A DNA stretch of 63,623 nucleotides, filler included, from a bacterium (lineage in GTDB: Bacteria; UBA9089; CG2-30-40-21; SBAY01): the NCBI GenBank assembly GCA_040757115.1. It is 5 parts of 5 records of this genome, joined end to end, with 100 filler letters (N's around TTAATTAATTAA, not from the genome) between each part and the next. Parts side by side here need not be neighbours in the genome. Positions count along the whole stretch, not along the records: positions 12,823 to 25,501 come from JBFLYA010000112.1; 4 more parts are not named here. One strand, 5' to 3'. The notes under the pieces are model-generated. The model worked only from the letters and a program-made list of their open reading frames with translations, searched no databases and was not told the origin of the DNA. Made by a program: the position numbers and the translations under genes. Numbering within the stretch: position 1 is the first letter of the stretch; each line of letters begins with the position of its first letter. Of the stretch, positions 1 through 63,623 are shown piece after piece.

Positions 1-117
1 ATATTTAAAAAATTCACTTGTATCCGAACATACTATTTTTGTGCCTTTTTAGGGATATAAGTCAAGAAAAATATTTTTAAAAAAACTTAATTTTTTACTT
101 GACATTTCACCATAAGA
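1..117 (-). mobile_element. Terminus of a multicopy IS-like element (second copy at 50875-50995)
   Basis: Reverse complement of 1-117 matches 50875-50991. Both copies run to a sequence end and both begin right after ACAAAG of another repeat family. Confidence 0.6.
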
Positions 118-236
118 CTTTGTGCCCTGTAGGGGCATGAGCGTTCTCCTGAAAATAGGCTGAAGACTGAAGGCTGAAGGCTGAAGATTTTTTATCCTAT
201 GTCCTTCAGCCTTCAGCCTATAGCCTATTTTCATCG
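118..236 (-). repeat. Family-E repeat (GATGAAAATA-[heptamer hairpin]-TATTTTCAGGAGAA) plus the start of a second unit
   Basis: GCTGAAG/CTTCAGC heptamer arms lie between TTCTCCTGAAAATA and TATTTTCATC; the same frame occurs at 26898-27007 and 39608-39743. Confidence 0.65.
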
Positions 237-307
237 CTCTGTCCTCCACAGGTTAATATTCATCCCCCAAAATGCCTGACGGATTACAAATCCAAAATTC
301 TTCATTC

Positions 308-1588
308 TTAGTTTCTTCCAATTGCCTTTTGTAATCTTGCCCAGGCTAAATTGTAATCATACAGTGCCTGGTAATAATTAGTCTTTGCTTGCGTTAGTAA
401 GGTTTGAGCATCTAAGACATCTGTGGTCGTCGCCATTCCTTCTTTGTACATCTCTTCAGTAATACGCAGATTTTCTTCTGCCTGTCCGATAGACTTCCGG
501 GCAACTCCGATATTCTTTTCTGCCTCTTCTAAACTAAGGCAGGTCTGTCTAACCTCCAGTAAGATTCTATCTTTTAGTAAAAGTAACTGCTCCTCTACAC
601 CTGCCATTTCAGCCTCAGCCTGTTTAACCCTCGAATCTCTTGCCTTCCAATCCCAGAGGTTAAAATTTAAACAAATCCCTGCCATCCATGTTTTTTCCCA
701 TTCATCAATTGGTGTCTTTTGTCCCTTTTGATAGTCATAATTTCCTATTAGATTAACTGATGGATAATAGTCGCTTCTGGCTATCTTCACTTTTTGCTTC
801 AGAATCTCAATGTTAGCCTTTAATTGCTTTAATTCCGGACGCATCTCTTGAGCTTCCTTGAGACATTCATTCAGGTTTATAATCTGTGGCCTAAGCTCCA
901 GGATGTCAATAACTTCAACTGGAGTGTTCTGGTCCTGAGCCAGTACCTGGTTAAATGAAACTTTAGCCAGATTAACCCTATTTTCTGCCTGAACCAGATT
1001 TTGCTGGACATTAGCTAACTGCACCTCTGTCTTCAAGACATCTACTTTAGCCACCATGCCAGCATCATAGAAGTTGGTAACTACTTTCAGGTGAGATTCT
1101 ACTTGTTTAACTGTCTCCTGAGCGATTTGCTGAAATTTTAATGCCTTTAAGATACCCAAATAAGCACTTTTTACTTCTAATATTAATTCGTTTTTTACCT
1201 TTTTATATTCATATTGAGTTGATTCATAGTTATCTTTAGCAAGTTCATAGTTAGAAGAGATTTTGCCGCCGGTAAACAAGGGTTGCTGAATTACACCTTT
1301 AGCCTCATAAATTTCATCATCACTCATAGCCATTGATAGACCCTGAAAATCTACCGTGGTAGCTTCATTTAATCTTGTATAACTTGACTCTAATTTTAGT
1401 GTTGGATAAAAGCCTGTTTTAACCTCCAAGATACCTTCTTTTGATAGAATTACCTTTTTTGAGGCGGCACGCAGACTATGATTATTACTGATAGCCAACT
1501 CAATGCTTCTCTCCAAATTTAGTGGCTCTGACCAGGCTTCAGAAACTACACAAACAACTATAACAAACATAACTCCAAAAATTCTCAT
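308..1588 (-). CDS. TolC-family outer-membrane efflux protein
   Basis: Signal peptide plus two OEP-like halves ending G.ATTTDVLDAQ...LQKAIG. Start placed at 1588 (MRIFG), which overlaps the upstream TetR stop as ATGA. Confidence 0.85.
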   Translation of the reverse strand: MRIFGVMFVIVVCVVSEAWSEPLNLERSIELAISNNHSLRAASKKVILSKEGILEVKTGFYPTLKLESSYTRLNEATTVDFQGLSMAMSDDEIYEAKGVIQQPLFTGGKISSNYELAKDNYESTQYEYKKVKNELILEVKSAYLGILKALKFQQIAQETVKQVESHLKVVTNFYDAGMVAKVDVLKTEVQLANVQQNLVQAENRVNLAKVSFNQVLAQDQNTPVEVIDILELRPQIINLNECLKEAQEMRPELKQLKANIEILKQKVKIARSDYYPSVNLIGNYDYQKGQKTPIDEWEKTWMAGICLNFNLWDWKARDSRVKQAEAEMAGVEEQLLLLKDRILLEVRQTCLSLEEAEKNIGVARKSIGQAEENLRITEEMYKEGMATTTDVLDAQTLLTQAKTNYYQALYDYNLAWARLQKAIGRN

Positions 1589-1834
1589 TTTTTTACTACC
1601 CCCTTTAACCATATTTCTAAAATAGTATCCAACTCATTAGTGAGTGGATACTTCTCGTCGTTTATCAACCATTTGTAGATTATCGCATTAGATAGTCCAA
1701 TCAAGGCAATCTCATCTACATCTGCTTTATAGTATCCATCCCTTGAAAAAAACAGTCATAGCTGATTGTAGTATTTGTTCATTCTTCTCCTGCCTTTTTG
1801 ATTCCCTTTTTGCGGCAGATATTTGATGTTTCAT
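1585..1834 (-). pseudogene. TetR-family regulator, frameshifted and internally deleted
   Basis: Reads MKHQ...EQILQSAMTVF / SRDGYYKADVDEIA (TetR helix 1-2) with a +1 shift in a T7 run, then joins directly to a C-terminal LIGLSNAIIYKW...IWLKGVVKK*. Confidence 0.7.
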
Positions 1835-1853
1835 AAGTTATCCCTTTGCACAA

Positions 1854-1875
1854 AGAATACGGACTTGTCCGTTCT
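1854..1875. promoter_or_regulatory. Palindromic putative TetR operator
   Basis: AGAAtACGGAC-tt-GTCCGTTCT dyad just upstream of the TetR start codon. Confidence 0.5.
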
Positions 1876-1919
1876 ATTTTAACAATACCATAATTATCTC
1901 AAATCGTCAATAAAAATTT

Positions 1920-2066
1920 TGACCTGTGCAATTAGAAATAAAAGGATAATATTTTTGGGACGCTGTCCCCAAGCCCCTGCTGGGGGTTTTGGGGAACGCG
2001 TTCCCCCAATGGGGTCTGGGACAAAACCCCAGAACATCTTCCTTAATTTTCTACCTGCACAGGTGG
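1920..2066. mobile_element. MITE family B (ends ACCTGTGCAATTAG ... CTACCTGCACAGGT) with GC-rich palindromic cargo
   Basis: About 29-bp left and 26-bp right ends are shared with 61592-61769, but the interior is different. Confidence 0.7.
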
Positions 2067-2109
2067 AAATTTTTGTTGACTTTTGAATGATTTTGGCGTA
2101 TCATAAATT

Positions 2110-2271
2110 GTAACCGTTCAGGATATAGCCACAGAGCCACAGAGAACACAGAGGGAATATATAATCACGAATGAATCCCGTTAGATGTTCTACTATCTAA
2201 CGAGGTGAACCCAAATCTCCCTGAACAACAAAAAGATTTGGTAATACAATTTATGAAAGTGCAGCGGTTAC
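2110..2271. mobile_element. MITE family A (GTAACCGTTCA ends) carrying a small CCCGTTAG..CTAACG palindromic insert
   Basis: First ~65 bp match 59026 onward. The 30-bp insert (2176-2205) is flanked by a TGAA duplication. Confidence 0.65.
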
Positions 2272-2289
2272 AAAGAGGATAACTTAAAG

Positions 2290-3138
2290 ATGCCAGAATT
2301 ACCTGAGGTAGAAACTATTGTTCGTGGATTACAACAACAGATTATTGGCCAAAAAATTATTAAGGTAAGTGTCCATCTGCCTAAAATTATCAAGCAGGAA
2401 ACAAAGGAGTTTGCCTCACAACTAAAGGATACACAGATACAGGGCATCAGTCGTCGGGGCAAGATGATTATCATTACTCTTTCAAATAACCTCAGTCTGG
2501 TTATTCATCTTAAACTTAGTGGTCAAATTGTTTATACTTCACCCCGGTCACCAATGGCAAATCATACCCACCTTGTTATTGAACTATCTGGTGGTAATCA
2601 ATTACGATATATAGACCTGCGTCAGTTTGGTTATGTTATCTTAACCAAAACATCGATATTATCCCAGCTTACGCAATTGGCGGGACTTGGTGATGAGCCG
2701 CTGAAGATTTCATTATCCGATTTCAAAAGATTAATTTCTACGAAAAAGGGGCGGATAAAGTCGTTATTACTTAATCAATCATTTCTGGCTGGAATTGGCA
2801 ATATTTATGCAGATGAATCCTTACATCTGGCACGGATTCATCCCCTTCAATTAGCCTCAACATTGACTCAATCGCAAATAAAAATACTTTATCAATCTAT
2901 CAGGAATGTCTTAACCGCGGCGATTCTGTATCGAGGTTCAAGTATCAGCAACTATGTTGATTCAAGTGGTCAGGAAGGCGGTTATCAGAGATTCCATCGG
3001 GTTTATCAACGGGAAGGGCAAATGTGCGTTACCTGTCAGGAAAAGATATCGCGAATAAAAATAGGCGGTCGCTCAAGCTATTTTTGCCCGCATTGCCAAA
3101 AACTGAACTTTCGTATGAATATGGATAAACACAGATGA
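2290..3138 (+). CDS. mutM: Formamidopyrimidine-DNA glycosylase
   Basis: N-terminal MPELPEVET, RRGK, H2TH motif GIGNIYADE, C-terminal CxxC...GRSSYFCPHCQ zinc finger. Confidence 0.95.
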   Translation: MPELPEVETIVRGLQQQIIGQKIIKVSVHLPKIIKQETKEFASQLKDTQIQGISRRGKMIIITLSNNLSLVIHLKLSGQIVYTSPRSPMANHTHLVIELSGGNQLRYIDLRQFGYVILTKTSILSQLTQLAGLGDEPLKISLSDFKRLISTKKGRIKSLLLNQSFLAGIGNIYADESLHLARIHPLQLASTLTQSQIKILYQSIRNVLTAAILYRGSSISNYVDSSGQEGGYQRFHRVYQREGQMCVTCQEKISRIKIGGRSSYFCPHCQKLNFRMNMDKHR

Positions 3139-3178
3139 ATTCTATGCACAAATAATCGAATTTTGGGATAAAATTTTG

Positions 3179-3207
3179 TTGACATGAGTTAAAATTTGTG
3201 ATAAAAT
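3179..3207 (+). promoter_or_regulatory. Sigma70-type promoter for tRNA-Thr
   Basis: TTGACA-17 nt-TAAAAT with an extended TG. Confidence 0.55.
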
Positions 3208-3226
3208 GTCCTCAGATTCACTTAAA

Positions 3227-3301
3227 GCCGGTGTAGCTCAGGGGCAGAGCGGCTGATTCGTAATCAGTAGGTCGGAGGTTCAATTCCTCTCGCCGGCTCC
3301 A
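3227..3301 (+). tRNA. tRNA-Thr (anticodon CGT)
   Basis: GCCGGTG/CGCCGGC acceptor stem, anticodon arm CTGAT-TCGTAA-TCAG, GGTTCAATTCC T-loop, encoded CCA. Confidence 0.95.
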
Positions 3302-3446
3302 AAGTAAATGGGAAGCGGGAAGTAGGAAAAAAATAAAACCATAACCAAAATACTTCTCCCTTTTCCATTTCCCATTTTTTCATTTGTTAGACTTCACCTG
3401 AGTAAATAATTACTTACTTTTTAATTAATTAACCGGGAGGGCTATT

Positions 3447-5165
3447 TTGGTCACAAGATCATACCGTGAGAGAATCCTTGTCTTTATTATTATTATTTCC
3501 TTGATTTCTTTTTTTCTGATTATCCGATTATTTTATATCCAGCTTGTCCAATCCAGGAAAATGAGTGGATTGGCAAAAGGTGAACATACTAAAATCTTAC
3601 AAATCGAATTAGCCAGAGGAACTATATTTGATTGCAACCTGCAAGAATTAGCCATGAGTATTGAGGTAGATTCAATCTATAGTCAACCAAACCGAATCGA
3701 AAGACCATACAAAACCGCAATTCAACTATCAAATATCTTAGGAATGAACCCAACCACTCTCTATAAAAAATTAACTCATAATTCATCTTTTGTCTGGTTA
3801 AAAAGGAAGGTAGAGAAAAAACAATCACAAAAGATAAGAGAATTAAATATTAAGGGAATAGATTTCTTGAAAGAGTATAAACGCTTTTATCCTAAAAATC
3901 ATTTAGGGGCTCATCTCATAGGTTTTGTTGGATTAGATAATGAAGGATTAGAAGGAATTGAATCAATCTATGATAAATATTTAAAAGCAGGAATTAATCG
4001 TCTGGTAGTTCTGAAAGATGGAGAGGGTAGAACTATTTTATGCCCACAAAATAATCCACTTGTAAAAAAGGCATCAAATGGAAATGATATTATTCTTACC
4101 ATAGATGAAATTATTCAACATCACGCTGAAGCAGAGCTGAAAAATATCTGTGAGGAGCAGAAGGCTAAATCTGGTTCAATAATTGTTATGGTCCCAAAGA
4201 CTGGAGAGATATTAGCCTGGGCTATTTATCCTTTTTATAATCCTAATTGTTTTTCTCAATTTCCATCTCATCAATACAGGAATACAATTGTTACGGATAT
4301 TTTTGAGCCTGGTTCTACTTTCAAGATATTTTCTGCCATTGCTTTACTCAAAGAAGGATTAATTCCATCTGAAAAAACATATTTTTGCCCGGGACATATC
4401 CAGATAGGGAATAAAACTATTCACTGCCATCATCCACATGGAACTCAAAATCTGGAAGGGATTATCGCCAATTCCTGTAATGTCGGAATGGCACAATGTA
4501 TTCACCGGCTAAGTGACAGAAAATTTTATTCACATATTTTAGAATTCGGTTTTAATGAGTCGACTAAAATTGGACTTTCTGGAGAAGAAAAAGGGTTATT
4601 ACCTAAACCTAAAGATTGGTCCAGACTGTCTAAATATACAATAGCTATTGGACAGGGAATCTCAGTTACTCCATTGCAATTAATTATGGCCGTCGGGGCG
4701 ATTGCTAATAATGGCGTTTTAATGAAACCAATCGTTATAAAGGCAATTAAAACTCCGCAAGGAAAAATAATCAAGGAATTTAAACCCACGCCGGTAAGAC
4801 AGGTTGTTCCTTTAGAATTAATTCCACAAATAAATAAGATGTTGACAAAGGTTGTAACTGATGGCACCGGGGAATCAGCCCAAATTAATGGCTATGAGAT
4901 TGCCGGGAAAACCGCCACGGCTCAGAAGGTCGATGCAAATGGCAAGTATAGTCCTGATAAATTTATTGCCTCTTTTATTGGTTACCTGCCCGCAGATGAC
5001 CCCAAAGTAATTATTTTGGTCATTGTAGATGAACCAAAAGGCACATATTGGGGAGGAACAATTGCCGCACCCACATTTAAAAAAGTGGCAAAAAGAATCA
5101 TATCCTATATGGGAATCCTTCCGACTAAACCATTAGCAGAGGAACAAAGTCAGCACAAAGGATAA
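3447..5165 (+). CDS. Class B penicillin-binding protein (FtsI/PBP3-like)
   Basis: N-terminal TM, RGTIFD, dimerisation domain, EPGSTFK (SxxK), SCN (SxN), KT(A)T motif. Confidence 0.9.
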   Translation: MVTRSYRERILVFIIIISLISFFLIIRLFYIQLVQSRKMSGLAKGEHTKILQIELARGTIFDCNLQELAMSIEVDSIYSQPNRIERPYKTAIQLSNILGMNPTTLYKKLTHNSSFVWLKRKVEKKQSQKIRELNIKGIDFLKEYKRFYPKNHLGAHLIGFVGLDNEGLEGIESIYDKYLKAGINRLVVLKDGEGRTILCPQNNPLVKKASNGNDIILTIDEIIQHHAEAELKNICEEQKAKSGSIIVMVPKTGEILAWAIYPFYNPNCFSQFPSHQYRNTIVTDIFEPGSTFKIFSAIALLKEGLIPSEKTYFCPGHIQIGNKTIHCHHPHGTQNLEGIIANSCNVGMAQCIHRLSDRKFYSHILEFGFNESTKIGLSGEEKGLLPKPKDWSRLSKYTIAIGQGISVTPLQLIMAVGAIANNGVLMKPIVIKAIKTPQGKIIKEFKPTPVRQVVPLELIPQINKMLTKVVTDGTGESAQINGYEIAGKTATAQKVDANGKYSPDKFIASFIGYLPADDPKVIILVIVDEPKGTYWGGTIAAPTFKKVAKRIISYMGILPTKPLAEEQSQHKG

Positions 5166-5172
5166 TGGCAAT

Positions 5173-5402
5173 TATAGTGGTTATTAGTCAAAACTTTACT
5201 CAGAGTGGATAAGTAAAAATCCCAAATCCCAAGCACCAAATCCCACATACCAAAAAGCGAATTAGAGATTAGTGAATTAGAGATTAGATTTTACTAATTC
5301 GCTAATTCGCTTAATTCACTAATTCACTAAATGGAATTTGAAATTTGGAATTTGGAATTTCAGAGCTATATCTATGTCAAATTTTGACTAATAAGTGCTA
5401 TA
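5173..5402. mobile_element. MITE family G (TATAG..TTATTAGTCAAAA TIR) with nested heptamer hairpins
   Basis: Imperfect TIR of ~24 bp with TATA ends; near-identical copy at 35387-35635. Confidence 0.75.
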
Positions 5403-7646
5403 TCCTGCAAATCTGCGTCCTATTTTAAAAACCAGAATAAAAGATGTCAGGTTAAGGAGACCGGAGATAAAACAACACTGAAATATTCCTAAGATAGGGA
5501 TAAATAAAATCGTAGATAAAAGCCCGCCCAGACAGGCTCCAAATAAATCAAACCCATAAATTAATCCAGCTGTTTTGCCAATTCGCTGGAAGTTTTTAAG
5601 GTAAAGTTTATTAGCTAATGGAAATTCTGCACCAACAAAAATGCCTGTAATAATGGTTAAAATCGGAAACAATATCTCAACCGCCATAAAAATACTTGCC
5701 TGACTATTTAGCCTGGAAAGGAGTAAGAATATTAATGGCAGGAGAAATGAATAAAGGAAGATAGAGAACTCTATTCTGGATAAGATGCGTATTCCCTGCT
5801 TATCATTAATCTTATTTAATATTTGATTCATCCATAAGGTGCCAATGACTAACCCAAACATAAATGAGGCAACGATTATCCCAATGCGATGATAAACATA
5901 GCCATACAAAACCTGAAAACCAAAGATTAATATTATCTCTAAGGATAATCCAGCATAGCCGGTGGTCATAATCGCTATGGGTATGGCAGTAATAGGTCTT
6001 TTTTTACAAATAACTAACTGGCTAATGAATAAGATAATTAGTATGCCCAGTATCCAGTTCAGATTTATTTTTGAAAACCAATTAAAGGTTGTCCCCAGGC
6101 GGGTATCAAACTGTGTTGACCAGAATACCATTTCATAAAAATAACCAATAGGATGAAAATCACTATTCACCAACCCCTTGTAATCCTCAATTACCTTTTT
6201 GACAAAGGTTATTCTATCTTGAAGCAGACGATATGGAAAATAATATTCATCGACATAGGTAGTTTGTATGTTTCTCCCGGTAAATCTTCTGGCTAAAGAT
6301 TGCGTATCATAGGTCAAAACCCCTTTTTGGGGGCTGGCAAAAAAGAGTAATTTTTCCCCGGGAGCAATGGTCACCGAAGGGAATACCGCTTTTAATGTTT
6401 TATAGATACAACCATTAAGGTTCTTTAACTCCTGACTAAAATAATTCTCATTTGAACTTATTTTTATTGAAAAGATACCGTCTGGATTTAAGATATTTTT
6501 TATCTCCTTAAAAAATTCTTTTGTGTAGAATCTATTTAACTGAGCAGTCGCGGGGTCTGGCAGGTTGACAATGATTAAATCAAATCTTTTTGTCGCTCTT
6601 TTAACAAATAATCTGCCATCCATAAGATGGACATTGGACTGCTTAAAACTTTGTAAATCTTCTTTTGGTAGATATTTTTTAGATAGTTCTATGACCATCG
6701 GGTCTAATTCAACATAATCAACTTCGGTCTGCGGGTGCTTAAGAATCTCTGTTAATCCGCCAGCAATACCTCCGCCAATGATAAGTATCTGTTTTGGCTC
6801 AGGATGCATCACCATTGGAAAATGAATAAGTTGTTCTGCAGAAACTTTATCTGGTAGCGAAAATATAGGCAGACCACTTTCATAAAAGGTGTATTGATTT
6901 TCTTCACGACTAATCGCAATATTCCCATAGATAGAGTCCTTAGTTATTATTAAATTATATCCCTGCCATTGAAGTTTTTGAGAGAGTTGTTGTAAAAAGT
7001 TAGGCAGACCAGAGAAGATAGTTAGAGTAACTAAAACTAAAAGGAAAAGACAGATAATGGGGAAACGGCGTAGAATCAAAAATCCACTGAGTAAATTAAG
7101 AATAAAAAGGAAGGAAAACATATCAAAGGAATGAAATAAATAGACCAGAACATAAGTGAAAACAATGCCTCCTAAAATATCACCCAGTCCATCGTAGATA
7201 TACACATAACCTATTTGTGGGGCAACCTCTTTTTTTGATACAGTATAGACTTTACAGCCAAGTGTAAATAAAAAGCCAGTTAAAAGACAAAGAGGCAGGA
7301 GCACAAAGAAACAACTTATCAGCATTGGGAAAAATCCAATCATTACCCCGGGCACAATGCCCAAAATATGCCGAATATCTCTTACCAGGAATATTTCCAG
7401 GGCAATGATTAGAGGAAAGAGTATTTGAAGAATAGCAAAGAGTTGTGCAGATTTTTTTAATCTATCTACCAGGCGACCGATAAGTGAACTGCCAATAGCC
7501 GTCCAGAATAACCAACCGGCTATTGTTATTCCAAATGATAGTTCATTGCCGTAAAATACGACGGCTAACTCCCGCATCAATAGTATCTGAGCCAGCGTAG
7601 AAGTAAAACCTATTAATATTAAGGCGAATATTAAATATTTCTTCAT
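5388..7646 (-). CDS. Membrane-bound spermidine-synthase-like protein (fused TM + SAM-binding domain)
   Basis: Multiple TM helices flank ILIIGGG...VELDP...DGR...DLIIVNLPDP...NRFYTKEFF. Likely start MKKY; the stop lies inside MITE G. Confidence 0.8.
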   Translation of the reverse strand: MKKYLIFALILIGFTSTLAQILLMRELAVVFYGNELSFGITIAGWLFWTAIGSSLIGRLVDRLKKSAQLFAILQILFPLIIALEIFLVRDIRHILGIVPGVMIGFFPMLISCFFVLLPLCLLTGFLFTLGCKVYTVSKKEVAPQIGYVYIYDGLGDILGGIVFTYVLVYLFHSFDMFSFLFILNLLSGFLILRRFPIICLFLLVLVTLTIFSGLPNFLQQLSQKLQWQGYNLIITKDSIYGNIAISREENQYTFYESGLPIFSLPDKVSAEQLIHFPMVMHPEPKQILIIGGGIAGGLTEILKHPQTEVDYVELDPMVIELSKKYLPKEDLQSFKQSNVHLMDGRLFVKRATKRFDLIIVNLPDPATAQLNRFYTKEFFKEIKNILNPDGIFSIKISSNENYFSQELKNLNGCIYKTLKAVFPSVTIAPGEKLLFFASPQKGVLTYDTQSLARRFTGRNIQTTYVDEYYFPYRLLQDRITFVKKVIEDYKGLVNSDFHPIGYFYEMVFWSTQFDTRLGTTFNWFSKINLNWILGILIILFISQLVICKKRPITAIPIAIMTTGYAGLSLEIILIFGFQVLYGYVYHRIGIIVASFMFGLVIGTLWMNQILNKINDKQGIRILSRIEFSIFLYSFLLPLIFLLLSRLNSQASIFMAVEILFPILTIITGIFVGAEFPLANKLYLKNFQRIGKTAGLIYGFDLFGACLGGLLSTILFIPILGIFQCCFISGLLNLTSFILVFKIGRRFAGYSTY

Positions 7647-7828
7647 TATCCCTCCAAATTTATTTGGTAACTGGTAAAATGGCAATTGAAAACTGAGCCA
7701 TTTCTGACAATTGAAAATTGACCCATTTTATTAGAAAAACTGGATTGTTTCACAATACCAGTCTTATTCCTATTATTATCCATTATACTAAAAAATCTCG
7801 GTTTTTGCAACATTATTTAATTGTAAGC

Positions 7829-8134
7829 CTGTGATTCAGACACTGGACATCAGACACAAGACTATAGACTCTATTTATGCAGGAAATTAGTGACATTTGG
7901 AAAACCATCCTCAAAACTTCACTCCCTGAATTTTTCCTGAGCATTACCTATGTCAGTGACAGTGTCAGTGTCAGTGAAGAAACTCTTTCAACTCATCCAA
8001 CACTTCCAACTCTTTCTACTCTTTCAAGTCTTCCAGCAGAAGTATAGGCAGGTCTCCCAAGCCTTCATTCTTCTGCAATTTCTGCCCGCTTTAGTCTGAG
8101 GTCTGATGTCTATGGTCTACTGTCTGAATTGCAG
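7829..8134. mobile_element. MITE (TIR CTGYRATTCAGACA) with 10-bp TSD, inserted into the end of a family-A element
   Basis: AATTGTAAGC is duplicated at 7819-7828 and 8135-8144; CAGACA(C/T)-type heptamer arms; nested inner repeat. Confidence 0.7.
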
Positions 8135-8261
8135 AATTGTAAGCGTTCAGGTAATCCTTTACCGCAGAGACGTAGAGAAACAGAGAGGAAAATATCTTTT
8201 TTTCGCGTTTTTCGGTGTTTAAGAAGGATTAAAAACCTATTTCACAGGTTGAAAAATTTTG

Positions 8262-8290
8262 TTGACATAGCCACAAATCTGTAGTATAAT
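8262..8290 (+). promoter_or_regulatory. Consensus sigma70 promoter for the SNF2 operon
   Basis: TTGACA-17 nt-TATAAT. Confidence 0.65.
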
Positions 8291-8396
8291 TATTTTCAAT
8301 GTCTCATAAGGAACAAATAAAGGCGATATTGCACGAGCTGTTATAGAAATAACAGATAGAGAATTAAAGTCTTTAAGAGACACTGGGAGGGAAAAA

Positions 8397-10991
8397 ATGA
8401 GTGCAAAAGGATGTAAATTCACCTCCGGAGGTATTATTAGAGATAGGCGGTTAGAGGTTGAAATATACCCACACAAACCACGAATTGAAGCAATAGTTAT
8501 CTCTGATAATCCTCAAAATCCCCCATTAGCATTAAAAATCTGGACTTTAGATGATGAAGGAATTACTGAATTATGTACATGTGCGAAACCTTGTAAATAT
8601 AACGAAGCATTAATTAAACCAGCATTACCTCAACATATCGATGCACAAATGCATCAGGAAATATGTAGATTCAGAAATAACTTTGGTATTCGCAATGATA
8701 AGGTAACAATATCAATGGTAAATGTCCCTTCCCAACCTTTCTTATTTGATTCTCTCGATAATTTTAAACTTAATGGAGCCTGGAAAAATAAATCATTAAT
8801 ACACCAAATTCGTAAAAGGTTTGATGCTATACCTAAAGATGAGGATAATGAAGATGGAATTTTATTATATGAAGAGCTTATTAAGCGGGCTAAACAACAT
8901 ATAACAAAAAAACAATTTACTAAAGCAGAGTATGTCCTTAAAGAGGCAATACGGACTCTTCCTGAATCTCCCCAAGCATATTATGAATTAGGTAAACTAT
9001 ATAAAGTGCAAGAAAGATTAAAAGAGGCAGAAAAAACAGTTAATATTGCTCTATCTTATCTAAGGAAAATAAGTACCACCATAGATCAACCACTTTATAA
9101 CCTACCGTATAAACAAGCAGAAGAGGAACTTATTGCTATAAAAAATCTTAGGGAGAAGAAAAAACAACAAAAAGAGGATAATATATGGAGGCAAATAGAG
9201 AAAAAAGATATAGAGCAGCCCAAAAGCCAGTATCAGCCAAAGGTAATAGTTTCTATTCAATTTGATAATTCTAACCAACAGATACTTACTGCTATTGCTA
9301 ATGAGCAGTTTGATGGACCCAGATTTTTTAATCTTTTAGTTCATGCACAAAGAATATCACTATTTCAGAGCTTTGAACAACTACTTTGTCTTGACTCAGT
9401 AAATATTGAGCATTATCAGTATCAGATTGAGAGTGCCAGAAAAGTACTACGACGATTTGCTGGTAGAGCTATATTAGCAGATGAGGTAGGCTTAGGTAAA
9501 ACTATTGAGGCAGGTTTGGTTTTAAAGGAGTACTTCATTCGTGGATTAGTATCTAAAGTATTAATATTAACTGTGCCATCATTAGTATCTCAATGGCAGG
9601 AGGAGATGGAGACAAAATTTGACCTAAAATTTATCACTACTGATTCAGCAGAATTTGACACTAAGGATACTAATTTCTGGGCAAAGCATGATTTAATCAT
9701 TGCCTCACTTCATACCGCTAAGCGAGAAAACCATCGCCAGGCAATACATCAGCTTGAATATGACCTGTTGATTATTGATGAGGCTCATCACCTAAAATCT
9801 AAATCTACCATTAGTTGGCAATTTGTCAATGATATAAAGAAAAAATTTGTCCTGCTACTTACTGCTACACCTGTCCAGAACAATTTAGAAGAACTTTATA
9901 ATATGATTACTATTCTTAAACCAGGACAATTAAAGACATTAAGTACATTTAAGCGAAATTTTGTCACAAGAGGTAATCCTAAAAAACCCAAAAATAAACA
10001 AAGACTACGAGAACTACTTGCAGAGGTAATGATTCGTAATACACGTGCCCAGGCAGATATTAGGATACCGAAAAGACATGCCAAAACTATTAAAATACAA
10101 CTACAACAACCTGAAATGGATATATACCTCCGTGTATCAGATTTTATAAGAGGTGAATATTGCTCATTAAACCTAAATAATAACGCTTTAAATAAATTTC
10201 TACTTATGATGTTACAGCGTGAGATTGGCAGTAGTGTTATGGCAGTAATACCTACTTTAAAGAAGATGAGTGAAAATCCTAACCTTAATGATACACAGAG
10301 AAAGAGGTTTTCAAAACTCTATAAAGAGGCATATGAAGTAAATGAAAGTACTAAAATAAATGCCTTGAGATATATCTTTAACTCTATAAATGGAGAAAAA
10401 TGCATAATCTTTACTCAATTCTTAGAGACACAAAAACTTATTCATCAATACCTTCATCAGGAAGGAATACCTACATCTATTTTTAATGGTAGAATGTCTT
10501 CAACAGATAAAAACTTAAGTATAAAGGAATTTCAAGACGAAAATCAAGTACTTATCTCCACTGAGGCAGGTGGTGAGGGGAGGAATTTACAATTTTGCCA
10601 TATAATGCTAAACTATGACCTCCCATGGAATCCAATGCGGATAGAACAGCGTGTAGGTAGAATTTGTCGGGTAGGGCAGAAGAAAGAAACATATATCTTT
10701 AACCTATCAAGCGAGAATACTATCGAGTCCTATATCCTGGCTATACTTGATGAGAAAATAAATATGTTTGAATTAGTCCTGGGTGAGATGGATATGATTT
10801 TAGGTAATTTAGATGATGATAAAGATTTTGAAGAAACTGTTATGGATATATGGACTGGAGTTACTTCTAATGATGAGTTAGATAAAAAGATGCAAGAGTT
10901 TGGCAATTTACTACAATCTGCTAAACAAAGTTACTTGAGTACAAAGGAATTAGATGCGGCATTATTTGGTGAGGATTATGAAGTAGAATGA
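8397..10991 (+). CDS. SNF2/RapA-family helicase (YqhH-like) with N-terminal extension containing TPRs
   Basis: LADEVGLGKT, IIDEAHH, LTATPVQNN, STEAGGEGRNLQF, NYDLPWNPMRIEQRVGR; TPR-like segment around aa 160-225. Confidence 0.9.
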   Translation: MSAKGCKFTSGGIIRDRRLEVEIYPHKPRIEAIVISDNPQNPPLALKIWTLDDEGITELCTCAKPCKYNEALIKPALPQHIDAQMHQEICRFRNNFGIRNDKVTISMVNVPSQPFLFDSLDNFKLNGAWKNKSLIHQIRKRFDAIPKDEDNEDGILLYEELIKRAKQHITKKQFTKAEYVLKEAIRTLPESPQAYYELGKLYKVQERLKEAEKTVNIALSYLRKISTTIDQPLYNLPYKQAEEELIAIKNLREKKKQQKEDNIWRQIEKKDIEQPKSQYQPKVIVSIQFDNSNQQILTAIANEQFDGPRFFNLLVHAQRISLFQSFEQLLCLDSVNIEHYQYQIESARKVLRRFAGRAILADEVGLGKTIEAGLVLKEYFIRGLVSKVLILTVPSLVSQWQEEMETKFDLKFITTDSAEFDTKDTNFWAKHDLIIASLHTAKRENHRQAIHQLEYDLLIIDEAHHLKSKSTISWQFVNDIKKKFVLLLTATPVQNNLEELYNMITILKPGQLKTLSTFKRNFVTRGNPKKPKNKQRLRELLAEVMIRNTRAQADIRIPKRHAKTIKIQLQQPEMDIYLRVSDFIRGEYCSLNLNNNALNKFLLMMLQREIGSSVMAVIPTLKKMSENPNLNDTQRKRFSKLYKEAYEVNESTKINALRYIFNSINGEKCIIFTQFLETQKLIHQYLHQEGIPTSIFNGRMSSTDKNLSIKEFQDENQVLISTEAGGEGRNLQFCHIMLNYDLPWNPMRIEQRVGRICRVGQKKETYIFNLSSENTIESYILAILDEKINMFELVLGEMDMILGNLDDDKDFEETVMDIWTGVTSNDELDKKMQEFGNLLQSAKQSYLSTKELDAALFGEDYEVE

Positions 10992-11107
10992 AGGCACAGA
11001 TTATACAGATGAAGACAGCCAATTTACAGAAGTCAGATTTATAAGATATTACAGACACATTTGGGTAGTGTATAACAATAGCTATAGATTATGAGGGGGG
11101 TTAAAAA

Positions 11108-12169
11108 ATGCTGCCCTTTGGAAATGATGATTTAAGGGACTTTTGTCAACAAGCATTCTCTTCATTAGATGGATTGGTAGAATCTGAAAATGAGGATATG
11201 CTGGAGGTGGTACTAAGTGATGAATTAGCAACTAATTTTGACAATAGGTCTTATCTTAAGTTTATCTTTGACCGTAAACTATCAACTCAATTCCCAGATG
11301 CAGAGTTTATATCTTATGGACATCCGAATCTTGATATGCTTATCAATTTAGCATCACAAAAAGGCTTAGTAACAAGATGGTATATAAATGGACTAACAAC
11401 TACTACCGGATATCTATTTAAGAAAGTAGCTAACAAGGTAAAATTCTATGATTGTAAGACCAAATACTTATTGGACATACTTGAAAGATTTTCTTATTGC
11501 CTATTTAATTTCAAAATATCATATCTAACAGATGATAAAAAAGAAGAAATAAGAGCAGTTGTGGTAGATAGATTTTCATCCGCAGTAAATAATAAACTAC
11601 TTGATGTATTAAATACACTATCTCTTGAGACAGAATGTAAATTTAGGGGTATGTCTGAGGGTGAAATAAGACCATTACAAGAGGTCTATCAAGCTGCCTG
11701 TGACTATATTAAGAATGATATAGCTTCTACTATTGAGGAGACGAAAAAGGATATTTTAAAAAGGCTATCGAAAGAGATAATACGTGTAGAGAATTATTAT
11801 TTAGAAAATGAAGAAGAGATTAACCAGAAATTAAATAAAGAGGGTTTAAGTAATGAAAGACGCCAAAGACTAAAACAAAAACTTAAAATTAATGAACTTG
11901 AAAAGCAAAGGAAGATTTTAGACTTAGAGGAGAAATACAAACTTAAGGTCAATATTAAATTACTCAATGTAGCATTAATCTATCAACCTAAGATTAAATG
12001 TAAATTAGAGATAATTGGTAAAGGTAATAGATTTTATTTCAATGTCTTCTGGAATCCTATCTTTAAGGATATAGAGCTACCTTTTTGTATGAAGTGTAAA
12101 TCTGGTTCGTATGATATGTGGTTTGATACAGACTTTGGGCTTATATGCCCTAACTGTAAGACAAGGTAG
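11108..12169 (+). CDS. SNF2 partner protein (YqhG-like) with coiled coil and C-terminal Zn ribbon
   Basis: ISYGHP..LD motif, long coiled coil, CMKC...CPNC; directly downstream of the helicase. Confidence 0.6.
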   Translation: MLPFGNDDLRDFCQQAFSSLDGLVESENEDMLEVVLSDELATNFDNRSYLKFIFDRKLSTQFPDAEFISYGHPNLDMLINLASQKGLVTRWYINGLTTTTGYLFKKVANKVKFYDCKTKYLLDILERFSYCLFNFKISYLTDDKKEEIRAVVVDRFSSAVNNKLLDVLNTLSLETECKFRGMSEGEIRPLQEVYQAACDYIKNDIASTIEETKKDILKRLSKEIIRVENYYLENEEEINQKLNKEGLSNERRQRLKQKLKINELEKQRKILDLEEKYKLKVNIKLLNVALIYQPKIKCKLEIIGKGNRFYFNVFWNPIFKDIELPFCMKCKSGSYDMWFDTDFGLICPNCKTR

Positions 12170-12226
12170 GGCAACTTGTTATTCATGAATCAGATTTTAT
12201 CTCTTCCATCATTATAATAATTAACA

Positions 12227-12722
12227 GTAACTATTCAGCCACTGATTAACACGGATTAGCACGGATAAATACAGAGGTCAGGTACGTGTTTAGTGTCTTC
12301 CAAATTGTGTTGATTTGAGACGTAACCCTTTGTTAAACAATAGGATACCGGTGCGAAATATTCCACAAGGAGTTTAATGCAAATATCAAAATGTAAAAAT
12401 CAAAAGGACAAAGCAAAATGCAAAAATATACCCAAATAAATTGAGTTTGCAAATATTTTGCTCTAAAAAGGGAGCAAGGATTCGAGGGGTCAAGGATTCA
12501 AGGGAGGTGAAAAATAAGGTGTTCACTCGCCCCCTGGATCCCTTGACCCCTTGAATCCTTTCAAGAAAGTTTTTGCAAACTTGTTTTCTTTGAGTATACT
12601 TGTAAGGCAATAAAAAAAATCAAATATTAAATATTAAAAATCAAAAATAAGAATAAAAGAATTCCTTAATTTTGATATTTGCTCTTTGATTTTTGATATG
12701 ATATTTGATATGTCATTTTGCA
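12227..12722. repeat. Stack of nested repeat elements at the contig end
   Basis: Family-A end with ACGGATT 9-mers, GTACGTGTTTAGTGT end at 12282, TATACCCAAA..TTTGAGTATA element with AAGGATTC hairpin, AAATATC heptamers. Confidence 0.6.
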
Positions 12723-12822
12723 NNNNNNNNNNNNNNNNNNNNNNNNNNNNNNNNNNNNNNNNNNNNTTAATTAATTAANNNNNNNNNNNNNNNNNNNNNN
12801 NNNNNNNNNNNNNNNNNNNNNN
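12723..12822. other. Artificial contig linker
   Basis: N-run with TTAATTAATTAA (stops in all six frames); identical linkers at 25502, 38281 and 50996. Confidence 0.97.
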
Positions 12823-12954
12823 CAATTAATACTATCAGCCTGCTTAAAAAACATAAAAAACCTCCACTTAAAACTTCTTTTCTTTCGTAATCTCTCTCTC
12901 TCTTATACTTACAACTCTTATTTTGTTTTAACATTTTAACCAACCTCCTTTTTG

Positions 12955-13675
12955 TAATTGTTCAGCCACAAAGATACCACGACACAAAGATTAAAGGTAA
13001 CCGTTCAGGTAGTGTCCATAAGGAAAAAGGGGAAACACGGAAAAAATGGGAAAGGAAGAAAAGAAGTTAAAAAGATGAGATTGTGAGAAGCAAAACATCC
13101 ATCTTAACCTCTCACCCTGACCTGTCGCCAGGACAGACTTATCAACCTCTTAATTTCTTCCCTTCTTAGATTTACCCTTTTTCCCTGGTTTTTCCATTTT
13201 TCCTTTATTACAACCTGAACACTTACTATATATTTAACTGGAGTTTCGTGAATTTATTCATCATGGTTTAACCATAACCTTGCAATATAAATTCCAAATT
13301 TCAAATAACAAATTCCAAATAAATTCCAAACACCAAATTCCAAAACCTATTGCTTTGTCAATTTTGTTAAAGGGAGTTGAATATTTTACTCAATAATGTC
13401 AGATTTAGGTTTTTCAATAATTGAAGGACACACTCCTAACCCCTCTCAAGAGGGAAATATAACTCTTCTTTAATTCTATTGCCTCATTGAAAAGCACTTC
13501 TTCTTCTTTTGTTTGGAATTTTGATTTTTGGTCATTGGAATTTATTTGTGATTTGGAATTTTGTAATTCACTCACTATTTTTTGCAACTCATGGTTTAGC
13601 CATAACCTTGCAATAATTCCTCTTCCTGGTGTTCTCAGGGGATTTCAATCTTCTAAAAATCACGAAACTATAGTT
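12955..13675. repeat. Cluster of nested MITEs and hairpins
   Basis: Family-A element at 12997-13226. A 27-bp direct repeat TCATGGTTTARCCATAACCTTGCAATA (13261, 13588) brackets an AAATTCC heptamer hairpin. Confidence 0.6.
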
Positions 13676-13851
13676 TAATATAGCATATATTTTAACAAAA
13701 GTCAAGTATTTTTTCGATTTTTGTCAGAAAGAACAGTTACATATATAGCACTTATTCGACCTGTGAAATAGGTCGACCTGGGAAAACAAAATTATACTCC
13801 ACTGCCTGGTGTAAGAAAAGGAGATAGGGAGATTAAGGAGATAAGGGGATA

Positions 13852-14089
13852 TTATTCTAATTCCACTCTTCTAAAATCTGCCTTTTCTTTAGCAAAGTTT
13901 ACAAGAATAGCCACCTTTACACCTGTAGCTTTTAAATATGAGCGAACCTGAGCATAATGAGCTTTGCTTAATTCCTCCACCGTTTTTAGTTCTACTATTA
14001 CCTTGCTTTCTACAAGAATATCCAATCTGTGTTTCCCAACTTCTTCTCCTTCGTAGTAGATTAGTATTTCTTTCTCTGTCTCAACTCTC
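13852..14089 (-). pseudogene. C-terminal half of a GxxExxY-family protein
   Basis: Reads VETEKEILIYYEGEEVGKHRLDILVESKVIVELKTVEELSKAHYAQVRSYLKATGVKVAILVNFAKEKADFRRVELE*. The 5' part is replaced by a GGTGGTGTCT element end at 14090. Confidence 0.8.
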
Positions 14090-14345
14090 GGTGGTGTCTT
14101 AATCTAGCATAAAGGTTGAAAGAGTGTAAGAAAAGGAGATATGGGGATTATGGAGATAAGGAGATATTATTAAAAAAATTGAAATTAGTAGAAACTAATA
14201 GAAATTTATGGAAATTTGTTGTTTCCCACAATCAATTTCTACCTATTTCTATAAATTTCAATCTATTTCTATTATCTTATCTCCATATCTTCCTTATCTC
14301 CTTATCCCCTTTCTTACACTTTTGATATATAGCCTGAATGGTTAC
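14090..14345. mobile_element. Composite of a family-C left end, a GGAGATAAG 9-mer hairpin element and a family-A right end
   Basis: GTGTAAGAAAAGGAGAT...CTTTCTTACAC inverted arms; reverse-complement copy at 25602-25708. Confidence 0.6.
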
Positions 14346-14440
14346 CCTTTTCTTTATATTTTACTTTTGGAACTATTGGGGGCAGACCGTGAATGTTGAA
14401 TGTAGAAGAAACTGCTTTCTACATTCAAGGTCTGATCCTA

Positions 14441-14620
14441 ATCTACCCCCGCCACCACCAAAAGAATAATAGAAGATTTGTGCAACTACCTTACCATCTT
14501 TGTCCGTAATCACCCTTGTTGAACCTAAGTGGTCATTATGGTAGTAATATGGTTTTGCTGGACTGCCAAACGGGTTTTCTTCCAAGTTAACACCTAACTC
14601 GCCATTGTCATAGACATACT
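14441..14620 (-). pseudogene. Short Rhs core fragment bounded by REP-like motifs
   Basis: YVYDNGEL..LEENPFGSPAKPYYYHNDHLGSTRVITDKDG, a paralog of the segment at 17820-17985. Confidence 0.75.
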
Positions 14621-14933
14621 AATTAAGCAAATTTTGTTTTCAAGGTCTGGCCCCAACCTGGCTTTCCAGAGAAAAGGCTAAAGTTTTCTGAAAATTTTGC
14701 CGATTAATTAAATGTGATTCTTTCATCGAGGATACCTCCCAGTTTAAAAAAATTTATCTTTCTATTAGGTATCCTCGGCATTTTTCTTAAAATTCTTTAA
14801 TTTTTTCTAATTGACCCCAAACCTATTTTTCTATCTGCTATCTCTAACTACTTGTTATCCAAAGAGATAGCTCATACCTAAAATTATACCTATTGTCAAC
14901 ACTCACTCAAGATCTGACCCTAACTCCCTTTGC

Positions 14934-16493
14934 CTAACTCCCTTTGGGCCTGACCCCAATCTTCCCCCCTGATAACTTTTTCGCTACAATAATAACTATC
15001 TTTCCTGCATCAGCACTTTTAGATATAGAATTTATAGCTTCGATATAACAAATATAGACACCTATAGGAACAACTCTATTTTCTCTATCTTTACCATCCC
15101 ATGTAACTTTATTCTTTCCATATAATAAGTTTTCACGATCAATCAATGTTTTAATCTCTCGACCTCTTATGTCATAAATTATAACGTTTACTGAAGACTC
15201 AACGGCTAAAACAAATGAGATTTCTGTTATTTCTCTAATAGGTTCAAATGGGCTTTTAGAGACTTCAATTTTTGAAATATTTGCTCTCACAGGAATTTCT
15301 CTATTATCTTTACCCATAGTAGGTGTAGGGTCTACTTGCCAATCATTTTTACTATTCGTATCTACAGTATTTATCCGAGCTATTGATTCTTTATCATTAA
15401 CAGAACTAGTATTTACACAATCTGATTCCTCTGCTTTTTCTCCTGCAATAATCCATTGATTTGCTTTAACAAGTACATCTACTTTCTCGCCCTTACTCCA
15501 GTTATCATCATAATTAGCCCAACATATTGCATCTTCAATATTACCCACAGCATCATAAAATACTACTTGTGAATCTGTAGATACCAGTGCAGTACTATGA
15601 GCAAATAAATCAATGATACCATCTAAGTCAGAATTTTTCTCGTCCCTGGAAGGGTCGCCTTTATGGAGCACAAGATACTCACCTGTTTTTATAATCGTCA
15701 TAGGAGAAATAGTTTTTATTATTGTACAACCATCTCTTTCTAAATAGCAATCACCAATATCAATTCCTTTTCCTCCATTCCCGTCATCTTTGCAATAAAG
15801 TTCTATCCAATCTTCACTATCGTCTTCTTTAAAACCTACTTCATTTATTATTATACAAGTAGATGGGGGGAGTGTAGATAAATTGGGTGCTCCTGGGGTA
15901 GAATTTTTGAAGATAGACCAATTAGTCACCTCGTTTGTATCAATTCCATTAGGACTTAATCCAAAGGAATCATCTTCTTTGAGGCTAAAGGTATCAATAT
16001 AGGTATCATTTGTCCATATCTCTGCCTGGACCGCAATATCATCATCTGAATTAGGTATAGTATACATATTATCACTACAATAGGTTACAAAGTCTATGAT
16101 AGTTGATGCGTCATGAATAGAACTTCTATACAAGGATACTTGGTCTTCGGTATTAGTCCATTTATCAGCTACGCCAGTATATAAATCTGTTGTAGTGTTG
16201 TCCGCGGGAGTATTTTTAGAATTATAATGTACTACTACATATCTTCCTGGTTTTAATACAAAATTTGGAAATGTATACCAATTACCATCTTCATCCCCAA
16301 GTTCCCACCAGGTCATATCTATTTCATCTGCTCCAGTATTATAAAATTCTATCCACTCATCCCCTTTACTATCTGCTCCTTTAGGATCATACATGACCTC
16401 ATTTATTACTATACGAGCACTTACTATTTTTACTCCTGATAGAGAAAGTAAGCATACCAGTGATATAAGAATATTATTTAGATATTTTTTCAT
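14934..16493 (-). CDS. Secreted protein with two lamin-tail domains and a FlgD-Ig-like C-terminus
   Basis: Signal peptide; IVINEV..EWIEFYN and IIINEV..DWIELY; C-terminal IYDIRGREIKTL...WDGKD...GVY. Confidence 0.8.
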   Translation of the reverse strand: MKKYLNNILISLVCLLSLSGVKIVSARIVINEVMYDPKGADSKGDEWIEFYNTGADEIDMTWWELGDEDGNWYTFPNFVLKPGRYVVVHYNSKNTPADNTTTDLYTGVADKWTNTEDQVSLYRSSIHDASTIIDFVTYCSDNMYTIPNSDDDIAVQAEIWTNDTYIDTFSLKEDDSFGLSPNGIDTNEVTNWSIFKNSTPGAPNLSTLPPSTCIIINEVGFKEDDSEDWIELYCKDDGNGGKGIDIGDCYLERDGCTIIKTISPMTIIKTGEYLVLHKGDPSRDEKNSDLDGIIDLFAHSTALVSTDSQVVFYDAVGNIEDAICWANYDDNWSKGEKVDVLVKANQWIIAGEKAEESDCVNTSSVNDKESIARINTVDTNSKNDWQVDPTPTMGKDNREIPVRANISKIEVSKSPFEPIREITEISFVLAVESSVNVIIYDIRGREIKTLIDRENLLYGKNKVTWDGKDRENRVVPIGVYICYIEAINSISKSADAGKIVIIVAKKLSGGKIGVRPKGS

Positions 16494-16550
16494 GTTTATG
16501 TGAATGGATATATTTTATTTTTTTTACTCTGTATTTTTTGTCTATCAATC

Positions 16551-16997
16551 TTAACATCTCTCAATCCTGAAGATAATATCATCAAAGTTATCATCTGGAT
16601 GAGCATCGTTACATTTGTATCTACGGCCATTTGGGAGCTCTTCTACTATCATTGCAGCCCCATTTAACCAGGAATGAATTACCCCATCTCCTGTACTCCA
16701 AACATTTACAACTTCTAATTCCCCGTTTTTACTTTTGCATATAATCTCAACCTCTTTTGGTGCCGTATTTTCCCATAAACCAATACTTTCTTTAAATAAT
16801 TTTCCGTTAACTTCAATTCCCTTATCTGTTTTTAAACTTATTCCCTGACACCATTCAGAATTAGTTGATTCAAAAACCACCTTTAATTTTTGACTTTTAT
16901 TTTCAAGCGGAAATTTATCCCACCTTCTAAGAATTTTTCCCTTATATTCTATAGGATGCCCTTTTGATTTCCTAAATTCATCTTCAAATACTACCAT
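16551..16997 (-). CDS. Putative immunity protein for the upstream HNH-type Rhs toxin
   Basis: Directly follows the toxin with a GGAGGTG RBS; ends RRYKCND...FDDIIFRIE. Confidence 0.65.
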   Translation of the reverse strand: MVVFEDEFRKSKGHPIEYKGKILRRWDKFPLENKSQKLKVVFESTNSEWCQGISLKTDKGIEVNGKLFKESIGLWENTAPKEVEIICKSKNGELEVVNVWSTGDGVIHSWLNGAAMIVEELPNGRRYKCNDAHPDDNFDDIIFRIERC

Positions 16998-17010
16998 TTA
17001 GTCTCACCTC

Positions 17011-18261
17011 CTAATATCCTGTATATCTGAATGGATCAACTTTGGCATGTTCAATAGGCCATACGAGTTCTAAATTCCATAGATTATGAGGATCAACAAT
17101 ATCTCTCCCTTTAATATGATGTAACTCCAGAGATTCCAATTTCCCTATATTATTAATTCGGTGTGGAGGAAGACCTTTTTTCATTCTTTCAACATTCTCA
17201 ACACCCCATTTCTTTAGACTATCAGGTTTTAATGCCTCATTCTTCCAGACTCTTGCCCTTACCGCACTCCAGCTTGGGTATTTACCAGCCCTGGTTAGTT
17301 TATTAACAGGGTCACCAAGTTTCCAACCTTTCACTCCTAATCGAATAGCCTCATCGCCAGGTAATATTGAGAATGCTGCCATACTAACAGCCAGCGTTGT
17401 TTCTCCTAATCCTACTTCTGGACTTCCTAATGCTTTTGAGGCCGTGGGGATACCAGTAGAAATATCCAGCATCTTCTCAAACATTGGTTCGGTAAATCCT
17501 TCAAACATCAATCTGGTTTCAGAAGTAAATATCCTATCAGCCAAATCATCACCAATCCAGAATCTTATAAAACCTTCAAACCATCCACTCCACCAATCTG
17601 AGACTATATTATTTCTCATCCCTGTAGGATCAATGTACTTGAAAGGGTTATTGTAACAGTAGACATATTTATTGAGATCTTCTGGTTTAAAACTATTCTC
17701 AACTGGATCAGGCTGGATAAATCTGCCCAGTGCTGGGTTGTAGTAGCGGGCGCCAAAGTAAAATAAGCCTGTTTCATCCAACTCCTTACCTGTAAATGTT
17801 GGTCCCCCTGTAGGTCCGCCACCACCAAAGGGATAATAGAAATACTGCTCGACTACCTTGTCATCTTTATCAGTAATAGCCCTTGCTGAACCTAAGTGGT
17901 CATTATGGTAGTAATAGGGTTTTGCTGGACTGCCAAGCGGGTTTTCCTCTAGCTTAACCCATAACTGCCCATTACCATAGACATACGAGGTCTTACTGGT
18001 AATAGTTACCTTCTCTGCCGGTGGTGATTCTAACTTCTGGACTACCCGCACTATCTCGTATGCCTTGCCATTGGCAAGTGATGTCTGACTAATTCCTATT
18101 CCCTCTTTTCCTCGCTCATCTTCTATCCCTGCCTTTACATAAGAATCTACATGTTGTAGCTCTTTATACTGAAATATAATCAAACCGTCCACATTCAGTA
18201 TTACCTGAAATGTCTCTTTTTTATCACCTGGCGAGTACAATGGTACATCTTCCCAACTCAT
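17011..18261 (-). CDS. Orphan Rhs module with a predicted HNH/EndoVII-fold nuclease C-terminus
   Basis: Rhs core (DHLGS..FTGKELD..ARYYNP..GRF..DPTGM); C-terminal PSWSAVRARVWKNEA..NVERMKKG..ELHH..NL..WP.EH..DPFR. Confidence 0.8.
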   Translation of the reverse strand: MSWEDVPLYSPGDKKETFQVILNVDGLIIFQYKELQHVDSYVKAGIEDERGKEGIGISQTSLANGKAYEIVRVVQKLESPPAEKVTITSKTSYVYGNGQLWVKLEENPLGSPAKPYYYHNDHLGSARAITDKDDKVVEQYFYYPFGGGGPTGGPTFTGKELDETGLFYFGARYYNPALGRFIQPDPVENSFKPEDLNKYVYCYNNPFKYIDPTGMRNNIVSDWWSGWFEGFIRFWIGDDLADRIFTSETRLMFEGFTEPMFEKMLDISTGIPTASKALGSPEVGLGETTLAVSMAAFSILPGDEAIRLGVKGWKLGDPVNKLTRAGKYPSWSAVRARVWKNEALKPDSLKKWGVENVERMKKGLPPHRINNIGKLESLELHHIKGRDIVDPHNLWNLELVWPIEHAKVDPFRYTGY

Positions 18262-18357
18262 TACCCATTTATCACCTAAATCCTTATATGTAATCTTACC
18301 ACCATCTCCTGGATTCAGGTCTCTAAAAAATGGTGCTATCTCTATTATCAGGGATGC

Positions 18358-18890
18358 TTAATTTTCAAAGAACAATTCGACCCTATCCTCCCTACTATCC
18401 TCCCTAGGAGATGAAGAATCTATAGTATCCTCAAGAATATCCTCAAATGGCACAGGCAATGTCTGTAACACTACTGGTTCTAATATTGGGTCTTTGGTAA
18501 TAAACCTACCAACATCTGCATCCATATACCTCGCCCGATAGAAATATAAGCCTGATTCAGTATCAAATTCTCTCGAAGTAAAGAGGTATGGATTAGGTAT
18601 ATCACCTATCTTATCTCTAAGAGCACCAAAAGCATCGTAACTATAACTCGCTATAGACTCACCATCTGGATTTGTTAAGTGAACTATACTTCCCAAACTA
18701 TCTGCATGATAATAGTAACTTTCGCCATCCCTTGTCATACTAATCAAATCATCAATCCCGGGACCATGGACATAGCTGACTACTACATTCCCCTCTTCTA
18801 CCTCCGCCAGCACATCCTCTCCATCATAAATATATCCTGTCAAAGAACCAAAGACCGCCTTCCCAATTCGTCTGCCAAATGGGTCATAGG
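18358..18890 (-). pseudogene. Rhs core fragment lacking a toxin domain
   Basis: [35 protein letters not shown], cut after DSSSP by a GGGTCGAATT motif. Confidence 0.75.
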
Positions 18891-18908
18891 TGCCCCCCGA
18901 TTCCCCCT

Positions 18909-19286
18909 CTATATACACTCCCCGGATAAACACTCTTCTATCCTTCTGTCTATTTCAACGTCAGAAATGTCATTATAATCTAAGACTTTATCATAGCATC
19001 TTTTCAAAATTTCAGCATCCTTTTTATGCTCTAATATTTTACTTGCCACATACAGAGAAAGATATTCCCAAGAATCTTTTTGTGGAAAATTATTTGTGTA
19101 ATCTAAATGTACAAAGTATTCTGTAATATCACCAAATATTTCTTCAAAAAACTCTTCGGTAATATTTTTAGGCCATACCTTTTCAAGCTCTTGAATATTT
19201 TTAATTTTCCCTAGTAAAACATCTTGGCAAATATCTTTTATTTTACATCTTATGCTATCTTGTTTATCCATAACTACCTCTCCCAT
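18909..19286 (-). CDS. Putative immunity protein
   Basis: Small helical protein immediately downstream of an Rhs toxin C-terminus (likely start MDKQ). Confidence 0.6.
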   Translation of the reverse strand: MGEVVMDKQDSIRCKIKDICQDVLLGKIKNIQELEKVWPKNITEEFFEEIFGDITEYFVHLDYTNNFPQKDSWEYLSLYVASKILEHKKDAEILKRCYDKVLDYNDISDVEIDRRIEECLSGECI

Positions 19287-20434
19287 GGTCTATGTTTCTT
19301 TAGCTGAGATTTAGTTTTTCCACTATGATAGTGAAATTTCTGCCAAAACTTATTCACTTCCTTTCCCCATTTATGCCAATCAATACCAAAAACTCTTTTT
19401 CCATTTTTATAAAAGTTAAGTCCTCCTCCTCCTGCGTTTTTATATCGCATAAATTTAACTGCCCATTTAGATCCTTTACTCACAAGTCCTAACCCTGGGA
19501 TAAGCATTAACTCATCCCATGTAGATTCAAGTCCAGGCTCTTCAGGGCATAGTCCAAATGAATCTATCCAATTAAGTGGATCATTGTAGCAGTAGGTGTA
19601 AGGATGAAAGTCTTCAGGGGTGTATATCGTATAAGGGACTATAAAATCAGGAGAATCAGGAGATGAAGAATCTATAGTATCCTCAAGAATATCCTCAAAT
19701 GGTACAGGCAATGTTTGTAACACTACTGGTTCTAACATTGGGTCTTTAGTTATAAACCTCCCCACTTTCGGGTCATAGTATCTTGCGCCGAAGTAATATA
19801 AGCCCGTTGCCTCATCATATTCTTTGCCAGTGAAAGTGAAGTTATTTTCAATCTTTCCCTCTGTATTTATCAACTCACCAAAAGGTAAATAATCACTCGA
19901 CCAAACTATTTCTCCCATACTATCAGTCATCACCCTTGTTGAACCTAAGTAATCATTATGATAATAATATACTTTCTCGGACTGAGCAGGTTTTTTATCT
20001 ACCCTCGCGACTAATTCATCATTAGCATAAATATAGGAGATAGTTCCTAAAGGCACATACACAGGTTTATCTTCTCCCTTGATAATCTCTACATCATCTA
20101 TATACCACCCTTCATAGTCGTTATACCACCCATCTACTGTATCAAAATTAAATCTTAGTTTTATCTTCTTACCCGCGTAGTTTGAAATATCAAAGGATTC
20201 CTCATGCCAGTCCATAACCGATGGTCCTTCATTACAATCGTTATAAAAAATCCTATTCCACTTCTGACTATCCCAAATCTCTACTTTCATATTGTCATAA
20301 TTCCCAGAAGGATAAGACTCATGTTGCCATCTTGTCCAGAAATTTAATCTAATCTTATCTTTTATCCCGGATAAATCAATTAATGGTGAAAGAGAAGAAC
20401 CAGAATTTCTACCACCGGTATTATGGGGGATGTT
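19274..20434 (-). CDS. Orphan Rhs module: beta-sandwich (MAM/InhA-like) fragment, Rhs core and His-rich toxin C-terminus (DWH..HYH..HRPWE)
   Basis: LRFNF.T.D....EGWYIDDVEI followed by the Rhs core. The apparent start at 20485 lies inside a REP-like palindrome, so the module is probably a 5'-truncated cassette. Confidence 0.75.
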   Translation of the reverse strand, partial: NIPHNTGGRNSGSSLSPLIDLSGIKDKIRLNFWTRWQHESYPSGNYDNMKVEIWDSQKWNRIFYNDCNEGPSVMDWHEESFDISNYAGKKIKLRFNFDTVDGWYNDYEGWYIDDVEIIKGEDKPVYVPLGTISYIYANDELVARVDKKPAQSEKVYYYHNDYLGSTRVMTDSMGEIVWSSDYLPFGELINTEGKIENNFTFTGKEYDEATGLYYFGARYYDPKVGRFITKDPMLEPVVLQTLPVPFEDILEDTIDSSSPDSPDFIVPYTIYTPEDFHPYTYCYNDPLNWIDSFGLCPEEPGLESTWDELMLIPGLGLVSKGSKWAVKFMRYKNAGGGGLNFYKNGKRVFGIDWHKWGKEVNKFWQKFHYHSGKTKSQLKKHRPWER

Positions 20435-20496
20435 GAGGTCAGACCGTGAATGTTGAATGTAAAAGGAACTGCTTTCTACATTCAAGGTCTGCCCCC

Positions 20497-20967
20497 CTAC
20501 TGCCCCTCTTTCTTTTCTGTTAAAAGTTCTTCTGCTGTTTTATCTTTATTTCGTTCAGACCAAAATACTGTTAAATCTTCTTTTTCTCTAATTAATTCCA
20601 ATAACTGATTTGATTCATATAAAGTACTGGTAATATCAGTTCCATCCTCAATTTTATCAGCCAATATTTCTTCTAAATCAGAAAGTCCACAAAATATCCA
20701 ATGAACAACTTCGCCTTTAATATTTTTATATTTCTGTTCTTCTTCTTTACCCAGATTAAGAGCTTTTAAGTAAGCTGTTTCATTGTCTGGTGCTTGAATA
20801 ATCCGAATTTGCTCATCAAAAGTCCAAGGACCGGAATCCTTTTTACCTACTTTACATTGCATAACTATTTTTGCAACATACCATTTCATAGATTTTCTGG
20901 TTTTGGTAAGAGATATGTTTTGTTCTGATGATAAATTGCTTTTTTGATACTTTTTATTCCTAACCAC
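20497..20967 (-). CDS. DUF4288-like protein, putative immunity
   Basis: WYVAK..FDEQIRIIQA...AY.KA..LG..E...YKN..GE.V.W.F.GL pattern. Confidence 0.7.
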   Translation of the reverse strand: MVRNKKYQKSNLSSEQNISLTKTRKSMKWYVAKIVMQCKVGKKDSGPWTFDEQIRIIQAPDNETAYLKALNLGKEEEQKYKNIKGEVVHWIFCGLSDLEEILADKIEDGTDITSTLYESNQLLELIREKEDLTVFWSERNKDKTAEELLTEKKEGQ

Positions 20968-20998
20968 AACAGATTATCTCTCTCCTTTTTATATCTTC

Positions 20999-21560
20999 TT
21001 ACTTTTTAGACTTACTATACTTCTTTTGCTTAAGAAGTTTTAAAGTTTTCCTTGCTTTCCAATTACCTTTTTTTGCCAAAGCTTCTATTTCTGCCAGTGT
21101 TTTTCCAAGCATTTCACTAGGAAATTCTCTAAGAATACTACCCTTTTTAGCCAGAGAAATTATCTCCTGTGCAGTTTTTGCTCCTTTCCCTGCTTTCCCA
21201 ACAAGTCCTAACCCTGGGATAAGCATTAACTCATCCCATGTAGATTCAAGTCCAGACTCTTCCGGGCATAGTCCAAACGGGTCTATCCAATTAATTGGGT
21301 TATTGTAGCAGTACATATAGGGATGGAGGTCTTGGGGAATATCTATCATCTCTGGGACTATAAAATCAGGAGATGAAGAATCTATAGTATCCTCAAGAAT
21401 ATCCTCAAATGGTACTGGCAATGTCTGTAACACTACTGGTTCTAATATTGGGTCTTTTGTAATAAACCTCCCCACTTTCGGGTCATAGTATCTGGCGCCG
21501 AAGTAATATAAGCCCGTTGCCTCATCATATTCTTTGCCAGTGAAAGTGAAGTTATTTTCA
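20999..21560 (-). CDS. Orphan Rhs core plus short basic toxin C-terminus (KKGSILREFPSE..)
   Basis: [32 protein letters not shown] then the C-terminal domain; no convincing start codon. Confidence 0.75.
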
Positions 21561-21836
21561 AAGAACTCTATCTTTAAGGACTTTTATTAAGGTTTTTCTC
21601 TTTAATCAAAGGGGTTAACAAAAGAAGTTGTCAATTTAACCCCTTTGCCTCTGCTTTAGAGAAAACCCCTGCTCAAGGACGACCCGCAACCGGGTGCCCC
21701 GTCAACCTCGTCGGGCTAAAAAGTAAAAGCAAAGAGGTCTACTTAAAGTTTACTCATAAAATGTTGGTTCTGTTAATTAAAAATTTTTATTATGAATGAT
21801 ATTTTTTACTTGACAAACCCTTTTCATAGGTGACCC
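21281..21836. repeat. ~555-bp direct repeat, copy 1 (Rhs core plus ~280-bp non-coding structured leader)
   Basis: Near-identical to 22631-23191. Confidence 0.85.
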
Positions 21837-22374
21837 CAAATCCACCTCCCTTTTTCAAAAGGAGTTCAGATAGTTCGCGCTTGACTACAGATAGGTCATA
21901 AATGCTTGGGATACCAGGTGAACGGTTTGCTATATGTTCCTCTAAAAATCTAATTGACGCACTAATATTTCCTAACTTTTCATAACTCCGACTAATTCGA
22001 TATCTACAGTCATTCAACAAGGAACGTGCCCAACGAACACCCTCTCCACAGTCACCATAGGCTATTGCTTCTACCCCTTTCTTAAGCAATTTCTTCCATA
22101 TCGCTATCGCTTCTTTGTTCTTATTTACCATATCAAGCGATCCAGCATAATCCCATAGGACCAATGGACATTTTGGTGCCAACTTCATTGCTTTCTCACT
22201 CAGTTCCAATGATTTTTCGTATTCATATTCTTCGTAGTAAATTGAGCCAAGTCGTGTCACTAACCAATGGTCGTCTGGTGATTTCTTTAATTCTCTGGAA
22301 ATTAACAAACGTGCTTTTCGCCATTCCTCTCGACTAATGTAGATTTCAATCTTTTTAGCAGTTTCTGAGTTCAT
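21790..22374 (-). CDS. TPR protein, putative immunity
   Basis: TPR-like helices; follows a toxin C-terminus; the 3' end runs into the leader repeat. Confidence 0.65.
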   Translation of the reverse strand: MNSETAKKIEIYISREEWRKARLLISRELKKSPDDHWLVTRLGSIYYEEYEYEKSLELSEKAMKLAPKCPLVLWDYAGSLDMVNKNKEAIAIWKKLLKKGVEAIAYGDCGEGVRWARSLLNDCRYRISRSYEKLGNISASIRFLEEHIANRSPGIPSIYDLSVVKRELSELLLKKGGGFGVTYEKGLSSKKYHS

Positions 22375-22380
22375 TTTTTA

Positions 22381-22914
22381 TCACTTCCTTCTATAAGGTC
22401 GATATTTATCACCCTTTTCTCCACCTGGTCTATCTCTCTTTTTGCGACTTATTCCCTTTTCATGTTTGCCTGCGGTGCTGGGTCGAATTTTACTCTTATG
22501 TACTTTTATCCCTTTTATAACACCACCCAAGCACATTCCTTCTGCTATTTCCTTAACATCAGCCCAAATCTTTTTTTCTAACTCCGCATCTATTACCCAC
22601 CACGGTTTCTCTCCGCACAATCCTAACGGATCTATCCAATTAATCGGGTCATTATAACAGTTAGTCACATATAGGGATGGAGGTCTTGGGGAATATCTAT
22701 CATCTCTGGGACTATAAAATCAGGAGATGAAGAATCTATAGTATCCTCAAGAATATCCTCAAATGGCACAGGCAATGTTTGTAACACTACTGGCTCTAAG
22801 ATTGGGTCTTTTGTAATAAACCTCCCTACCTTCGGGTCATAGTATCTGGCGCCGAAGTAATATAAGCCCGTTGCCTCATCATATTCTTTGCCAGTGAAAG
22901 TGAAGTTATTTTCA
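22381..22914 (-). pseudogene. Orphan Rhs core plus basic toxin C-terminus (RPST..KHEKG..RK.RD..GEKGD), frameshifted
   Basis: A 5-nt insertion near 22661-22666 gives ATG TGA in place of ATG TAC of the paralog. Confidence 0.75.
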
Positions 22915-23191
22915 AAGAACTCTATCTTTAAGGACTTTTATTAAGGTTTTTCTCTTTAATCAAAGGGGTTAACAAAAGAAGTTGTCAATTTAACCCCTTT
23001 GCCTCTGCTTTAGAGAAAACCCCAGCGCAAGGACGACCCGCAAGCGGGTGCCCCGTCAACCTCGTCGGGCTAAAAAGAAAAAGCAAAGAGGTATACTTAA
23101 AGTTTACTCATAAAATGCTGGTTCTGTCAACTAAAAAATTTTTATTATGAATGATATTTTTTACTTGACAAACCCTTTTCATAGGTGACCC
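22631..23191. repeat. ~555-bp direct repeat, copy 2
   Basis: Near-identical to 21281-21836. Confidence 0.85.
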
Positions 23192-23208
23192 TAATCTCTT
23201 CCTTCCTC

Positions 23209-23421
23209 CTATAAATCTTCTGAGTACATTATTATTGTATCAATTGATCCTTCCTCTAAATTCCCCATAGACCTCATCAAATGCCAATGTCCCGCTGGTG
23301 TAAGTTCACCAATAATACTTAAACAAATATTGGATAAATCTCTTAATCCCTGGGCATCTGCCATAATAGTTATTTCATTTTTATCCTTGTCGTATGTAAT
23401 TTTAACTTTTCCATTTTCCAT
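23209..23421 (-). CDS. Imm32-like immunity protein
   Basis: EITI.AD..GL..L...C....GHWHL....LEEGS pattern, downstream of a toxin C-terminus. Confidence 0.65.
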   Translation of the reverse strand: MENGKVKITYDKDKNEITIMADAQGLRDLSNICLSIIGELTPAGHWHLMRSMGNLEEGSIDTIIMYSEDL

Positions 23422-23429
23422 AGTTATTT

Positions 23430-24049
23430 CTATTCCCTTTTTGGAGATTTAGGGTACCAATTTGTTCCATCTGGTGACCATTCTTGGCGTTTTCCATCAC
23501 GTAAATGTCCTCTATCCCAGTGAGAACCTCCTTTCTTGTGTTTATCTTCAGGATCTTCATGCCAATGATAGTACCAGTCATTATCTCTTTGGTCTTCGTG
23601 AAGATTCGGATCAAATTGAGGTTCTGGTGGATATTTTGGAGGTTCTGCTTGTTGAGCTAATCCAAGTAATGAGGATAAAAACTCTTTTGGAAAAAGCAAA
23701 GCAAGAAAACCTAATCCAAACTCAGATAACCAATCTTCTATTAAAGCCTGATCTTCTGGACTTATCGGGCATAATCCCCACAAGTCTATCCAATTAATCG
23801 GATCATTATAGCAATAGACATACTTATGTAAATTAGGTGGAAAGTAAACATTACCTGTATATGGATCTTTTGTTATAAACCTCCCTATCTTCGGGTCATA
23901 GTATCTGGCGCCGAAGTAATATAAGCCCGTTGCCTCATCATATTCTTTGCCAGTGAAAGTGAAGTTATTTTCAAACTCTGTCTCTGGTAACTCTACCTTT
24001 ACCTTGCCTGTAACACTATACCTAACTCTGACACCATTAAGAGAATATT
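23430..24049 (-). CDS. Orphan Rhs core plus toxin C-terminus with an H..D..H...HWD motif (putative RNase)
   Basis: Frame is open from ~24049 without a start; Rhs core then ..YYHWHEDPEDKHKKGGSHWDRG... Confidence 0.7.
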
Positions 24050-24120
24050 GGGTCGGAACCTTGAATGTAGAAAGCAGGTTTGTGCATTCCGACCCCCAAC
24101 TACCCTATTTCAAAGAACAA

Positions 24121-24858
24121 TTAAGAGAATGAAAATCGTCCTCTTTTTTCTATAAATCCTTTTTTAGCTAATTCATTTAGATAATCATGGGCAATTTTGT
24201 TATTTGGCTCTATTTTTAATACTTCTTGCAGTTCTTTTTTTCCATCATTTATTAAGCCTAATTGAAAATAAATTTCTGAAAGTAAGGCATGTGCCTGAAG
24301 CCTATTTTCTTCTGATAACCTTAATTTAAGTGCCTTTTTATATAATTCAATTGCTTCTTTGTATAAACCTAATTGTTGGGTATTTATCCCTTTTTCTACT
24401 TCCTCTATCTCTTTTACATGCAGAAATTTACCAAGATGAAGATAAGCAGTTCCAAATTTAGGCTTTAGTTTTATCACTATTCTTATATATTCTAAAGCCT
24501 TATCATATTCCTTACGAAGATAATATATATTAGCGGCATTGAAATATGCTTGGTAACATTTAGAATTGGATTTTATTACTTTTTCAAACTCTACTAAAGC
24601 CTCGTTATGTTTTTCTTGAGTATAAAAATTATATCCCAATTTAAAATGGTCACCAATATCCTGAAACACTTTACTCCTTAAGAAATCAAGAAACAAATAA
24701 ATTCCTATTAAAACTAATCCTAATGGAATAAACTTTATTTGTTGCCACCACCATATCCTCATTAGATATTCTTCAGCAATATAATTAACTAAATTCCAAA
24801 AACATATAGTTATTATTAGAGCTGTAATAAATATGAATAAATGTATTAAGAAAGCCAT
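24121..24858 (-). CDS. Membrane-anchored TPR protein (putative immunity)
   Basis: Two N-terminal TM helices and several TPRs; follows an Rhs C-terminus. Confidence 0.65.
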   Translation of the reverse strand: MAFLIHLFIFITALIITICFWNLVNYIAEEYLMRIWWWQQIKFIPLGLVLIGIYLFLDFLRSKVFQDIGDHFKLGYNFYTQEKHNEALVEFEKVIKSNSKCYQAYFNAANIYYLRKEYDKALEYIRIVIKLKPKFGTAYLHLGKFLHVKEIEEVEKGINTQQLGLYKEAIELYKKALKLRLSEENRLQAHALLSEIYFQLGLINDGKKELQEVLKIEPNNKIAHDYLNELAKKGFIEKRGRFSFS

Positions 24859-24884
24859 ATCTATTTGACCTCAAATTCCCCCAC

Positions 24885-25501
24885 CTATTCCACTTTTTGT
24901 GAACCACTACCGTACTTTTTCCTCCACTCCTCTAATAATTCCTTTTCACCCTCATTAAGAATTGGAGGGTCTATCCAATCAGCAGCTATAAAAGTAGCTT
25001 TCATTACAGCTCTTTTTGCTGCCCATTTTAAAAGTGCATCAAGTCGCTTTGCATATTCTGTAATATAGGGTCCTCTCACTGCCTTAGTTATCTCCAGCAG
25101 TTTAGCAGGAGGAATGAGTAATCCACCAATAGCAATCTCTTCCCCACAATATCCATAAGGGTCTATGTAGTTTATGGGGTTATTATAGCAATACATGTAT
25201 GGATGAATATTCTGAGGTATAGTTAGACCTTCTGTAATAATAAGTTGAGCAATGATAGGATAGAGAGCACCATTTATAATTCTTTCATCTTCGGGTGTAC
25301 AAGACCATGGGTCTTTTGTAATAAACCTCCCTACCTTTGGGTCATAGTATCTGGCGCCGAAGTAATATAAGCCCGTTGCCTCATCATATTCTTTGCCAGT
25401 GAAAGTGAAGTTATTTTCAATCTTTCCCTCTGTATTTATCAACTCACCAAAAGGTAAATAATCACTCGACCAAACTATTTCTCCCATACTATCAGTCATC
25501 A
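24885..25501 (-). CDS. Rhs module truncated by the contig end
   Basis: Rhs core near-identical to 19740-19930, with a different helical C-terminus after DPYGY. Confidence 0.8.
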
Positions 25502-25601
25502 NNNNNNNNNNNNNNNNNNNNNNNNNNNNNNNNNNNNNNNNNNNNTTAATTAATTAANNNNNNNNNNNNNNNNNNNNNNNNNNNNNNNNNNNNNNNNNNN
25601 N
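25502..25601. other. Artificial contig linker
   Basis: N-run with TTAATTAATTAA. Confidence 0.97.
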
Positions 25602-25893
25602 TGGAAAACAACAAATTTCCATAAATTTCTATTAGTTTCTATTAATTTCAATTTTTTTAATAATATCTCCCTATCTCCTTAATCTCCACATCTCCTTTTG
25701 TTACACCACCTGAACGCTTACAAATTTTTTTAACCACAAAGATCACAAAGAGTTTCACAAAAGAGTCAAAGATTTTTGAGAGAATAAATTTTTCCCTTTA
25801 TTTCTTTGTGTATTCTTTGTGTACTTTGTGGTTAATTTCAGAGACCATTTAATTTTCTTCGTGTCCTTCGTGTTCTTCGTGGTGAATAGTTAC
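25602..25893. repeat. Nested 9-mer hairpin repeats and family-A right ends
   Basis: Reverse-complement match to 14124-14227; CACAAAG/CTTTGTG arms; TGAACGCTTAC and TGAATAGTTAC ends. Confidence 0.6.
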
Positions 25894-25895
25894 AC

Positions 25896-26891
25896 TTATT
25901 TTTCAATTATAGTTTCATCTATCTTCATCCCAAAATGTCTTCCAGCATCTTCCTGGTAGGCTAATACTTCACTTCCTTCTTGTAGCGAAACAATGGAGAT
26001 AGGACTTCCATCTGGTGTGCAAAGTCTGATAGTTTCTGCATTTTGGAGGATTAAAGAAACTATTTTTGAATTGATTTTTCCTTCTAACAACATCAATGGT
26101 CTTTTTTCTATCTTTATTCTACCAACAATGGCTGATTGAGTTTGTCCTGTTGAATTAACAATTAATACTTCATCACCTGTTTTTAACTCGGATAAATATT
26201 TAGTTTTACCTCCTGGTAGAAGTGTATAGGCATGGACAGCGCCGGCATTAACCCTGAAAGGTCTGGGTTCGACATAAGGATTTTCAACACTCTCTGAATG
26301 GACTAAAAACATTGCACCTGAAGAATTCCCGGCTAACATCCCTTCTCCTTGCTTCATATTGGTACAGGTATCAATACAAACCCTGTCTCCCATTCCCAGA
26401 GGTTCTATTTTTGTAATTTTTGCAATGGCAATCTCTAATTTCTCTTGAGTATTTTTGATTAGTTGTGCACATCTTTTTATCTCATTTAAATCGGTTGTCT
26501 CAAGCAGAACACCCGCAACTCCTTTTTCTAATATTTGAATAGCGATTTTTGTCTCTTTTTCATTATGAACATAAGCTATTAATCCGGCAGGATTTTGAGC
26601 AATTAAATTCTCTAATGGGATAATTGTCCAATCGTTTGTTTTAATAATAAGTGTTTTGGATTTTGACAACTTAGCGGCGGTTTCTTCATCCTGTTTATTA
26701 TTGATTTCAAACTCAACGACATCTTCATTTAGTTTCAAATCACCATTTTTAGAGATAGTTTTAATTTTGCCCAATTCCTTTACCTTTTCCTCAAATCCTT
26801 CTTCAACCCAAATAGCATCTACGCCACTTTCTAATGCAGTTGTCACAACCGCTTTATTAAACGGAATAGATTTTAGCCAGATAGTTTTCAT
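25896..26891 (-). CDS. 3-dehydroquinate synthase II (archaeal-type AroB')
   Basis: DWTIIPLENLIA, GMGDRVCIDTC, RPFRVNAGAVHAY, LQNAETIRL, GRHFGMKI.E.I.EK. Confidence 0.92.
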   Translation of the reverse strand: MKTIWLKSIPFNKAVVTTALESGVDAIWVEEGFEEKVKELGKIKTISKNGDLKLNEDVVEFEINNKQDEETAAKLSKSKTLIIKTNDWTIIPLENLIAQNPAGLIAYVHNEKETKIAIQILEKGVAGVLLETTDLNEIKRCAQLIKNTQEKLEIAIAKITKIEPLGMGDRVCIDTCTNMKQGEGMLAGNSSGAMFLVHSESVENPYVEPRPFRVNAGAVHAYTLLPGGKTKYLSELKTGDEVLIVNSTGQTQSAIVGRIKIEKRPLMLLEGKINSKIVSLILQNAETIRLCTPDGSPISIVSLQEGSEVLAYQEDAGRHFGMKIDETIIEK

Positions 26892-26897
26892 TTTAGA

Positions 26898-27007
26898 TTC
26901 TCCTGAAAATAGTTAATTAGAGATTAGAGAATTAGTGAATTAGAACCTGCACTCTTGCTAATCTCTAATCTCTAATCTCTAATCTCTATGCCCGATTTTC
27001 ATCCTCC
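26898..27007 (-). repeat. Family-E repeat with ATTAGAG heptamer hairpin
   Basis: TTCTCCTGAAAATA...ATTTTCATCCTCC; its AGGAG sits at the RBS position of DHQ synthase II. Confidence 0.65.
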
Positions 27008-27016
27008 TCGTATCAT

Positions 27017-27778
27017 CTATTCTTTTGTTTCATATTTGTAGACCTTTGGTTTAAAATCAACCTTATTTTTTAAAACCATGGTATCTTCTTTTAAAGACAA
27101 AAGATAAAATCCTTCTTTTTCTGCAATCCTTACTGCATCATGGGATGGATTCATATAGGCAATTGCACCAATTACTGGTAGATCATTGTATTTAGGAAAG
27201 AATTCATAGAAAGAGGAAATGTCTTCTAATGCGTCGTTTATATCTCTTGGTTCAAAATATGTCTTTACCTCAACTATTATAACATAGTCCTGGTTTTCTC
27301 CCCTGGCTATGCTTAATAGGTCTAATTCTAAGGTATTTCCGTTCATATGAGAAAGAGCCCTTGGAAAGGTTTGGATAATCTTTATCCCTCTTTTTGAAAA
27401 TGCCTCTGTTAGAGATACAAGTGCCATACCCTCTGTTAATCTTCCCCAACCATCTGATATGCCTGCTACCAATTTCCTTGTTTTTTCAAACTCTTTATCT
27501 GTCTTCTTAAACATAGCCCTTAATTCCTCATCTGTTTTTTTAAGTTGCTCATCTGTTTTTTTAAGTTGCTCATCTGTTTTTTTAAGTTGCTCATCTGTTT
27601 TTTTAAGTTGCTCATCTGTTTTTTTAAGATGTTCATCTGTTTTTTTAAGTTGCTCATCTGTTTTTTCTTGAGCCTTTTTGAGGGTTTCTTGAGATTTTCT
27701 AAACTCTTCCTGGCTCTTTAAAAGTCTTTCTATTCTTCTATCTACATTATCAAGTCTTTGTTCAACCTTCATAGCCAT
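27017..27778 (-). CDS. Coiled-coil repeat protein with a C-terminal PD-(D/E)XK nuclease-like domain (DUF3782/DUF1626-like)
   Basis: (LKKTDEQ)n heptads, WGRL.E, ELDLL..IIVEVKT. Confidence 0.7.
   Translation of the reverse strand: MAMKVEQRLDNVDRRIERLLKSQEEFRKSQETLKKAQEKTDEQLKKTDEHLKKTDEQLKKTDEQLKKTDEQLKKTDEQLKKTDEELRAMFKKTDKEFEKTRKLVAGISDGWGRLTEGMALVSLTEAFSKRGIKIIQTFPRALSHMNGNTLELDLLSIARGENQDYVIIVEVKTYFEPRDINDALEDISSFYEFFPKYNDLPVIGAIAYMNPSHDAVRIAEKEGFYLLSLKEDTMVLKNKVDFKPKVYKYETKE
27529..27665. repeat. 21-bp coding tandem repeat, about 6.5 copies
   Basis: TCATCTGTTTTTTTAAGTTGC units. Confidence 0.9.
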
Positions 27779-27793
27779 TTTATATCACCTCCA

Positions 27794-28363
27794 TTAAAAT
27801 ATCTCTTTAAGATTAAAATTTAGCCCTTTGATTAAATTTGATTTAACCACATCCCCTATTTTATAAATGCCCGTATCTTCATACAACTTGCCTGTATGAG
27901 AAAATATCTGGAGTGTTTTTTTATCTGCATCTAATAGCCAGTATTCCTTTACTCCATAAGTTTCATAGAGTCTCTTTTTTAATAGTTTATCCAAATTTTG
28001 GGTATAAGGAGAGGTGATTTCAATAATTAAATTGGGTGCACCTTCAATATACTTGTCCTTGATTATATTCAGATTCTCTTTAGAGATAAAGAATATATCT
28101 GGTTGGACAACATCTTCATCTGAAAACAGAACATCACAAGGTGCATAAAATACCTCCCCTAATTTATTAATTTTAACAAATTGTTGTAGAATTTCAAATA
28201 ATTTGGCTGATATCCTTTGATGATAAGGAACTGGTGCTGGACTCATATAAACCTCCCCCTGTATTATTTGATACCTTTTCCCGTCATCCGGGAACTGAAC
28301 ATAATCCTCGTATGTCCATTTTTCTTCTTTTGTAGCTAAAATTGGCATTGCTTTCCTCCTCAA
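27794..28363 (-). CDS. Uma2-family endonuclease
   Basis: WTYEDY..PDDGKRYQII.GE..MSPAP..HQ, VQPDI, P.LIIEI.SP, YGVKEYW. Confidence 0.9.
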   Translation of the reverse strand: MRRKAMPILATKEEKWTYEDYVQFPDDGKRYQIIQGEVYMSPAPVPYHQRISAKLFEILQQFVKINKLGEVFYAPCDVLFSDEDVVQPDIFFISKENLNIIKDKYIEGAPNLIIEITSPYTQNLDKLLKKRLYETYGVKEYWLLDADKKTLQIFSHTGKLYEDTGIYKIGDVVKSNLIKGLNFNLKEIF

Positions 28364-28422
28364 AATAGACTATAGACCATAGACTAACTTACCTCCTGTC
28401 TACTACCTACTACCTACTATTT

Positions 28423-30903
28423 TTATCCTCTTTCTTTAAATTTATTAATCTTCTGGATATATTCTGTGGCTAATTCTTCGCTTTTTTCTTTCGAGCCTGC
28501 CTCAGCATAGACATGAAATAGTGCCTCATCCTGGTCTGGTAATAGCAAGACCCAATCCTTTCGGCGATATATTTTAATGCCATCAATCAATTCGATATGT
28601 TTATCTTTAACCTCTTCCATTATCCATCGCATTAAACTCCCTTTTAATTCCCAGGGACAGGAGATTCTTTCATGATGGACATAGAATGGTGGGATAGAAT
28701 CGACTACATCACTTAATTTCATTCCTTTAGATGATAGAAACTCAAGTAATTTCAAACTGGAAACCATACCATCAAAACACTGTTGAAATTGAGGGAAAAT
28801 GAATCCCCCATGTCCATTACTAATCATAATTAAATCTTTATCAAAGATTTTTTCTTTATAAGTAGTTTTGATATATTTAATTCGGTCTTCATTCATCTGG
28901 GCAATAATCCTGGTGGCTGTGACTGGAATACCAATTTTTCCTTCTTTAACCGTCTCGCAAGCCAATTTTGATAATAAGGCGACATTTAAGTTAGCAGGAA
29001 TAATTCTACCTCGGTCATCCACCAGGAAAATTCTTTCAGCCTCCTGGTCAAATAAAATTCCAAGGTCTGCATCAAGTGTCAGGACAATATTTGATAATTG
29101 TTTTAATGCCAAAGATATACTGGCGGGTGTGTTAATTACTCTTTCTGGATCCGTATAGGCATTGAGGGCAATGACATCACAGCCTAATCCTTCTAAAACC
29201 GTTGGAAATACTGTTGAGATACTACCAAAGCCGTAATCGATGATAATCTTAAATTTAGATTGAGCGATTAAACTAGCATTAATCACATTTGATAATCCTT
29301 CTCGATAGCACTCGATTATCCGATAGGGGAAGGATATTACTCCTATTTCTTCTACCTTTGCCCTTCGGAAATCTTCGCGGTAAAAAAGTTGTTCAATGGC
29401 TTTTTCTTTAGTCGCGGAAATATCTAATCCAGAGGTTTCAAAGAAGCGAATTTCTATCATTTTAGGGTCGTAAGAGGCACGAGCAATATGTAATCCGCCG
29501 TGTGCATTCAAGATATTACTCTGGAATCGGGCAACAGGCATAGGGATAACACCCATATCCCAGACATTTATTCCTACGGATAAAATCCCGGACATCAAGG
29601 AGCGATTTATCATTCTGGAGGTTTTATGTGCATCACGGCTGACAATAACATCTGCATTTTTAGCCAGAGATGCGGCATAAGCAGCACCGAGGCGACAGGC
29701 AAATTCAGGTGTGATTTCCATATTGGCTAATCCCACTACTCCACGACTACCAAATAAACTCCGTGTCCATTTCTCACCCCAGATAAGGCTTGTCGATAAT
29801 GTCACCCCATCTTCTACGATTTTATAAGGCCACATCTTGACATTTGTTCTTATAATACAATCACTTCCAACAACACAACCATCTCCAATTATTGCCTCTA
29901 TTTCTAAGAATGAGCACTTTTTGATATAAGATTCCTTTCCAATAACATTTTCTCGTAATTCACAACTATTCCCGATATGAACACCATCCCAGAGAATAGA
30001 ATTGGTAATTATTGAATTTTCTTCAATAATACAATTGTCTCCAATACAAGAATTAGTAATCTTCACCCCTTCTCCTATACTACAATGCTTACCAATAATA
30101 ACATTGCCTTCAAGATTTACTCCATCGGCGATTATGGAATGCTTATCTTTCCAGATATTTTCTTTTTTCTCACCACAAATCTCAATATTTACCTTTTGGG
30201 TTAAAACATCATAATGTGCCAATCGATACTCGGTTAAATTACCAATATCCCTCCAATATCCTGTAGCAACATATCCATAAAGTGGAGAATTTTCGGCAAG
30301 TAATTTAGGAAATAAGTCCTTACTAAAATCAAACATCTCCCCTTCAGGAATATCTTCAAGAACCTCTGGCTCCAATACATATACTCCCGTATTAACTGTA
30401 TCTGAGAAAACCTCTCCCCAGGAAGGTTTTTCGAGGAAACGCTTTATTCGACCTGTGTTTGAATCAATAAGGGTGATACCATATTGTAAAGGATTGGTTA
30501 CCGCGGTTAAGGTAATTGTGGCGATAGCCTTTTTTTCTTTATGAAATTTAATAATAGATTTTAAATCAAAATCGGTCAAAACATCCCCACTAATAATCAA
30601 AAATGGTTCTTTATTCAGATGTTTAGCCGCATTTTTTACACTGCCTGCTGTTCCAAGATCTTGAGTCGCCGAGACATAAGTAACATTTACCCCAAATTTC
30701 TCTCCATTCCCAAAATAATCCATAATTATCTCAGGTTGATAATAAAGGATAACGACAATATCCTTTATCCCATACTTTTTCAAAAGAGAAATGATATGTT
30801 CCATCATAGGTTTATTAGCCAAAGGAACCATAGGTTTGGGGATATTGCAGGTAAGTGGTCGCAACCGCGTCCCAAAACCACCAGCCATAACTACACCTTT
30901 CAT
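28423..30903 (-). CDS. Mannose-1-phosphate guanylyltransferase fused to a phosphomannomutase-like domain
   Basis: MAGGFGTRLRPLT..PKPM, hexapeptide repeats, PGM/PMM-like C-terminal half (LFGSRGVVG). Confidence 0.9.
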   Translation of the reverse strand: MKGVVMAGGFGTRLRPLTCNIPKPMVPLANKPMMEHIISLLKKYGIKDIVVILYYQPEIIMDYFGNGEKFGVNVTYVSATQDLGTAGSVKNAAKHLNKEPFLIISGDVLTDFDLKSIIKFHKEKKAIATITLTAVTNPLQYGITLIDSNTGRIKRFLEKPSWGEVFSDTVNTGVYVLEPEVLEDIPEGEMFDFSKDLFPKLLAENSPLYGYVATGYWRDIGNLTEYRLAHYDVLTQKVNIEICGEKKENIWKDKHSIIADGVNLEGNVIIGKHCSIGEGVKITNSCIGDNCIIEENSIITNSILWDGVHIGNSCELRENVIGKESYIKKCSFLEIEAIIGDGCVVGSDCIIRTNVKMWPYKIVEDGVTLSTSLIWGEKWTRSLFGSRGVVGLANMEITPEFACRLGAAYAASLAKNADVIVSRDAHKTSRMINRSLMSGILSVGINVWDMGVIPMPVARFQSNILNAHGGLHIARASYDPKMIEIRFFETSGLDISATKEKAIEQLFYREDFRRAKVEEIGVISFPYRIIECYREGLSNVINASLIAQSKFKIIIDYGFGSISTVFPTVLEGLGCDVIALNAYTDPERVINTPASISLALKQLSNIVLTLDADLGILFDQEAERIFLVDDRGRIIPANLNVALLSKLACETVKEGKIGIPVTATRIIAQMNEDRIKYIKTTYKEKIFDKDLIMISNGHGGFIFPQFQQCFDGMVSSLKLLEFLSSKGMKLSDVVDSIPPFYVHHERISCPWELKGSLMRWIMEEVKDKHIELIDGIKIYRRKDWVLLLPDQDEALFHVYAEAGSKEKSEELATEYIQKINKFKERG

Positions 30904-31084
30904 TGTCTTATCCTCCTCTCTGTTATTTTTGATTTTTGATTGTAGATTTTATAATTAACTAATTGCTAAAAGCGATAGGGCAATTTCATTTACTCACCTT
31001 TTGCATGATTATGAGATACTTGAATCCCCTTAAGTAAAAATTATATATCCTTGCTCTTTCATGCCAGATTGGTGTATTTGATGA

Positions 31085-31309
31085 CTATCTTGTCTCAAAA
31101 TTATCAATACCCCAAGCATGACATTTTGGACATCCGATAGGTTCACCCACATAAGCCTCTCCATACCCCATATTTTTTACCCAGTTTGGTGTTTCACTTA
31201 TATATTCAGGTTCTTCCGCATTTGTAGCCATACAGTAGTTATAACTGTTAATCTGAAACACTAAAGAATTTCCCTTATAATTACAGTTTTTGCATTGGTA
31301 TTTTGTCAT
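31085..31309 (-). CDS. Small Zn-ribbon protein
   Basis: CKNC...CPKC; ATGA overlap with the HNH gene. Confidence 0.55.
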   Translation of the reverse strand: MTKYQCKNCNYKGNSLVFQINSYNYCMATNAEEPEYISETPNWVKNMGYGEAYVGEPIGCPKCHAWGIDNFETR

Positions 31310-31917
31310 TTCTCTTCCTCTTTTTGGTTACCGTTAGGTCCTGGTATATGGCTATTGATACCATATTTATTGTAGCATTCAAACAAGCATTTACAAAAAT
31401 TGATTATTTTCTTATCACCGACTTTAACTGCTTGTTTGTACAAATTAATAAAATATCTTTTACCTCCTTCAGTTTGAGAGAAATTTTTCTTACGGAGGTT
31501 GCATTCCATACATAATGTTTGTCCATTATCAATAGTATTATCTCCACCTTTATCTTTTGGTTTTATATGGTCTGCACATAACTCAACACCTTCATATCTA
31601 CCACGACCACATAGAACACATTTATAATTATCTTTTTTAAATATTTCTTCCTTCACTTCGGGCGGGAAATCGAAGAGTTCAATTTCCTTTATATAATCAG
31701 GTTCGTATCTGTAAACTCCCTTTTTGACTTTTATTAGTTTGCCTTCTTGATGAAATTTACGGATTTGACGCCAGGTATCACGGGGCTTTTTGCCATACAA
31801 TTTTAGATATTGCTTTTCAACCCAGTCAACAACTGGTCCATGCTCTAAATCTTTTTTCGAATGTTTGCGGAAATATTCCATTACTAAATCCGCGATGGTT
31901 TTTATTCTATCACCCAT
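31306..31917 (-). CDS. HNH restriction endonuclease (type II R-M)
   Basis: KDNYKCVLCG...DHIKPKDKGG.....NGQTLCMECN; adjacent to the MTase. Confidence 0.8.
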   Translation of the reverse strand: MGDRIKTIADLVMEYFRKHSKKDLEHGPVVDWVEKQYLKLYGKKPRDTWRQIRKFHQEGKLIKVKKGVYRYEPDYIKEIELFDFPPEVKEEIFKKDNYKCVLCGRGRYEGVELCADHIKPKDKGGDNTIDNGQTLCMECNLRKKNFSQTEGGKRYFINLYKQAVKVGDKKIINFCKCLFECYNKYGINSHIPGPNGNQKEEEK

Positions 31918-31922
31918 TAATT

Positions 31923-32741
31923 TTATTCCTCCAATTCTAATGTAATCTGGTTTATTTTTGCTTCTTTTATAAGCCTCTGTTTGGCAATTTCACAATAATT
32001 TCTATCAATTTCAATACCAATTCCATTTCTATCTGTTAGAACGCAAGCAATCAAGGTAGAACCGCTACCCAAAAATGGGTCAAGCACGATGTCATCTACA
32101 AAAGTAAAGAGTTTTATGCACCTTACTGGAAGATTTACAGGAAATGGTGCAGGATGCCCAATTCTTGTCTTGCTTTCACCCATAAAAGTCCAGACACCAT
32201 TTGTCCATTCCATGAATTCTTTCTTAGTGATATCTGATTTTTGCGTTCCACTTATTTTTTTCCACTTTTCCTTATACAACACAGCAATCATTTCAACAGG
32301 TGCAATAACATAAGGTGCGGTTGCAGAAAGCCACGAACCCCAGGCTGTTCTTCTTGATATATTTTGCTCATTCCATACAATTGTCGAGTGATATTTAAAG
32401 CCCACTTTTTTGGCTATTGAAATAATATCAGCATAAACACTTTGTTGACCACCTTTATTTTTGTCAAGGGGAATGTTTAAGCAGAACCGCCCATCTTCTC
32501 TTAAAAGTTTATATGCCTTCTCAAGCCATTTATAAGTAAATTCAAGATAAACCTCATAAGGAATTTTATCATCATAAGCGTTGTATCTAATATCTACATT
32601 ATAAGGTGGGGAAGTCACAATTAAATCTATCGAGCCTCCTGTGATTTCATCAGAAATTAAGAAATCATCATTATATATTTGTATATTTTCTGCTTGAAAA
32701 TAAAGTTTTTCATTCATTTTAATATCATCATTTTTTTTCAA
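31923..32741 (-). CDS. N4-cytosine DNA methyltransferase (beta class)
   Basis: DLIVTSPPY motif IV precedes HPAPFP and LDPFLGSGST motif I. Confidence 0.9.
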   Translation of the reverse strand: MKKNDDIKMNEKLYFQAENIQIYNDDFLISDEITGGSIDLIVTSPPYNVDIRYNAYDDKIPYEVYLEFTYKWLEKAYKLLREDGRFCLNIPLDKNKGGQQSVYADIISIAKKVGFKYHSTIVWNEQNISRRTAWGSWLSATAPYVIAPVEMIAVLYKEKWKKISGTQKSDITKKEFMEWTNGVWTFMGESKTRIGHPAPFPVNLPVRCIKLFTFVDDIVLDPFLGSGSTLIACVLTDRNGIGIEIDRNYCEIAKQRLIKEAKINQITLELEE

Positions 32742-32761
32742 CTAACCCACATTCCAATACA

Positions 32762-33694
32762 TTAGCTACTATCTGCTGTTTCTTTTAGAAACTCGCTTAC
32801 CCTTCCAAATTCTGCTAAGGTTAATGTTTCTCCTCTCCTTTTGCTATCAATCCCTAATTCAGCCAGGGCTTTGGCTAATTTATCCTTACTCATACCAATA
32901 TCTGAAATGGCATTAATTAGCATTTTTCTTCTCTTTGAAAAGGCGGCTCTAACTACTTTAAAGAAAAATTGCTCATCCTTTACTGATATTGATGGTCTGT
33001 CTAAGATATTTAACCTTAAGACAACTGAATCTACCTGTGGCTGAGGGTAAAAACATTGCCTGCTTACCTCACATATTCGTTCTACATAACAATGATATTG
33101 CACCAGAACAGATAAGGCACCGTAGATTTTTGTCCCTGGTTTAGCCAGGATTCTATCCCCAACCTCTTTCTGCACCATTAAAATTAATGTTGAGAAGTTC
33201 TCTTTTGCCTCAAGGAGATGTCCAATCACAGGCGTTACAATATAATAAGGCAAATTGGCTACTACCTTTATCTTCTTTTCTGCTGAAAATCGGGGCTCGG
33301 GACTCGGGACTCGGGACTCGGGAGGAGTCTGTCTTTTGTCCTCTGTCCTCTGTCTTTGGTCTTCTCTATCTAACACTTCAGACAAATTTACCTTTAAAAT
33401 ATCCTCCTTTATTACCAAAACATTTGTATATCCCGCTAATTCTTGATTGAGAATATTTATCAACACCGGGGCAATTTCAACCGCAATAACCTTTGAGACT
33501 AACGGGACTAATTGACTGGTTAAAATACCAATTCCGGCGCCAATCTCTAAGACGGTATCCTCTTTCGATAATTGCGCCGCTGAAATTATTTGCTTAAGTA
33601 TCCCTTCGTTCACAAGGAAGTGTTGTCCTAATTTTTTTTGGGGTCTGATATTGTTTTGTAATAGTATTTTCTTCGTATCATCAAGTAAAGACAT
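32762..33694 (-). CDS. rsmA: 16S rRNA dimethyltransferase with an in-frame repeat-derived insert
   Basis: KKLGQHFL, LEIGAGIG.LT, VVANLPYY, MVQKEV, F.P.P.VDS; start likely MSLL. Confidence 0.93.
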   Translation of the reverse strand: MSLLDDTKKILLQNNIRPQKKLGQHFLVNEGILKQIISAAQLSKEDTVLEIGAGIGILTSQLVPLVSKVIAVEIAPVLINILNQELAGYTNVLVIKEDILKVNLSEVLDREDQRQRTEDKRQTPPESRVPSPEPRFSAEKKIKVVANLPYYIVTPVIGHLLEAKENFSTLILMVQKEVGDRILAKPGTKIYGALSVLVQYHCYVERICEVSRQCFYPQPQVDSVVLRLNILDRPSISVKDEQFFFKVVRAAFSKRRKMLINAISDIGMSKDKLAKALAELGIDSKRRGETLTLAEFGRVSEFLKETADSS

Positions 33695-33713
33695 TATTTG
33701 CACCAATACATCG

Positions 33714-34274
33714 TTAAAATACTTCACCAACTTTAAAATGAAAATCCTCTAATAGGACTGAAGAAAGAGTATCTTCGGACTTAAAGATACCATAAGTTTT
33801 ATATCTTCCTTCTTCTAAGGTCAAAACCTCTATCTCTTTTCTATTTGCGTCAACTAACCAGTATTCTTTGACACCACATCTTTCATAAAGCCTTTTTTTC
33901 GTAATTCTGTCCCTCTGGGCAGAGTTTGGCGAGATAATCTCTATCAGTAAATCCGGTGAACCTTGTATATTATCTTTTGTAATGATATTGAAATTTTCTT
34001 TTAAGACAAAGATAATATCTGGTTGAACAACATCTTCGTTACTTAAAACAACATCACAAGGGGCATCAAATACCTCTCCTAACCCTGATTTTTCTAATAC
34101 TTGCATAATTTTAAATTCCATTCTTTTTGAGATTCGTTGATGCCATACATTTGGTGCTGGTGCCATAAAGAATTCACCTCCAATCAATTCATACCGATTG
34201 TCAGAGTCTATATCCCAGGTAAGATAATCTTCGTAGGTAAATTTTTCTTGTTTTGGCATAGTTGCTGTAGTCAT
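33714..34274 (-). CDS. Uma2-family endonuclease inserted between pdxA and rsmA
   Basis: FTYEDY..RYELI.GE..MAPAP..HQ, VQPDI, PDLLIEIISP, GVKEYW. Confidence 0.9.
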   Translation of the reverse strand: MTTATMPKQEKFTYEDYLTWDIDSDNRYELIGGEFFMAPAPNVWHQRISKRMEFKIMQVLEKSGLGEVFDAPCDVVLSNEDVVQPDIIFVLKENFNIITKDNIQGSPDLLIEIISPNSAQRDRITKKRLYERCGVKEYWLVDANRKEIEVLTLEEGRYKTYGIFKSEDTLSSVLLEDFHFKVGEVF

Positions 34275-35356
34275 TGCTTTCCTCCTTTTATCTTTGCCAT
34301 TTTTGCCGCCAATTTAATTGCCTCTAATATACTTGTTGGATTGGCTATATTTTTCCCGGCAATATCAAATGCAGTGCCGTGGTCAGGTGAGGTCCGAATT
34401 ATAGGCAAACCAATCGTTACATTTACGGCATCATCAAAGGCTAATAATTTTAAAGGAATAAGTCCCTGGTCGTGATACATTGCGATGACGACATCAAATT
34501 CACCTTTGACGGCACGATAAAAAACAGTATCTGGCGGATAGGGTCCTCTGGCGTTAATCCCTTTGCGTTGAGCGACCTCAATCGCCGGGATAATCTCTTT
34601 TTCCTCCTCTTTGCCAAATAACCCTCCTTCGCTGGCGTGTGGATTTAATCCAGCTACGGCAATTCCTGGCTTTTTTAGTCCAAAATAATCCTTAAATGCA
34701 GATTGAGTTAATTTAATCGTGGTCAAAACCTTTTTCCTTGAAAGTTGCCGGATTGCCTTGTATAAAGGGATATGAATACTTACCAGAACAACCTTCAAAG
34801 AATGACTTACAAACATCATCGCATATTGGCGTCTATGGGTTAAGTCCGCCAAAAAATCTGTATGTCCGGCGAAATGAAATTCTGCTTTCTTCATTGCCTC
34901 TTTATTTATCGGTGCGGTTGTAATCGCCTGAATTTCATTATCCAGAGCTAGATTAACTGCTTTTTTTATGAATTCTATAGCCGCCTTACCAGTTGTTCTG
35001 CTTATCTTCCCAATCTCTAATTCATCTAATTTAATATTATCTAAATCAAGACAATCAATCGTTCCAAACTGAAATTTAGCCTCTGATACATCTTGAATAG
35101 AATTAATCTTTAATCTGTCCTCAAAATTGGGGCTCGGGGCTCGGGGCTCGGGACTCGAAACTCGGGGTTCGGGAAAAGTCTGTCCTCTATTCTCTATCCT
35201 CTGTCTTCTGATTTCTGCTAACAATACCTTCGCATCACCAATCACTATTGGGCAACATTCCTCATAAATAGAAGGCATATTTAATGCCTTAATAATTACT
35301 TCAGGTCCAATTCCTGCGGCATCACCCATCGTGATACCAATAATCGGTTTTCCCAT
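34271..35356 (-). CDS. pdxA: 4-hydroxythreonine-4-phosphate dehydrogenase with an in-frame repeat-derived insert
   Basis: ITMGDAAGIGPE, TAPINK, GHT, GLNPHA, MYHDQGLIP, RTSPDHGTAFDIAG. Confidence 0.95.
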   Translation of the reverse strand: MGKPIIGITMGDAAGIGPEVIIKALNMPSIYEECCPIVIGDAKVLLAEIRRQRIENRGQTFPEPRVSSPEPRAPSPNFEDRLKINSIQDVSEAKFQFGTIDCLDLDNIKLDELEIGKISRTTGKAAIEFIKKAVNLALDNEIQAITTAPINKEAMKKAEFHFAGHTDFLADLTHRRQYAMMFVSHSLKVVLVSIHIPLYKAIRQLSRKKVLTTIKLTQSAFKDYFGLKKPGIAVAGLNPHASEGGLFGKEEEKEIIPAIEVAQRKGINARGPYPPDTVFYRAVKGEFDVVIAMYHDQGLIPLKLLAFDDAVNVTIGLPIIRTSPDHGTAFDIAGKNIANPTSILEAIKLAAKMAKIKGGKQ

Positions 35357-35386
35357 ATCACCTACCTATTGTAAGGTAATCGGTAA

Positions 35387-35635
35387 TATAGCAGTTATTA
35401 GTCAAAATTTTACTCAGAGTGGATAAGTAAAAAATCCCAAATCCCAAGCACCAAATCTCAAATAAGCACCAAATTCCACATACCAAAAAGCGAATTAGAG
35501 ATTAGTGAATTAGAGATTAGATTTTACTAATTCGCTAATTCGCTTAATTCACTAATTCACTAAATGGAATTTGGAATTTGTGATTTGGAATTTCAGAACC
35601 CTATTTATGTCAAATTTCGATTAATAAGTGCTATA
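35387..35635. mobile_element. MITE family G, second copy
   Basis: Near-identical to 5173-5402 and itself inserted in a GGTAATC heptamer hairpin. Confidence 0.75.
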
Positions 35636-35664
35636 ATGGTCACCGATTACCTGATTATCTTCCT

Positions 35665-38103
35665 CTACGGCGTATATAATATTACCTTATTTCTCCCGCG
35701 TTGTTTTGCCTCATAAAGGGCTTTATCTGCCTTGGCTAATAAGTCTTTTTCTGTTTCTATGCCGGGATTTGGATATGTAGAAACCCCCAGACTGGCAGAT
35801 AATTGATGTGGGGTGCCTTTGACAAATTCAATACTATTATTCGCAATATTAGCCCGAATAGATTCAGCAATTGAAAAGGCCGTATTTTGGTCTGTCTCTG
35901 AAAAAACAACCGCAAACTCATCTCCACCAAATCGAGATAAAACACCTTTGTCTTTAATAGTGTCTTTAATTATATCCGAGATAGTTTTAATCAGTCGATT
36001 TCCCGCCTGGTGACCATAGGTATCATTGACATGTTTTAAGCGGTCGAAATCAAGCATCGTCAGGGATACTGGTTTATTATATTGTTTAGCAAAGGCAAAT
36101 TCTTTTTGCAAATACTCTTCAAAATATCTATAATTATAAACCTTGGTTAATTCATCTCGTTCGGCTAACTCTCGTATCTTAGCAAATAACCTTACTTTTT
36201 CAAGTGTTTCTGAGATTTGATTGGCAATAATCGTTAATAATCTTCTTTGTAATGGACTAAATGCATCTTCATTAAAACTGTTGAGTGCTATAAGTCCAAT
36301 TATTTCATCTCGATGAGTTAAAGTGGCCATAAGTGTAGATTGAAACCGCTCTATTCCTACCCAGAATAACTCGGATGAGGTTCCTTCAGCTGTATGGTAG
36401 ATTATTTTAAATTCTTTTTGGGGATATATCTCCGTCCATTTTTTCTCCACTCTGTTTTTGACATCCTGGATACACTCCGCATTTATAAAGCAAACTTGTT
36501 TTATCTCACTGATGATACGGTTATCATCTACAAGCAAATATGTTCCGGCATGATAATTAAAAAACGGTTGAATCTTATCCAATACCCAGCCAAGTATCTC
36601 CTGGGGCATCTTCATTAAAGGAATCTCACGAGAAATACTGTATAATATCCCTAATTCTTCTGTTTGTGCTTCTAATTCTTCCTTTTCTTTGATTAATTCC
36701 TCCTTTTCTTTTTCTAATCGCTCTTTTTCTTTAATGAGAGTGTCTGTTTTCTTTGCCTTTTCTTCTAAGTTGGTCTTTTCTTTCGCCAGGAATATTTTTT
36801 CCTTTTCTAATACTTCTATTTCTTTTAATAATTTTTCTCTATCTTCTTCTTCTTCTGATACCTTTAGTTTTTCTTTCAGAAGCTCTTGTTTCACTCTAAT
36901 TAATTCTTCTTTAACCCGTATCATTTCTTCTTTTTCTTTTAATTGGGTTTCTATATCAACCTTTTCTTTTATAAGTTCTTGTTTTGCCTCTTCTATTTCC
37001 TCCTTTTCTTTTATTTCCACTTCAATTTCTTCGGTAACCTTTTCCTTTTCCTCACTATAGTATTTCTTAGCATTTTTAACGGCAATCGCCGCATGACCAC
37101 AGATTATCGAGAGTAGTTTCAAGTCTGTTTCATTAAAAGGTCTTCTTGTTTTCATATTATTAACATTGATGATACCAATTATTTCAGTGCCAATTTTTAA
37201 AGGGGCTGAAATTAGAGATTTAGTGTAGTATTTCGGGGAGCTTTTCTGGACATGAAATCGTGTATCTGCTGTTATATCACCGACCAGCAAAGGCTCACCT
37301 GTTTTAGCCACATAACCTACCACACCTTTACCAACCTGTAATTTAGTTTTGGAAATATGTTCCTCATCCAGACCAATAGCGGCTTTGATAGTTATATCCT
37401 CTTTATTATCTTCAACTATCATTAATGAGGCAATTTCAGCGTTCATTGCCCTTGCTGTCAAATTCACTATCAATGGGTAAAGTTTCTTTGGTTCTAAAGT
37501 CAACATTAGACTTCGAGATTCTTCAAAGAGTTTATAAAATTCCGAGATGGCTTCAACTTCACCTTCTTTGCTGGATAGTTGTTGAAGTTTTATCTTTGAA
37601 TCTATGGCTAACTGGGTCAACATAGCAACTAATTCTACATCCAATTCTAATCCTTCAACCGTTGTGGATGGTATTTTACTCAGGCTATCGGCAAAGGATT
37701 TTGCGTCTAAATTAAACTTTTTAATTACCTGGGCATAGTGTTCATGTTTTAAACTTGCATTTACGACCTGACAGCCACCAATTACGCCAATTAATGTTGA
37801 GTTACTGATTATTGGGCAGGTAGCCCCTAAAAATCCTGCATGACAGGGAAATACCGTAGAAACCTTATTATCCTGAGCATATTGAATAGAAGCAAGCCAT
37901 GTTTCCTCACATTCCTTCTTGCCTTGTGGGGTAGTATAAATCATCCGACAATGTGGTTTCCAGTGTTCTTCACGAAATACAGATTTCCCTTCATTATTAA
38001 CTATCCAGGAATAAGATAACCCTATTTTATTGAGTAAAACCTCTTTGGCTACAGTCCATTCTCGACTTTCTACAAAAGTTTTTAAAATCTCATTATAATC
38101 CAT
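35665..38103 (-). CDS. Diguanylate cyclase: PocR - GAF - coiled coil - GAF - GGDEF
   Basis: PocR-type C..I.....G...C and CHAG motifs, two GAF-like regions, RDELT.VYN, RFGGDEF, ADKALY.AK..GRN. Confidence 0.88.
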   Translation of the reverse strand: MDYNEILKTFVESREWTVAKEVLLNKIGLSYSWIVNNEGKSVFREEHWKPHCRMIYTTPQGKKECEETWLASIQYAQDNKVSTVFPCHAGFLGATCPIISNSTLIGVIGGCQVVNASLKHEHYAQVIKKFNLDAKSFADSLSKIPSTTVEGLELDVELVAMLTQLAIDSKIKLQQLSSKEGEVEAISEFYKLFEESRSLMLTLEPKKLYPLIVNLTARAMNAEIASLMIVEDNKEDITIKAAIGLDEEHISKTKLQVGKGVVGYVAKTGEPLLVGDITADTRFHVQKSSPKYYTKSLISAPLKIGTEIIGIINVNNMKTRRPFNETDLKLLSIICGHAAIAVKNAKKYYSEEKEKVTEEIEVEIKEKEEIEEAKQELIKEKVDIETQLKEKEEMIRVKEELIRVKQELLKEKLKVSEEEEDREKLLKEIEVLEKEKIFLAKEKTNLEEKAKKTDTLIKEKERLEKEKEELIKEKEELEAQTEELGILYSISREIPLMKMPQEILGWVLDKIQPFFNYHAGTYLLVDDNRIISEIKQVCFINAECIQDVKNRVEKKWTEIYPQKEFKIIYHTAEGTSSELFWVGIERFQSTLMATLTHRDEIIGLIALNSFNEDAFSPLQRRLLTIIANQISETLEKVRLFAKIRELAERDELTKVYNYRYFEEYLQKEFAFAKQYNKPVSLTMLDFDRLKHVNDTYGHQAGNRLIKTISDIIKDTIKDKGVLSRFGGDEFAVVFSETDQNTAFSIAESIRANIANNSIEFVKGTPHQLSASLGVSTYPNPGIETEKDLLAKADKALYEAKQRGRNKVILYTP

Positions 38104-38280
38104 TCTCTCCTCCCTCCTTTACTAATTTTGGAGTTAATTCGGCAATCCAAAATCGTAACTATTCACCGCAGAGACGCGGAGACACAGAGAAAAAATTAAA
38201 ATCTATTGGCTATACGCTTAATTCCATCTCTTAGAACAGAAACATTAAAATTGATCAATAAACCTATCCTTTTATTCATC

Positions 38281-38380
38281 NNNNNNNNNNNNNNNNNNNN
38301 NNNNNNNNNNNNNNNNNNNNNNNNTTAATTAATTAANNNNNNNNNNNNNNNNNNNNNNNNNNNNNNNNNNNNNNNNNNNN
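38281..38380. other. Artificial contig linker
   Basis: N-run with TTAATTAATTAA. Confidence 0.97.
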
Positions 38381-38381
38381 T

Positions 38382-38756
38382 ATAGAGCGAGCTAAGAAAC
38401 CAGAGAGGCTACCGGTAGTGATGGATAAGGCAGAAGTAAATCGTGTTTTATCAGTAATCTCAGGTACCTATGGGTTGATGGCAAAGCTCATTTATGGTTG
38501 TGGACTATGACTTATGGAATGTATCCGTTTGCGGGTTAAAGATATTGATTTTGCCCGGAATCAAGTGATTGTGCGAGATGGAAAAGGGATGAAGGATAGG
38601 GTAACTATGCTACCGGAAAGTTTAAAACCATTGCTATCAGAACATCTAAAACGGGTTAAGGCATTGCATGAACAAGACCTCAAGAATGGTGTTGGAGAGG
38701 TACATCTGCCTTTTGCACTGGAGCGAAAATATCTTAGTGTCGTGTTGAACAAATAA
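38382..38756 (+). pseudogene. intI: Integron integrase fragment
   Basis: [63 protein letters not shown]. The catalytic box-I Arg position is TGA (38508) and the gene is truncated after ERKY. Confidence 0.85.
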
Positions 38757-38927
38757 CGCACGGAATTTGATTCTGGTAACTGGTGATTGGTAACTGGTAA
38801 TTAAATACCGTTCGGCTGAGGTAATCGGTCAGTTATTGGTGGGAGAAAGGCATAAAGATTAAATTTCTCGCCAGGGCGCAAAGAACGCAAAGGAATAAAT
38901 TGGATTACAGTTATTGTAAATTTTTAG

Positions 38928-38956
38928 TTGACTTAATTTTTATCGTATGGTATAAT
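38928..38956 (+). promoter_or_regulatory. Sigma70 promoter for purE
   Basis: TTGACT-17 nt-TATAAT with an extended TG. Confidence 0.55.
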
Positions 38957-38964
38957 TAAATAAA

Positions 38965-39492
38965 ATGGATAAAGTGTTAGTTGGAATTGTTATTGGTAGT
39001 GATTCTGACCTTACAGTGATGAGTCAAACCATTAAAATTTTAGAGGCTTTTAAAATTAAATATGAAATAGTTATTACCTCTGCCCATAAAACATTAGGAA
39101 AAACAATGGAATATGCCCAAAACGCTAAGGAAAAAGGTTTAGAGGTGTTAATTTGTGGTGCAGGGTTATCCGCGGCATTACCCGGGGTAGTAAGTTCTCA
39201 AACATTTCTGCCAGTAATTGGTGTTCCTGTTTCAAGCACACAGTCTGCCCTTGAAGGATTTGATGCGTTATATTCTATACTTCAGATGCCATCTGGTATT
39301 CCTGTAGCAACTATGTCTATTGGCGAATTGGGGGCAAAAAACGCCGCTCTTTTGACGATACGAATCTTAGCCCTAAAATATCCGACTCTTTATACCCAAT
39401 TAAAGGAATATCAGAATAAACTAGCCACAGAATTAGATGAGAAAGATAAAAAATTGAATGAATTAGGATATGAAAAGTATTTAAGAGAGTAA
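38965..39492 (+). CDS. purE: N5-CAIR mutase
   Basis: GSDSDL, SAH, GAG.SAALPG, PVIGVP, QMPSGIPVAT. Confidence 0.93.
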   Translation: MDKVLVGIVIGSDSDLTVMSQTIKILEAFKIKYEIVITSAHKTLGKTMEYAQNAKEKGLEVLICGAGLSAALPGVVSSQTFLPVIGVPVSSTQSALEGFDALYSILQMPSGIPVATMSIGELGAKNAALLTIRILALKYPTLYTQLKEYQNKLATELDEKDKKLNELGYEKYLRE

Positions 39493-39607
39493 AGGCTATT
39501 AAAATTAAAAGAGGGGAATACAACCCCCTAACCCCCTTTGTTAAGGGGGAATAAACTTGTTTTTCATCGGTTCCTTGGTCTATGGTCTGTAGTCTATTTT
39601 TAGGAGA

Positions 39608-39743
39608 AACGCTCATGCCCCTGTAGGGCACAAAGGAGGATGAAAATAGTAGGTAGGAGATAGAAGGTGGGAGGTAAGGAGATAAGCGTGAGGAGTGATG
39701 TTTTCTTTACTCTCTACTTTCTACTTCCTTATTTTCAGGAGAA
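39608..39743 (+). repeat. Complete family-E element flanked by an AGGAGAA direct repeat
   Basis: AGGAGAA|ACGCTCATGCCCCTGTAGGGCACAAAGGAGGATGAAAATA...TATTTTCAGGAGAA|CATATG. Confidence 0.65.
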
Positions 39744-39746
39744 CAT

Positions 39747-40088
39747 ATGGCGTGTATATTTTGTAAAATCATCAACGGCGAGATACCAGCAAAAATAATT
39801 CATCAGGACGATAAAGTTATTGCCTTTGCTGATATTTCCCCGCAAGCACCAGTTCATATTTTGATTGTGCCAAAAACACATATCCCAACTATTTTGGACT
39901 TACAAGAAATAGATAAAGATTTAGTTGGACATATTTACTTGCTGGCTAAAAAATTAGCCATTGAAAATAATATTGACAAAAGTGGATTTAGAGTAGTTAC
40001 AAATTGTAATAGAGATGCCGGTCAGGAAGTATTTCATATTCATTTTCACCTTTTGGGAGGTAGGAAAATGGGTGGTGTCTTAATCTAG
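39747..40088 (+). CDS. Histidine-triad nucleotide-binding protein (HinT-like), C-terminus altered by insertion
   Basis: CIFCKI, DI.PQAPVHILIVPK.H, GQEVFHIHFHLLGGR; the native GWPPG* is displaced to 40497-40514. Confidence 0.92.
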   Translation: MACIFCKIINGEIPAKIIHQDDKVIAFADISPQAPVHILIVPKTHIPTILDLQEIDKDLVGHIYLLAKKLAIENNIDKSGFRVVTNCNRDAGQEVFHIHFHLLGGRKMGGVLI

Positions 40089-40488
40089 CATAAAGGTTAA
40101 AATAGTGTATAGGGTTCTGCAAAATAGGATTTGAGGGAGACAACAAATAAATATCAAATATCAAATATCAAATATTAAATATCAAATATCAAATATTAAA
40201 TATAAATATCAAAATGCAAAATTACAAATCAAATTTCAAAGAGGAAGTAACAGGGTTTCTCAAAGAGTTGGAGGAATTTAGTAATATCTTTGCTTCAAGT
40301 ATTTTAACGCTGAAATGTAGTAGATAGTTGATAGTTGATAGTTGAAGGACTATAAACCATAAACTATACACTATAAACTATACACTATAAACTATAAACG
40401 AGTTTTGCATTTTGCTCTTTGGAGGAAATCCCTTTTGGACACCAAATCTGCATAGATTTCACTATTAGAGTTATTGTCAGACACTACC
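40071..40488. mobile_element. MITE family C (GGTGGTGTCT TIR), 8-bp TSD GGAAAATG, carrying a four-helix-bundle gene remnant
   Basis: TSD at 40063-40070 and 40489-40496; paralog at 47205-47574. Confidence 0.85.
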
Positions 40489-40688
40489 GGAAAATGGGAT
40501 GGCCACCAGGATAGTAAAGAGTAGTCAGTAAATAGTAGTCTATTGCTCTGGTGATGATAATTTGATAGTTTAATCATCCGAAGTGAAACTCTGGTAATCA
40601 ATGATGAAGTTAGCGGTGAGTGATAAAATATCTACTGTTCATTGAACATACTTTATACATATTATACATAGAAGGGAGTTGAAGAAAT

Positions 40689-40862
40689 ATGCCCGCAGGG
40701 ATAAACATCCGACAGGATGAGTCTTTGGATAATGCTTTACGAAGATTTAAGCGCTCGTGCCAACAGGCAGGGATAATTACTGAAATGAAGAAACGGGAGT
40801 ATTATGAAAAACCAAGCGAAAGAAGAAGAAAAATTATTGCTCGCAGAAAAAAAAGAATATAA
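40689..40862 (+). CDS. rpsU: 30S ribosomal protein S21 (not in the ORF track)
   Basis: [48 protein letters not shown], preceded by an AAGGGAG RBS. Confidence 0.92.
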
Positions 40863-43800
40863 ATTTATAAGGATTTACCGGGGGATAGTATTCTCAGGAT
40901 TGTTAATATTAATTCAGTTAGGGAATAATGGTGTTTTTGCCGCAGGTGATTCGTGGCCTATGTTTCAACATGACCCACAACGCTCTGCAAGAAGTAATGC
41001 TACCCAAATACACCAACCTGTCCTTAAATGGAATTATTATGTCAACAAATATATCTTTGTTCCCCCGGTAATCGACCAACAAGGAAAGATATATCTGGTA
41101 ACAGAGGCAGGAGACTTACACATTGTATCTTCTTCAGGTAAAAAAGAAAAGATTATTTCCATTGGTGTTGAAATTGACTCAACACCCGCTATCTCAAAAC
41201 AAGGTAATATTTATGTTGGTGTAAGTGATGGTCATATCCTGTGTTTTAATTCAAATTATGAAACTCAATGGGTGTACCCAACTCATAGTAAAATTAAAAC
41301 ATCCGCCATCGCAGTTAGTGACGATGAAACCATCTTTATTGGCACGGTGGATGGAAAACTTTATGCCATAAATAAAGACGGAAGCCTCAGATGGAAATAT
41401 GACACAGAAAGCATCATTCAGTCTTCGCCTGCTATTAGTCAGGATGGGATAATCTATATTGGAACTAATGATGGTAATTTGCACGCAATTGCTCCTGACG
41501 GAACTTTTATCTTTAAAAAAGATGTCAAAAAATCTATCTTTTCATCACCCACAATTGATTCCGCAGGAAATGTTTATATTGGCTCTTCGGATAAAACATT
41601 ATCAATTATAAGTAAAGATGGAAGCATGAATTCTATCCCACTTAATTCAACTGTTTATTCTTCACCAGTGGTATCTAAAGATGGCTCGATTTATATTGGG
41701 ACAGAAGAAGGACTTTATGGAATTACTCCAAAAGGTGTCTGGACCACAAAAATAGGTCGGATTTTTAATTGTACACCAGTTATTACCTCAAATGGAACGA
41801 TTTATATTGCTACTTTTGACGGTAATATCTATGCGATTGAACCAGAAAAAGGTGAAATACTCTGGAGTTATAAAATAGGTTTGGGACCTACATCTTTAGC
41901 CATAGACCAGGAAGGAACAATATATGTTGGTAGCCGTGATAGAAATTTATATGCAATTACCTCGCAAATTACTCCTATTGCTCAAAAGCCAAAAATTCCT
42001 ACCCCTCAGGCGAAAGAAGAAGTAGTAGTAAAAGAGGTAAAAATTATTCCCCCTGTTTCACCAACTAATCTGATTGCAACATCAGTATCTCAAAGCGAAA
42101 TAAGAATTACCTGGCAAGATAACGCCGATAATGAAATTGGATATAGAGTTTATCGTAAATTAGAAGACGAGCCAAAATGGACATTAATAAAAGAATTACC
42201 CGCTAACTCGACCTCATTTTTAGACCCGGACCTTCAAGCAGAAACCACTTATTTCTATCGAGTTGTGGCTTATAATAAAATGGGTTTTTCTCAATATTCA
42301 GTTGAATCCTCTACAACGACTAAACCTTTATTACCAACACCAACTCCGCAACCTCTAACTGAAGTAGAAGTAACTCCAGCCCCAGTTCAACCTGTGCCAC
42401 CATCACAACCTCCAGTTGAGATAAAGATACCGCCAATCTTAATTCAACCTGAACCATTACCTCCACAAATTCCTCCTGTTGTTCCTGCTCCTGTGGTTGT
42501 TGTTCCTACTCCACCTATCATTCCGAAACCCACTGTTACTCCTGAACCATTACCTCCACAAATTCCTCCTGTTGTTCCTGCTCCTGTGGTTGTTGTTCCT
42601 ACTCCACCTATCATTNNNNNNNNNNNNNNNNNNNNNNNNNNNNNNNNNNNNNNNNNNNNNNNNNNNNNNNNNNNNNNNNNNNNNNNNNNNNNNNNNNNNN
42701 NNNNNNNNNNNNNNNTCCTGTGGTTGTTGTTCCTACTCCACCTATCATTCCGAAACCCACTGTTACTCCTGAACCATTACCTCCACAAATTCCTCCTGTT
42801 GTTCCTGCTCCTGTGGTTGTTGTTCCTACTCCACCTATCATTCCGAAACCCACTGTTACTCCTGAACCATTACCTCCACAAATTCCTCCTGTTGTTCCTG
42901 CTCCTGTGGTTGTTGTTCCTACTCCACCTATCATTGCGAAACCTACGGTCATTCCTGTTCCACCTGTCGTTCCGAAGCCCGCTGTTACTCCTGTTCCACC
43001 TGCCGCTCCGACAAACCTGCAACTTGAGCCTGTTTCAAAAGCGGCGATAAAACTCTCCTGGAGTGATAACTCAAATGACGAAGCGGGATTTAAAATAGAG
43101 CGGGCATTACTATCAAAAGAATATGTTGAAATAAAAATCCTTCCTCCAAATACCACTTCCTTCACAGATGAAAGGTTGACAAAAGATACCTTTTATTCCT
43201 ATCGGATAAGGGCATACAATAAAGTGGGTAACTCAGAATATTCAAACCCAGCGGGGATAAGAACACTGGATATTGTTCCTTCAGCACCAACTAAACTAAC
43301 CGGGGCATCAAATATAAGCACAGCGATAAGCCTTTCCTGGCAAGATAACTCAAATAATGAGGCAGGATTTAAGATTGAAAGAAGGGTAGAAACTGAGCCA
43401 GGTTATACAACAATCGCCATTTTGGAACAAAATACAACCTCATATCAAGATTCTGGACTGACACCTAATCTTACTTATTACTATCGAGTTCGCGCCTATA
43501 ATCGGTCCGGTCATTCTGAATACTCAAATTTATTATCTGTAAAGACATTACCGGTCAGGCCATTTGTCCCAACAAACCTTAAAATTAGTTCTATATCTTC
43601 AAATCAAATAAATTTATCCTGGCAGGATAATTCAGATAATGAAACAGGATTTGAATTAGAGCGAAAAGTAGAAGAAGGAAACTATGAAAAAATAACCAAC
43701 ATTCCAGCAAATACAACGAGTTATGAGGATAAAAAATTAGAGCCAAATACCACTTATTATTATCGAATAATGTCTTATAATCAAGCCGGCAAATCAAGTT

Positions 43801-46800
43801 ATTCAAATGAACAGAAGGCAACAACAAAGGATATTCCTCCCTATTCACCATCAGGATTACTGGCAAAACCTATTTCCACAACTCAAATAGACCTTTGCTG
43901 GGAGGATAATTCAAAAAATGAACAAGGATTTAAACTGGAGCGATGCAGAAAAGAACAGTCCTGGACACAAATTGCAATATTACCAGCGGATACGACTGCC
44001 TATCAGGATAAAGATTTACAACAGAATACCAGTTACTTTTATCGTCTTCGGGCTTATAATGGACTGGGAGATTCTGACTATTCCAATGAAGTAGAATGTT
44101 TGACATTAGACATTCTGCCAATCTCACCAACGAATCTTCACCTTCTAACTATATCACCTGATAAAGTAAAATTGATGTGGCAGGATAACTCAGACAATGA
44201 ATCAGGCTTCAAAATAGAAAGAAGACAAAAAGATGGGGTGTATGCACAAATAGATACAGTTTCAAAAAATACAACTGAATATCAGGATAAAGGGCTTCTA
44301 CCTGATATTGATTATTCATATCGGCTACGAGCATATAACCAGACAGGCAATTCTGAATACTCGAATGAGGCTATGGTGAAAATAATCCAAACTATTCCTT
44401 CCTCGCCACTGCATTTTGAGGCAAAGGCTATCTCTGAAAGTAAGATACAACTTACCTGGGAGGATAATTCAGATAATGAATCTGGATTTAAAATAGAGCG
44501 TAAAGCCTCTGATAAAAAAGAATTTGTCCAGATAGCGATTGTCCCTGCAAATATGACTTCTTATACTGATTCAAACCTTAAGCCAGATACAATTTATTAC
44601 TATTATCTTCGTGCCTTTAATCAAGCAGGGGATTCTGATTACTCAAATATAGCCAGAGCCCAAACACATCCGACACCATCTCAACCTACATCTAAAATTC
44701 AATCAAGCCGGATAAGTCCCTATATCGGTGTGGAATCCCCTGATATTTCCTGGACTTATGCCATTAAAAGCAAAATTTACCGTTCTAATCCAATAATCGA
44801 CACTCAGGGAAGAATTTATGTTGGGGCAGAAGATTCATATCTTTATTGTTTTTCACCTCAAGGAAAATTAATATGGAAATATCTGGTTAATGGCAAGATA
44901 AATACCTCTGTTGCCATTGGGGAAGATGGTGTCATCTATGTTGTCTCTCCAGATAAAAATCTATACGCTCTTACACCAAATGGAAGTTTAAAATGGAAAT
45001 ATCCGGTTAAATTTCCAGTTGAATCTTCACCTGTAATCGCTCCTAATCTGGCGATTTTTACCTTTACTTCCAATGGAAAAATATATTCTATCCATCCAGA
45101 TGGAAGAATCAGATGGACAAGTGAAGTTAGTGAGGTAACTACTACCCAAACACCTATAATTGATGATAATGGTAATATTTTCATCGGTGCTGAGGGAATA
45201 AATGGCGGGTTATTTTGTCTTGATTCAAAAGGTAATATTAAATGGCAATACAATAAAGCTGGCAGTGCATTTACCTCACCTACTCTTGACTCAAATGGAA
45301 ATATCTATATTGGGTTGATTAATGGTCTTTATTCTTTTACACCGCAAGGCACAGTTCGATGGAAGATTGAAAAAATAGCAACGAAATTTTCACCAGTGAT
45401 AAGTGTTGATAATGTCCTTTATTGTTATGATTCACAAAAAGGTAATCTTATTGCTCTGAAAGAATCTGGACAAATTCTATGGGAATATCCTCTTGCGGCA
45501 ACGGATATTTCGCCGATTATTGATTCTGCGGGAAATATTTACCCTATCTCACAGGATAATTTATCCTGTCTTTTATCTAACGGAAGGTTAAAATGGAATT
45601 ATACCCTTGATTCTAAAATTAGCACTTCTCCAGCTATTGGACAGGATGGCACTATTTATGTTGGAGGGGATAGAGAATTTTATGCCATCGGGGCTGGTGA
45701 TAAAAAACCATCCATTGCCCCGGGTAGTTTAACCACAAAGGTGCTTTCTTCGTCTCAAATAGACCTGGGCTGGATTGATAACTCAAAAGATGAATCAGGC
45801 TTTATTGTTGAAAGGGCAACGACAGATGGAATTTACACCCAATTAGCCACCTTACCACCTAACACAATAAATTATCAAGACACCAATCTTCCGCCGATGA
45901 CAACCTATTATTATCGGATAAAGGCATTTAACCAATATGGTGATTCAGATTATTGTTCTTATGTTTATGCCACAACCTATGAATTACCTCCTTCTTTACC
46001 AACTGCGGTTTCTATTTTACCTTTAAAAACAGGTAGTAAATTACAATTAACCTGGCAAAATCCACCGGAAAAAACATTCTCACATCTTCAAATCTACCGC
46101 TCGATTGTCAAAGATAACCCAGGAAACCTTATTGCCGATGATATAAAAAAAAATACCTATCTTGATACAGGCCTGGTGAATAATTTACCATACTATTACA
46201 GATTTGTTGTCTGTGATATTTATGGTAATAAATCTATCCCTTCGATTCCATATATAGGGATAGCGGATGATATTGTTTTACCAGAGATAATAGATTATAC
46301 TCCAGTAGGGGAAAATATTTCTCCAGAGACAGTTATTATACTTACCTTTAATGAAAAAATGGATAATGAATCTGTAATAGGGGCATTTTCCATTAGCCCG
46401 CCTACCACTGGCACTTTTACCTGGGAGGCAAATAAACTTATTTTTAGACCAGTGTCTGATTTATACGGCAATACAAAATATACAATCAGTGTTTCAAAAC
46501 AAGCTTGCGATATTTCAGGGAATAATCTGCAAAAACCAGTCAAATGGCAATTTACGACATTTAACCCAGCACCAATAATCTGGTCTTATTCGCCGGTGGA
46601 TTTATCTCCCACGATATTTGAAGGAGAGGCAATAACCTTTGAGGTATATGCCTCAGATTCTAATGATAATGTATTAAGATACAGTTGGAAATTAGATGGT
46701 GTTGAAAAATCGAAGACTAATTCCTGGACATATACACCATCTGCAACTGAAGCCGGGGTTAAAAGACTTATTTTAAGTATAACCGACGGAACATCAATGA

Positions 46801-47126
46801 CACTCCAGAATTGGACAATAACGGTGCTCGATAGAAATATACCACCAAAATTATCTCTACCAAAACAAGAGATAATTATAAATACCAATGAATTATTGCA
46901 GTTTAATATTTCAGCTGAGGATGAAGATGGTGATTTGTTAAGATATACCACATCATCTTTACCTGAAGGAGCATATTTTTCTGAAATGACTAAAATCTTC
47001 AGCTGGCGTCCCACCAATGCCCAGAATGGAATCTACCGGATAATCTTCAAAGTAAATGATGGTAAAGGTGGCGAAGACGAAAAAGAAATCAAAATCTATG
47101 TTAATCGCCCACCAATAATAGAATAA
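40804..47126 (+). CDS. Large surface protein: PQQ-like beta-propellers, multiple FN3 domains, Pro-rich linker, Big_5/Ig domains; split by a scaffold gap
   Basis: [11 protein letters not shown] propeller start, repeated W.DNSDNE.GF.IER FN3 units, second propeller, Ig-like C-terminus. ORFs 40804 and 42720 are one gene. Confidence 0.8.
42448..42945 (+). repeat. 93-bp coding tandem repeat ([31 protein letters not shown]) spanning the gap
   Basis: Identical units at 42448, 42541, 42768 and 42861; N-gap at 42616-42715. Confidence 0.9.
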
Positions 47127-47132
47127 ATAATG

Positions 47133-47770
47133 GTAACCGTTCACCGCACAGACACAGAGACGCAGAGAAAAAATTAAAATCTATTCACCAGAGACAGAAA
47201 TTTCGGTGGTGTCTTAATCTAGCATAAAGGTTAAAATAGTGTATAGGGTTCTGCAAAATAGGATTTGAGGGAGACAACAAATAAATATCAAATATCAAAT
47301 ATCAAATATCAAATATTAAATATCAAATATAAATATCAAAATGCAAAATTACAAATCAAATTTCAAAGAGGAAGTAGCAAGGTTTCTCAAAGAGTTGGAG
47401 GAATTTGGTAATATCTTTGCTTCAAGTATTTTAACGCTGAAAGGAAAGAGATAATTTTACATTTTGATATGTAATTTTTATATTTGCTTTTTGCATTTTG
47501 CTCTTTGGAGGAAATCCCTTTTGGACACCAAATCTGCATAGATTTCACTATTAGAGTTATTTTCAGACACCACCGAAATTTCGGGACGGTTCACTTTTAT
47601 TTGGAATCTTGCGGTTAGAAAATGAAGTTAAACTTTCTGTGAACGCTTACAAGTAACATTTGAAAGAAATCATAGGAAAAACGATAAAAGGAACCGTCCC
47701 CCCAAAAAAAAAGATATTTTCCTCTCTGTTTCTCTGCGTCTCTGCGGTAAAGAATTACCTGAATGCTTAC
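47133..47770. mobile_element. Family-A composite containing a family-C MITE (47205-47574, TSD GAAATTTC)
   Basis: GTAACCGTTCA left end with GCAGAGAC 9-mers; TSD at 47197-47204 and 47575-47582; right ends at 47650 and 47770. Confidence 0.8.
47362..47454 (+). pseudogene. C-terminal remnant of a four-helix-bundle (23S rRNA IVS-like) protein
   Basis: FKEEVARFLKELEEFGNIFASSILTLKGKR* between inverted AAATATC/AAAATGC heptamer arms. Confidence 0.65.
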
Positions 47771-47793
47771 AAAACCAAAAAGAGGAATGAAAA

Positions 47794-48813
47794 ATGATGT
47801 TCAAAACTATATTTTCCAAAAACATTATTCTGACAATAATCATTTTTTTTATCCTTTTGGGTTTGTCCATTTACCAATTTGGTTTGAGCCTTTCTTTGCA
47901 ACAATTCATTAATGGTATTCAAAAAGGGAGTATGTATGCCCTCATTGCCCTGGGATATACTATGGTTTATGGAATTATCAAGTTGATTAACTTTGCCCAC
48001 GGCGATATTTTTATGGTTGGTGTATATCTGGCGTGTTTCTCTGGGAATTTTTTATTTAATCAAAATATCCCCTATTCATTTTTTATAGCGATGATTGTGG
48101 CAATGGTGGGTTGTATGTTATTGGGTATTTTTATCCAGAAGATTGCATATCAACCACTTCGAGATAAACCAAGATTAACCATGCTCATTACGGCTATTGG
48201 TGTTTCTTTATTTTTAGAGAATTTTTTGGCACTTGCCCCACAGTCTGTTCCTTCGCCATTAAAATTTATTGTCTTTGGTCCTCAATTTCGGAAGTTCCCA
48301 CCACTGATTGAAGAAAAAACCATCCAGATATGTGGTATTATCTTCAATAATATCAAACTTATTGACCTGTGGATTGCCATTCTTATGATGATTATTTTGC
48401 AATATATTGTCAAATACACAATGATTGGCAAGGCAATGCGTGCCACCGCATTCAACAAGGATGTTGCTCAACTTATGGGCATAAATATCAACTATGTCAT
48501 TATGGTCACATTTGCTTTAGGTTCAGGATTAGCCGGGATAGCCGGGATACTTTATGGTTTGACTTATGGTGTTCTTCAATCTCCATATCTTGGTTTGTGG
48601 CCTGGTATTGCCGCCTTTGTAGCCGCAGTCGTCGGAGGAATAGGTAATATCCCGGGGGCAATGTTAGGTGGATTTCTGATGGGAATTGTCGAGACTATGG
48701 CTCTATCTATCAATTCTAATTTAGGCTATGTGGCTACTTTCTTCCTGCTTGTTCTGGTGCTTCTTTTTAAACCAACAGGATTATTAGGAAAACCATTTGT
48801 GCAAAAGATATAG
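47794..48813 (+). CDS. livH: Branched-chain amino acid ABC permease
   Basis: QQFINGI..GSMYALIALGYTMVYGIIKLINFAHG, AAVVGGIGNIPGAMLGG. Confidence 0.92.
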   Translation: MMFKTIFSKNIILTIIIFFILLGLSIYQFGLSLSLQQFINGIQKGSMYALIALGYTMVYGIIKLINFAHGDIFMVGVYLACFSGNFLFNQNIPYSFFIAMIVAMVGCMLLGIFIQKIAYQPLRDKPRLTMLITAIGVSLFLENFLALAPQSVPSPLKFIVFGPQFRKFPPLIEEKTIQICGIIFNNIKLIDLWIAILMMIILQYIVKYTMIGKAMRATAFNKDVAQLMGININYVIMVTFALGSGLAGIAGILYGLTYGVLQSPYLGLWPGIAAFVAAVVGGIGNIPGAMLGGFLMGIVETMALSINSNLGYVATFFLLVLVLLFKPTGLLGKPFVQKI

Positions 48814-49076
48814 CTTTCAGGCAAGGGGAAAGGAAGTTTCACGCCAAGCACGCAAAGAACGCAAAGGGAAATAAGGGGAAAAATTACCTTTGCGCCTTTG
48901 CGTGAAAAAACTATTTTCAGGAAAATGTAGTTTTGTAAATCAATCAATTACAATAAGTTACGAACATTTTCAGGAGAAGTATGGGACGCAGATAAACGCA
49001 GATTTTCAGGATTTTTAAATATACATCCTGATAATCTGCGAAAATCTGCGTCCCATAACCTATTTTCAGGAGAAAA

Positions 49077-50081
49077 ATGAAAAAATATAATTATAACTAC
49101 CTTTACTTAATTCTAATATTTGCCAGTATGACCGTCTGGATACTTGGAGATAAAGGAATAATTACCACCTATTATATTCAGATATTCATCCTTATTTGTA
49201 TTAATATCATCCTCACGACTTCCCTGAATTTGATTAATGGTTTTTGTGGTCAACTTTCCATTGGCCACGCTGGTTTTATGGCTATTGGGGCTTATTCAGC
49301 CTCTTTATTTACTACCATTATTCCCAAAGCATATCTTTACTCCTTTTCCAACCTCAATCCAATATCTCAATGGGCAATATTTTTACTATCTTTAGTCATC
49401 GCCGGGTTTATGGCTGGCTTAGTCGCATATTTTATTGGTTTACCGCTTTTAAGACTTCGGGGTGATTACTTAGCCATTGGCACATTAGCCTTTGGTGAAG
49501 TAATTCGTGGTGTAGCCAAACTAAGTGATGAAATAGGCACATTCTTCAACGATATTGGACTTAAAAATTTAGGTGAACTAATTATTGGGATAAATGGTCC
49601 AAGGGGTTTAGGTGGTATCCCTCATTTAACCAATATCTTCTGGGTAGTTAGTTTGACTATTATCATCATATTTATCATTGACCGATTAGTTCATTCAAGT
49701 TATGGTCGGGCATGGGTGAGTATTCGAGAAGATGAAATATCAGCAGAAATGATGGGGATTAATACCGCCAGATATAAACTATTAGCCTTTAGTTTAGCGG
49801 GTTTTTTTGCCGGGATAGGTGGTGGACTTTATGCCCATATCTTAATGTTTATTCATCCAGATAACTTTTGCTTCATCAAATCTGTTGAATATTTAGTCTA
49901 TCTTTATCTTGGTGGAATGAGTAGTATTCTTGGGTCGGTTATTAGTGCGGCAGGGATTACATTTCTGCTTGAATTTATGAGAATTATTGGATTTCAAGAG
50001 TGGCGACTGGTGATATACCCACTTATTCTTATTATCCTGATGCTCACAAAACCAGAAGGATTCTTTAAAAAAGACCTATAA
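49077..50081 (+). CDS. livM: Branched-chain amino acid ABC permease
   Basis: SLNLINGFCGQLSIGHAGF, LRLRGDYLAI.TLAFGE, IREDEI.AE.MGIN. Confidence 0.92.
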   Translation: MKKYNYNYLYLILIFASMTVWILGDKGIITTYYIQIFILICINIILTTSLNLINGFCGQLSIGHAGFMAIGAYSASLFTTIIPKAYLYSFSNLNPISQWAIFLLSLVIAGFMAGLVAYFIGLPLLRLRGDYLAIGTLAFGEVIRGVAKLSDEIGTFFNDIGLKNLGELIIGINGPRGLGGIPHLTNIFWVVSLTIIIIFIIDRLVHSSYGRAWVSIREDEISAEMMGINTARYKLLAFSLAGFFAGIGGGLYAHILMFIHPDNFCFIKSVEYLVYLYLGGMSSILGSVISAAGITFLLEFMRIIGFQEWRLVIYPLILIILMLTKPEGFFKKDL

Positions 50082-50094
50082 AAGGTGGGAAAAA

Positions 50095-50943
50095 ATGCTA
50101 TTAAGGATAAATCAGTTACATAAATCATTTGGTGGACTGATGGCGGTAAAGGATTTTAATCTTGAGGTTAAACAAGGGGAGATACTTTCAATCATTGGTC
50201 CCAATGGCGCAGGGAAAACCACTATTTTTAATCTTATCAGTGGCTTTTATACCCCGGATAACGGTGAGATTATCTTTGAAAATCAAAACATCTGTGGTCT
50301 TGCACCTTTTATTATTGCGGCAAAAGGGATTTCAAGAACATTTCAGAATATTAGATTATTTGAAGGATTAACGGTGATGGATAATATTCGAATTGCCTTT
50401 CACTTTCAGCGAAATTACAAGTTGCATGATACAGTTATTCATAACAAAAAATATCGAGAACAAGAAAAACATATCGCAGAATTTAGTCTTTATCTTCTTA
50501 AGGTTTTTCAAATGGAGGATAGAAAAGGTGAACTGGCTGGCAATCTTCCTTATGGTCAACAACGACAGTTAGAGATTATTCGGGCATTAGCCACCGGGGC
50601 AAGACTTCTGCTTTTAGATGAACCAACCGCAGGTATGAATCATTCTGAACAAGAAGAGGCAATAAAACTTATTCGACGCATACGCGATGAATTTCATCTT
50701 ACTATCCTTTTGATTGAACATCAAATGAATGTGGTGATGAACATTTCAGAACGAATTGTGGTGATGAATTTTGGCGAGATTATTGCCATGGGTAGTCCAT
50801 ATGAAATTCAACACAACTCAAAGGTAATTGAGGCATATTTAGGAGAAACGCCCATGAGTCTGCGACTTACAAAGTCTTATGGTGAAATGTCAAGTAAAAA
50901 ATTAAGTTTTTTTAAAAATATTTTTCTTGACTTATATCCCTAA
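50095..50943 (+). CDS. livG: Branched-chain amino acid ABC ATPase, C-terminus extended by inserted elements
   Basis: GPNGAGKTT, RTFQNIRLF, LPYGQQR, LLLDEP.AGMN, VIEAYLGE followed by element-derived residues. Confidence 0.92.
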   Translation: MLLRINQLHKSFGGLMAVKDFNLEVKQGEILSIIGPNGAGKTTIFNLISGFYTPDNGEIIFENQNICGLAPFIIAAKGISRTFQNIRLFEGLTVMDNIRIAFHFQRNYKLHDTVIHNKKYREQEKHIAEFSLYLLKVFQMEDRKGELAGNLPYGQQRQLEIIRALATGARLLLLDEPTAGMNHSEQEEAIKLIRRIRDEFHLTILLIEHQMNVVMNISERIVVMNFGEIIAMGSPYEIQHNSKVIEAYLGETPMSLRLTKSYGEMSSKKLSFFKNIFLDLYP

Positions 50944-50995
50944 AAAGGCACAAAAATAGTATGTTCGGATACAAGTGAATTTTTTAAATATCCAA
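50875..50995 (+). mobile_element. Terminus of the IS-like element also seen at 1-117
   Basis: TCTTATGGTGAAATGTCAAG... running to the contig end. Confidence 0.6.
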
Positions 50996-51095
50996 NNNNN
51001 NNNNNNNNNNNNNNNNNNNNNNNNNNNNNNNNNNNNNNNTTAATTAATTAANNNNNNNNNNNNNNNNNNNNNNNNNNNNNNNNNNNNNNNNNNNN
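50996..51095. other. Artificial contig linker
   Basis: N-run with TTAATTAATTAA. Confidence 0.97.
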
Positions 51096-51290
51096 ATTCA
51101 ATTAAAAGTTAGTCAGGATGAAATGGGTTTGATAAAGGTCAATCTGCCAGCAGGGGAAAATTACATTGTGAAGTTAAAATATGAAGATGGACTGATGGAA
51201 CAAATTGGCTGGATTATCACCAGTTTATCCTTGGTGAGTGTTTTTCTACTAATAGGAATTTGCTTTTTGCACATTCTGAAGATATTATAG
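51096..51290 (+). CDS. 3' end of a membrane protein (YfhO-like C-terminus), partial
   Basis: ..GLIKVNLPAGENYIVKLKYE..EQIGWIITSLSL.. then a TM helix and stop. Confidence 0.55.
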   Translation: MQLKVSQDEMGLIKVNLPAGENYIVKLKYEDGLMEQIGWIITSLSLVSVFLLIGICFLHILKIL

Positions 51291-51323
51291 TATAAATTTT
51301 TCCTGAGTCAACAAAAAAATTTC

Positions 51324-51616
51324 GTAACCGTCAGGTAGTCCTTTACCGCAGAGACGCAGAGGAACAGAGAAGATATGGAAATAAATCAGATAACAGAAAA
51401 GATTATTGGTGCAGCCATTGAAATACTTATGACCTGCTTGCCGACTGTTCAGCAGGCAAGCCAGATTTGTTAATCCATCCCTGATTTTCATCAGGGCAAG
51501 TTTAATGTTGTTGTACTCAAGAGCTTGCACTGATGAAAATCAGGGATGTTAAGCGTATCGTCCATAAATTTTAATTTTCTTCTCTGCGTCTCTGTGTCTC
51601 TGCGGTGAACGGTTAC
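51324..51616 (+). mobile_element. Family-A MITE carrying a hollowed-out GxxExxY gene
   Basis: MEINQITEKIIGAAIEI at 51375 and KRIVHKF* at 51551-51574 lie between GCAGAGAC 9-mer arms; inner palindrome at 51476-51548. Confidence 0.75.
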
Positions 51617-51666
51617 TAAAATTCAACCTTGACAGGTGCAAGATTAATAATGTATAATAGGGGAAA

Positions 51667-52722
51667 ATGAAAATCTTGATTATTCAAACAGCATTTATTG
51701 GAGATGTGATTTTAGGGACACCACTTTTGCAGACCATTGCCACGGCAGGAAGTATGGAGCACAAAGCACGAAACACGGAGCAGAAAGCAGGAAACAAAGA
51801 ATTATCTATTATAACTACACCGCAAGGGAAAGAGATTTTAGATGGAAATCCTTATCTTAATCAGATAATTGTCTATGATAAAAAGGGACAAGATAGGGGC
51901 TTTTTTAAATTCCTGGAAATGGTAAAAAAGATTAAAAGGGAAAAATTCGATATTGCGGTCATTCCACATCGTTCACTGCGAAGCAGTTTGTTGGCTTATT
52001 TAGCTAAAATACCTGAAAGAATTGGATTTAACACAAGTGCTGGCTTTTTCTTGTTGACGAGAAAAGTCCCATATTTAAGAAATAAGCATGAAGTAGAGCG
52101 GAATTTAGAGTTAGCCTCCACAGGATTGGGAATTAAGGCAATTGAGCAAAATTTAAGTATTTTTTTATCGGAGAAAGAAAAGAATTTTGCCAGAAGATTC
52201 CTTGAGGAAAACAATGTTGGAGATGACTTTTTAATCGGGTTTGCCCCGGGGTCTATCTGGCAAACTAAACAATGGTTGACTTCAGGTTATGCCCGGGTGG
52301 GTGATGAATTAAGCAAAAACTACAAGGCGAAAATTATTATCTTTGGAAGTAAGGCGGACGCAGAAATAGCTGAAAAAATAAGCAAACAGATGAAAATTAC
52401 ACCAATTATTGCCGCTGGTAAAACAAATCTTAAAGAATTATCTGCCTTAATTTCAAAATGTCATCTATTCGTTACGAATGATACCGCGCCAATGCATATT
52501 GCGATGGCTTTTAAGATACCGACGGTGGCGATATTTGGTCCAACAACCCTGGATATTGGTTTTGGACCTTATGGTGAGAATTTTGTCGTGGTGGAGCGTT
52601 CAGGACTTGCCTGCCGACCTTGTAGTTTGCATGGTCCCCGTCAATGCCCGAAAAAACACTTTGCCTGTATGAATGAAATATCACCGCAAGAAGTCATCTC
52701 GGCTTGCCAAAAACTTGTTTAA
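51667..52722 (+). CDS. waaF: LPS heptosyltransferase II (GT9)
   Basis: KILIIQTAFIGDVIL.TP, PGS.W.TK.W, NDTAPMHIA.A..IPTVAIFGPT; promoter TTGACA-18-TATAAT at 51629-51658. Confidence 0.85.
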   Translation: MKILIIQTAFIGDVILGTPLLQTIATAGSMEHKARNTEQKAGNKELSIITTPQGKEILDGNPYLNQIIVYDKKGQDRGFFKFLEMVKKIKREKFDIAVIPHRSLRSSLLAYLAKIPERIGFNTSAGFFLLTRKVPYLRNKHEVERNLELASTGLGIKAIEQNLSIFLSEKEKNFARRFLEENNVGDDFLIGFAPGSIWQTKQWLTSGYARVGDELSKNYKAKIIIFGSKADAEIAEKISKQMKITPIIAAGKTNLKELSALISKCHLFVTNDTAPMHIAMAFKIPTVAIFGPTTLDIGFGPYGENFVVVERSGLACRPCSLHGPRQCPKKHFACMNEISPQEVISACQKLV

Positions 52723-54506
52723 TTGTAATTATTAAAGGTTCTATACACGATAACCTTTTCATCTTCATAAAAAGGCTTTTTAAATAAATTATGCATAGAA
52801 CTAAGAAAGTTATCCATATCTTCTTTCTTTGAAAAAATCTGGCATATTGACTGAGTGTTAGAATCCAGTACCAATTTTATAACTGGATTTAAAGCAAACG
52901 GAATTAATCCTCTCAGAAATTTTTCCTGCCTTGATTTAGGTGAAAAAGGCTTGAATCTTTCATTAAAAAACATTTCTTTATGAATTATAATATATTTAAT
53001 ATTATATTCCTTTAAAATTTTTATACAATCTGCCTGTTTTATCTGTGTAATTTTTGTATTAATCTCAGAGGGATTTGTAAATATATTGATAAACCGAGTG
53101 TTGTAAATAAATTCTCTAACACCAGGAGATGGATGATTAATATATCCCCCTATTATCTTCTTTTGATGGATGGTTTGAAAATACATATTCAGACCTTGAA
53201 CATAATTGTCTCCGTCATGAATCATTGTTTTAAAAGGGAGTTCGAGAACCGCATAATCTCCTTTTTCTTTTCCTAAATAGGCAAAAATTGGTGATGGAGT
53301 AAATTTAGAAGCAGGTAAAGGTATAATTAAATATTCTAAGCATATTAACAAGGATATAATAGTTAATACCATAATAGCGTATTTTCCCCTGGAAAAATAT
53401 TTGCATGTATATCCTGATAATACTGCTAAACACAACATTATCATTACCATATATCGCCATGGAGCTCGCATAAGACTCAATACAGGTAACTTATGTAATA
53501 TTAACATCGGCAGAGGTATGTTATCATATATCTTTCCTAAAAAGACAGGATGAGGGCCCACAGAGAGGATAAAGAAAACAAAAATTATTACTATCCAGAA
53601 TATTGCAATATACCTTTTCATTTTAAATAGAGAAGATGCGGCTAAAACTATGACTATATATCCATAAAATACAAACCAGCAGACAGAGAGAAAAGGAGAA
53701 AAACTAAATCCATACAAACTTGTTTGCATAGGAATCTGCCGTAAAGGCTTAAAGGTGATAAAACCTTTAAGTATTGGATATGCAAATGGGAAGATTAATA
53801 TTCCAAAGGTAATTATCATAAAAAGGGATTGCTTGATAAAATTTAGACAAAGGATTTTTTCACGCTCAAATATTAAGAAATACAGGATAAATATGATGAT
53901 AAAAAGAAAAGCAAACACCATATAATACCAGGATGATAAAGATATCAAGGTTAAAAAAATCCCTCCGGAAATTGCATTTTTTGTTCTGTTTCCCTCAAAC
54001 ATCTTTAATAAATAGAGGCAAAAGAAAGGAAACCATTCAATACTTAAAGGGTCTAACACACCATAGTGGAGTAAATGATACGGACAGAAGGCATAGATAA
54101 TACCCGAAATGAATGCAGAAGGTCTATGGTCAGTAAGGTGTTTTACTAATAGATAGGTTCCAAATCCACTTACAACAACCGAAAATAAGAAAAGCAGATT
54201 ATATACAGCTATTCTTCCCATAATTAGTTGTAATGGAATACCTAATAATAGCTTATCCCAGGCGAATTGCTGAAGACTTAAAGTAGTACCTGTGGGATAA
54301 AAAATTTCTGATGTAAAAAATGGTGTAGTATGTAATTCAAGTAAGGCTTTCTTTACCCACCATAGATTCCATAAGGTTAGTCCGAAGTCTCCAGTAGGGA
54401 ATGCAAAAGGGGTATTAATTTTAAAGGCTATTGGGTAAGTAAATATGATAGTTAAGATAATATACCCAAAGAGAATGAGTCCATAGTTTCTCCATAAATT
54501 TTTCAT
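52719..54506 (-). CDS. Polytopic membrane protein, probable GT-C glycosyltransferase
   Basis: D...LWNLWW, FYP.G, AF.PYH, R.P.R, MYFQTIH.K.IIGGY; many TM helices. Confidence 0.65.
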   Translation of the reverse strand: MKNLWRNYGLILFGYIILTIIFTYPIAFKINTPFAFPTGDFGLTLWNLWWVKKALLELHTTPFFTSEIFYPTGTTLSLQQFAWDKLLLGIPLQLIMGRIAVYNLLFLFSVVVSGFGTYLLVKHLTDHRPSAFISGIIYAFCPYHLLHYGVLDPLSIEWFPFFCLYLLKMFEGNRTKNAISGGIFLTLISLSSWYYMVFAFLFIIIFILYFLIFEREKILCLNFIKQSLFMIITFGILIFPFAYPILKGFITFKPLRQIPMQTSLYGFSFSPFLSVCWFVFYGYIVIVLAASSLFKMKRYIAIFWIVIIFVFFILSVGPHPVFLGKIYDNIPLPMLILHKLPVLSLMRAPWRYMVMIMLCLAVLSGYTCKYFSRGKYAIMVLTIISLLICLEYLIIPLPASKFTPSPIFAYLGKEKGDYAVLELPFKTMIHDGDNYVQGLNMYFQTIHQKKIIGGYINHPSPGVREFIYNTRFINIFTNPSEINTKITQIKQADCIKILKEYNIKYIIIHKEMFFNERFKPFSPKSRQEKFLRGLIPFALNPVIKLVLDSNTQSICQIFSKKEDMDNFLSSMHNLFKKPFYEDEKVIVYRTFNNYN

Positions 54507-54518
54507 TTTAGCACCTTC

Positions 54519-55568
54519 CTATATAATCATATCCAGGTCAGAATCACCGAGGGTAAGAAACCAATTTTTGGGTTCTCTTAAAAACTCCATCGGCACATCG
54601 GGAATTATAGACCGGCCAATATATCTATAGACCGTAGAGCCCTTTCTCACAAAAAAGCCACATTTTTTAAGGGTCTTTAAATAGAAGGCATTTTTAGGCT
54701 CTAAACAACAGATAGAATTTACCTTTTGTTCTTTAAAATATTTTGTTGCCCGCCAGATAAGACTCTCAAATCCTTCTTTCTCTGCTAAAAAGTCAACTAT
54801 GTAACCTGTATTTTGATAGACTCGTAAGACAATATATCCTGATATCTCCTTTTTCTTTTCGGCTAAAAAGATAGTATATTGGACATCCGGACATCTAACA
54901 AACCGCCAATTTAAATACTTCATATCACGGATAGAGATGGCATTAAAGTTTTTAGAGATACGATTCCAGAAGTCGTCTATTCGGGAGTTAAAGGACGAAA
55001 TTTGAGTAAGAGTTATCAGTGGGGATTTTTTGGGTTTAAAGATAAGATCAGAAAGAAGATTTAAAGGAAGAGTAATGAATTTAGGTATTAATTTGTTTTT
55101 AACAAATTTAGTCACGGTGTTTTCCAGATTAACAGATTTTTTCATTAATGGATTAAAAGATATATGGACATCGAAACCAGCTATTCTTTTCCAAAGTAAA
55201 TAAGCGGGTTCCGTTGGGAAACCAATATTTAAAGGATTTTCCTCATAAGCCTTTTTGATTAACAAATGCCCTCTGCCACGATATTTAGGATGGGTCATAT
55301 GGTCAACTAACCAATATGCCTGGTAGGTTTTTGTGTTAATTAACACTTTGGTAGATATGCCACAGATAAATCCGGCTAATTGGCCTTTATATTCTAATAT
55401 CCGAATAAAAGGACCTTCTTTGGGGTTATTGGGATTATCCTCAAATTTCCAGTCCCATCTTTTTCTACACACTTGGGCAATCTCTTTGCCCCATACTTCC
55501 TCATATAATTTAAAAAGCAATTCTTTATCTTCCTTTGTGTATTTTCTTACAGACCATAGTTTTTCCAT
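54519..55568 (-). CDS. GNAT-family acetyltransferase
   Basis: W.WKF..NP, D.MTHPKYRGRG, GFP, R...YL.WRF...P, GDSD end. Confidence 0.75.
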   Translation of the reverse strand: MEKLWSVRKYTKEDKELLFKLYEEVWGKEIAQVCRKRWDWKFEDNPNNPKEGPFIRILEYKGQLAGFICGISTKVLINTKTYQAYWLVDHMTHPKYRGRGHLLIKKAYEENPLNIGFPTEPAYLLWKRIAGFDVHISFNPLMKKSVNLENTVTKFVKNKLIPKFITLPLNLLSDLIFKPKKSPLITLTQISSFNSRIDDFWNRISKNFNAISIRDMKYLNWRFVRCPDVQYTIFLAEKKKEISGYIVLRVYQNTGYIVDFLAEKEGFESLIWRATKYFKEQKVNSICCLEPKNAFYLKTLKKCGFFVRKGSTVYRYIGRSIIPDVPMEFLREPKNWFLTLGDSDLDMII

Positions 55569-55583
55569 TTTTATTGCCTGAAT

Positions 55584-57020
55584 TTATACAGGAATTTTAA
55601 CCTTTTTTATTCCCCTTTTTGTAATTTTTAAACCTGTATGTAATTCAATTACATCTCTGATACCTTGTAAAGTTCTTTTTAAATTTCCGTCTGAATAATA
55701 TTTGATTTTTCGATGCCATTGAATTAATTTTTTTAAATCCGTTTCGCAAGTATAATAAGGTGCAAGTTTATCAGAAAGCCAGAAACTATCATCCATAAAA
55801 TTATATTTTTTTGCCCTTTCGTATAAGCCGGTCCCAGGAAAGACCATCGCAATCTGTAATTGAATAATATCCGGTCGAGTTTCTTGCAGAAGTTTTATTG
55901 TTTCATTTATACTCTGTTTATTTTCGCCTGGATTTCCCACCATTAAAAAGGCACCTGTAGTAATTCCAATTTTCTTTGTAAATTTCAAGACATTAACCAT
56001 TTCATCTCTTGAGGGTATTTTTTGAGTAACATTCTTCAGAACATCTGTCGAACCTGATTCAATTCCAAAACCAATAAATCTACATCCTGCCTCATAGGCT
56101 ATCTTTAGCATCTCCTCAGATACAAATTTTACACCTGTTTGAAATCCCCAGAATAATATATTAAGTTTTTTCTCTATGAGCATTTTAGAAAGCTCAATAA
56201 CCCTTTTTTGGTCAACAGAAAAGATATCATCTATAAAAGCAAAGGTATTACAATTATAGTCATTATATAGCCACTCAATCTCTTTCATAATACTTGAAGC
56301 CGACCGTGCCCGCCATTTACTTCGCCAGATTTTGTTCACCGAGCAAAACTCACATCTAAAAGGGCATCCGCGTGAGGTTATAAGATAACCGGTTCGCAAG
56401 TCTTTATAATTTATTCCATTAATCTCAGCTATCTCACGAAGTAAATATCCTCCGGTGTACATATTAAAATCCATAAAATGGAAAGCAGGAAATGGGAGTG
56501 AATCAAGGTCACTAATAGATTCTCGCTCCTCAGTAGTAATCACCTTTTGGTTATGGAGATAGGCAATACCTTTAATCTTTCCTATTTCTCCCTGATTTTG
56601 CCAGGTATTTACCAATTCCCGCATAGTATCTTCTCCCTCTCCTATTATTACTCCATCCACCGGGAAATTGGTAAGAATCTGTTCATACATTAATGTTGCA
56701 TGTGGACCACCTAAAATAACCTTAATATTTTTATCTATTGCTTTAACCAGGTATATTAATTTAAATAGGCTACCCCGTTGGTCTGACAGCGTCGTAATTC
56801 CTACAATTTGAGGACAAAAATCTCTGATTTGTCTTTCCAACTGTTGCCAATTATATTGATATGCATCAATAATCTTTATCTCATGGCCATCTTTCTCTAA
56901 TACCGCGCCAATAGAGAAAAGTCCAATAGGTGCAAAGGCAGATTCTACTGGCTCATCTTCTAAATATCTTGAATATGCAGATGGATGAAATAGAGGTGGA
57001 TTTATTAATAGAAGTCTCAT
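55584..57020 (-). CDS. B12-binding radical SAM protein
   Basis: LLINPP..PIGL, GGPHAT, GEGE, TSRGCPFRCEFC, GIESGS; start likely MRLLL. Confidence 0.88.
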   Translation of the reverse strand: MRLLLINPPLFHPSAYSRYLEDEPVESAFAPIGLFSIGAVLEKDGHEIKIIDAYQYNWQQLERQIRDFCPQIVGITTLSDQRGSLFKLIYLVKAIDKNIKVILGGPHATLMYEQILTNFPVDGVIIGEGEDTMRELVNTWQNQGEIGKIKGIAYLHNQKVITTEERESISDLDSLPFPAFHFMDFNMYTGGYLLREIAEINGINYKDLRTGYLITSRGCPFRCEFCSVNKIWRSKWRARSASSIMKEIEWLYNDYNCNTFAFIDDIFSVDQKRVIELSKMLIEKKLNILFWGFQTGVKFVSEEMLKIAYEAGCRFIGFGIESGSTDVLKNVTQKIPSRDEMVNVLKFTKKIGITTGAFLMVGNPGENKQSINETIKLLQETRPDIIQLQIAMVFPGTGLYERAKKYNFMDDSFWLSDKLAPYYTCETDLKKLIQWHRKIKYYSDGNLKRTLQGIRDVIELHTGLKITKRGIKKVKIPV

Positions 57021-57094
57021 CGTTAATAACTCCATTAAAACGAAACTGAGGTAATCCGTTTCTAATGCTTTTCCTCTTTGCACTCCCTGGTTTC

Positions 57095-57340
57095 GTCACC
57101 GTTCACCGCAGAGACGCAGAGAAAAAATTAAAAACTATTTACCACATGCTTCATTCCATCACGGATTTTCATCAGAGCAAGCTTTTGAAAACCGACATAT
57201 CATGATTGATTAACAAATTTGGTTTTGAGGGCCTATGTAGGACAATGATTGCCTCAATAATCTTTTCTGTTGTCTGATTTATTTCAATCTCTTCTCTGTT
57301 CCTCTGCGTCTCTGCGGTAAATTACCACCTGAACGGTTAC
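57095..57340 (-). mobile_element. Family-A MITE with 8-bp TSD CTGGTTTC and a degenerate GxxExxY 5' remnant
   Basis: TSD at 57087-57094 and 57341-57348; inverted paralog of 51324-51616. Confidence 0.8.
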
Positions 57341-58827
57341 CTGGTTTCTTTCATAGTTTGAGACGACCATATCCTTAGACTTAACCATCTCTTTATAAAT
57401 TCAATATCCTCAGAAGTAATTATACCTATCTTAAATATCAAAATAATATAAACCGATATAAACACTAATCCTGCCATTAAAAGAGTGAATAAATCTGGAT
57501 AGTTAAAAATGGTAATAGGATAAATTAAGAGACCACAACCTGAAGCAACTATAAAGATATTAATAAGATTTCTCCAGGGAAGAATACCGTCAAATGGAAT
57601 TTTTAATGAGTGTTTTATGATAAAAAAATAAAAGAATATAGTGAGATATGCAGATAACAAGATACCGATTGCCGGACCTATAAAACCCATAATCTGAACG
57701 AACAAAAGATTAAGGATAACATTTGAGATAAAAAATAGGGCGGCACCGGCAAAGATAGGTTTAGTTTGACCTATCCCCTCAAGAACCTCACCATAAAGAA
57801 GCATTCTTACCGGCAGTGCACATAAATAAATTCTAAAGATATTGGTGCTTTCGATGTAATTTTTTGTGAACAGCAAAGTTATAATTTCCTCACCCATTGT
57901 AAATAAAAATACAAATATCGGTAGTATAATTAGGGCTATTTTGCTTATATATTTATGCCAGAGTTGAATCAATTCTTCCTTCCGAGATTGGTGATGCAGT
58001 TCACTAAATTTTGGCATTAAGACATTTCCTGCTGGCAAAAATAGCATCTCGACCAATGCTACCTTAGATGTCCCAACCGCATAGATAGCATACCTTTGAA
58101 CCGAGAAGAATATAGAAATTACAATCTTATCGACCATTACCCCTAATCCGCCCACAATCTCAGCCAAACCTCGTGGGAGAGTATATTTCAATTGGGAACG
58201 GAGTAATTGAGGATTCCAATTAAATTCCCATCCCTTCATTAAATATACGGTGTAGAAAAGCATTAAACCGCAGGAAATACTGCCAAATACTACCATCCAG
58301 TTAATTAGCCCGGCTAATCCATAACCTAAAAATAAAGGAATGATAACTATAAATGCAATGATAGTGTTTACTATCGATAAACCAGCAGATAATTTTTGTC
58401 TATCTACCGCAAGTAATAAATAGTTAAAATATGCCGCCGGGAAAGTAAAAAATAGATATATGCTCAGTATCTTTAGTAACTTTGATAAATCAGGGTTATT
58501 AAAGTAATCTCCGATATTTTTAGAAAGACACCAGAGGATACAAGAAGAAGTCAATCCCAACAGTGATAAAATGATAATTGATTGAATGACAAATCCTGCT
58601 CGTTCAATTTTTACTCTCGGAATAAAATAAGCGATACTTCGTGGAATACCTAATGAGAAAATAACTGTAACTATTGTCGAAATAAGCATTATCTGTTTAT
58701 AAGTGCCGTAGTCAGATATAGATAATATTCTGACAAGTATCATACTCAGAACTAATCCAGATACTCCACTAATAACATTGGATAAGACAACTATCGCGAC
58801 TTTATCTGAAAGAGAAAATTTTGCCAT
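57337..58827 (-). CDS. Polysaccharide flippase (Wzx/MOP family)
   Basis: LVRILS..DYG.Y, many TM helices, DKIVIS, AIYAVG; the stop codon comes from the MITE end. Confidence 0.85.
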   Translation of the reverse strand: MAKFSLSDKVAIVVLSNVISGVSGLVLSMILVRILSISDYGTYKQIMLISTIVTVIFSLGIPRSIAYFIPRVKIERAGFVIQSIIILSLLGLTSSCILWCLSKNIGDYFNNPDLSKLLKILSIYLFFTFPAAYFNYLLLAVDRQKLSAGLSIVNTIIAFIVIIPLFLGYGLAGLINWMVVFGSISCGLMLFYTVYLMKGWEFNWNPQLLRSQLKYTLPRGLAEIVGGLGVMVDKIVISIFFSVQRYAIYAVGTSKVALVEMLFLPAGNVLMPKFSELHHQSRKEELIQLWHKYISKIALIILPIFVFLFTMGEEIITLLFTKNYIESTNIFRIYLCALPVRMLLYGEVLEGIGQTKPIFAGAALFFISNVILNLLFVQIMGFIGPAIGILLSAYLTIFFYFFIIKHSLKIPFDGILPWRNLINIFIVASGCGLLIYPITIFNYPDLFTLLMAGLVFISVYIILIFKIGIITSEDIEFIKRWLSLRIWSSQTMKETR

Positions 58828-59025
58828 TTGCTTTGATTAATATAACATATAACGATAAGAAAGTCAAGGGTTTATTTTTGTAACAGAAATTCTCGGTGAA
58901 AAATTAGATAGAGACTCATTATTCCTTATTTTCCTCTCAAAATCTTTACGAAAAATTTTTTTCTCTATCTCTCCTCAACATAGGTGAATTCAGTTTCTAA
59001 AAATTCACCGAGAATTGCTGTTTTT

Positions 59026-59678
59026 GTAACCGTTCAGGATATAGCCACAGAGTCACAGAGAACACAGAGGGAATATATAACCACGAATGAACACAAATAC
59101 AAAAAGATTTGTAGTGCGCGGCTAAAGCCTCGTATGTGTTTAGCGTATTTATGCATTGGATACAAACCTGAAAGGTTTGAATTTTACATAACCGTAGGTG
59201 AAACCTACGGAAATGGACATCTACGATGTCTCTCAACCCTGAAAGGGTTGAATTTTAAACGAGGGATAAAATTCGACCCTTTCAGGGTCGCAGAGTGCAT
59301 GTATGTGTTTCTTCCGTAGATTGCATCTACGGTTATGTGAAGTTTGACGCTTTCAGCGTCGGGGAAAAATATCGTCACGCTAAACACATACAAAGCCTCG
59401 CACTACAAATCTTTTCGACCTGTGCGGTTAAATGTAAAATGGATAATGTAAAATGAGAAATGTAAAATGAAAATGTATAACTGAAAGGTAACGAGTCTTG
59501 CGAAGTACTAAAATTTCCCATTTTTCATTTCCTATTTTACATTTATTTTTCCTTTGCGTCTGGGCGATGAATTAGTCTAATCGCACAGGTGGAATCTTTT
59601 TATTATTTGTGTTCATTCGTGCTTATATATTCCCTCTGTGTTCTCTGTGACTCTGTGGCTATATCCCTGAACGGTTAC
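59026..59678. mobile_element. Four-layer nested composite: family A > REP palindrome > GTATGTGTTTAGCGT MITE, plus a family-B MITE
   Basis: ~80-bp inverted outer arms; inner 59132-59391 (15-bp perfect TIR, TSD AAAGCCTC); inner 59416-59592 (TSD AATCTTTT). Confidence 0.85.
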
Positions 59679-59802
59679 AAAAATTCCCGAACCCCGATTT
59701 TCAGGAAAAATTGCTGTCTGCCAATAAAAACTTTATTTTATAAGCACTTAAGTAAAAAAATAAGTAAAAGATAAAAAAAGATAAAAAAAGATAAAAAAAG
59801 AC

Positions 59803-59904
59803 TTGACAAATTTCTTAAAATATGTTATATTATAATTGCTCACTTCTCCTTCGCCCAATGCCGTCTTGTGGAGCTTAAATGTGCACATTGAGTACGGCAT
59901 TGGG
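59803..59904 (+). promoter_or_regulatory. Promoter followed by a leader stem-loop
   Basis: TTGACA-17-TATATT with TG; 11-bp stem CCCAATGCCGT/ACGGCATTGGG. Confidence 0.45.
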
Positions 59905-60005
59905 TAAAATAATATTTATGCCTGCCTATCGTGAGATTTTCCATTAAATATTCACCCCAGGAGGGATATTTATATATTAAATTCGAATAAGGAGATGAAT
60001 TAAAG

Positions 60006-60119
60006 ATGGAATTGAAATGTTATTGTTGTCAATCTTATATTGACGGACAAGATTATTTAGAAGTAGTCTTTAAAGGGACAATAATTGGTTACATCTGTAA
60101 AAGATGTAAAGAAAATTAA
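60006..60119 (+). CDS. 37-aa putative Zn-finger microprotein (not in the ORF track)
   Basis: MELKCYCCQSYIDGQDYLEVVFKGTIIGYICKRCKEN with an upstream AAGGAG. Confidence 0.45.
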   Translation: MELKCYCCQSYIDGQDYLEVVFKGTIIGYICKRCKEN

Positions 60120-60135
60120 TGAAGAGGTGAGATTA

Positions 60136-60585
60136 ATGAAAAGGAAATTTGAAATAGCACCGGTAGAAGGAAGTAAAAATTTAGTAGAGGTTACCTTTAA
60201 GCAAGGTTTTAATCTCCAAATAGATAAGAAAAAGAAAGTTTTGGTAAAATTTGTGATGATAATAATGCACTATGCCGGCGGTGCGGCGACATTTTTTACC
60301 CCAATGTTAAATTTTACCGACAGAGCTTTCCACAACATAAAAACACGTTTCCACGAAGTAGGCTCTAAATCACTATTTCATGGGAACCATTATAAACAAA
60401 ACGCTCGCAAAATCTCAGATGCTCATATTGGGAAAATTCTAACTTTAATTGTTCAAAATCCCACAGTTCCTAATCGAGTAATTGCCGAGGAATTTAATGC
60501 ACTGGGAGAATTACAAATAAGTTTTAGAAGTGTAGAAAGACTCCGTAATCTCTATAAATTAAAGAAGAAGAAAAAAGGATTATGA
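60136..60585 (+). CDS. Putative HTH DNA-binding protein
   Basis: GAGGTG RBS; C-terminal ..NP...NR.IAE......ISFRSVERLR resembles a transposase-type winged HTH. Confidence 0.5.
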   Translation: MKRKFEIAPVEGSKNLVEVTFKQGFNLQIDKKKKVLVKFVMIIMHYAGGAATFFTPMLNFTDRAFHNIKTRFHEVGSKSLFHGNHYKQNARKISDAHIGKILTLIVQNPTVPNRVIAEEFNALGELQISFRSVERLRNLYKLKKKKKGL

Positions 60586-60671
60586 AATAAGAAAAGGTTT
60601 CATATCGCAAAAAGTTTAGATTATTCGAGACAGAAGGGTATCGGGATTTTAAATTATCGATAAAAATTCGA

Positions 60672-61583
60672 ATGGGAGAAAAAATGAAGGCAAAAGAAGA
60701 TATTTTTCTCCTCACCGTAGAGGAAGTAGCAGATATTCTTCGTGTCCAACCATTAGCCGTCTTTAAGAGATTGTATGGGAAGGAGCTCCGCGCAATTAAA
60801 TTAGGCTGTAAAACAGTTCGATTCAGGAAGAGTGAGCCGTATCGATATATTAATTGGAAAGAAAGCCAAAATTTTTATGTCAAAGGGAAGAAATTTGAAA
60901 ATATAGGAGATGTGAACAATACAGTTGACTGCCTTAAGAATGCCACCAGTATATATCCCCTGAATAAATCTGCTCACCTTGAATTAGGCAAAATTTATTA
61001 TAAAAATATAAAAGAAGACCAAACATATTATGAACTGGCTAAACAAAGATTTGAAAAAGGACTAAAAATTGATTTTGAAGATAGAGATATACATTTATAT
61101 TTGGGGAAAATGGGGATAACTCCCCAGGAATTAAATTCTCACAATTCAAATTCCATTGAAGAAGAACTATTAACGATAAAGGAATTATCTGAGATATTTA
61201 GAGTTCAGTACTTGAAGGCTTACGAAATGGTTATAAACAATGAAATTAGAGGAATACATATTGGTAGATGGAAAATCAGAAGAACAGAAATCGAAAGATA
61301 TCTTGAGCAACAAGAGAGTGAGTTGGTTTATAAATGGGCGATAGAAGAAAAAGAACTTGGAAATATAGATAATGCTATGGAATATTTTAAAGAAACAACG
61401 CGGATTTATCCATTCCATAGAGATGCTCATCTCCAACTTGCAGAAATCTATTGCGAAAAAATGAAATCTGATAAAATTTACCTGTTATGGGCACTGAAGA
61501 GACTTGAGAAAGCATTTAAAATTGATCCTGAAAGATTGGAAATTCAAGAAAAGATAAAAGAATTAGAAAAATTAAAAAATTAG
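60672..61583 (+). CDS. Tandem (excisionase-like HTH + TPR) x2 protein
   Basis: LLTVEEVADILRV..ELRAIKLG..VRF and LLTIKELSEIFRV..EIRGIHIG.WKI, each followed by IYP...AHL.L..IY TPRs. Confidence 0.7.
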   Translation: MGEKMKAKEDIFLLTVEEVADILRVQPLAVFKRLYGKELRAIKLGCKTVRFRKSEPYRYINWKESQNFYVKGKKFENIGDVNNTVDCLKNATSIYPLNKSAHLELGKIYYKNIKEDQTYYELAKQRFEKGLKIDFEDRDIHLYLGKMGITPQELNSHNSNSIEEELLTIKELSEIFRVQYLKAYEMVINNEIRGIHIGRWKIRRTEIERYLEQQESELVYKWAIEEKELGNIDNAMEYFKETTRIYPFHRDAHLQLAEIYCEKMKSDKIYLLWALKRLEKAFKIDPERLEIQEKIKELEKLKN

Positions 61584-61591
61584 CAATTTTT

Positions 61592-61769
61592 CGACCTGTG
61601 CAATTAGAAATAAAAGGATAATTGATTAAACAGATTACATTTTTTATTGTAAGCGGATTGAACGGATTGAACGGATTTTTTTTATTTCTTTTTCCGTTAA
61701 ATCCGCTTACTAAATCCACCCGCTTACTATTAAAAATCTGCTTCCTTAATTTTCTACCTGCACAGGTCG
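61592..61769. mobile_element. MITE family B with 8-bp TSD CAATTTTT and ACGGATTGA 9-mer cargo
   Basis: CGACCTGTG...CACAGGTCG; TSD at 61584-61591 and 61770-61777. Confidence 0.8.
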
Positions 61770-62023
61770 CAATTTTTTTAACTATCACTAACTTTCTAAC
61801 CCAACTTCATAGCGGTTTCTTAACCATAACCTTTTATCCAAAAAGGCTTCTTGTCCCACCACCGCCTTCTTTTTATCTCACTTGTGGGTATAAAAGCTCG
61901 GGCTACCAATTCCCCTCATTTCACTGACACATTGCAGTAATCTACATTTTTTTCTTGACAGAAATATCCTTTTACCGTATAATAATATTAAACAAATAAA
62001 TTTAATAGAAAGGGGGATTAACA

Positions 62024-63049
62024 TTGAAGATAGGAGTGTTAACTGGTGGTGGAGACTGTCCGGGACTTAATCCGGCGATTAGAGGGATAGTCTTAAGGGC
62101 AATAGATTTAGGATATGAGGTTATTGGCATTAAAGATGGCTGGAAAGGAATGGTTAATGGTGAGACACAGTCTCTTAATATAAACGATGTTGAGGGAATA
62201 ATTTCAAAAGGGGGAACAATACTTGGCACCTCGCGAACTAACCCTTTTAAAAAGGAAGGGGATAAAGAGAAGGTTTTAGAAAATATTAAAAAATTAGGAT
62301 TAGATTGTATCATTGCCATTGGTGGTGAGGATACTCTGGGTGTTGCAGAGAAATTCTATCAATCAGGGGTAAAAGTAGTTGGAGTCCCTAAAACTATGGA
62401 TAATGACCTGTCATGCACTGATTATACCTTTGGTTTTGATAGTGCGGTAACCGTAGCCGTAGATGCCTTAGAACGATTGCGGGATACCGCACAGTCACAT
62501 CGGAGAGTGATGGTTTTAGAAGTAATGGGTAGATATGCTGGTTGGGTATCTCTTTTTACAGGTATTGCCGGTGGGGCAGATTGGATATTGATTCCAGAAA
62601 TTCCGGTTGACCTGGATAAAATGTGTGACCATTTAAAGAAACTACGGCAACGAGGAAAACCTTATGCCGTCATTGTTACCTCTGAAGCCGTCGAATTACC
62701 AGGAATGGCTGAACAGGAGCAGGAAAAGGATGCCTTTGGGCATATTATTCTTAAAGAAAAAGGTGTTGGAGAAAGAGTGGCGGAAGAGATTAAAAAGCGA
62801 ACCGGGTTTGAAACAAGGGCGGCAGTCATTGGACATATCCAACGCGGTGGGGCTCCAACGGTCTTTGACCGAATGTTAGGCATTCGTGTCGGAGTAAAGG
62901 CGGTAGATTTAATCGCTAACCAGCAATTTGGACAGATGGTCTGCTTAAAAGGAAATGAAATACAATCTGCTCCTTTAAAAGAGGCAGTCGCAGAACTTAA
63001 AATGGTTACCCAACAATGGTGGAATTTAGCTCAAATACTCTTTAAGTAA
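62024..63049 (+). CDS. pfkA: 6-phosphofructokinase
   Basis: LTGGGDCPGLN, GGTILGTSR, GGEDT, PKTMDND, EVMGR, GHIQRGG; promoter TTGACA-17-TATAAT at 61955-61983. Confidence 0.93.
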   Translation: MKIGVLTGGGDCPGLNPAIRGIVLRAIDLGYEVIGIKDGWKGMVNGETQSLNINDVEGIISKGGTILGTSRTNPFKKEGDKEKVLENIKKLGLDCIIAIGGEDTLGVAEKFYQSGVKVVGVPKTMDNDLSCTDYTFGFDSAVTVAVDALERLRDTAQSHRRVMVLEVMGRYAGWVSLFTGIAGGADWILIPEIPVDLDKMCDHLKKLRQRGKPYAVIVTSEAVELPGMAEQEQEKDAFGHIILKEKGVGERVAEEIKKRTGFETRAAVIGHIQRGGAPTVFDRMLGIRVGVKAVDLIANQQFGQMVCLKGNEIQSAPLKEAVAELKMVTQQWWNLAQILFK

Positions 63050-63068
63050 TGAGGTCGGAGGTAGAAAA

Positions 63069-63524
63069 TTGAAATTTAAAAAAGGTTTAATTGTAGGTTT
63101 TTTTGCCGGAATAATCAGGGTGATTTTAAATTTATTAAAATATAAGCTGTTTAAAAGCTATTATATTCTTCCCGCTCTATATTCACCTCGATTAAATGGT
63201 GACCCAACTCAATGGCTGCTACAAACAGCACTTACAGATTTAATTGTGGGTATACTTTTTGGTCTGCTTTTTGTTTTGTTAATTAACGCCTTGCCAGGAA
63301 CCAAAATAAAAAGAGGGCTGGGATATGGATTTGTTATGTGGGTGATTAGTGAGTTACCCTCCTTACTTACGGCATATACAACCCGGATGATAGATTTAGG
63401 GTTAATTACCTTGTGGGGAATAGCCGGATTAATAAGCAGTTTTGTAATTGGGATGGGAATAGTATTTATTTATGACCTGATGTTAAAACAAGAAGTTAAA
63501 GATGTGCGGTATAATGTCAAGTAA
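63069..63524 (+). CDS. Hypothetical membrane protein (~4 TM)
   Basis: Hydrophobic helices; GGAGG RBS. Confidence 0.6.
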   Translation: MKFKKGLIVGFFAGIIRVILNLLKYKLFKSYYILPALYSPRLNGDPTQWLLQTALTDLIVGILFGLLFVLLINALPGTKIKRGLGYGFVMWVISELPSLLTAYTTRMIDLGLITLWGIAGLISSFVIGMGIVFIYDLMLKQEVKDVRYNVK

Positions 63525-63623
63525 AAAAAGACAGACTATCCCCCAGCAAGATATAACTAAATTTAAAAAAACTAAAAATTGAGATAAATCTTGTTAACAT
63601 AATCTGCTCTTTGATAATTTATT

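Follow-up and report, generated by a model that had tools for sequence, protein, structure and literature searches.

The window analysed is a stretch of 63,623 nucleotides consisting of six contigs joined by N, and the contig under study covers positions 12823-25501. It contains six Rhs C-terminal toxin/immunity pairs, two toxin-less Rhs fragments and one lamin-tail gene, all on the minus strand (Table 1). This gene content, as given in a preliminary description, agrees with the open reading frames (ORFs) and the profile matches. Each pair consists of an ORF for an Rhs core end with a variable C-terminus, followed by a small ORF. The NCBIfam profile TIGR03696 (Rhs_assc_core, cut-off 32.5 bits) matched four of the five Rhs ORFs tested with 74-81.7 bits, and in the translations of all six pairs the variable domain follows a motif like DPxGL. 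The core ends are 92-99% identical from cassette to cassette; the toxin domains are different. Pfam families among the small downstream ORFs are Imm32, DUF4288 and two TPR proteins, and searches of Pfam and NCBIfam gave no match for immunity candidate E and no family for candidate G. The region is an ordinary array of orphan cassettes for polymorphic toxins of the Rhs type. The contig showed no excess of promoter-like matches (44 versus 46 in shuffles).

Table 1. Genes, repeats and boxes in and beside the Rhs array (positions along the window)
Feature	Position	Strand	Evidence or remark
Cassette A, Rhs core end + variable C-terminal toxin domain	24885..25499	-	TIGR03696 81.7 bits; open at contig end, 25501
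Immunity candidate A, 245 aa, TPR repeats, N-terminal membrane segments	24121..24858	-	Pfam TPR_2 62.5 bits and others
Junction box AATTGTTCTTTGAAAT	24107..24122	-	Overlaps immunity A stop codon
Variant palindromic element, arms GGGGTCGGAA / TTCCGACCC	24046..24104	-	DNA hairpin z -2.1
Orphan cassette B, short Rhs core end + toxin domain	23430..~23990	-	TIGR03696 80.5 bits
Immunity B, 70 aa	23209..23421	-	Pfam Imm32 39.2 bits, cut-off 27
Junction repeat copy e2, ~270 nt, begins GGGTCACCTATGA	22921..23191	-	95-98% identical to e1
Orphan cassette C, broken frame	22381..22937	-	ORFs 22665-22937 and 22381-22719 in different frames
Immunity candidate C, 194 aa, TPR	21790..22374	-	Pfam TPR_14/TPR_2
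Junction repeat copy e1	21567..21836	-	95-98% identical to e2
Orphan cassette D	20999..21583	-	TIGR03696 81.2 bits
Immunity D	20497..20967	-	Pfam DUF4288 74.6 bits, cut-off 27
Palindromic element copy 2	20433..20506	-	DNA hairpin z -5.2, 0/200 shuffles as good
Module E, MAM-like domain + Rhs core + toxin domain	19274..20485	-	Pfam RHS 42.9, InhA-like_MAM 31.8 bits
Immunity candidate E, 125 aa	18909..19286	-	Position only
Toxin-less Rhs fragment F	18358..18933	-	Pfam RHS_repeat 22.5 bits
Junction box AATTGTTCTTTGAAAA	18362..18377	-	5' limit of block that the window has in common with G001 C330 and C243
Module G, NIDO-like N-terminal part + Rhs core + nuclease-like toxin domain	17011..18357	-	TIGR03696 74 bits
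Immunity candidate G, 148 aa	16551..16997	-	Position only; syntenic in G001 C330
Lamin-tail-domain protein, 519 aa	14934..16493	-	Pfam LTD 99.7 bits
Two repeat heads GGGTCAGGCC and GGGTCAGATC, short tandem repeat between	14911..14957	-	
Solo head, GGGCCAGACC then TTGAAAAC	14639..14654	-	Resembles left end of transposase element
Toxin-less Rhs fragment H	14440..14618	-	Pfam RHS 24.9 bits, below cut-off
Palindromic element copy 1	14376..14449	-	DNA hairpin z -5.2
Unrelated 222-nt palindromic miniature element adjoining array	14124..14345	.	
Palindromic-family sites among the 12 listed	14431-38, 14644-54, 14915, 14951, 20486-96, 24090-97		

Cassette C is broken at its core end, near 22668-22719, with a stop after ...HPYM and continuation in another frame. 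The toxin domain of module G matches Col-Pyo_DNase with 21.1 bits, below the cut-off of 27. Fragment F starts within a YD repeat and, as had been described, its translation is cut after DSSSP; fragment H matches part of module G with 84% identity and is truncated directly at a hairpin head. The claim that reading frames break at the junction motif was borne out, as they end at or in it at several sites. The final codons of the lamin-tail gene run through the repeat head at 14947-14956, and the final ~15 codons of immunity candidate C run into the head of junction repeat e1. Palindromic element copy 2 begins 1 nt past the immunity D stop codon and truncates the 5' end of module E, the ORF of which begins inside it.

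The preliminary description had listed 12 sites of one strand-biased motif at the module boundaries. As first written, this motif is barely above chance. Exact GGGGTCA occurs 6 times in the window, with 5.09 ± 2.25 expected, and 43 of 100 shuffles had at least 6; RNTTNGGGGTCA with at most one mismatch occurs 14 times, with 7.48 ± 3.02 expected (14 reached in 3 of 100 shuffles), and 7 of these 14 lie in the array region, two of them being plus-strand Rhs-core coding sequence. The 10-mer GGGTCAGACC, unlike the motif as first written, is a real repeat. With at most one mismatch it is found 7 times in the array contig and nowhere in the other five; the control, the reversed 10-mer, is found 0 times in the array contig and 4 times elsewhere in the window. 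All heads in the window are degenerate, with 0 exact 10-mers. Of the 12 sites, six belong to a single palindromic element family, as its heads or arms, two (21825-37 and 23180-91) are the head of a different repeat of ~270-280 nt, and four fit neither repeat family: 14812 stands alone, the sequence at 18378 is a degenerate spacer, 18885-98 continues into YD-repeat coding sequence, and 24866 lies in a toxin-immunity gap at the expected position of a ribosome site. Part of the strand bias is an artefact of the full hairpins, which bear the motif on both strands.

Copies 1 and 2 of the palindromic element, 74 nt long, are 85% identical. In G001, the nearest genome, copy 1 has 54 matches at E<=10, 15 of them at E<=2e-10. 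The variant element at 24046-24104 differs from the family consensus at two arm positions, on both sides. Its hairpin splits a conserved orphan leader that is unbroken in G001 C335, and from this comparison of a filled with an empty site it is plainly an insertion into the junction leader. At the site homologous to 14911..14957, G001 C330 has a head with different tandem units. A G001 C212 copy shares 76% identity with repeat e2; the fold of e1 is unconvincing (z -1.84). The truly Rhs-specific junction mark is a second box, AATTGYTCTTTGAMAA, and not the head repeat; in G001 the boxes of this family are Rhs-specific.

A Y1/HUH transposase element of ~1.04 kb has a 28-nt terminal inverted repeat (TIR) headed by the motif, which also heads short hairpin derivatives of this element, 60-74 nt long and REPIN/MITE-like. 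In two relatives, G005 and G014, a 323-aa protein with Y1_Tnp (50-53 bits, cut-off 23) and DnaA_C-like (Bac_DnaA_C, 31.3 bits) matches is encoded between perfect 28-nt inverted repeats beginning GGGGTCAGACC. The elements are 1042-1043 nt long, the 3' repeat overlaps the stop codon, and the identity of these transposase orthologues is 78-79%. A further copy, in G009:C65, has heads on both sides. In G001, where several paralogues exist, the same gene with the same head before it lies immediately past the final cassette, itself truncated, of the homologous array. The earlier guess of a REP-like repeat with a RAYT-like Y1 enzyme therefore holds, because the motif heads the TIR of a Y1/HUH element and such a gene adjoins the G001 array; a Y1_Tnp gene flanked by the same motif, which had been proposed as a target for searching, is thus present in relatives. 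That the window itself lacks such an enzyme was also correct (best tblastn E-value 0.66). The transposase adjoins 1 of the 12 Rhs loci examined.

The element is a 'TIRtron', a RAYT relative, with a head, GGGGTCAG, that fits the GGGGWSAS consensus. Di Nocera et al. 2013 (PMC3733652), in the abstract and section 16, describe TIR-associated tyrosine transposases (TIRYT), flanked by long TIRs with the common motif GGGGWSAS; as here, the repeats overlap the 3' end of the gene and are moderately abundant, occurring singly, as inverted dimers and in clusters, for the most part downstream of ORFs. The present case differs in its host, an uncultivated groundwater lineage, in the C-terminal DnaA_C-like domain of the protein, and in the link to Rhs junctions, which is absent from that abstract and section. 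The REP/REPIN-RAYT systems (REPtrons), a subject of 10.1101/2024.07.17.603846, likewise have short repeats that form hairpins and are associated with an IS200-like Y1 enzyme, inverted doublets and a location after genes. Unlike in these systems, the NCBIfam RAYT model stays below its cut-off (68.4 versus 80 bits), G001 has several transposase paralogues, copies number tens and not hundreds, and the repeat end lacks an unpaired GTAG tag.

Within this bacterial family the repeats are dispersed across the genomes, often just 3' of ORFs. GGGTCAGACC is over-represented in all five genomes of family f1 (11-46 copies versus 1-3 for the control), with 46 copies versus 2 in G001. There, 38 of the 46 exact heads are distributed over 29 contigs that have no Rhs core, and 8 over three of the 14 Rhs-core contigs; contig C512 has 7 copies amid unrelated genes. 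The seven G001 Rhs contigs of known length total ~43 kb, or 0.9% of 4.7 Mb. G003 has 23 copies, 2 of them in Rhs arrays, and G005 has 15, 1 of them in an array; G002, G004, G006 and G009 have 11-16 copies each with no Rhs-core match. The enrichment at Rhs loci that had been anticipated amounts to roughly ten-fold, a figure from small numbers, non-independent relatives and assemblies that are fragmented throughout, but most G001 copies lie away from Rhs cores. A co-oriented ORF of at least 80 aa ends -30 to +40 nt from 11 of 35 unique heads, about half of them non-Rhs. At five of the six immunity ORFs in the window a head overlaps the stop codon or is no more than ~20 nt away from it, and several immunity ORFs in G001, G003 and G005 likewise end at heads.

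The 5' limits of all four cassette-to-cassette comparisons fall within Rhs-core homology, and that of a fifth comparison, with a non-cassette block, falls at the box. Three of the five 3' limits coincide with a head or its purine tract; the other two lie inside toxin ORFs. Cassette B is 89% identical to G003 C321 (23957 to 23210) and to G001 C335 (23971 to 23629), and cassette D is 88% identical to G001 C335:621-990 (21558 to 21183). In four cases a head or hairpin borders exactly on a truncated Rhs fragment (window 14440 and 20485, G001 C335 cassette 3, and C267).

Orphan Rhs arrays, also termed C-terminal displacement arrays, were reportedly treated by Jackson and co-workers in 2009 and by Koskiniemi and co-workers in 2014. 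The present arrays resemble them in having a main Rhs gene (G001 C335, 1432 aa) followed by modules of core end, toxin and immunity gene, with near-identical core ends, different tips and truncated fragments. Unlike them, they carry transposon-end repeats and a conserved Rhs-specific box in the spacers, and in some modules a MAM- or NIDO-like N-terminal part is followed almost at once by the core end. The locus is probably an Rhs orphan array with TIRtron-end repeats in its spacers and no dedicated cassette-capture machine. The hairpins would be copied in trans by the transposase as single-stranded DNA and would be maintained in the dispensable spacers, where they lie between the stop codon of the immunity gene and the box AATTGYTCTTTGAMAA that precedes each module. 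Cassettes are probably replaced and displaced by homologous recombination in the conserved core end, as the homology limits suggest, and the repeats would contribute insertions and truncations and possibly short 3' homology. The repeats are real and of a known kind; nothing shows cassette movement by them.

A less likely reading gives the spacer (heads and box, 100-300 nt, conserved between genera) the role of a downstream homology arm for a double crossover, so that any cassette between core end and spacer could be swapped, the repeats being portable homology without the transposase. A near-identical spacer of head, short tandem units, hairpin and box occurs in G001 C335 (2 copies) and in G003 C321 and C279 (3 copies). 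The toxin/immunity pairs of cassettes C and D differ, and the core ends and e1/e2 repeats that enclose them are 95-98% identical. The homology of cassette B with G003 stops at the immunity stop codon, just before the purine tract and head, and one upstream leader is joined exactly at the box end to two different downstream partners (G001 C267:1673 versus C330 and C238). Against this, no recombinant pair with both crossovers mapped was found, the two 3' limits within toxin ORFs are not in spacers, heads alone (10-28 nt) are short for RecA-type exchange, and the junctions in G003 C279 and G001 C238 are a box without a head.

Very improbable is the mechanism first put forward, in which the Y1 transposase cuts hairpin heads and captures, excises or reorders toxin-immunity cassettes like an integron on attC. 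Folded single-strand hairpins at cassette limits and co-oriented small cassettes in an array are indeed common to both systems; same-orientation heads follow nearly every immunity gene, the single-stranded DNA folds are strong (z -5.2), the transposase stands at the distal end of the G001 array, and both the enrichment of heads and the truncations abutting them would fit. Integron-like capture is nevertheless unsupported, because most copies lie away from Rhs, also in genomes without an Rhs-core match, because the 5' cassette breakpoints are in core homology and not at heads, and because 1 array in 12 has a linked transposase and the window has none. The degenerate heads of the window and the hairpin that is a secondary insertion argue in the same direction. 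Unlike attC/IntI integrons, the array has no recombinase at a fixed position and no site at the cassette 5' limit, the enzyme is HUH Y1 and not a tyrosine recombinase, and no excised circles were seen. Least credible of all is chance combined with ribosome-binding purine tracts in a G-poor genome, which would suit the GGGGTCA count, site 24866 and the promoter-like matches but not the GGGTCAGACC counts in the window and G001, the identity of the two 74-nt copies or the perfect repeats around the transposase gene, and which is refuted for 6 to 8 of the 12 sites and stands only for the four unassigned ones.

Two classical REPtrons, each with its own flanking repeat arrays, are present in G001 as well. 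The 222-nt element beside the array occurs at 35 places in G001 with 91-97% identity, among the matches listed, and its summed word depth is ~92,000 versus ~294 for unique parts.

The window is made up of six contigs with runs of N between them, and the array occupies nearly the whole of the second contig (12823-25501), which has a G+C content of 0.36. On the minus strand, six ORFs close an Rhs core and then run into unrelated C-terminal domains. The RHS repeat-associated core model TIGR03696 was matched by four of the five Rhs ORFs tested (74-81.7 bits, cut-off 32.5); the one miss is the downstream (second) frame of cassette C, where the frame is broken at the end of the core. Module E scored 42.9 bits against Pfam RHS. 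A DPxGL-like demarcation before the variable C-terminal domain was read directly in the translation of all six pairs. The small ORF downstream of each toxin ORF (6/6) belongs to a known immunity-type or repeat family in four cases (Imm32, DUF4288 and two TPR), and Pfam and NCBIfam profile searches gave no matching family for the other two. Between cassettes the core ends are 92-99% identical and the tips are different; a 1354-nt unit, consisting of junction repeat and core end, is present twice and encloses different toxin/immunity pairs. This is the usual anatomy of orphan Rhs arrays, the known system here being that of the C-terminal displacement model. The gene list of the preliminary description (six pairs, two toxin-less fragments and a lamin-tail gene, all on the minus strand) proved to be right. 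The contig stops at 25501, inside cassette A; the homologous array on contig C335 of the related genome G001 is headed by a 1432-aa Rhs gene. Coordinates are summarized in the table.

Cassette C is broken at 22668-22719, where a stop follows ...HPYM at the core end and the toxin domain resumes in a different reading frame; no such break is present in the sister cassette D. A metagenome scan with the immunity protein of cassette D gave five relatives only, all distant (36-48% identity). In the modules at 19274-20485 (MAM-like) and 17011-18357 (NIDO-like) the N-terminal part is followed almost at once by the last Rhs repeats, and a long YD shell is lacking. Similar short-shell modules are found in G001 (C330, C243, C302, C238), and the NIDO-type start is kept in five G001 loci, right after a 16-nt junction box. 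Downstream of the array, an ORF fragment of the PD-(D/E)XK_3 nuclease family (13852-14103; Pfam, 83.8 bits) lies among miniature repeats. The second contig and that at 25602-38280 are each exactly 12,679 nt long; they have only a 105-nt repeat in common (93% identity) and are not duplicates.

Features of the array contig and limits of the blocks it shares with relatives (LTD, lamin-tail domain)
Feature	Position	Strand	Remark
Cassette B vs G003 C321	23957-23210		5' limit in core; 3' limit at immunity stop, right before purine tract and head
Cassette B vs G001 C335	23971-23629		5' limit in core; 3' limit within toxin ORF
Cassette D vs G001 C335	21558-21183		5' limit at core start; 3' limit where repeat head cuts G001
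Cassette D vs G001 C267	21558-21259		3' limit within toxin ORF
Block G-LTD vs G001 C330	18377-14944		5' limit at box; 3' limit 3 nt beyond mapped head (14947-14956)
Junction box AATTGYTCTTTGAMAA	24107-24122	-	window
Junction box AATTGYTCTTTGAMAA	18362-18377	-	window
Toxin-less Rhs fragment	18933-18358	-	no toxin domain
Toxin-less Rhs fragment	14618-14440	-	no toxin domain
Lamin-tail-domain protein	16493-14934	-	profile match

A GGGGTCA-like motif had been described at about 12 junction sites. In that wording the motif is weak: exact GGGGTCA occurs six times in the window against 5.09 expected, and for RNTTNGGGGTCA with one mismatch there are 14 matches where 7.48 ± 3.02 are expected, as many being reached in 3 of 100 shuffles. 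Seven of the 14 matches lie in the array region, and two of these seven are plus-strand Rhs-core coding sequence. Six of the 12 sites, however, belong to one real repeat. Repeat finders and a reading of the junctions gave two palindromic elements of 74 nt (14376-14449 and 20433-20506), which are 85% identical, and a variant at 24046-24104, in which two arm pairs are changed on both sides and the stem is kept. Solo copies of the head, the G-rich start of the repeat of about 10 nt, are present at 14639-14654 and 14911-14957. Folded as single-stranded DNA, both full copies have z = -5.2, which none of 200 shuffles reaches. The sharper head GGGTCAGACC (at most one mismatch) is found seven times in the array contig and not in the other five contigs (51 kb); its reversed control is found zero and four times, respectively. 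The window holds no exact 10-mer head, and its copies are therefore old. Two further sites (21825-37 and 23180-91) are the heads of e1 and e2, copies of a separate junction repeat of about 270 nt. The other four are in neither family: one is isolated, one is a degenerate spacer, one enters YD-repeat coding sequence and one lies in a toxin-immunity gap. What stands of the original observation is the genes and the sharper repeat, but not the motif as it was worded. A search of the whole window against Rfam (E<=1) gave no family in the array region, only a tRNA (3227-3298) and chance microRNA-like matches.

Genome-wide enrichment was measured in G001, the nearest relative, and not in the window's own genome. 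G001 has 32% of sampled words in common with the window; its assembly is highly fragmented, with 4.7 Mb in 770 contigs. The exact 10-mer head occurs 46 times there, versus 2 for the reversed control, and the 74-nt element has 54 matches at E<=10, 15 of them at E<=2e-10. Copies are over-represented in all five genomes of the same family (46, 23, 15, 13 and 11, versus 1-3 for the control) and in two of six genomes of the sister family; most of the more distant genomes are at control level. Twelve of the 23 copies of G003 form six inverted pairs, 43-58 nt from start to start, i.e., the hairpin element. Eight of the 46 G001 copies are located on three of the 14 Rhs-core contigs (C335, three; C267, four; C243, one). 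The seven Rhs contigs of known length together have about 43 kb, 0.9% of the genome, and the enrichment at Rhs arrays is therefore roughly ten-fold; no test statistic is attached to it because the copies are clustered, the relatives non-independent and the assemblies fragmented. The other 38 of the 46 copies are on 29 contigs without an Rhs-core match. Contig C512 of G001 carries seven copies among a Kelch/Ig-like surface protein, a porin-like protein and radA. In other genomes the array copies are 2 of 23 (G003) and 1 of 15 (G005), in the same direction as in G001, and G002, G004, G006 and G009 have 11-16 copies each and no Rhs-core match at E<=1e-5. Among the loci compared, 11 of 35 unique heads have a co-oriented ORF of at least 80 aa ending at -30 to +40 nt. 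About half of these ORFs are non-Rhs genes, so that a position behind a gene, even supplying or overlapping the stop codon, is a habit of the repeat family and not special to immunity genes. The repeat is tied to Rhs only loosely.

The RAYT-like Y1 gene flanked by the same motif that had been predicted was found in relatives, namely G005, G014 and G001 C335; the window itself has no Y1 transposase gene. G001 gave 11 matches to Pfam Y1_Tnp, nine above cut-off. One of the genes is located on C335, directly after the array homologous to that of the window, in which the long Rhs gene and its immunity gene are followed by two orphan cassettes. The toxin sequence of the second orphan breaks off midway, precisely at a doubled repeat head, and the transposase gene starts next; the inverted repeat is seen on the 5' side only, because the contig ends. 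The orthologues of G005 and G014 are 78-79% identical and complete (323 aa). They score 50 and 53 bits on Y1_Tnp (cut-off 23) and have a C-terminal DnaA_C-like helix-turn-helix (31.3 bits, just below the cut-off of 31.5). An H-Y-H triplet and a GRY motif of the transposase can be read in translation. On G005:C35 and G014:C31 the gene lies between perfect 28-nt inverted repeats starting GGGGTCAGACC, in an element of 1042-1043 nt, and the right (3') repeat overlaps the transposase stop codon. On G009:C65 heads flank a transposase copy on both sides. The 74-nt hairpins resemble the 28-nt repeats in their arms, which match the outer part of the repeat; in G003 C81 and G005 C78, solo heads behind immunity genes match almost the whole of the 28 nt. 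The hairpins are putative short, non-autonomous derivatives of the transposase element.

A strict REPtron has hundreds of palindromes, each of 20-40 nt and bearing an unpaired tag (GTAG or CGTC). In contrast, the element described here has 60-74 nt, carries GTAG only within the inner stem and is present in tens of copies, and its protein scores 68.4-68.5 bits on the RAYT model NF047646, below the cut-off of 80. IS200/IS605 elements have a short TnpA and no terminal inverted repeats, whereas this element has 28-nt inverted repeats and only 19 bits on NF033573 (cut-off 55). The transposase is closer to the curated RAYT model than to IS200. G001 also has two classical RAYT genes, each beside its own, different repeat array. 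These RAYT-type genes, of 223 and 225 aa at loci L057 (G001 C651) and L058 (G001 C332), have tandem repeats on the upstream side and the same repeats in inverted form on the downstream side, and are classical REPtrons. The repeat of one of these, GGGGACAC, also occupies Rhs junctions on G001 C243, C302 and C432 and fits GGGGWSAS.

Tyrosine transposase genes between long inverted repeats were named 'TIRtrons' ('TIRYT') by Di Nocera et al. (2013, PMC3733652); in that paper, some TIRtron repeats overlap the gene end, some have the common motif GGGGWSAS, and the repeat families are moderate in size, with singles, dimers and clusters. The same paper places REPs in general mostly downstream of coding regions. 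The likeness is close: the head GGGGTCAG fits GGGGWSAS, the repeat family is moderate (46 versus 2 in G001, six inverted pairs in G003), and the Y1/HUH gene is bounded by long inverted repeats, the 3' one over the stop codon. Judged by its sequence, the element is exactly of the TIRtron kind as characterized there. That half of the preliminary reading which concerned a REP-like motif and a Y1 enzyme is thus supported, for a kind of element already named in print.

Junctions were compared in 12 Rhs loci (the window; G001 C335, C267, C243, C302, C238, C432 and C330; G003 C321, C279 and C81; G005 C78). Their order is alike, with the immunity stop followed by one or more repeat heads, the conserved box and the next module, and heads are found after most immunity genes. 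The box AATTGYTCTTTGAMAA occurs in G001 in 10 exact copies, and in 15 when one mismatch is allowed (control, 1). Rhs-core contigs carry nine of the exact copies, in every case in the direction of the Rhs genes. The box, and not the repeat head, is the truly Rhs-specific junction mark. With a T-rich run before it, it delimits nearly all Rhs modules on their 5' side (window; G001 C335, C267, C330, C243, C302, C238, C432; G003 C321, C279). At 21555-21566 and 22909-22920 of the window, 12-13 of its letters continue in frame into the core end. One upstream leader has two kinds of partner, each joined to it exactly at the box end, namely a NIDO-type module in one case and an Rhs core end in the other (G001 C330 and C238 vs C267), and the box may be a recombination joint. 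It may also act as a promoter element, since three non-Rhs genes have similar boxes in front of them. Promoter-like consensus, with regard to the box and to TTGACA-like hexamers by the heads, is at shuffle level in the array contig (44 vs 46.0 ± 8.1), and for both of these we only infer a promoter role. Between head and box, tandem units of 17 nt (containing GAAGGGTCG) or 24 nt are present at about 1360-1545 and 3190-3300 of G001 C335 (L083) and 100-200 of C330 (L084); unit and copy number vary among homologous junctions.

Five homologous blocks of the window and its relatives, four cassettes and the G-LTD block, were used to compare breakpoints. The expectation that cassettes break at the motif was contradicted on the 5' side, where all four cassette comparisons begin in Rhs-core homology. 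The 3' limits are mixed, three of the five being at a head. The hairpin at 24046-24104 splits a leader that runs unbroken in both orphans of G001 C335, and it is therefore a secondary insertion and not a cassette boundary. Four Rhs fragments stop directly at a head or hairpin, at differing points of the Rhs sequence. Insertion followed by adjacent deletion, or recombination between repeat copies, leaves limits of this kind, constant on the side of the repeat but variable on that of the gene. Taken together, plain recombination and passive colonization by the repeat probably explain the array. That the spacer serves as 3' homology for cassette exchange, which overlaps with plain recombination, is considered rather unlikely. 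Capture of cassettes at the heads by the Y1/HUH enzyme would agree with the heads behind most immunity genes, but it is very improbable, given that the 5' limits are in core homology, that most G001 heads are off Rhs-core contigs and that a Y1 gene lies beside only one of the 12 Rhs loci (G001 C335), although on such short contigs absence elsewhere is of limited weight. Other Y1 matches of G001, G003 and G005 are on contigs other than the Rhs ones. It is no less doubtful that the heads and hairpins behind immunity genes would be working substrates, nicked as single-stranded DNA, by which cassettes are excised, inserted or truncated with the box as fixed joining point. If this were true, homologous recombination would be supplemented in Rhs arrays by an integron-like, enzyme-driven route to diversity.

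An integron-like platform has a recombinase at a fixed place by the array, recombination sites at both cassette limits and excised circles. Here, no recombinase gene is at a fixed place beside the arrays examined. Heads follow most immunity genes, and the 5' limits compared lie in core homology; site-directed shuffling of cassettes is not supported. The sole public run with the stretch, X1, which is probably its source (share 0.92), was available as assembled contigs, which are blind to rare circles. It has even depth over the unique parts of the contig (about 274-320) and eight 'joints', all at repeats. Seven of these have sides of only 27-30 nt, and the joints were read as assembly-graph overlaps and not as rearrangements.

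A literature search on RAYT or REP together with Rhs (orphan, immunity) found no paper linking these repeats to Rhs cassettes. As far as their available text goes, RAYT and Rhs are both treated, as separate topics, in 10.1101/2024.07.17.603846, and PMC10210955 makes no link between REPs and Rhs cassettes. If plain recombination with passive colonization holds, transposon-end repeats of the GGGGWSAS type are documented in an uncultivated groundwater lineage, and are seen both to accumulate within arrays of spare polymorphic-toxin cassettes and to erode them. Annotation would then benefit, many frames that appear to break at a motif being repeat insertions. The box, and the enrichment of the repeats at Rhs arrays in three genera, could each give access to the mode of expression or exchange of orphan cassettes.

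Other repeats are found around the array. The copies e1 (21567-21836) and e2 (22921-23191) between cassettes have two promoter-like hexamer pairs, a G+C-rich stem and a terminal hairpin, and the pairing survives two-sided changes in the copies of G001 (L055 6053-6290, on C212) and G005 (L099-L101). The repeat may be a small RNA gene; its fold has z -1.84 (11 of 200 shuffles as good), and its seven matches, in two of five family genomes, are too few for a covariance model. In G001 a gene for an IS110-family transposase, encoded on the other strand, is 100 nt away from the copy; the G005 copies show no tie to Rhs or to an IS110 transposase. A palindromic miniature element of 222 nt (14124-14345), unrelated to the motif, is present in at least 35 places in G001 at 91-97% identity, and its summed depth in run X1 is very high. 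A near-perfect hairpin of 85 nt at the end of the first contig (12476-12560; DNA fold z -7.3) carries GGGGTCAAGG on both arms and is another member of the G-rich repeats of the genome.
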